Source: an uncultured virus (IMG/VR IMGVR_UViG_3300032294_002400)
Taxonomy: Duplodnaviria; Heunggongvirae; Uroviricota; Caudoviricetes
DNA length: 20,000 nt
Virus record (IMG/VR): IMGVR_UViG_3300032294_002400
Strand: one strand, 5' to 3'
Part shown: one piece after another, positions 1 through 20,000 of the stretch
How positions within the stretch are numbered: position 1 is the first letter of the stretch
How the letters are laid out: each line of letters opens with the position of its first letter
Position numbers and translations under genes: made by a program
Notes under the pieces: generated by a model
The model's input: the letters and a program-made list of their open reading frames with translations, nothing else
What the model was told of the DNA's origin: nothing
Databases searched by the model: none

Positions 1-15
1 AAGGGTCGTCGCTAA
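1..15 (+). CDS. 3' end of an upstream gene (…KGRR*), truncated by the window
   Basis: AAG GGT CGT CGC TAA in frame 1, ending 2 nt before the next ATG at 18. Only 5 codons are visible. Confidence 0.35.
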   Translation, partial: KGRR

Positions 16-17
16 TC

Positions 18-134
18 ATGAACCCATTCACAGCGGTAATCGATTGGCTTGACGAGTACGCAGACGTTGCGGCACCAGTTGGTGCCTTCGTAGGTGTGGC
101 AATTGCAGTCGCACTTATGTTTATCTTCGGATAA
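18..134 (+). CDS. Small single-TM membrane protein, 38 aa (MNPFTAVIDWLDEYADVAAPVGAFVGVAIAVALMFIFG)
   Basis: Manual translation from ATG18 to TAA134 (below the ORF-track cutoff). Hydrophobic C-terminal half. Fills the gap before the promoter at 157-165. Confidence 0.65.
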   Translation: MNPFTAVIDWLDEYADVAAPVGAFVGVAIAVALMFIFG

Positions 135-156
135 CCCTACATCTTCCTGATTTACC

Positions 157-165
157 TGTTATAAT
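157..165 (+). promoter_or_regulatory. Extended -10 promoter (TG-T-TATAAT) for the gene at 201
   Basis: TGTTATAAT at 157-165 in an intergenic gap. An SD-like GAAAGGA lies at 187-193 before ATG201. Confidence 0.65.
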
Positions 166-200
166 TATCTTGTACAGCCCAATGACGAAAGGACAAGAAC

Positions 201-482
201 ATGTCAACAGTAAAAGAGTATCGCCGTAAGGGATTCCAAGCTCGCCGAGTCTCATTCGCGCTCAAAGTAATTGCGGGTCTATGGACGATTGCCATGATTG
301 GTATCTTCGTAACCTCACCTACGCTAATAGGATTTCTAGCGATGATTGCTGGTTCAGTTTCTTTCATTATCCCTTCACTGCTCATCGCGTCTGTCTACGA
401 TGACCGTGCAGAGCGCTTCTTCAACCTTGCGGCTGCCCACAAGCAGGTAGCTCTTCTTGGAGTAGTTCAACCTAGAAAGTAA
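201..482 (+). CDS. Hypothetical membrane protein, 2 TM helices, 93 aa
   Basis: ORF with SD GAAAGGA. Basic N-terminus followed by two hydrophobic segments. Confidence 0.75.
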   Translation: MSTVKEYRRKGFQARRVSFALKVIAGLWTIAMIGIFVTSPTLIGFLAMIAGSVSFIIPSLLIASVYDDRAERFFNLAAAHKQVALLGVVQPRK

Positions 483-483
483 G

Positions 484-512
484 TGTACAAGTAAAGGAAA
501 AAGGGTTATAGT
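484..512 (+). promoter_or_regulatory. Sigma70-like promoter TGTACA-N17-TATAGT
   Basis: TGTACA at 484-489, a 17-nt spacer, TATAGT at 507-512. SD GGAGG at 531-535 before ATG540. Confidence 0.6.
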
Positions 513-539
513 TCTACCAACGACAAATACGGAGGAATA

Positions 540-992
540 ATGACGCAAGGTACTAGCCAACGAGAACAGATCTATGTCTATGACACTTGTTCTGCATGTC
601 AAGAATCCAACGTACTTGTATATGAACTAAACAACAGCCTTCTCTGTGCTGAGCACTATAGAGATAAGACAAGACTAATAAAAAGAGCTACACCCTGCGA
701 CAAGTGCGGAGCTGACAATGCCGTCAGAGATCCGTCACATCGTAGGAACGAGTATCTCTGCTGGTCATGTCATCAGGAAAATGGATTCGTGGTCAATGAC
801 TCTGTAATCAAGCGAGCTATCGTTTCACTTGTCAACAACTTCACTCGAGGAACTAAGATTAAGTGCGACGCAGCTGGTTACGGTAGTGACTGCGATAACA
901 ACGTAAAACCTCGTGGTCCATGGGGCGGAAGAGCTCTTTGCGATACTCATGGAAAAACCCCACCGAAGCCACAAAAAGGCACAAAATCTTGA
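540..992 (+). CDS. Cys/His-rich protein with three putative zinc-finger units, 150 aa
   Basis: CSAC…LCAEH, CDKC…LCWSCH and C-x7-C…LCDTH. Strong SD. Confidence 0.8.
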   Translation: MTQGTSQREQIYVYDTCSACQESNVLVYELNNSLLCAEHYRDKTRLIKRATPCDKCGADNAVRDPSHRRNEYLCWSCHQENGFVVNDSVIKRAIVSLVNNFTRGTKIKCDAAGYGSDCDNNVKPRGPWGGRALCDTHGKTPPKPQKGTKS

Positions 993-1034
993 GCAGTCGT
1001 ATTTTGCTCAAAGTAAACCTACGAAAGGAAAGCA

Positions 1035-1220
1035 ATGACAACATCAACTGTAACTCCAAACCAGGCAGCTCAGCTTTACTCAGAAGGAAAGTCCGTGGTT
1101 GAGGTAGCTCAGGCACTGGGCATTACCTACGGCAAGGCTCGCAAGCTCATCGCCGAGTCTGGAACAGACATCCGCAACACGTCAGATCGACTCAAGGGCA
1201 AGACCCGAAAGACTAAGTAA
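1035..1220 (+). CDS. Small helix-turn-helix DNA-binding protein (HTH_58-like), 61 aa
   Basis: LYSEGKSVVEVAQALGITYGKARKLIAESGTDIR resembles the actinobacterial Y-x-x-G-x-S…YG…L-x-ESG-x-x-x-R HTH pattern. SD GAAAGGA at 1023-1029. Confidence 0.8.
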   Translation: MTTSTVTPNQAAQLYSEGKSVVEVAQALGITYGKARKLIAESGTDIRNTSDRLKGKTRKTK

Positions 1221-1393
1221 TGCTGGATAGACTCATGCTGAGGCTGCAAAGCCTCATTTGGCCAGCTGTTATTTCGGCTGCCCTATCCTTCATTGCCGTC
1301 CTCGTAAGCCTTCTAACCCCGGATAGAGGCACTTTGGTCCTAGCCCTAGGGTTATCAGCCGTGGCATGGGCATGCCTAGCTCAGACGGTCTAA
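1220..1393 (+). CDS. Small 2-TM membrane protein, 57 aa (MLDRLMLRLQSLIWPAVISAALSFIAVLVSLLTPDRGTLVLALGLSAVAWACLAQTV)
   Basis: Manual translation. ATG1220 overlaps the TAA of the HTH gene (TAATG), and the ORF ends just before a hairpin terminator. Confidence 0.7.
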   Translation: MLDRLMLRLQSLIWPAVISAALSFIAVLVSLLTPDRGTLVLALGLSAVAWACLAQTV

Positions 1394-1397
1394 ACGT

Positions 1398-1437
1398 AAT
1401 CCCTCCCTGGGTTCGCCCTGGGGAGGGGTTTACTTTC
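1398..1437 (+). terminator. Intrinsic terminator with a UUCG loop
   Basis: AATCCCTCCCTGGG-TTCG-CCCTGGGGAGGGGTT forms a stem with one bulge and G-U pairs, followed by TACTTT. Confidence 0.7.
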
Positions 1438-1457
1438 CCTCAAAATGGCGATATAAT
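1429..1457 (+). promoter_or_regulatory. Sigma70-like promoter TTTACT-N17-TATAAT
   Basis: -35 at 1429-1434, a 17-nt spacer and a perfect -10 at 1452-1457. SD AAGGAGG at 1474-1480. Confidence 0.75.
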
Positions 1458-1488
1458 TAAGCCATCAAGAGGAAAGGAGGTAGATGAA

Positions 1489-1668
1489 ATGGCGTTCCAT
1501 GGGTTAATAAAAGACAGCCCACTAATTACTGCTGTGCAACAGTCTACTCGTAGAGGGCGTAAGCATGCTAAGTACGAAGCTGAAATGGAAGAAATTTCAG
1601 CCTTACTACTACCTATGATAAATAAGCTAGAGGCATGGTTTGATTCACGTAAGAAAACTAAGGAGTAA
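1489..1668 (+). CDS. Hypothetical protein, 59 aa (MAFHGLIKDSPL…RKKTKE)
   Basis: Start reassigned from 1366 to ATG1489. A perfect SD lies 8 nt upstream, and the promoter and terminator fall inside the longer ORF. Confidence 0.7.
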   Translation: MAFHGLIKDSPLITAVQQSTRRGRKHAKYEAEMEEISALLLPMINKLEAWFDSRKKTKE

Positions 1669-1677
1669 CTTAGTTAA

Positions 1678-1720
1678 TAGGGCAAGCTGGTATCTAAAGG
1701 TGCCAGCTTTCCTAGTTTAT
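1678..1720 (+). terminator. Intrinsic terminator
   Basis: TAGGGCAAGCTGGTATC-TAAA-GGTGCCAGCTTTCCTA stem with G-U pairs and one bulge, followed by GTTTAT. Confidence 0.65.
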
Positions 1721-1721
1721 G

Positions 1722-1730
1722 TGATAAAGT
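1722..1730 (+). promoter_or_regulatory. Extended -10 promoter (TG-A-TAAAGT) for the leader/lysozyme transcript
   Basis: TGATAAAGT lies immediately after the terminator. Confidence 0.5.
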
Positions 1731-1752
1731 AATACCTGCAAGAAACCAATTA

Positions 1753-1897
1753 CGGAGAGACGAAAGGATACGACTATGTCATCCCTTCTTATCTCCGGCC
1801 ATACGCAAGCGGTAGAGGACAAGCGAAAGCTTGAGGAGCGTATCGGTAGCAAGAAGCTCAGTGAGCAGTTATCACTGGGTTGTCCCATCCCCGACCT
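1753..1897 (+). ncRNA. Candidate structured cis-regulatory leader RNA upstream of the transglycosylase
   Basis: Multiple complementary segments: 1753-1769/1781-1797, CTTCTT/AAGAAG, ATACGC/GCGTAT, AAGC-GAAA-GCTT, CTCAGTGA/TCACTGGG and GGACAA/TTGTCC. No known family confidently recognised. Confidence 0.4.
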
Positions 1898-2060
1898 AAG
1901 GAGGCGAACTAGCGTTGCTTACACTACGTGGAATTGCAATGTCGACCGTAGCCTATATTACGGCAATAACAATTGGACTCTTCTCAGTATCGATGCTGTC
2001 AAGCAATGCTGCGTCAAGTCCAATCATTACAGAGGTACCAGCTCATATCAAACAGATTGA
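1776..2060 (+). CDS. Possible leader/overlapping ORF, 94 aa (uncertain)
   Basis: Has the same ACGAAAGGA SD context as the genes at 201 and 1035. It overlaps the lysozyme gene out of frame by 146 nt and has no recognisable domain. Confidence 0.25.
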   Translation: MSSLLISGHTQAVEDKRKLEERIGSKKLSEQLSLGCPIPDLRRRTSVAYTTWNCNVDRSLYYGNNNWTLLSIDAVKQCCVKSNHYRGTSSYQTD

Positions 2061-2499
2061 GCAAACAAACCCGCTGGTAGTACTAGAGGGTGCAAAGCAA
2101 CTAACTCAGCATGAGCTCGTAGAGCTACTTGCGGCAGTGGGTTTTGAGGGCAAGGCTCTTAAAACTGCATGGTCCGTTGTCATGCGCGAGTCTCGTGGGC
2201 GCCCTGTTGCCCACAACAAAAACGCCAGCACTGGCGATAACTCATACGGCCTATTCCAAATCAACATGATTGGTAGCTTAGGCGTTGACCGATTAGCTAA
2301 GTTCCAGGACAAGATTGGTATCACTAAGGTGACTGATTTATTTGACCCTGTAGCAAATGCTAAGGCTGCCTACTACATGACAGCGGGTGGCAAGGACTGG
2401 GCCTCATGGGGTCTAGGCCCTAATGCATACGACGGCGATTCGATTGAACCTGCGGTGACCAGGTGGTACACCGAATTCCCAACAAAGTCAAAGTCCTAG
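1915..2499 (+). CDS. Secreted or membrane-anchored lysozyme-like lytic transglycosylase (SLT_3-like), 194 aa
   Basis: N-terminal hydrophobic signal. Catalytic pattern AWSVVMRES…DNSYGLFQIN…LFDPVANAKAAY…W-x-x-W. SD AAGGAGG at 1898-1904 before TTG1915. Confidence 0.88.
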   Translation: MLTLRGIAMSTVAYITAITIGLFSVSMLSSNAASSPIITEVPAHIKQIEQTNPLVVLEGAKQLTQHELVELLAAVGFEGKALKTAWSVVMRESRGRPVAHNKNASTGDNSYGLFQINMIGSLGVDRLAKFQDKIGITKVTDLFDPVANAKAAYYMTAGGKDWASWGLGPNAYDGDSIEPAVTRWYTEFPTKSKS

Positions 2500-2507
2500 G
2501 ACAGGAA

Positions 2508-2522
2508 TACTATTACACCATG
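2508..2522 (+). promoter_or_regulatory. Probable leaderless promoter (-10 TACTAT, 6 nt, ATG)
   Basis: TACTAT at 2508-2513, then TACACC, then ATG2520. Confidence 0.45.
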
Positions 2523-3014
2523 GACGAACTAAATACTGAACATATCGAACCTGCGGCTGTCGCAGACGAGGTCCCTGCTGTAGAAGCAGAGGCTGTCATC
2601 GAGGCGCCTGCAGTTGTAGACGAACCTGCACCTACACCTGAGCCTGAGGTAATCCCTGAGGTAATCCCTGAGGTTGTACCTGAACCTGTAAAGGTTGAGG
2701 AGCCTAAGGCACACAAGCCTGAGGCTGTATACTCTGTCAGTGGCAATGGCATAGACGAAGTGCTTCTAGCAAATTGCATCTACAAAAATGTATATGCTCG
2801 CAAGTCTCTATCTGTTCATCATCTACAACGTCGTCTAGCTGAACTTGGTTTCAATGACGCTAGCTCTGATAAAGATGGTTGGCTAGGAGATGAGACTGTG
2901 TCTGCTATTAAAAAGTTTCAAGCAAGCAAAGGCTTAGAAGAAACTGGGTCTATTGATGCTACAACATTGACTAAGATCTTTGAAGGAGATCACAATGTCA
3001 AGGTAGTACTCTAA
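2520..3014 (+). CDS. Peptidoglycan-binding (PG_binding_1) protein with a Pro/Glu-rich N-terminal region, 164 aa
   Basis: VHHLQRRLAELGF…DGWLGDETVSAIKKFQASKGLEETGSIDATT is the classic PG_binding_1 pattern. Start moved from 2463 to ATG2520 to avoid overlap with the upstream gene. Confidence 0.85.
   Translation: MDELNTEHIEPAAVADEVPAVEAEAVIEAPAVVDEPAPTPEPEVIPEVIPEVVPEPVKVEEPKAHKPEAVYSVSGNGIDEVLLANCIYKNVYARKSLSVHHLQRRLAELGFNDASSDKDGWLGDETVSAIKKFQASKGLEETGSIDATTLTKIFEGDHNVKVVL
2644..2688 (+). repeat. Coding tandem repeat, 12-bp unit CCTGAGGTAATC (PEVI PEVI PEVV PE)
   Basis: cctgaggtaatc cctgaggtaatc cctgaggttgta cctgaa. Confidence 0.8.
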
Positions 3015-3037
3015 GCCTAATAAACAAAAGCTTAAAC

Positions 3038-3082
3038 AAAGGAAGACTGGTTGGTGCTAAGGCATCAGCCAGTCTTCTTTTA
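3038..3082 (+). terminator. Strong intrinsic terminator, possibly bidirectional
   Basis: GAAGACTGGTTGGTGC-TAAG-GCATCAGCCAGTCTTC is a 16-bp stem with 2 G-U pairs, followed by TTTTA and preceded by AAAG. Confidence 0.85.
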
Positions 3083-3270
3083 TATTGCAACAGACATAGG
3101 CTATAGGCTGCAACAAATAAAATAAAACAATTTCTTCTAAATTATTTCTTAAAGATTGTTTCTCGCTCGTAAAATGAAAAAAATAGTTGGAGACGTTTTT
3201 GAAAGTGTCTCAAAGTATACGAATCCCTTTCTCACGCCAAAGCCATTTTAACCAAAAGGTACTGTTTCTG
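3083..3270. other. AT-rich non-coding spacer between the accessory and head modules
   Basis: A/T tracts (AAATAAAATAAAACAATTT, GAAAAAAAT), short repeats (TGCAACA x2, ATAGGCT x2) and no credible ORF. Confidence 0.7.
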
Positions 3271-3275
3271 CTCCG

Positions 3276-3310
3276 TTTGTACACAATACTATAAGCGCAA
3301 TTTGTACACA
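3276..3310 (+). repeat. Direct repeat TTTGTACACA x2 (putative operator)
   Basis: Exact 10-mers at 3276-3285 and 3301-3310, at and upstream of the -35 position of the operon promoter. Confidence 0.65.
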
Positions 3311-3324
3311 TTTGTCCTCGAAGG

Positions 3325-3342
3325 TGATACAGTATTCTCATG
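3325..3342 (+). promoter_or_regulatory. Extended -10 leaderless promoter (TG-A-TACAGT, 6 nt, ATG) for the head operon
   Basis: TGATACAGT at 3325-3333, then ATTCTC, then ATG3340. No SD at the normal spacing. Confidence 0.6.
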
Positions 3343-3831
3343 GCGCACACACCCGACCTCCCAAAGAGCGAGGCCGAATTCCTAGCCTCCCTTTCCAAGG
3401 AGCAACTATGGCGTCGTGTAAAAGACCTCAATGATGCAGGCTGGACCCTTCAGTCTATTGCGGACGCCTTTGACCCTCCGCGCCGTCGCTCAACAATCCG
3501 CAGCTGGGTTATCAAGGACACCCCTGAGTTCGAGTTTATCACCGCGACCCCTACGCCACCAAAGCCTAAGCAAAAGTTAAGACGTAAACGTCCACCGTCA
3601 CCTGGGATTCCTGTAGATCAGCAACTTCAAATCGCGAGACTATCACCGCTGGCACGACGCTATCGCGCTCGCACAAACCCAGGGTCTGCTTCTTTCACCG
3701 CGAATACCCAGCTAACCGTCATCGCAGGAGAACTTTATCTAAAAGGTGTAACAGTTTCAGAGCTTGCCCGCGCGTCAGGAGTTACCTATCGCGCGATGAA
3801 ACGTAGAGTAGATAAGGCCAATACACAATGA
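3340..3831 (+). CDS. Double helix-turn-helix DNA-binding protein, 163 aa
   Basis: LNDAGWTLQSIADAFDPPRRRSTIRSWV and LYLKGVTVSELARASGVTYRAMKRRV are joined by a Pro/Lys/Arg-rich linker. Confidence 0.8.
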   Translation: MAHTPDLPKSEAEFLASLSKEQLWRRVKDLNDAGWTLQSIADAFDPPRRRSTIRSWVIKDTPEFEFITATPTPPKPKQKLRRKRPPSPGIPVDQQLQIARLSPLARRYRARTNPGSASFTANTQLTVIAGELYLKGVTVSELARASGVTYRAMKRRVDKANTQ

Positions 3832-4808
3832 ATGATAAAAGCAAAGACGGTATTTCTGCTGCTCCATGGCCAGAAGGTCTCTATCCTATTTCAGTAAGAG
3901 GAAAAGACAAAGACGGCGAGTGGCTTCATGGAGCTACCATGACTATTACTCCTTGCCCAAAGAATGCAGTCTTCTACGAATCGCGTCTACCTGTGCCTTC
4001 AGGAGAAATTACACTTGACAAATACGCGGTTCGTTTCGACGCGCTCGTTCCGCCAGGCGATTACACGATAGCTTTTTCGCATGACCGTGAAAGTCCAGTA
4101 GTTAAGGTGACAGTTTCAGATCCTGTTGCTCAGACGGTTCAATCACCGGGCGCGGATAAACTTCCGGTGCACTACCGTGACTCCCGTTGGGATAAGTACA
4201 TCATGAAGGAGAACTCCTATGGCCCTCTCGACATGAACGAGACGGATACGGTAATTGACATCGGCGCTCACATTGGAATCTTTTCTCGTAAGGCTTTAGC
4301 CAAGGGCGCTCGAGTTTTGAAGGCGTATGAACCGGAGTCCGATAACTGCAGACTTCTTGATCTTAACTTATCAGAATACGACTCCTCACTATGGAACATC
4401 CAACGGGCTGCGGTTGTAGCTGACGACTTCCCGTTTGTAGAAGAGCGTTACGCCAAGCTATGGATTGACGCGGCAGGTGACGGAGATGCATCTCGCACCG
4501 CCCTTCACTCGCTATATCGCAAGCGCGGTGCGCGAGTGCCAGTTCTTGTTCCTGTAGTTACGTGGTCAAGTGTACTTGCGCTCAACCCTACGGTTCTCAA
4601 GGTAGACGTTGAAGGCGCGGAGCTTACGTATGACTGGTCACTTTTATCAAAGAATACATCTATCCGCAGCCTTGCCTTAGAGTTGGAAAATGTAAAAAGC
4701 AAGACAGGCACAAAAGGCAACGTCGTAGAGGATATTAAGAAAGCAGGCTTTGTCTTGACTAACGAGTCATCAGGCTGGTCAACAGTTCAGATTTGGACAC
4801 GTAAATAA
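3828..4808 (+). CDS. FkbM-family SAM-dependent methyltransferase with an extra N-terminal domain of about 110 aa, 326 aa
   Basis: VIDIGAHIGIFS, AYEPESDN and VLKVDVEGAE are FkbM signature motifs. ATGA overlap with the upstream gene. Confidence 0.88.
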   Translation: MNDKSKDGISAAPWPEGLYPISVRGKDKDGEWLHGATMTITPCPKNAVFYESRLPVPSGEITLDKYAVRFDALVPPGDYTIAFSHDRESPVVKVTVSDPVAQTVQSPGADKLPVHYRDSRWDKYIMKENSYGPLDMNETDTVIDIGAHIGIFSRKALAKGARVLKAYEPESDNCRLLDLNLSEYDSSLWNIQRAAVVADDFPFVEERYAKLWIDAAGDGDASRTALHSLYRKRGARVPVLVPVVTWSSVLALNPTVLKVDVEGAELTYDWSLLSKNTSIRSLALELENVKSKTGTKGNVVEDIKKAGFVLTNESSGWSTVQIWTRK

Positions 4809-5200
4809 TGAAGGTAAAACACGATTTCTTCCCCGCGACGATAGTTGCGGTTGCGCCAGATATTGTCGAGGACTACACAACCGTGACGACTAACCTTGCG
4901 GATGTGCCTAGCGGCAACAAGTTCCTCGAGCGCGTCCGCGTCGTGATTATGACCAAGGACGACGGTACGGATATCATTATGGTCGCAGGTGATCATCACT
5001 CAGGACCGCGACTTATCTTCTCCGAGCGCTTAACCAGCCTAAACTGGTCTGGCGACAAAACAAAGGATTCCCAGGCACTAACAGAGTCAGGGAAAATCAT
5101 CGCGTTTCGTAAGACCCAAGGTTGCTCAACCTGCGGCAGCAGATTAAGATCTTGGAGTCCTTATAAAACCATGGACTCAGTAAAGGACCCAACCGAATGA
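4808..5200 (+). CDS. Hypothetical phage protein with a C-terminal GCSTCGSRLRSW motif, 130 aa
   Basis: Coupled on both sides (TAATG and ATGA overlaps). Contains a CxxC motif. Confidence 0.8.
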   Translation: MKVKHDFFPATIVAVAPDIVEDYTTVTTNLADVPSGNKFLERVRVVIMTKDDGTDIIMVAGDHHSGPRLIFSERLTSLNWSGDKTKDSQALTESGKIIAFRKTQGCSTCGSRLRSWSPYKTMDSVKDPTE

Positions 5201-5511
5201 ACCTAGACACATACATGATTGAACGCATGCCCGTCGCGCACGTAATTATCCTTGCGCTCTTCGTCTATCGCGTTACACGCCTAATTACCATCGACGAGAT
5301 CTTTGAACCCGTCCGCACCTTTGTCTGGGACAAGACAAAAACAGGCTCCCACCTAGCATACCTCGTAACCTGCCCGTGGTGCATCTCGTTGTGGGTTGCC
5401 CTCCCGGTTGTGTTCTCATATGCATTTTTTCCAAGTATAACTATCCTAATTGGGTGTATATTTGCCCTGTCCGCTTTAGCTGGACTTATAACTGCGCGCC
5501 TGGATTCATAG
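5197..5511 (+). CDS. DUF1360-family membrane protein, 104 aa
   Basis: LALFVYRVTRLITIDEIFEPVR…YLVTCPWCISLWV matches the DUF1360 pattern. It lies directly before the portal, as in cluster-B-like actinophages. Confidence 0.85.
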   Translation: MNLDTYMIERMPVAHVIILALFVYRVTRLITIDEIFEPVRTFVWDKTKTGSHLAYLVTCPWCISLWVALPVVFSYAFFPSITILIGCIFALSALAGLITARLDS

Positions 5512-5551
5512 TCCATGCACTCCGTTAGCCAACGACGAGGAGTAATTTAGA

Positions 5552-7288
5552 GTGGCACTTTTCTCTAAGGACAACAACACTAACAACCGTCCTGTCTCTA
5601 AGTCTCGCCGTATCACCGCGAGCGCTCCTCGTAATCCAAAGAAGAACTCTGCAGTTACACCTACGCCTATTCCTGGCGCTTACACAGCAGCGCCGTACTC
5701 TGCACCTCGTCCTATTACAGCCGCGGCTGTTCAAATGAAGTTAGACGATAAAGGTGAAGTTGAAAAGTTTAAGCAACGCCGTAAGGGCGGATCTACCGAC
5801 TGGCAACATGAAGCCTGGGAGTACTACGACGCCATCGGCGAAGTTAAGTACGCGTTTAATCTTGTCGCGTCCGTCGTATCGCGTATTCGTTTATACGCTG
5901 CGGCTGTTGACAATCCTGCGGAGAATCCAGTAGCTGCTCGGGACAGTGATGTCATTGACCCAAATCTTGCGGCCGCCGCAGAACGCGCATTAGCACGCTT
6001 AGACTCCGCGTACGGCGGACAAGCTGGGCTTTTGCGGGACGCGGCATTGAACTTATCCGTTACAGGTGAATGCTATCTCGTTCAATTCCCAGAGCGTAAA
6101 GGCACAGGTGTTAAAGAGTCATGGGACATTCGCTCAACTGATGAATTGCAACTTGACGCAAAGAACCAATACACAATTGTTCCGCGCCGTGACGTTTTAG
6201 CGTCTGGCTCATCAGGCCCTTCACAGGGATACAGACTCCCTAACACGGCGTTCGTTGGACGCATCTGGAGAGCTCACCCACGCTACTCCGAAGAGGCTGA
6301 CTCTTCAATTAAGGGCATCCTTGATCTTTGCTCTGAACTTCTTCTCCTCAACAGAACGTTTCGCGCAACCGCGCGCTCACGTCTGAACGCTGGAGCGTTG
6401 TACTTACCAGACGGACTTTCTGTTGCCGCTAGCGCAGACCCAGACTATCCATATGATGACGAGAACGAGTTAAACCCTGGCATCACCGCCGAGGAAGCCG
6501 CGGACGAGTTTGAGGATCAGCTCATGGACGCGATGACGACTCCTATTCGTGACGAGGACTCAGCATCCGCGGTTGTGCCACTTATTATTCGTGGACCTGC
6601 GGAACTTGGCGACAAAATTAAGCAGTTTAAGTTTGAACGCTCGTTTGACCCTGCACTTGCACAACGCGCAGATCGCGTCCTCGAGCGTATCCTCCAGGGA
6701 CTTGACGTTCCTAAGGATGTCGTAACTGGTCTAGCAAACGTTAAGTACTCCAACGCGCTGCAAATTGACGAAGCTTTGTACAAGGCACACATCGAGCCGT
6801 TAATGCTTCTCATCGCAGACGCACTAACTGTCGTCTACCTACGACCAGCGCTCATCGCTGCAGGCTTTGACGAGGCCGAGGTTAAGCGCATCGTTGTTTG
6901 GTATGACCCATCACAGGTTGCTACACGTAATGACCGTGCAGCAGATGCTGATTCAGGATTTGACCGCATGGCAGTTTCCTACGAGACATGGCGACGCGCT
7001 CACGGCTTCTCAGCTGCCGACGCACCGGACGCAAAGGAAATCGCAATTCGTCTCTTAGCAGACAAGGGAACGATCTCTCCGGAGTTTACCCAGGCTATGC
7101 TCGACGCAATCGCGCCTGAGGTTATGAACGCGGTTCGCACCGCGCAGCAGGCAAGTTCCGTAGCGCCTGTACCTCCTGAGATTCAACAGGTACTAGAGCA
7201 GGCCGCAGGAACTCCTGCTCCAGAAGCAACACCTGCAGAAGAAGAATTACCACCAGCATTACAAGAGCCGCAAGAAGGAGCACAGTAA
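5552..7288 (+). CDS. Phage portal protein (actinophage cluster-B-like), 578 aa
   Basis: WQHEAWEYYDAIGEVKY…SRIRLYAA, LNLSVTGECYL, RIWRAHPR…ADS, RSRLNAGAL, SAVVPLII and LDVPKDVVTG are motifs typical of this portal family. SD GAGGAG and a GTG start. Confidence 0.88.
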   Translation: MALFSKDNNTNNRPVSKSRRITASAPRNPKKNSAVTPTPIPGAYTAAPYSAPRPITAAAVQMKLDDKGEVEKFKQRRKGGSTDWQHEAWEYYDAIGEVKYAFNLVASVVSRIRLYAAAVDNPAENPVAARDSDVIDPNLAAAAERALARLDSAYGGQAGLLRDAALNLSVTGECYLVQFPERKGTGVKESWDIRSTDELQLDAKNQYTIVPRRDVLASGSSGPSQGYRLPNTAFVGRIWRAHPRYSEEADSSIKGILDLCSELLLLNRTFRATARSRLNAGALYLPDGLSVAASADPDYPYDDENELNPGITAEEAADEFEDQLMDAMTTPIRDEDSASAVVPLIIRGPAELGDKIKQFKFERSFDPALAQRADRVLERILQGLDVPKDVVTGLANVKYSNALQIDEALYKAHIEPLMLLIADALTVVYLRPALIAAGFDEAEVKRIVVWYDPSQVATRNDRAADADSGFDRMAVSYETWRRAHGFSAADAPDAKEIAIRLLADKGTISPEFTQAMLDAIAPEVMNAVRTAQQASSVAPVPPEIQQVLEQAAGTPAPEATPAEEELPPALQEPQEGAQ

Positions 7289-9490
7289 ATGAACCACGCC
7301 AACGTGCGCGTAGAAAAGCCTGAGGTTGTAGAGTGCCTTGCCAATACACTAGGCAACGCAGTCCACATGTACTTCAAGGCACAGGGACATCACTGGAACG
7401 TTACAGGACGCGACTTCTCACAGTTCCATGACTTCTTTGAAGAGATCTACGAGGACATTTACTCTATGTTTGATCCTGTAGCAGAGAACATGCGTAAGCT
7501 TGGAGCGATGGCTCCTTATCGTCTTGAGGATCTTATGAACCTCAGTCAAATAGACGACATGGACTGCGGCGCAGACGCGATGATGATGGTTCAAGATCTT
7601 TACGCAGCAAACAACGTAATGATCATGTCTCTTGATAATTGCTTTCAGGTTGCAACAGCTGCAAACGAGCAAGGCATTGTAGACTACATCGCCGGACGAA
7701 TTGATATGCACAAGAAGTGGCGTTGGCAGCTAGCCGCGTTCCTATCACCAACTGAAGCAGATATGTTGGGAAAATCTAAAGCTGTTCAACCTATAGAAGC
7801 AGACATGCCTTATAAGGATATGCCTGTAGTTGAGCAGCTTATGCATGACCATAACGGTTGCCCTCTATGTGGCCCTGTTGGCTGCGTATGCCCCGGCTGT
7901 GACGGTGGATACTGTCTATGCGGTGAAGATTGCCCATGCCCACAGTGCCACATCTCCATGGACATGCGAGACGAAGAGTACGACCTAATGTTTTCATACC
8001 AAGAAGAGCGTGACGAGGCAATGACAGCCGCAGGCATCATCGTTGCAGAAGAGCAAGACCTTGCAGCAGCTCTTTTAGAGATTGCCCAGAAGCACGGAAA
8101 GTTTAACGAGGACCGCACAGGTATCTGGGCAGGATACACATCTGCTGCAGAGAACGAATACAAGGAAATTGGTGTTAAGTGCATCAACTGCGTTTTGTAC
8201 GAAGGTCCTGGAGTTTGCAAGATTATTGCACAGCCAATTGAAGACGACGGCAAGTGCCGTTTTGCAGTTATCCCTGACGGAGTTGTTAAGGTTGAAGACG
8301 ACCAGATCACCGCTTCAATTGATCTTTTAGATTCTTACGACTCTTCTGAGTTTGCAGACAAGAGCCCATGCTGGGACGGATACAAGCAAGTGGGAATGAA
8401 AAAGGGCAAGAACGGAAAAATGGTTCCTAACTGCGTTCCTGTAGATGCATCCGATGACTCGGAGTTTGCAGCTAACGACGGTGAAGACGAGTGCCCACCT
8501 GCAACACAGGATATTCAATTAAATCTAAAGAATCGTCAAAACGCAATTGACAACGTTGGCTATGGCCCGTTGAATCCTAAAGAGCCTAACGAAGAATTTT
8601 GGCAGGAAAAAGCTGACAAGTGGGATACGACTCCTGAAGAAGCAAAGACAAGCGTCTGCGGAAACTGTGTCTTCTTTGTTCGCACTCCAAAGATGCTTGA
8701 GTGCATTTCATCTGGATTAGAGCAAGGTGACTCAAGCCAGGTAGACGCTGACTCAGCAATTGACCAGGCAGAGCTTGGATACTGCGAGGCACTTGATTTC
8801 AAATGTGCTGCATCTCGTACATGCAACGCGTGGGCAGTCGGTGGACCTATCACTGCAGCAAGCTCACGCCGCGCTCCAAAGAAAGACCGCATCTACGGCT
8901 CAAAGAAAAACAAGCCAGGATCTGCTGACGGATCTAAGAAGATTGTTTTCTCTGCAAAGACAGAAACAGCTTTACGCAACAAGGTAGAAGAGCACAACAA
9001 GAACGCAAAGCCTGGACGTAAGGCAACGCTTCCAATGTTAAAGGCTGTCTACCGTAGAGGCTCAGGCGCGTTCTCATCAAGCCACCGTCCAGGTAAGACT
9101 CGTGACCAGTGGGCAATGGCTCGCGTTAACGCGTTCCTAAAGCTTTTGCGCTCAGGATCTCCTGCAAATCCAAACTACAAGCAGGACAACGATCTTTTGC
9201 CTAAGGCGCATCCGAAGTCAAGTCGTGGTGAGGCATCTGTCCTACAACACGAACTTCTACAGATCGCGCTTAAGTCCGCAGACGAGTATGGCTCGCCGGA
9301 GCACGCTATCTACTCTATGGCCGAGTATTCAGGTCTTGGGTATGAGGCAATCCCTGCATTACGCGGCGCATGGCTACGCGCTGTTCGTGATGGCGAGATT
9401 CCTTTTGAGCGAGCATACTCACTTGCGACAAAGTTATATGAATCAAAGGATGCAGATTTACTTCCAAAGAAGCGTAAGGGACAGGCCTAA
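7289..9490 (+). CDS. Multidomain head-associated protein, 733 aa: Dps/ferritin + Cys-rich segment + two HiPIP-like Cys domains + CWxGY module + DUF5824-like domains
   Basis: HWNVTGRDFSQFHDFFEEIY…DPVAE (Dps ferroxidase residues), 10 Cys in 30 aa, CINC…C…GKC, CWDGY…VPNCV, CGNC…GYC…C…C and VYRRGSGAFSSSHRPG…QWAMARVNAF. Confidence 0.85.
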   Translation: MNHANVRVEKPEVVECLANTLGNAVHMYFKAQGHHWNVTGRDFSQFHDFFEEIYEDIYSMFDPVAENMRKLGAMAPYRLEDLMNLSQIDDMDCGADAMMMVQDLYAANNVMIMSLDNCFQVATAANEQGIVDYIAGRIDMHKKWRWQLAAFLSPTEADMLGKSKAVQPIEADMPYKDMPVVEQLMHDHNGCPLCGPVGCVCPGCDGGYCLCGEDCPCPQCHISMDMRDEEYDLMFSYQEERDEAMTAAGIIVAEEQDLAAALLEIAQKHGKFNEDRTGIWAGYTSAAENEYKEIGVKCINCVLYEGPGVCKIIAQPIEDDGKCRFAVIPDGVVKVEDDQITASIDLLDSYDSSEFADKSPCWDGYKQVGMKKGKNGKMVPNCVPVDASDDSEFAANDGEDECPPATQDIQLNLKNRQNAIDNVGYGPLNPKEPNEEFWQEKADKWDTTPEEAKTSVCGNCVFFVRTPKMLECISSGLEQGDSSQVDADSAIDQAELGYCEALDFKCAASRTCNAWAVGGPITAASSRRAPKKDRIYGSKKNKPGSADGSKKIVFSAKTETALRNKVEEHNKNAKPGRKATLPMLKAVYRRGSGAFSSSHRPGKTRDQWAMARVNAFLKLLRSGSPANPNYKQDNDLLPKAHPKSSRGEASVLQHELLQIALKSADEYGSPEHAIYSMAEYSGLGYEAIPALRGAWLRAVRDGEIPFERAYSLATKLYESKDADLLPKKRKGQA

Positions 9491-12400
9491 TGGAATCTCC
9501 ACTCAATAAGAAGATCCAGCGTTCACTAGAGCGTGTAGCAGCTAAGAAGAAAAAGGACAGTAACTACATTCCTGTTCTTACTCTTCGCGAACGTGTTCTA
9601 TCTCTCGTGACCGAGGCAAATGCAAACGCGCTACAGGAACGTCACATCACTCCACGCTCCGCGCTTACAGTTATGGACCGCTCTATCGAGCGCCTGTCTG
9701 CACTTAAGGGAGACGCTAAGGACTTTGCTGTTTTGCGTGAGGTTGCATCTTACATCTCAACCGCACAAAAAACATTTGTAGCTAGCGCATCAACTCATAC
9801 AGACCTATTGCCTCAGGGTCACCCTTTGTCAAGTCTCAATGCGTCACTCACACCTGAAGAATACCGCTTCAAGTACGCACAGTGGTTGGCAGCTGACCCA
9901 GACGTTTCACATAACGCACGTCCACTTGTTGCTGCGGCGTTCTCTGCGCAGCCAGGCTCACTTGAGCGAGAGCACGCGTTCATGCGCCTTAGTGTTACTA
10001 GCGAAAAAGTTCCTGGATACTTTAAGCTTGATCCAGCTCCAATCGTTGCAGCTTTCTCGTCCGGTAACTCTTCTGCGGCTCGCAGAGCTCGCGTAGCTTT
10101 ACAGTGGCGTGACAAGAAAGGCCGCTGGGTTGAAATGGGACGCGGTGCAAACTTCCGCTACCGTACATCAAGCGGATCTGTCGCGGCAGCGTCTGGTGTC
10201 TACGTTGGCGTAAGCTCGCCAAAACCAGGAGCTGCAAATCAGAGTTCAGCTGGTCTTATCCAAGTCACAGGTGATAAGAATCTTCCAGATGGCATCTATG
10301 CAGTTCAACCAAATAACGCAGAAACCTACTCTGCGCGTATTCCAGCAGAGGCATTAAAGAAAGCTGGAGTAACTCCAGGCTTGCGACCAGACCAATCTGC
10401 ATTAGGAATTCCAACTCAAGAAGAAATTATGGCTTCTCGCCAGGACGCTCCTACAGGTTGGACAAAGAAAGACGACAATACATTTACATCTGATGATAAC
10501 TACACCGTAAAGGTAACGGACGGCGAATATACTCTCTTCCGTCAAAACGCAGACGGCTCACTTGGCGACAAGGTTGGCGAAGGTGCAAACTGGGCTGACG
10601 TTAACGATCTTGCAAATAACGACGAAGAAGCGTATGATGCAGTTAAAGGCCAGGACAACTCAGCAGGTAGAGAAGAAGTTAAGGCTCGCATCCAAGGCCG
10701 CACTAAGTACAACGAAGAATTTGATCGTCTTGAAGAGCTTGTTAAAAGCGGCGTAGACCAAAACGGAAATACAGTTCCTGCAGGCTGGGAAGCAGATATC
10801 AAGCGCGGCGCGATGCCTGAGGTTGAGCGCAGAGCTATTGGCCGTGACAGAGTCTTTGGTGAAGAAGGTCTTCCTTACCTAGAGTACAGCAAGACATACG
10901 CTGATGATAACGGAAACCCTGTTACAGCTAAAGCTATGTTTATGCGTGACGGTAAGTTTTACGCTAACGATAAAGAATATGATTCATGGGACGCAGCCGA
11001 GGCTGATATTCCAAACTGGATTAAGGCAGAAGAAGATAAGCGTGATCGCAAGCTAACTCCTGTTAAGCCAGAAGAAATCAAGCTGCCTGCATTTGAAGAT
11101 GGTCCATCTGATATTGTTAACCCTTTTGAGCCAGAGCCTGCACGAGACGACAGAGCAGGTTTCTTTGATAAGGACGGAAATAGACTTGCTGGACCTCCAA
11201 GTGGAGACAGCGAAGATCGTCCTCTTACTCCTGAGCAACTTAAAAGAATATCAGACGACATTCAGATACCTGCGCTAGATAGACTAGATAAGTCTGCTAA
11301 TCCTTTTGCTCCTTCAGAAATACCAGACTATCGAGCTGGGTATTTTGATAAGGACGGCAACAGACTTATAGCACCAGACAATGTAATAAAGCCTCCGCAA
11401 GATCTTAAGGTAGGAGATGAAGTATACATCCCTAACGTTGGCTGGAGAAAAGTAAAGAATGTTTCTAAAGATGAAAGACGTGCTGAAGGCCGCAGAAAAC
11501 CAGTTTCTCTTTATAAAGTTGAATACGAAGATGAAGAAGGCAAAACTGGCACATGGAAGTGGACTCCATTTTCAGAGGATGACCAAGGCAACAAGATTAA
11601 GGGGCTCGAAACTCGCACTCCTATAGAGGAGCGACTATCGTCTTTGACAGAAGAGCAAAACAAAAAGATTGATGCCGAGATTAGAGATCTTATTAAGAAC
11701 CCTCCTGCTCCAACAGAGATGGACAAGCGAGTTGAAAAGCTTCTCCAGGAACAAAGAGCAGAGTGGGACAAGGCTAATGAAGAAAACTACGCTAGAGTCT
11801 TTGACGGGCGCATTGGAGGCGAATATGACTTCCTTGGGCCAGAAAAGACTAGAAAAGCTAAGGAAGAGTTCCGCAAGAACCTTGAAAAGAATAAAAAGCC
11901 AGACGGTAGCACTCCAACTGGCTCGATAAGCCAGCAAATTCTTGCCTTGCGAGAGTCTGACTCTGATGCTAAAATCGAAGGAACTCTTGACAATGGAGTT
12001 AAGTACACTATTTACAAGAAAAATGTGCAAGCTACTTGGCGTGGAGAAACTACGACTGTTCCTGATGTTATAACTGTCGATCTTTCTGGTAGAACTTTTG
12101 ATGCTAGACAAGCTATTAAGCAAGAGATGTTTAGATGGAATGCGACTGATAAAGTATGGCGTCGCACTCACTTAGGCATAGGTCCTTACCAATACTCTGA
12201 CCCTATGGCAATTCAAGCTACTCTTGAGAAGCTTAACGGTGGAAACAAGCTCGCTGGAAAAGAAGCTATCTTGCCATCCGCTGCAGAGATGCGTCAGCAG
12301 ATGGAAAGGAATAGCTGGACTCCAGAAATTCTTGCTAGAAGAAATGGCGTATCTGTAGAAGAGATTAACGCAATTCTAGACGGCGACGCTACAGGCAAAC

Positions 12401-15400
12401 CGTCAGGCGCAACTGGTAAAGAAATCTACGAGCGTCGTATCGCAACAGGTGATTCACTTGACAAGGTCGCAAAAGATCTCGGAATTCCTCGTGAAGAAGT
12501 TCGTCGCCTAGAAGCAGAGTACGGACGCACCCTTGACGGCGGCACCCCTGGCGAGCCTACAACTCCTCCAACTGGCGAAGGAGACTCTAGAAAGTCTTAC
12601 ACAGTTGATTTTGCATTAGACTCAGATAGTTACGATGAAATTGGTCTTGACCCCGAGAAAGACTACACTGATGAAGAAGTTGCAAATGCCTGGATTAAGT
12701 CAAAAGGTCTTGACGGTAAGGTAGAGTTTGTAAAAGCAGACAACCCTTCAGGTCAATGGCCAGAGTTTACATTTAAGATTGATGAAAACAGCAAGGACGC
12801 TTTTGCTGAAGCTTATGGATACGATTCATGGAGTGACCTCAATGAAGACCAGCAGTTTGATGAAGGTGATGGCGACGGCCCAAATGAGCCTACAACTCCT
12901 CCAACTGGCGGAGGAGAAGGAGATAACACTCCTGGTGCAGGGTTCGTAGACTACGTTATTGATCTTGCAGAAGATAATCGTGATCTAGGCAAAGACCTAG
13001 AAGAAAAACTAGACGATGATGCTGAAGAAGCTGGCATCGACCTTATGGATCAAATCTACGAGGATGCGTCAGACCGTTTTGATCTGTCACAAGATATTGC
13101 AGACAATAAGCCAGATGACATGTCTGATGATGAATTTGTCGAAGACGCAGTTGCTAAGATGCGCGAGCAGCTTTCAGACATTGTAGACGCGGCAATTGAA
13201 GAGCGTCGTTCATTAGAAGACGACGAAGAGCTTGAAGTTGATTTTGATAGAGATGCGTTTATCGACGCTGCAGCAAATCGCTTTGAAGAGCTTCTTCGTA
13301 ATGAGCTAGATGGCATGGGTGATGAAGACGGCGAAGGCCCAGGCGAACCACCTGCTCCACCATCAGGCGGAACTCCACCAAAGACTCCAAGCCCAAGTAC
13401 ACCTTCTGCTCCTGGACTCTTCTCCGAGTTTGAAGCACCAGATGGCGCTTTCAAGTTGCGCACAGCTGACTACGACCCAGAAGGTCGCGTAGACGAGCGA
13501 AGCACAGACTTTACAGATGACCCAGAGCGTCTTGCAACTAAGTTTACAGTTCAAGATCTTATTGCCGCGTTCTCTGAGGCAATCATTGGAAACTCTTCAG
13601 ACGCTGCTGTTGCTGAGATTCTTAACGTAAACGTTGATGATGATAACGAGCTAGACGCTCCATCAGAGGTCGACCTTGACGCGGACATTCCTCAGGTATC
13701 TTTAGGAACTCCTTCTGGCGCTGGACGTCTAGAGTTTAATGCAGGTGAAGAGTTCGTACCCGCCGAGGCATTGTTTAATGCGCTATGGCATGCAGGAGTC
13801 GACCCTAACCGCGTTCTAGCGAACGTATATGACTCTGTAACTGGAGACAACAAGAACCTAGCAAAGCTTATCGACGCGCAGGGTGGAACACCTTCAGCAG
13901 AAGAAGCTCAACTAGTAGATGACATCACCGCCGAGATTCGTCAAATCAAGGACGCTACTCCAGACGATGAGCCTTCAATTGCAAATCAAAAGGATGAGCC
14001 TTCTGAGGAACTTACAGGTTCACTTCTTGAAAACCTTCCAATTGACTTTGAGAATCCTGACTACTACATCCCAGATTCAAGCTCATATGTCCCATCTCAA
14101 GAAGAACCAGATGAGAATGGCTACACTGATAACCCAGAGATTCTTGCAACTGATTATGAAGAAGCAGATCTCATCATGCAGATGCTTGAAGGAATTACAG
14201 ACGGCTCAGGTGCTGCGCTTCTAAACTTTGGTGACATTACGACCGAGGTCCCCGTCGAGGCTATACGTGACGCACTTCAACTGCAAGGTATCAATACAAA
14301 CGACATCCTCGTAGATCTCAAGCGTGAATCAAACGACATGTCTGAACCAGAGTCTGATGCACCAACTCTTCAGTTGCACTCACGGATAATTAAGGATCTT
14401 GTAGAGCAAACTGGAAACACGCTTGACGATGACACTGCTGATAACATTCGCGACGCTATCAACGAGCAAGGACTTATTGATTGGTCAGAGGCAGACGAAG
14501 CAGAGATCATTGAAGCAATCATTGATGTCGCAGGACCTGGCATATTTACTCGTGAAGACAGAAATCCACGCAGATTTGGTCCTACAGCAGGAGAGCAAGC
14601 AAGCTTCTCTCCTTTCGCCGATGCACTTGAAGGAGAAGAAGACAGTATATCTCCTGAGCAAGCAGAACAACTAGACTCTTCAGCAGAAGCACTTGTTAAC
14701 TTCTTTACCGGAGGGCTTAACGGAGCTCGCGTCATTGCATATAACCCTCAAGCTGGCTTGATCGCAGCTAGCACTAAAGAGACTGATCTTGAAGGCAGCC
14801 AAATTATTTTGGCGACTGCAGAAGGAAATGTACAAACCAGCGCGATTGTTGACGAGGAATGGTTTGCGCAAGACGGCGCTCGGCTTGGCTGGGAGCCTGT
14901 GTCACAAGAAGTTGTTAACGCTATCTATAAAGAAAATGGACGCCTCTTCCCAGATACTGCAATGAGCGCTCCAATTGTGCCAGACGTAGTAGAGACAGAG
15001 CCTCAGTCAAATGAAGTTGAAATCGACTCTCCTGAAAACGTAACTCCACAGTTTAACTACCCAGGTCCTCGTGAAGCTGGGTATACTCCTAATAACGTTG
15101 TTCGTGATTCTAATGGAGTTGCAGTTGGTGCTGGTGCACGCGTGAAAGCACTAGGCGATGGGCGCACAGGAACTATTTTGGCAGTGCAAAATATCGACAC
15201 CAGAACAGGGCGCGATGCAGACTACGTTCGCGTACGGTTTGACGACGGTAAAGTTGCAGTTCGCTCTGCACGTCAGATCTTTGGAATTGAGGGCGGCTCT
15301 CCAGTAGCTGAAGGAGAAGGACCAGGACAACTTCCTCCTGCGCGACGCAACCCAATTGTACAAGATCCTGTGCAAAGATTTAACGAGCCTCCTGCCGCTG

Positions 15401-17658
15401 GAACTCCTGTTATCGCAGGTGACGGAAGTATTCCTGGAGTTAAGTTAGTAGATACTCCTGACGATATTGCAGAGCTTGCTAACCCCGACGCTAAGCAATC
15501 AGACTTCGTTGCATGGGGGCTTCGCGCTCCTGAAATCGCACGAGCTGGACGTGACAGAGCTGCTATCGAGAACATCGTAGACCTTGTAGACAAGGAAAAA
15601 GAAGCTAAAATCTTAGCAAATGACACCTCTGCCTCTCCTGAAGAACGAGATAAGGCTAGAAATGATCAAGCAGCATTAGATGCTCAGATTCAAAGGCTTA
15701 TTAGAGACGCTTTTGGAATTCGTCCAGGTGTGCAATTTGGAAAAAATAACTACACCATTGGACAATTCGCTAGAGTTAGCTATGATAAATATGCATCTGG
15801 TGACATAGAACTTTCTATAGGTTTTAGAATCCTAAATGAAAACGGCGACGACGTTGGAGAAGGTAGTCGCACTCTTAACGGCAGCGTTGTTCGAAATGCT
15901 GATGGCACTTCTACTATTAAGTGGACTGCAGTAAACAACCTTCTTAAAATTCCAAACGCAAGAGATAAGAAATCTGGGTTTGTTAATGCCTACAACAGAT
16001 ACATGGAAGACTGGTATATCGCAAACGGCTTTGAGAAAGTAAAGGTATACGCCGCAGGTAATGGGCGTGAATGGCAAGGCGGACTTGTCTGGGCTCTTAA
16101 CGGATTTAACTGGCAAGACAATCAGGCAAGTGAAGTTCCTACTATTCTTCGCCGTATGGCAAACAAGCCAGGTATTACAGATGAAGAAAAGCAGATTATT
16201 AAAAGAATGCAAGATCGCGTTGCAAAAGATAATCCAACTGGAAACTACACAGCAGACACCGTGCCTACTCCATTAGAAATTGCTCTTATCGGATGGTACC
16301 CTGGTGCAACAAGCTGGGCAGGTGCTAAGTATATGATTGGCACAAGTTGGTATGGACAAAAACGTCTTGACCCACAAGCTATTGAACAGCGTCAAGCTAT
16401 TAACTACAACCAGTCACGAGAAGCTCGTAAGCGTATCGATGGTAAGTTAAATCAAGCAGGGATTAGCCGCGAGTTAGTTCTAAAGATGAACAGTAACGAG
16501 TTTGCAGATGCTAACCCGGAGCTTGTTCCGTATCTCGATCAAATTAGAGATGTATTGAGAAATAATCGCTCGCTAGCAGTTCTTTCTCCAGCGGCTAAGA
16601 CAGCTCTTAACCGATACACTGCAGGCCAGCTTCTTAAGGGCGAAGGTCGTGAAGCGTCGTTGCAGGATATCTTCAAGCTGCGCACAGCGCTTGACGCAGA
16701 GTTTAAAGCTGACAACCCATTGGCAATCTCAAAGGAATTTGGAGTTGGAAATCAGCTTCTTGACGCGTCTTATGACGACATTGGAAGAAACAACGTTCCG
16801 GGCTTTACAATCAAAAGACTCGGAATGTATGAGTCAGGCATCAATGACACGTACATGGTGACACATAATGATTCAGGCCAGGTGTTCTTTGTAAAGAAGG
16901 ATTCATACGCTGCGCAGTATCAAATCGACGGAGCTGGTGCTGAAGTTCAAGCAGATGCTATGCTGCGTGCCTCAGGAGTTGCAGCAGGGTATGAGGCGCG
17001 TGTTAGCAACGTTGACCCAGAAATTATCGTAATGCAACGTGCAGGAGCTGGAATCCCGCTTCTTGGTGAGCCTATGACTGCCACTAACGCTATAGGAAAC
17101 AAGCTATCAATCAATCTACCGGACGGCACGACTGTTAAGGTAGATGCTAAGAACTTTATGGATCTTCTCCATACACCTGAAGATGCAGTTCGTGTGATAC
17201 TTGTAGACCTTATCATCAGCAATATGGATCGCCATAACGGAAACCTATTGCTCGCGGTTGACGGTACGGATACAGGCAAGATTCGTATCCTGCCTATCGA
17301 TCATGCCCTATCATCTTTTAGCCCTGACACTGAAGGAATGCAGTTTACAGTAGAAGAGTTATTTGATAACCGTGGCGACAATTTATACGGAATGGCTATG
17401 CCTGTTCTAACTGAACGTCTAAAGCAAGAAGAAATTCTTGATCTGTTCAGAAATGAAGCTCGTAAGATGATGATGCAGCTAGACGATCCTGCAAATCTTC
17501 CTACAGGAAAAGAACTTGACCTTATCGTTAAGAACTTTGGAAGCCTTAACGCGTATCGCGCAAAAATTCAAGAACGCATTGACTCTCTTCTTTCCCCTGG
17601 AACTGAAGGACACCAAGCGTTCTTAAGTGCACTCGATCCTAACTACTGGTCAAGATAA
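9490..17658 (+). CDS. Giant polyvalent-type protein, 2722 aa, with HTH, SH3-like, GNAT-like and C-terminal HipA/PI3-4-kinase-like domains
   Basis: Uninterrupted ORF, TAATG-coupled to the upstream gene. Kinase motifs SGINDTY, FFVKK, DLIISNMDRHNGN and ILPIDH. GNAT-like KSGFVNAY…NGFEKVKVYA…GGLVWALNGFNW. Confidence 0.85.
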   Translation: MESPLNKKIQRSLERVAAKKKKDSNYIPVLTLRERVLSLVTEANANALQERHITPRSALTVMDRSIERLSALKGDAKDFAVLREVASYISTAQKTFVASASTHTDLLPQGHPLSSLNASLTPEEYRFKYAQWLAADPDVSHNARPLVAAAFSAQPGSLEREHAFMRLSVTSEKVPGYFKLDPAPIVAAFSSGNSSAARRARVALQWRDKKGRWVEMGRGANFRYRTSSGSVAAASGVYVGVSSPKPGAANQSSAGLIQVTGDKNLPDGIYAVQPNNAETYSARIPAEALKKAGVTPGLRPDQSALGIPTQEEIMASRQDAPTGWTKKDDNTFTSDDNYTVKVTDGEYTLFRQNADGSLGDKVGEGANWADVNDLANNDEEAYDAVKGQDNSAGREEVKARIQGRTKYNEEFDRLEELVKSGVDQNGNTVPAGWEADIKRGAMPEVERRAIGRDRVFGEEGLPYLEYSKTYADDNGNPVTAKAMFMRDGKFYANDKEYDSWDAAEADIPNWIKAEEDKRDRKLTPVKPEEIKLPAFEDGPSDIVNPFEPEPARDDRAGFFDKDGNRLAGPPSGDSEDRPLTPEQLKRISDDIQIPALDRLDKSANPFAPSEIPDYRAGYFDKDGNRLIAPDNVIKPPQDLKVGDEVYIPNVGWRKVKNVSKDERRAEGRRKPVSLYKVEYEDEEGKTGTWKWTPFSEDDQGNKIKGLETRTPIEERLSSLTEEQNKKIDAEIRDLIKNPPAPTEMDKRVEKLLQEQRAEWDKANEENYARVFDGRIGGEYDFLGPEKTRKAKEEFRKNLEKNKKPDGSTPTGSISQQILALRESDSDAKIEGTLDNGVKYTIYKKNVQATWRGETTTVPDVITVDLSGRTFDARQAIKQEMFRWNATDKVWRRTHLGIGPYQYSDPMAIQATLEKLNGGNKLAGKEAILPSAAEMRQQMERNSWTPEILARRNGVSVEEINAILDGDATGKPSGATGKEIYERRIATGDSLDKVAKDLGIPREEVRRLEAEYGRTLDGGTPGEPTTPPTGEGDSRKSYTVDFALDSDSYDEIGLDPEKDYTDEEVANAWIKSKGLDGKVEFVKADNPSGQWPEFTFKIDENSKDAFAEAYGYDSWSDLNEDQQFDEGDGDGPNEPTTPPTGGGEGDNTPGAGFVDYVIDLAEDNRDLGKDLEEKLDDDAEEAGIDLMDQIYEDASDRFDLSQDIADNKPDDMSDDEFVEDAVAKMREQLSDIVDAAIEERRSLEDDEELEVDFDRDAFIDAAANRFEELLRNELDGMGDEDGEGPGEPPAPPSGGTPPKTPSPSTPSAPGLFSEFEAPDGAFKLRTADYDPEGRVDERSTDFTDDPERLATKFTVQDLIAAFSEAIIGNSSDAAVAEILNVNVDDDNELDAPSEVDLDADIPQVSLGTPSGAGRLEFNAGEEFVPAEALFNALWHAGVDPNRVLANVYDSVTGDNKNLAKLIDAQGGTPSAEEAQLVDDITAEIRQIKDATPDDEPSIANQKDEPSEELTGSLLENLPIDFENPDYYIPDSSSYVPSQEEPDENGYTDNPEILATDYEEADLIMQMLEGITDGSGAALLNFGDITTEVPVEAIRDALQLQGINTNDILVDLKRESNDMSEPESDAPTLQLHSRIIKDLVEQTGNTLDDDTADNIRDAINEQGLIDWSEADEAEIIEAIIDVAGPGIFTREDRNPRRFGPTAGEQASFSPFADALEGEEDSISPEQAEQLDSSAEALVNFFTGGLNGARVIAYNPQAGLIAASTKETDLEGSQIILATAEGNVQTSAIVDEEWFAQDGARLGWEPVSQEVVNAIYKENGRLFPDTAMSAPIVPDVVETEPQSNEVEIDSPENVTPQFNYPGPREAGYTPNNVVRDSNGVAVGAGARVKALGDGRTGTILAVQNIDTRTGRDADYVRVRFDDGKVAVRSARQIFGIEGGSPVAEGEGPGQLPPARRNPIVQDPVQRFNEPPAAGTPVIAGDGSIPGVKLVDTPDDIAELANPDAKQSDFVAWGLRAPEIARAGRDRAAIENIVDLVDKEKEAKILANDTSASPEERDKARNDQAALDAQIQRLIRDAFGIRPGVQFGKNNYTIGQFARVSYDKYASGDIELSIGFRILNENGDDVGEGSRTLNGSVVRNADGTSTIKWTAVNNLLKIPNARDKKSGFVNAYNRYMEDWYIANGFEKVKVYAAGNGREWQGGLVWALNGFNWQDNQASEVPTILRRMANKPGITDEEKQIIKRMQDRVAKDNPTGNYTADTVPTPLEIALIGWYPGATSWAGAKYMIGTSWYGQKRLDPQAIEQRQAINYNQSREARKRIDGKLNQAGISRELVLKMNSNEFADANPELVPYLDQIRDVLRNNRSLAVLSPAAKTALNRYTAGQLLKGEGREASLQDIFKLRTALDAEFKADNPLAISKEFGVGNQLLDASYDDIGRNNVPGFTIKRLGMYESGINDTYMVTHNDSGQVFFVKKDSYAAQYQIDGAGAEVQADAMLRASGVAAGYEARVSNVDPEIIVMQRAGAGIPLLGEPMTATNAIGNKLSINLPDGTTVKVDAKNFMDLLHTPEDAVRVILVDLIISNMDRHNGNLLLAVDGTDTGKIRILPIDHALSSFSPDTEGMQFTVEELFDNRGDNLYGMAMPVLTERLKQEEILDLFRNEARKMMMQLDDPANLPTGKELDLIVKNFGSLNAYRAKIQERIDSLLSPGTEGHQAFLSALDPNYWSR
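11119..11367 (+). repeat. Intragenic duplicated peptide NPF…RAG(F/Y)FDKDGNRL, 180 bp apart
   Basis: Copies at 11119-11187 and 11299-11367. TTTGATAAGGACGG is shared at the nucleotide level. Confidence 0.85.
12553..12910 (+). repeat. Perfect 25-bp direct repeat GAGCCTACAACTCCTCCAACTGGCG (EPTTPPTG)
   Basis: Copies at 12553-12577 and 12886-12910, 333 bp apart and in frame. Confidence 0.9.
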
Positions 17659-17673
17659 TAGGAGAAATACGAA

Positions 17674-18273
17674 ATGATAAAAGTAATCCGCGCATTTGAC
17701 ATGACTGACAACGCTCATGCGTTTTCAATCGTGGCAACTGATAAAGGCTTTAAGTATATTTTCCCGAATACTGAAGGTGAGATCTTTGACCCAGGTAAGA
17801 GAGTTCAGCTTCTGTTAGACACTGTTAAACAGGATCGTAAGTCGTACACGGTTGACGACTACCTTGGTCTTGCTCAGTTTAATCTTAGCAACTACTACTT
17901 CTCTGAACCATTTGAGGAGCCTAGCGAGAAGATAGCCATGAAGAGCGAAAAGCTTAAAATGGAAAAAGACAAGGAAATAAGCAAAGCAGAAGAAGAGTCA
18001 AAGAAGTCAGTTGGTGTAGCTCTTAGATCTGTTGACATTGAGCAGGTTCTTTTAGATTTCCCAGAGCTTCTCGAGCAACTTAGCTCAGAAGATCCTGATG
18101 TAGAGATCACTGCGTCTGGCATGACAGAGCTAGTATTTGCGGCTCTAGGCTCCGTTGATCCTAATGGACCTAATGCATGGCTGTTAGATTATATGGATGG
18201 CCAGACTGCTGAAGGTGTAGTCGGCGATTTAGTGTTTGACCCTCAGCCAACCGATGAGACAGGGAAGAAGTAA
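17674..18273 (+). CDS. Hypothetical acidic protein, 199 aa
   Basis: SD AGGAG at 17660-17664. Sits between two head-associated genes. Confidence 0.85.
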   Translation: MIKVIRAFDMTDNAHAFSIVATDKGFKYIFPNTEGEIFDPGKRVQLLLDTVKQDRKSYTVDDYLGLAQFNLSNYYFSEPFEEPSEKIAMKSEKLKMEKDKEISKAEEESKKSVGVALRSVDIEQVLLDFPELLEQLSSEDPDVEITASGMTELVFAALGSVDPNGPNAWLLDYMDGQTAEGVVGDLVFDPQPTDETGKK

Positions 18274-18274
18274 T

Positions 18275-20000
18275 ATGGATATCGTAGGAAAGAATGGATC
18301 ACAGGTTCTTTTCTCTAACGAGAGCTCTGGCGTAATCATTGATGTCAATGAAAACACGGTAGTCGACTCTGGCCCTCTCTCAACTCTACTAGCCTCAGCC
18401 AAGTGGAGTGATAAAGACGTAGAAATCACCGAGACTATCGCAGACCTGGCGCAGGCAGCATTGACGACCTTAGACGTAGCGGTTATTGCCGCAGGCAGTC
18501 GCATGTATACCATTCCAAAAGGTGCTCAAGAGGAAGCTAAGCGCGGTCTAGAGTGGCGTAAGGAATATAACCGTGGTGGAACATCGGTAGGCGTCAACTC
18601 TGCGCGTACACTTGCTAAGGGCGGACAAATTGGAATTGAAAAGGTTCGCCACATCGCTAAGTACTTCCCTCGTCACGAAATTGACAAGAAGGCGCAAGGA
18701 TACGAGCCTGGAGAAAAAGGCTTTCCTTCACGTGGACGTATTGCTTGGGCTCTATGGGGTGGAGACGCTGCATGGCGTTGGGCAAGAGCTATCGTCGAGC
18801 GCGAGAACAAGAAGGCTCTACGCGCTGACGGGTATACAGACCAAGGCTACGAAGACGACCTCTATGACTACGCAACTGATACTACCTACAGTGCGGAAGT
18901 TGATGCGTTTAAGGACGCTTCTGCGACCGAAATCGGAGCAGTTGAGTTTATTGCCCGTATGCGAATGGACGGCTCAGGGATCGACCGCCTATACAAAATT
19001 GACGAGGCTTACAACGTTGCAGTATGGGACGCAGGCTTCTGGCACGTGCTTCCAGGTGTCGACGCGGACCTTGCAAGTTACGACCTAGCACTTGACGGAG
19101 AGTCATACGGAGTTGAAGCAACTCACGTAGAAATTGATGCTGAAACTGCCATGTTCCTTAGCGCTTGCTTCCAGGAAAACCCTGACCACTATGTTTCATT
19201 GTTCGACATCAACTACGACGAGGCAGAGATGATTCTTGCTGCCGCGTCTGAGCTTGATTACGAGATGATTGACAGAGTAATGGTTGCGGCTGTAAATCCA
19301 GAGGACGGAGTGTACACTCCTGAAGAGCGTGCTAAGAACGTTCAAAGACAAGTCCGTGATAAGACAGGTAAGTTCGCGAAGATGGGTTCACGCGTAGTTA
19401 TCGGCGGAGACACTCAAAAGGGGGCAGGAAACATTATTGCACTTGACCCTGCAAAACAAAGCGTCCGCGTGCAGCTAGACTCTGGTAGCATCGTTGATGT
19501 TCCAGCTAAGTCTACAGAGCCAGAGGCAACCGTTGCTCCTACATCTTCAACACAAGCACCAATCGAGTTTGAAGGACTAGATACATCAGGAATTCTTGGT
19601 GAGCCACGTGTTCCAATTGATCGTCCTAACGCAAAGATCCCTGGAACTCTTCCAGCACTTACACCTGAAGACCTTGGAAAAGTTATGGGCGACTGGCCTG
19701 CTTGGGTTAAGGCGCAACGCGACGCGTTTAATGCTTCAAAGAACGCAACACCAGACGCACCTAAGCCTATTAAGACAATTACAGGAAAAGATCAAATTCC
19801 TAATATTGAAAAGCCAGCATACTTAACTGAGCTTGAAAAGCTAACAGGCGCTACACTAGAGTTTGATCCATATAAGCACCCGTTGCTAGAACCTTTCCTA
19901 AACAAGAAGGTTCAAGGATCTGACGGTAAGTATTACTACCCAAACAAGTCGTACTACCAACCAATTATTCGTGGAAGTGCTGAAAAGGCTGGTAAGTCTA
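18275..20000 (+). CDS. Large head-associated multidomain protein (N-terminal part, truncated by the window end)
   Basis: Manual translation from ATG18275 shows no stop before 20000 (it is absent from the ORF track because it is unterminated). It contains EEAKRGLEWRKE…RGGTSVG…YFPRHE…PSRGRIAWALWGGD, a domain often fused to phage portal, MuF or prohead-protease proteins. It also contains RDKTGKFAKMG and an SH3-like segment. Confidence 0.85.
   Translation, partial: MDIVGKNGSQVLFSNESSGVIIDVNENTVVDSGPLSTLLASAKWSDKDVEITETIADLAQAALTTLDVAVIAAGSRMYTIPKGAQEEAKRGLEWRKEYNRGGTSVGVNSARTLAKGGQIGIEKVRHIAKYFPRHEIDKKAQGYEPGEKGFPSRGRIAWALWGGDAAWRWARAIVERENKKALRADGYTDQGYEDDLYDYATDTTYSAEVDAFKDASATEIGAVEFIARMRMDGSGIDRLYKIDEAYNVAVWDAGFWHVLPGVDADLASYDLALDGESYGVEATHVEIDAETAMFLSACFQENPDHYVSLFDINYDEAEMILAAASELDYEMIDRVMVAAVNPEDGVYTPEERAKNVQRQVRDKTGKFAKMGSRVVIGGDTQKGAGNIIALDPAKQSVRVQLDSGSIVDVPAKSTEPEATVAPTSSTQAPIEFEGLDTSGILGEPRVPIDRPNAKIPGTLPALTPEDLGKVMGDWPAWVKAQRDAFNASKNATPDAPKPIKTITGKDQIPNIEKPAYLTELEKLTGATLEFDPYKHPLLEPFLNKKVQGSDGKYYYPNKSYYQPIIRGSAEKAGKS

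Follow-up and report, generated by a model that had tools for sequence, protein, structure and literature searches.

A short alanine-containing motif is enriched in the head proteins of an actinophage family and is a candidate prohead protease site

Head proteins of the phage family studied here carry a four-residue tag composed of Leu/Ile/Val/Met, Thr/Val, Ala and then Ala/Ser/Gly, which, judged by sequence, is common to the capsid-building proteins of distant cultured relatives. In its broadest form, (A/P/S)-[LIVM]-[TV]-A-[ASG]-(G/A), the tag is enriched at predicted leader ends and module starts. We consider it likely that it is the recognition site of an assemblin-like prohead protease of the family, with a predicted cut after the alanine. 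The analysed window, a stretch of 20,000 nucleotides from an uncultured virus, proved to be the head module of a lake actinophage whose circular genome measures 129 kb; circularity is indicated by a 123-nt terminal overlap, and the last ORF of the window runs across that junction. ITA[AS] is referred to as the narrow motif and [ILVM][TV]A[AS] as the wider motif. An initial annotation had listed nine tetrapeptides in five consecutive ORFs as domain junctions. All nine were found in frame at the positions given, while two of them, ITAS at 5612 and ITAS at 18106, are probably not junction sites. The proteins and sites are as follows.

5552..7288, + strand: portal protein, 578 aa, predicted 57-residue leader (phrog_776, E 4e-108)
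5612..5623, + strand: ITAS in the portal leader, a secondary or chance site, kept in 1/21 homologues
5714..5725, + strand: ITAA, conserved predicted portal leader cut (motif within 8 aa in 20/21 homologues)
5861..5872, + strand: LVAS within the conserved portal core (15/21 homologues, flank identity 0.83)
7289..9490, + strand: 733-aa modular protein (Pfam Ferritin E 7e-14, DUF5824 E 6e-7)
8021..8032, + strand: MTAA ahead of the first four-Cys module (strict motif in 5/12 distinct contexts, 0.4 in shuffles)
8306..8317, + strand: ITAS ahead of a short PCW module and the CPPATQD module (distinct contexts of each given below)
8849..8860, + strand: ITAA ahead of a DUF5824-like module (4/6 distinct contexts, 0.2 in shuffles)
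9490..17658, + strand: giant 2722-aa putative internal cargo protein, predicted 187-residue leader, C-terminal PI3/4-kinase-like domain
10042..10053, + strand: IVAA at the end of the giant's leader (9/12 distinct contexts; alignment)
17674..18273, + strand: 199-aa protein, which in relatives carries an additional CPPATQD module behind a motif
18275..20000, + strand: first 575 aa of a modular 1528-aa protein, a head maturation protease by profile match (phrog_18402, E 3e-60)
G000 C1 position 6-2984: remainder of the 1528-aa protein, reached across the circular junction
18482..18493, + strand: VIAA ahead of a phrog_2859-like module (9/17 contexts; 13/33 by alignment)
19280..19291, + strand: MVAA ahead of a module with an RDxxGKF word (23/35 contexts; 22/33 by alignment)

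Over the whole genome, the excess of the wider motif is restricted to head proteins (19 sites vs 3.2 expected). The annotation had cautioned that similar tetrapeptides occur in non-head genes, and they do so at 24 places in the 142 other ORFs, but without excess (21 expected); in the 21 tail and structural ORFs, the count equals expectation (10 vs 9.8). The five window proteins contain five narrow sites vs 0.21 in shuffles and ten wider sites vs 1.9 (p about 0.002), figures that are post hoc as the motif had been read from those same proteins. A held-out set consisting of the capsid protein and the part of the last ORF beyond the window yielded nine wider sites vs 1.4 expected (p = 0.001) and no narrow site (0.15 expected). 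The motif thus recurs further downstream, in the protease gene and the scaffold-capsid gene, where it had been suggested to look for it, and we take the wider motif as the real one since the held-out parts hold only wider sites.

The same picture emerged from relatives dereplicated at 70%, with the reservation that homologous sites are not independent counts: observed vs expected numbers were 13 vs 2.8 for portal, 162 vs 59 for cargo, 214 vs 30 for protease and 93 vs 22 for capsid genes, compared to 23 vs 20 for upstream and 67 vs 58 for downstream flanking genes. Cultured actinobacteriophage relatives possess homologous portals (877 records) and capsids (649 records) as well as both protease domains, and carry the same motif at matching places. 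Head proteins were enriched (p ≤ 0.01) and control proteins were not in 9/9 cultured actinophages, five of which, mycobacteriophage PG1 among them, had been unseen beforehand. The portal and giant of Atuin lack a strict site. When all orders of the motif residues were compared, the true order ranked 1 of 24 permutations (reversed order: 0.69). The 583 sites are encoded by 463 different 12-nt words; selection therefore acts on the peptide, which rules out a DNA-level repeat as the cause. With P3, P2 and P1' fixed, Ala at P1 was enriched 3.9-fold and Glu 0.9-fold, so a T4-type Glu motif was rejected as well.

Positions of the motif relative to domains differ between the proteins. Of 272 starts of internal homology, 73 bear the motif (random expectation 32, maximum 49), while the signal at homology ends is weak (48/337 vs 35, maximum 53). 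The portal, which is 65-78% identical to the portals of DSL-LC01 and Pumpernickel, bears the motif at its predicted leader end, and a motif near the portal start was also found in PG1, Rosebush, Barb, TurkishDelight, Pureglobe5 and Quhwah. The LVAS at 5861 is probably structural and uncut. The 733-aa protein comprises a Dps/ferritin domain, a Cys-rich stretch, two four-Cys modules, a DUF5824-like module and a C-terminal domain. Its modules are reshuffled in relatives, and mobile modules keep the upstream motif in new host genes: it precedes the CPPATQD module in 19/22 distinct contexts (0.8 in shuffles) and the PCW module in 6/10 (0.2 in shuffles). This, together with the portal ITAA at 5714, provides the junction conservation in homologues that had been asked for, and the proposed plug-in architecture finds support in two proteins, the Dps fusion and the product of the last ORF. 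A strict motif within 35 aa of the junction was rare or absent for LPDGS (1/29), QPRD (0/27), kinase (0/11) and Dps (0/11) modules.

The data do not support reading every one of the five ORFs as a polyprotein cut to pieces, as portal and giant have a leader site only. In 33 giants, the first 250 aa contain 63 sites vs 6.5 expected, whereas the remainder shows no excess (25 vs 30 expected). The same applies to 29 N-terminally incomplete fragments of giants (28 sites vs 29.2). A multiply cut giant was rejected on these grounds; judging from this distribution, the protein would be leader-trimmed, not chopped. IVAA at 10042 sits 22 aa ahead of an RDxxG[RK][FW] word. The kinase-like domain of the giant matches PF00454 below the curated cut-off (E 1.5e-5), ART, DRAT, helicase or kinase matches were obtained for 8/21 giants of relatives, and searches of the window's proteins for MuF or MPTase gave no match. 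ITAS at 18106, regarded earlier as a junction of the 199-aa protein, lies inside a conserved domain, with ITAS in 4/12 and ITAD in 3/12 homologues. The CPPATQD module is present in 13 p199-type hosts.

The 1528-aa protein, encoded between the portal and capsid genes and followed by the scaffold-capsid protein, contains two prohead-protease-like domains. Domain 1 matches Peptidase_S78 in 34/37 members (best E 1.7e-6), in the window's own protein below the curated cut-off. Top Foldseek rows for its model were T4 gp21 and herpesvirus proteases, weak matches (best E 0.04) to a model of mean pLDDT 48 that is confident for domain 1 only. For domain 2, protease identity derives from the phrog_18402 label and a low-recognition Atlas match. 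His and Ser, candidate catalytic residues, are invariant in both domains across 37 sequences and also occur in most of the distant phages. Sites lie on both sides of domain 2, the LVAA behind it being kept in 33/33, and motif and domain 2 co-occur in 10/10 phages checked. In the capsid protein, whose N-terminus is an acidic scaffold-like region, sites at residues 224, 254, 298 and 332 are kept in 34, 36, 34 and 35 of 37 sequences. Motif copies also occur in folded cores, at portal residue 104 and capsid residue 410. The capsid model was poor (pLDDT 47), the start of the HK97 fold could not be placed, and comparing the capsid protein and the two alignments by sequence with solved structures returned nothing useful.

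Taken as processing sites, these positions suggest the following scheme. Portal, scaffold-capsid protein, protease fusion and cargo proteins would co-assemble into the prohead, in which the protease would free itself at the sites flanking domain 2 on both sides. Digestion of the capsid scaffold at the four conserved sites, the last ending at residue 334, would leave 321 aa. The same enzyme would remove the leaders of the portal and the giant and would resolve the two fusions, that with Dps and that with the protease, into their individual modules. Products predicted for this genome are a portal of 56.8 kDa, a capsid protein of 33.9 kDa, a giant of 278 kDa and pieces of the Dps fusion of 28, 10, 20 and 23 kDa; in Rosebush, gp15 would have a mass of about 45 kDa in place of 71 kDa, and the portal would be cut behind residue 26. 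A module may move between head genes because it brings its own upstream tag. Cutting, the bond, the packaging and which of the two domains is active are what we infer here.

Could the motif instead stay uncut and serve for docking or capsid targeting, by binding to the scaffold, to the inside of the capsid or to a protease-like domain that is inactive? Its limitation to head proteins near module starts, the copies in conserved cores and the presence of two protease-like domains, one possibly a binder, fit such a role. We nevertheless regard it as unlikely, since copies lie where cuts are needed, with a stack of four at the end of the capsid scaffold and others to either side of the protease domain, and since the invariant Ala has small residues on either side as in assemblin sites. 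Cleavage by a host protease appears very improbable: the link between motif and phage enzyme is indirect, but the motif is constant over phages of Mycobacterium, Gordonia, Microbacterium, Arthrobacter and Streptomyces, non-head proteins lack an excess, and domain 2 accompanies the motif in every phage checked. Least probable of all is a motif without a function of its own that arose from Ala-rich linkers, helix ends and common descent. Relatives do have a common ancestry and non-head ORFs do contain similar tetrapeptides, but the motif is retained behind upstream sequences that are <50% alike and in phages with capsids of 25-29% identity, and the controls (shuffling within 50 aa, permuted residue orders and tail proteins), which exclude a composition or helix artefact, gave no excess. 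This reading is largely refuted.

Cleavage by the phage protease, the preferred reading, would make the system a variant of known head processing as in T4, SPN3US, HK97 and herpesvirus. T4 gp21, phiKZ gp175 and SPN3US gp245 trim portal, capsid, internal proteins and themselves, using short P3-P1 motifs and propeptides with repeated sites; in SPN3US, the motif is A-x-E, 13/14 sites remove N-terminal propeptides and the cuts were proven by mass spectrometry (PMC10052503, PMC5694885). Here, by sequence pattern, the motif likewise falls at the predicted ends of propeptides in the portal, the capsid, internal proteins and the protease. The earlier comparison with T4 was therefore right in kind, but the motif ends in Ala, like herpesvirus assemblin sites, rather than in Glu, and, unlike in SPN3US, sites also separate internal, mobile modules. 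Pseudorabies assemblin sites read YLQA-T and VQA-S (PMC4498786). With the bond position assumed, the motif shares an aliphatic P3, Ala at P1 and a small P1' with the R and M sites of assemblin (pUL26), a comparison resting on example sites, as a herpes consensus was not found in the literature. A related fold, as modelled (PMC5694885), and predicted self-release from a precursor are further likenesses. In contrast to herpesviruses, the scaffold is fused to the capsid N-terminus and not to the protease C-terminus, a nested-scaffold arrangement is missing, P2 is limited to Thr/Val, and there are two protease-like domains and many substrates. HK97/D3-type delta-domain processing by Peptidase_S78 shares the order portal, protease, scaffold-capsid fusion and the S78 profile match (PMC12749128), but here the portal gene is separated from the protease gene by 10-15 kb of cargo genes, and one motif is common to portal, cargo, protease and capsid genes.

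Polyvalent proteins, as far as the accessible part of their description goes, are large proteins of the head region that combine several domains, among them ART, kinase and other enzymes, and for which packaging was proposed; assemblin-like peptidases in some were proposed to process them (Iyer et al. 2017, PMC5512222). Several unrelated domains per head-region polypeptide, reshuffled among relatives, and enzymatic effector domains, such as the kinase-like domain in the window, are common to both, packaging being deduced here from gene position; a cleavage motif is absent from that part of their description (PMC5512222), and the MuF and MPTase domains have no match here. According to a preprint from 2022, it is not possible to predict where the delta domains of actinobacteriophage capsids are cleaved (10.1101/2022.09.09.507160). 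In the literature, we found neither a description of this motif nor printed cut sites for the cultured relatives; in the portion of the Rosebush gel-band mass spectrometry seen (PMC7150772 supplement, Tables S1 and S2), serum albumin dominates and termini are not given.

A broader proposal is tentative and, in our view, somewhat less likely true than false: more than 600 cultured and many lake actinophages may use one herpesvirus-like cutting code, with the head-gene block serving as a plug-in cargo bay in which any upstream-tagged domain is loaded into the prohead and released free, so that mature virion proteomes could be read from sequence. Such cargo would cover Dps, iron-sulfur-like modules, kinases and ADP-ribosyltransferases. 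The tag would often be closely followed by an RDxxG[RK][FW] word. If true, the missing maturation sites would be supplied for the cluster B mycobacteriophages and their kin, a large and well-studied group, and exact mature protein ends would become predictable. The swapping of head cargo domains would be explained, and a phage protease with herpesvirus-like Ala specificity would tighten the evolutionary link between the two.

The genome is circular, as the two ends of its single 129,276-base contig share a 123-base overlap; the window covers the final 20 kb of that contig. Three WhiB-like ORFs and the closest cultured relatives, namely Actinomycetia phage DSL-LC01 (portal identity 78%), Microbacterium phages Pumpernickel, Big4 and A3Wally, Arthrobacter phage Atuin and Gordonia phages Forza and GodonK, point to an actinobacterial host. 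Terminase (phrog matches) and portal, with an SLT lysozyme-like gene, a peptidoglycan-binding protein, HTH proteins and an FkbM-type methyltransferase in the interval between them (1915-4808), are followed in order by four genes, listed here with two occurrences of a second sequence word:

7289..9490, 733-aa post-portal protein with a Dps domain (Dps fusion)
9490..17658, 2722-aa giant protein
17674..18273, 199-aa protein
18275 onwards, across the circular junction, last ORF of 1528 aa (protease fusion)
10108-10128, second word [RK][DG]xxG[RKQ][FW], also in relatives
19355-19375, second word, also in relatives

Outside the window, the rest of the last ORF has a match to a head maturation protease family. 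Downstream come the major head protein, whose long N-terminal region is acidic, then a 290-aa protein, the major tail protein and an adaptor.

All nine tetrapeptides which the initial annotation had placed in five head proteins were found at the same positions, and the enrichment in head over non-head genes, which it had proposed to check, was borne out. Expectations came from residue shuffles, over whole proteins and within 50-aa blocks. The motif [ILVM][TV]A[AS] occurs 19 times versus 3.2 expected in the six head proteins (6415 aa), 24 versus 21 in the remaining 142 ORFs (33,599 aa; greedy ORF calling, at least 60 aa), and 10 versus 9.8 in 21 ORFs for tail and other structural proteins. The motif also recurs in the held-out capsid protein and outside-window stretch of the last ORF (9 versus 1.4 expected), there in the wider form and never as strict ITA[AS]. 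The motif is real, protein-level and head-specific.

Relatives were drawn from viral contigs (the top 80 each of 299 portal and 224 protease loci) and from 14 annotated regions of 13 cultured phages. After 70% dereplication, with automatic classes, near-identical window kin included and homologous sites not independent, the motif was enriched 2.8-7.3x in the classes portal, cargo, protease and capsid versus 1.15-1.18x in upstream or downstream genes. Head proteins prefer L/I/M/V at P3, T/V at P2, A only at P1 and S/A/G at P1', flanked by A/P/S at P4 and G/A at P2'; non-head proteins show no comparable positional profile. The true residue order ranked first among 24 permutations, and 583 sites are encoded by 463 DNA words. 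The pattern [ILVM][TV]A[ASG] was fixed with Atuin, Forza, GodonK and Big4 already seen, while PG1, Barb, TurkishDelight, Pureglobe5 and Quhwah, whose capsids share merely 25-29% identity with that of this phage, were unseen. Head-block enrichment is seen in all nine cultured phages (p 0.0025 in eight of them, 0.01 in the ninth), and a chosen set of their tail and other genes shows none (p 0.21-0.98). MTAA starts both an RNA ligase gene within the Barb head block (L172:7541-8134) and the TurkishDelight portal (L173:2887).

The portal site at residue 55 is kept in 20/21 homologues, that at residue 21 in 1/21. Capsid sites at residues 224, 254, 298 and 332 are kept in 34/37, 36/37, 34/37 and 35/37, and Rosebush has the same portal and capsid sites. 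A predicted cut at the residue-332 site would leave 321 aa, within the size range of listed mature HK97-fold chains; the structure model could not place this boundary. Of the two sites flanking the second protease-like domain of the protease fusion, the one behind it is kept in 33/33 and the one ahead of it in 25/33. The acidic capsid leader (G000 C1 3105-3690, on this genome's contig) carries numerous EAS/ELS words, and the capsid C-terminus (G000 C1 5040-5072) in most relatives reads VTAA/ATAA plus four residues, possibly a C-terminal trim.

In an unbiased test, 73/272 internal homology starts had the motif between -30 and +5 residues, versus 32 for random positions (at most 49 in 1000 draws); for homology ends the count was 48/337 versus 35 (at most 53), so the tag marks starts. 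Counting only upstream contexts less than 50% alike (shuffled means 0.2 to 2.6), the strict motif is found at a distance of up to 35 aa before CPPATQD in 19/22, RNRG in 27/45, YTPE in 23/35, protease domain 1 in 15/29, YTIP in 9/17, giant RDxxG in 9/12, PCW in 6/10 and further modules in 5/12, 4/6 and 3/5. It is scarce before ETSD (7/37), LPDGS (1/29) and the C-terminal domain (1/3), and absent before QPRD (0/27), kinase (0/11) and the mostly N-terminal Dps (0/11). An EFA/AFA variant, perhaps a relaxed site, is frequent ahead of PCW, DUF5824-like and LPDGS modules that lack the strict motif (window 8340-8480 and relatives). The modules are mobile: Dps, both four-Cys modules and PCW can be part of the post-portal protein or of the protease fusion, follow the 199-aa protein, or stand alone. 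The Dps domain (window 7289-7760; L140, L142) stands alone, at the post-portal protein start or in the protease fusion among relatives; a capsid-associated Dps is unusual. The four-Cys modules have no Pfam match and may be iron-sulfur-like, a label that goes back to a DSL-LC01 annotation.

The initial annotation read all five ORFs as polyproteins cut into plug-in cargo. Site positions, module contexts and giant counts divide them: Dps and protease fusions look like true polyproteins, giants and portal look leader-trimmed, and the ITAS of the 199-aa protein falls inside a domain. In 33 giants with intact start, the first 250 aa hold 63 sites versus 6.5 expected, the remainder 25 versus 30. The window giant ends in a PI3/4-kinase-like domain; among 21 examined of 59 relatives' giants, 8 match ART, DRAT, UvrD, PIF1 or kinase, 12 nothing, and one match is probably compositional. 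Cargo proteins contain 49 copies of the second word and protease fusions 56 (105 together), versus 2 in other genes; it often stands 10-30 aa behind a predicted cut and is possibly a DNA-binding or encapsidation tag.

In the last ORF, the candidate enzyme, two protease-like domains lie in tandem (L001:855-1930, G000 C1), and His and Ser are invariant in both. For domain 1, 34/37 homologues match Peptidase_S78, and the confident half of the protease structure model gave T4 gp21 and the EBV, KSHV and HCMV proteases as top Foldseek rows, all weak. Domain 2 matches phrog_18402, with Mu-like, S80 and S77 proteases as Atlas neighbours at low recognition. Domain 2 is present in 10/10 cultured phages checked, domain 1, as far as the fetched regions reach, in 7/10; Forza, GodonK and Barb apparently kept only the second. 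As the motif persists in these three, domain 2 is the likelier candidate for the reader. The DSL-LC01 protease gene (L083:35306-40225) is split into three ORFs in its annotation; the tail at the first of these breaks looks out of frame, possibly owing to a sequencing frameshift.

We consider it likely that the motif is a prohead-protease cut site. The system would resemble head maturation in T4, SPN3US and herpesviruses in how it works, yet misses membership of each by one feature. No description of the motif was found in literature outside subscription papers and bioRxiv supplements, where cluster B virion proteomics could exist. The motif extends into cultured phages.

Follow-up and report, generated by a model that had tools for sequence, protein, structure and literature searches.

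A giant modular head-operon protein with an atypical kinase and a predicted kinase inhibitor in an uncultured siphovirus-type phage

The giant gene and its neighbours

The window, a stretch of 20,000 nucleotides from an uncultured virus (IMG/VR IMGVR_UViG_3300032294_002400), derives from a complete genome of 129 kb with tail genes of the siphovirus kind (long, non-contractile tail). It belongs to a freshwater phage that likely infects actinobacteria, and so a Gram-positive host. On the plus strand, the window carries a portal gene (5552..7288; phrog_776, E 4e-108; 78% identity to the DSL-LC01 portal) and a gene for a 733-aa Dps/cysteine-rich/DUF5824 protein (7289..9490; Pfam Ferritin E 7e-14, DUF5824 E 6e-7). 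These are followed by the gene of a giant modular protein of 2722 aa and 299 kDa with zero cysteine (9490..17658, plus strand), a gene for a 199-aa protein (17674..18273, plus strand) and the start of a 1528-aa head-protease gene (18275..20000, plus strand). The latter continues across the terminal repeat of the contig, and its second part matches the head maturation protease family phrog_18402 at E 3e-60. The giant gene is located between the portal and the head protease/major capsid genes, and its ATG overlaps the stop codon of the upstream gene (TAATG), to which it is coupled.

A first-pass annotation of this DNA had proposed a single reading frame carrying many domains. Positions 9490-17658 were indeed free of internal stops, and a single contig from sequencing run X1, possibly the source of the same DNA, spanned the whole frame with zero differences. 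Runs X2, X6 and X7 covered most of it, piecewise. The dN/dS ratio ranged from 0.03 to 0.21 (six blocks against three relatives). Promoter and terminator scans gave a signal no better than chance. The only match among GTDB genomes was a 2.5-kb contig within a Fonsibacter MAG, likely mis-binned, and no prophage copy of the giant was found among these genomes. The annotation had also placed the protein in the "MuF position" of the head operon. This is correct as a genome position, but the MuF domains PF04233 and PF06152 were absent both from the giant and from the complete genome; control searches of 14 genomes detected them in 5 and 1, respectively. Scanning of the whole protein and of 22 segments revealed no Pfam-modelled polyvalent hallmark domain (MPTase or other); such domains are frequent in polyvalent proteins without being required. 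A literature search outside subscription journals yielded no publication on the giant family, though the supplements of PMC5512222 (a list of 9,928 proteins) and PMC10611076 (an ORF table) may list members.

A constant front end and exchangeable cargo

Homologues detected at E<=0.001 numbered 151. The counts given below were made over 119 relatives, whose size varies between 1633 and 3317 aa and which take up insertions freely; kinship among them (9 clusters at 60% identity) means that these counts overstate independence. A fixed chassis was found across them, consisting of a 188-aa front piece, an [LI]xA[AS] site, an SH3/Tudor barrel and an acidic duplicated domain. The front piece (residues 1-188; 9490..10053, plus strand), a predicted propeptide, is basic (pI 9.5), contains the conserved motif sites LVAA 146 and IVAA 185, and has a counterpart in 114 of the 119 homologues. 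The C-terminal module of the 733-aa protein is a paralogue of it (hhalign 95%, E 2.5e-8). The IVAA tetrapeptide (10042..10053, plus strand) fits the [LI]xA[AS] consensus and is a candidate head-protease site. The distance from the end of the consensus to the QWRD motif is 16 or 18 residues in 119 of 120 proteins, for a chance background of 10% per 20-aa window. Strict motifs were enriched 8.5-fold upstream of the leader (240, against 28+-5 in shuffled sequences) and were at or below chance downstream of it (84, against 110+-11 expected). In A3Wally gp85 and Cece gp68, the protein begins 8 residues ahead of its sole strict site. These sequence patterns suggest that the head protease cuts the giant at the IVAA site.

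The leader that follows (residues 189-290; 10054..10359, plus strand) contains a QWRDxxGRW motif, is predicted to be of the SH3/Tudor/KOW barrel type and occurs in 119/119 homologues. The barrel was seen in the structure model of one homologue, L007 (Z 5.2-6.9). The protease gene contains a module homologous to the leader (hhalign 97.7%). The leader is a candidate capsid address. The distribution of cysteines changes at the same site. In the homologue family, we counted 24 cysteines in the 21,331 residues before it and a single one in the 231,816 residues after it, so that the front piece holds 24 of the 25 cysteines; the genome mean is 0.86%. N4-type ejection proteins carry the same cysteine ban (PMC11445570). 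However, this absence is not specific to ejection, since the same genome also encodes a cysteine-free tape measure and several further long proteins without cysteine.

Only the leader and the first acidic domain are present in all 119 homologues. The duplicated acidic alpha/beta domain (residues 1306-1620; 13405..14349, plus strand) consists of two copies, found in 119 and 115 of the 119 homologues, which align to each other at hhalign 99.7%. It matched no named family: Foldseek against the PDB gave nothing at E<=0.001 and BFVD a single unnamed match of low probability, while the VIA matches were occupied by the barrel. The stretches described earlier as very acidic are borne out by 176 D/E against 45 K/R in residues 1021-1700. 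A second SH3-like barrel (residues 1868-1935; 15091..15294, plus strand) is shared by 103/119 homologues. The SH3-like call previously made at 15106-15280 agrees with an all-beta model (pLDDT about 60) and with a 73% hhalign match to the protease-gene barrel.

Between the leader and the acidic core lies a variable slot (residues 526-1278; 11065..13323, plus strand). It houses a first SH3-like segment, a GxTF module, two HTH-like segments and acidic cassettes of 110 and 153 aa; the cassette order differs in homologue L009. The many small domains reported by the first-pass annotation are thus present here, but most are optional cassettes, each found in 1-26 of the 119 homologues, and not part of the core. 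The SH3-like segment at 11395-11565 was represented by 3 sequences only (hhalign 0.3%, zero PDB matches). The two HTHs received weak support, with segment Pfam E-values of 0.012 and 8e-4, both below cut-off. The G-x-TF..K..FRW..K-x-W module is present in the sequence (residues 866-892) but has no family name, an Atlas search leading to DUF5710 at just 0.81. A search for stand-alone acidic cassettes among shorter proteins, following the idea of DNA mimicry, revealed none; its 3 matches were all on contigs <2.7 kb.

The Pro/Gly linkers noted earlier are present and are repeated at the DNA level (repeat family D1). A 51-nt copy at 12534..12584 (GGTPGEPTTPPTG) recurs at 12867..12917 with 82% identity to it, and at 13326..13376 with 61%, where the conserved acidic core begins; all three are on the plus strand. 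Loose ends and joints of other runs fell within or close to these copies, at 12863-12914 for the second (runs X6 and X7), and for the third at 13357-13379 (loose ends, run X2), with a joint to 13348 in run X7. Small cassettes appear to be gained and lost at the repeated 51-nt linker.

Larger parts are exchanged as well. The same chassis carries DEDD exonuclease cargo in 6 proteins and MPTase-PolyVal plus ArdC-N cargo in one, P0053, which combines front piece, leader and acidic domain with MPTase-PolyVal (E 1e-27) and ArdC-N (E 1e-23). Without the rest of the chassis, the leader precedes 2H cargo in 2 proteins and ART plus UvrD in Atuin gp71. Sixteen of the 119 homologues have a different C-terminal half behind the constant N-terminus. 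Its kinase-like motif set aligns with the kinase of the giant at only 10% probability, its last 574 aa had zero matches in PDB sequences or PADLOC, and 12 of 14 such proteins scanned whole gave no informative Pfam match. An ART identity, guessed by eye for this half, was unsupported by the PDB, PADLOC and Pfam scans and was dropped.

The putative C-terminal enzymes and the 199-aa neighbour

The GNAT-like domain (residues 2076-2295; 15715..16374, plus strand) occurs in 103/119 homologues, with conserved G2163-F and GxxWAxxGF motifs. Seven of 10 PDB matches fell on motif A with weak E-values (0.03-1.6), 6 of them titled acetyltransferase, and relatives of the domain match Acetyltransf_1. In the VIA fold search, this part was overshadowed by the kinase, which took up the matches. 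In phage Jera gp5, a minor-capsid domain is followed at the C-terminal end by the same domain, which elsewhere is fused with portal, MuF, ART or zeta toxin; of the 66 proteins scanned, 5 had a portal or MuF fusion. The GNAT assignment made previously is supported overall, although every single test is weak, and the domain is likely an acetyltransferase.

The kinase proposed at the C-terminus was borne out by fold and catalytic residues. The domain (residues 2426-2722; 16765..17655, plus strand) was modelled as an atypical kinase of the HipA/CotH/PI4K/CtkA fold, with VIA Z-scores of 12.4 for CotH, 12.1 for PI4KII, 11.1 for HipA and 10.2 for CtkA (rmsd 4.7-5.4 over 229-261 residues). Both protein kinases and lipid kinases figure among these top matches, separated by no more than 2.5 Z units. 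The helical C-lobe was modelled with high confidence and aligns to HipA/PI4K. Residues G2450, N2452, K2469, E2485, D2580, R2581, H2582, N2585 and D2604 are invariant in 102/102 copies; the catalytic Lys and Glu, the D-x-H-x-x-N motif and the metal-binding Asp of HipA/CotH/PI3K-like kinases are all present. The dN/dS ratio of the domain is 0.03-0.06. Sequence searches gave less: the domain scored 26 bits against Pfam PI3_PI4_kinase (cut-off 27.1), phmmer against PDB sequences returned nothing useful, a search with profile A1 reached CtkA at E 0.4 only, and PADLOC gave weak kinase matches only (E 0.009-0.04). Inactivity of the domains had been named beforehand as a counter-case; the catalytic residues of the putative kinase are intact. 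Mean identity is lowest in the GNAT and kinase blocks (46% and 44%, against 55-60% for the others). Their trees conflict in 4 of 42 strong splits, those of leader and kinase in 21 of 36. GNAT and kinase travel together.

The 199-aa protein encoded immediately downstream matched no known family. Its complex with the kinase was predicted with a score of 0.81, against 0.01 for the best of 3 controls. Of 157 solved complexes, 116 attained the mark applied to this score, as did 2 of 215 mismatched pairs; with the alignments of our own used here, these counts are approximate. Contact agreement between runs was at least 72% and the partner pLDDT at least 68. The modelled partner contacts 7 of the 9 catalytic-motif residues of the kinase. 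The gene is next to the giant at 28 of 29 kinase-type ends; it was absent in 12/12 loci with the other C-terminal type, the downstream gene being in view for 6. The 199-aa protein is predicted to sit over the active site of the kinase, as an immunity protein would, and is a candidate for that role. The pass of the complex model may rest partly on likeness, since HipBST is among the kinase fold matches and solved kinase toxin-antitoxin complexes exist. In the model, S72 of the partner (Gly in 3 of 15 homologues) adjoins D2604, so that the protein may instead be a kinase substrate. In L013 and L017, a member of the 199-aa family is joined to a head-type module through a motif site, and the 199-aa protein may therefore itself be a head protein.

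A likely packaged effector and its rivals

The giant is a new, non-MuF variant of the phage polyvalent proteins, and its earlier reading is partly supported, with injection and host takeover as proposed functions. In the explanation that we judge the best, and somewhat better than evenly balanced, it is packaged in the head, trimmed of its propeptide, ejected, and silenced in the producing cell by its own inhibitor. It would be synthesised late, together with the head proteins, and loaded into the head by the front piece and barrel, both of which are common to other head proteins. A single maturation cut by the head protease would remove the first 188 residues, and the resulting cysteine-free chain of 278 kDa would enter the next host as a single piece, likely by ejection. 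In the producing cell, the 199-aa protein is predicted to plug the active site and keep the kinase silent; inhibitor and giant would separate at ejection. At an early stage of infection, kinase and acetyltransferase would then modify proteins of the host, with targets perhaps in its defence or in transcription and translation. Cassettes may be gained, lost and duplicated via recombination between the repeated linkers. Against ejection through a non-contractile tail counts the argument that myoviruses are better equipped for protein injection (PMC9503650). A bolder form, which we put forward only tentatively, is that large actinophages possess a cargo system independent of MuF: propeptide and barrel would address the procapsid, the whole 278-kDa chain would be ejected through the non-contractile tail into a Gram-positive cell with the kinase as toxin, the inhibitor would be left behind, and the linkers would shuffle cassettes.

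It is unlikely that the enzymes act late in the producing cell, in superinfection exclusion or head-protein modification, with the 199-aa protein as regulator or substrate and packaging as incidental. The late-operon position, the availability of ATP and acetyl-CoA during assembly and the fusion of the 199-aa family to a head-type module agree with late action, and the HipA-like kinase of Gratiaviridae, encoded like the giant between portal and major capsid genes, has been published as late-acting (PMC8008677). That kinase lies beside an AAA ATPase and a glycosyltransferase, whereas ours terminates a giant chain that also carries a GNAT-like domain, and has a predicted inhibitor. However, late action leaves unexplained both the cysteine ban beginning at the site and the exonuclease, ArdC and UvrD cargo on the same leader, and the predicted active-site plug, encoded in the same operon, speaks for a kinase that is silent at late stages. 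Still less probable, though compatible with the favoured explanation, is an internal structural or DNA-delivery protein, the chassis being an essential part of a core or conduit that guides DNA through a thick envelope and the enzymes its passengers. Leader and first acidic domain alone are universal, and ejectosome proteins share the cysteine ban (PMC11445570), but the giant has no hydrophobic membrane segment (highest 19-residue hydropathy 1.15), its size varies freely among relatives and enzyme domains occur in every annotatable full-length type.

SH3-like barrels are able to bind surfaces, and together with the beads-on-a-string shape given by the Pro/Gly linkers they might recall an outer structural protein, such as a fibre of head or tail, a decoration protein or a tape measure. 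The first-pass annotation had named a fibre or tape measure as a further counter-case. This identity is very improbable: a distinct 1199-aa tape measure with many PHROG matches is encoded in the genome, the giant has neither a tail-operon position nor long helical or fibre repeats, including G-x-x runs, and its intact enzymes depend on cytoplasmic cofactors. Equally hard to credit is a polyprotein from which the head protease liberates many domains, suggested by two extra motif matches, since LIAA 1357 is not conserved (position 3 is mostly R, Q or S), the segment with LIAA 1757 occurs in 10/119 homologues only, downstream motifs are below chance and the giant has no HExxH peptidase motif.

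The polyvalent proteins of Iyer et al. 2017 (PMC5512222) resemble the giant in size, in unrelated enzyme domains per chain, in late-gene context and in mosaic orthologues. They combine at least two unrelated activities, here the kinase and, less firmly, the GNAT-like domain, and are encoded among virion (late) genes, here in a portal-terminase phage. Chassis orthologues carry the polyvalent domains MPTase-PolyVal, ArdC-N and ART, and relatives (P0053, and the portal and MuF fusions of the GNAT-like domain) tie the giant to the polyvalent domain network. Position, two distinct enzyme folds, hallmark domains in orthologues and the cysteine ban speak for the earlier reading as a polyvalent-like head protein, but a MuF link of the giant is unsupported. 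The giant's HipA/PI3K-like kinase keeps its C-lobe, whereas the polyvalent kinase clade is truncated, with its C-terminal subdomain lost; and a front-end head-protease site, a barrel leader and a cognate inhibitor are not described for polyvalent proteins in the portion of that paper available. These three features, among them a leader barrel that recurs in the protease gene, were also absent from the first-pass annotation.

Like the giant, the MuF polymorphic toxins lie between head genes and join a constant N-terminal carrier to a swappable C-terminal enzyme; in Apk2/IapK, IapK occludes the Apk2 active site (PMC12226406), as the next gene is predicted to do here. The giant differs in lacking a MuF domain, in having several enzymes and an internal cassette slot, and in being much larger. 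The N4/DEV virion RNA polymerase and ejection proteins (PMC11445570, PMC3915230) are likewise very large, cysteine-free and proposed to be ejected, but the giant has neither polymerase nor membrane segments, and belongs to a phage with siphovirus-type tail genes and a likely Gram-positive host. Its 188-aa front piece compares with the N-terminal head propeptides of SPN3US, phiKZ and T4 (111-254 aa), which also hold several short protease-motif copies (PMC10052503); their A-X-E motif and protease differ, and processing of the giant is proposed from sequence alone.

The proposal that polyvalent proteins are injected dates from 2017 and has mostly contextual support. The giant family makes it testable through a predicted mature N-terminus, a predicted single 278-kDa product, catalytic residues, a predicted inhibitor with its interface and four cultured relatives sharing the leader. 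If the favoured explanation is true, very large enzyme chains pass from siphophages into Gram-positive hosts, a widespread aquatic phage group carries a kinase-acetyltransferase pair in its virions, and the targets would indicate host defence systems. The bolder form would add that the virion keeps toxin and immunity protein apart in time, and that the giant provides a natural chassis for protein delivery. The position and leader of the giant are kept in Pumpernickel gp82, A3Wally gp85, Cece gp68, Atuin gp71 and the metagenomic DSL-LC01 (WJZ48510), a phage predicted to be lysogenic. The four cultured relatives are cysteine-free like the giant, but have no long front piece, lack most of the cargo and are annotated as hypothetical protein or DNA helicase. 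At the C-terminal end of Pumpernickel gp82, the kinase motif resembles that of the giant, and the downstream gene is a different one.

Locus and anatomy of the giant gene

The giant (9490-17658, + strand) is a single frame of 2722 codons in a phage record of 129,276 bp that is rated complete and has a terminal repeat of 123 bp. The genes are ordered as follows: a terminase-like gene, small genes, the portal (phrog_776), a 733-aa Dps/DUF5824 protein, the giant, a 199-aa gene, a 1528-aa head-protease gene, the major head protein, the major tail protein and the tape measure, a separate 1199-aa protein. No sheath match was found among the 14 structural ORFs scanned. Because the portal shares 78% identity with that of DSL-LC01, a lake phage with predicted host Actinomycetia (PMC10611076), and the nine phage records matched by the giant all belong to DSL-LC01 or to Microbacterium phages, the host is probably of the Actinomycetia type.

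The 733-aa protein (7289-9490), directly 3' of the portal, has a Dps/ferritin domain and 26 cysteines, and its modules reappear in other head genes of relatives. The head-protease gene (window 18236-20000, then genome 1-2984) runs across the contig's terminal repeat; its counterpart in DSL-LC01 and Atuin is divided into two or three genes. An FkbM-type methyltransferase gene (3828-4808) is inserted upstream of the portal, and the close relatives listed have no ORF of that size at the corresponding place. The stretch between terminase and portal (1915-3014) encodes a peptidoglycan-binding protein and an SLT/lysozyme-like protein whose N-terminus is hydrophobic.

A search with giant residues 184-400 found 151 proteins. 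Segment counts cover 119 homologues (query left out) of 1633-3317 aa, among the matches listed (120 of 151); their relatedness (9 clusters at 60% identity and 27 at 80%) means that the counts are not independent events. Residues 184-400 and 1300-1480 were present in all 119, residues 1-183 in 114, residues 1481-1620 in 115, and the second barrel, the GNAT-like domain (residues 2076-2295) and the kinase (residues 2426-2722) in 102-103 each. Every segment between residues 526 and 1280 occurred in just 1-26. Most of the small domains reported for this ORF by the first-pass annotation are thus optional cassettes. Sixteen of the 119 homologues keep the N-half and the operon position with a different C-half, akin to that of DSL-LC01; two proteins of this type (P0240, P0246) carry an additional HExxH zincin-like insert (weak Pfam match, under cut-off). 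Two close relatives with 86-87% identical kinases (P0267 and P0271, on contigs of up to 88.5 and 130.7 kb) have gene calls that begin around residue 1313-1316, immediately past the last linker, which would reflect either a natural split or a frameshift.

A 51-nt linker is found in three copies in the giant gene, flanking a 110-aa and a 153-aa cassette, of which relatives carry tandem copies. Contigs from independent runs (X2, X6 and X7, aquatic or freshwater metagenomes) break off, jump or turn back on themselves at these linkers; they were aligned at 88% likeness and hence represent related strains. Linker count increases with the length of the variable slot (residues 526-1278; rho 0.59), the strict linker pattern being without match in 90 of 120 proteins. 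Strong splits conflict in 21 of 36 cases between the trees of the leader (residues 189-290) and the kinase, and in 4 of 42 between the trees of the GNAT-like domain and the kinase. We infer that cassettes recombine at the linkers. Between the window and a relative, L024, dS is 0.57 for the kinase versus 2.1 for the front piece (residues 1-188), and because of this contrast the gene appears to have undergone recent internal exchange.

Kinase, GNAT-like domain and the 199-aa neighbour

Residues 1845-2722 were modelled with AlphaFold2 (pLDDT 81.5, 18 sequences). In Foldseek the model matched PI3K, VPS34 and CtkA; the VIA matches were CotH, PI4KII, Fam20, HipA and CtkA (Z 10-12.4, rmsd about 5). 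Nine kinase motif residues were invariant in 102/102 homologues, and dN/dS of the kinase was 0.03-0.06. The fold matches and the invariant residues together confirm the kinase proposed earlier. Given the HipA and T7 kinase precedents summarised in PMC8008677, its substrate may be a protein; the fold itself does not reveal the substrate class. The GNAT assignment is weaker. Pfam gave no match on this domain of the giant copy; profile matches fell on motif A of solved acetyltransferases in 7 of 10 rows, weakly. Acetyltransf_1 was found in 20% of the members of the corresponding Atlas cluster and in 11 of 66 relatives scanned (picked from 150 matches listed, by size and match to the GNAT-like domain), in some not on the copy that matches this domain.

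The 199-aa gene (17674-18273, + strand) lies 3' of 28 of the 29 kinase-type giant ends, several of these loci being the same contig, and the 29th ends at a contig edge. An unrelated gene takes its place behind the other C-terminal type (6 loci with the downstream gene in view). Its product could be assigned to neither a Pfam nor a PHROG family. When modelled together with residues 2296-2722, it gave a complex score of 0.81 (best control 0.01). Among 157 solved complexes 116 attain that mark, as do 2 of 215 mismatched pairs; these figures apply only roughly here. Runs agreed in at least 72% of contacts, with a partner pLDDT of at least 68. In the model the N-terminal 80 residues contact G2450, N2452, K2469, D2580, H2582, N2585 and D2604, and the invariant F38, R43 and L71 are in the predicted interface. 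This supports the 199-aa protein as a predicted plug of the kinase active site. The same predicted complex could result from likeness to solved kinase-antitoxin pairs, or if the 199-aa protein were a substrate of the kinase. In two loci (L013 14522-15505, L017 11753-12736) members of the 199-aa family are fused, at a VTAAV/LTAAV junction, to a Cys-containing module that the 733-aa protein has as well.

Front-end site, leader and absence of cysteine

The front piece ends in a candidate head-protease site, IVAA. The motif [LI]xA[AS] is located 16 or 18 residues ahead of the QWRD of the leader in 119 of 120 proteins. Its strict form is enriched 8.5x over chance ahead of the leader and falls below chance behind it, with a density of 3.0 per 1000 residues in seven head proteins versus 1.05 elsewhere. 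Both the front piece and the leader have paralogues in the flanking head genes: the C-end of the 733-aa protein corresponds to the former, a module of the protease gene to the latter. In SPN3US, head proteins have long motif-rich propeptides that are cut off (PMC10052503). Judged from sequence, the giant would be cut once at maturation, with a predicted product of 278 kDa. In the major head protein (genome 3105-5072, L046) six strict motif sites are present, of which four fall in residues 195-332; a long front region may therefore be processed. In the model of a short homologue (L007, pLDDT 72.8) the leader forms an SH3/Tudor/KOW barrel; as Z was under 7, this predicted barrel is a common fold that says nothing on function.

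The giant contains no cysteine (probability about 1e-10 at the genome mean). Across the family, 24 of 25 cysteines precede the site, confined to 8% of the length and roughly twelve alignment positions; the remaining one lies behind the site, at the very C-terminus of a protein seemingly cut short. N4-type ejection proteins show the same cysteine ban, but cysteine is likewise missing from several of this genome's long structural proteins, which counts against an ejection-specific meaning.

Relation to phage polyvalent proteins

A profile search with the GNAT-like domain retrieved 851 representatives, and the leader is common to 39 of 69 giants among the matches listed. Front piece, leader and acidic domain (duplicated in the giant, residues 1306-1620) occur with a DEDD exonuclease in six giants and with MPTase-PolyVal and ArdC-N in one; Atuin gp71 combines the leader with ART and UvrD. 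In phage Jera the GNAT-like domain is joined to a minor-capsid domain, and its fusion partners elsewhere are portal, MuF, ART or zeta toxin. This domain network is that of the phage polyvalent proteins described in PMC5512222. MuF was absent from the giant and from the complete genome, and the MuF link suggested by the first-pass annotation was not borne out. By testable criteria the giant, which would work like polyvalent proteins, fits this type; its locus would also work like a MuF toxin-immunity locus, but without a MuF domain it is not one.

Atuin gp71 (L043 19956-29297), annotated 'DNA helicase', is a 3113-aa cysteine-free giant directly after the portal. Jera gp5 (L003 4120-6123), annotated 'capsid maturation protease', matches Phage_min_cap2 in Pfam, and its C-end is GNAT-like and related to the GNAT-like domain of the giant.
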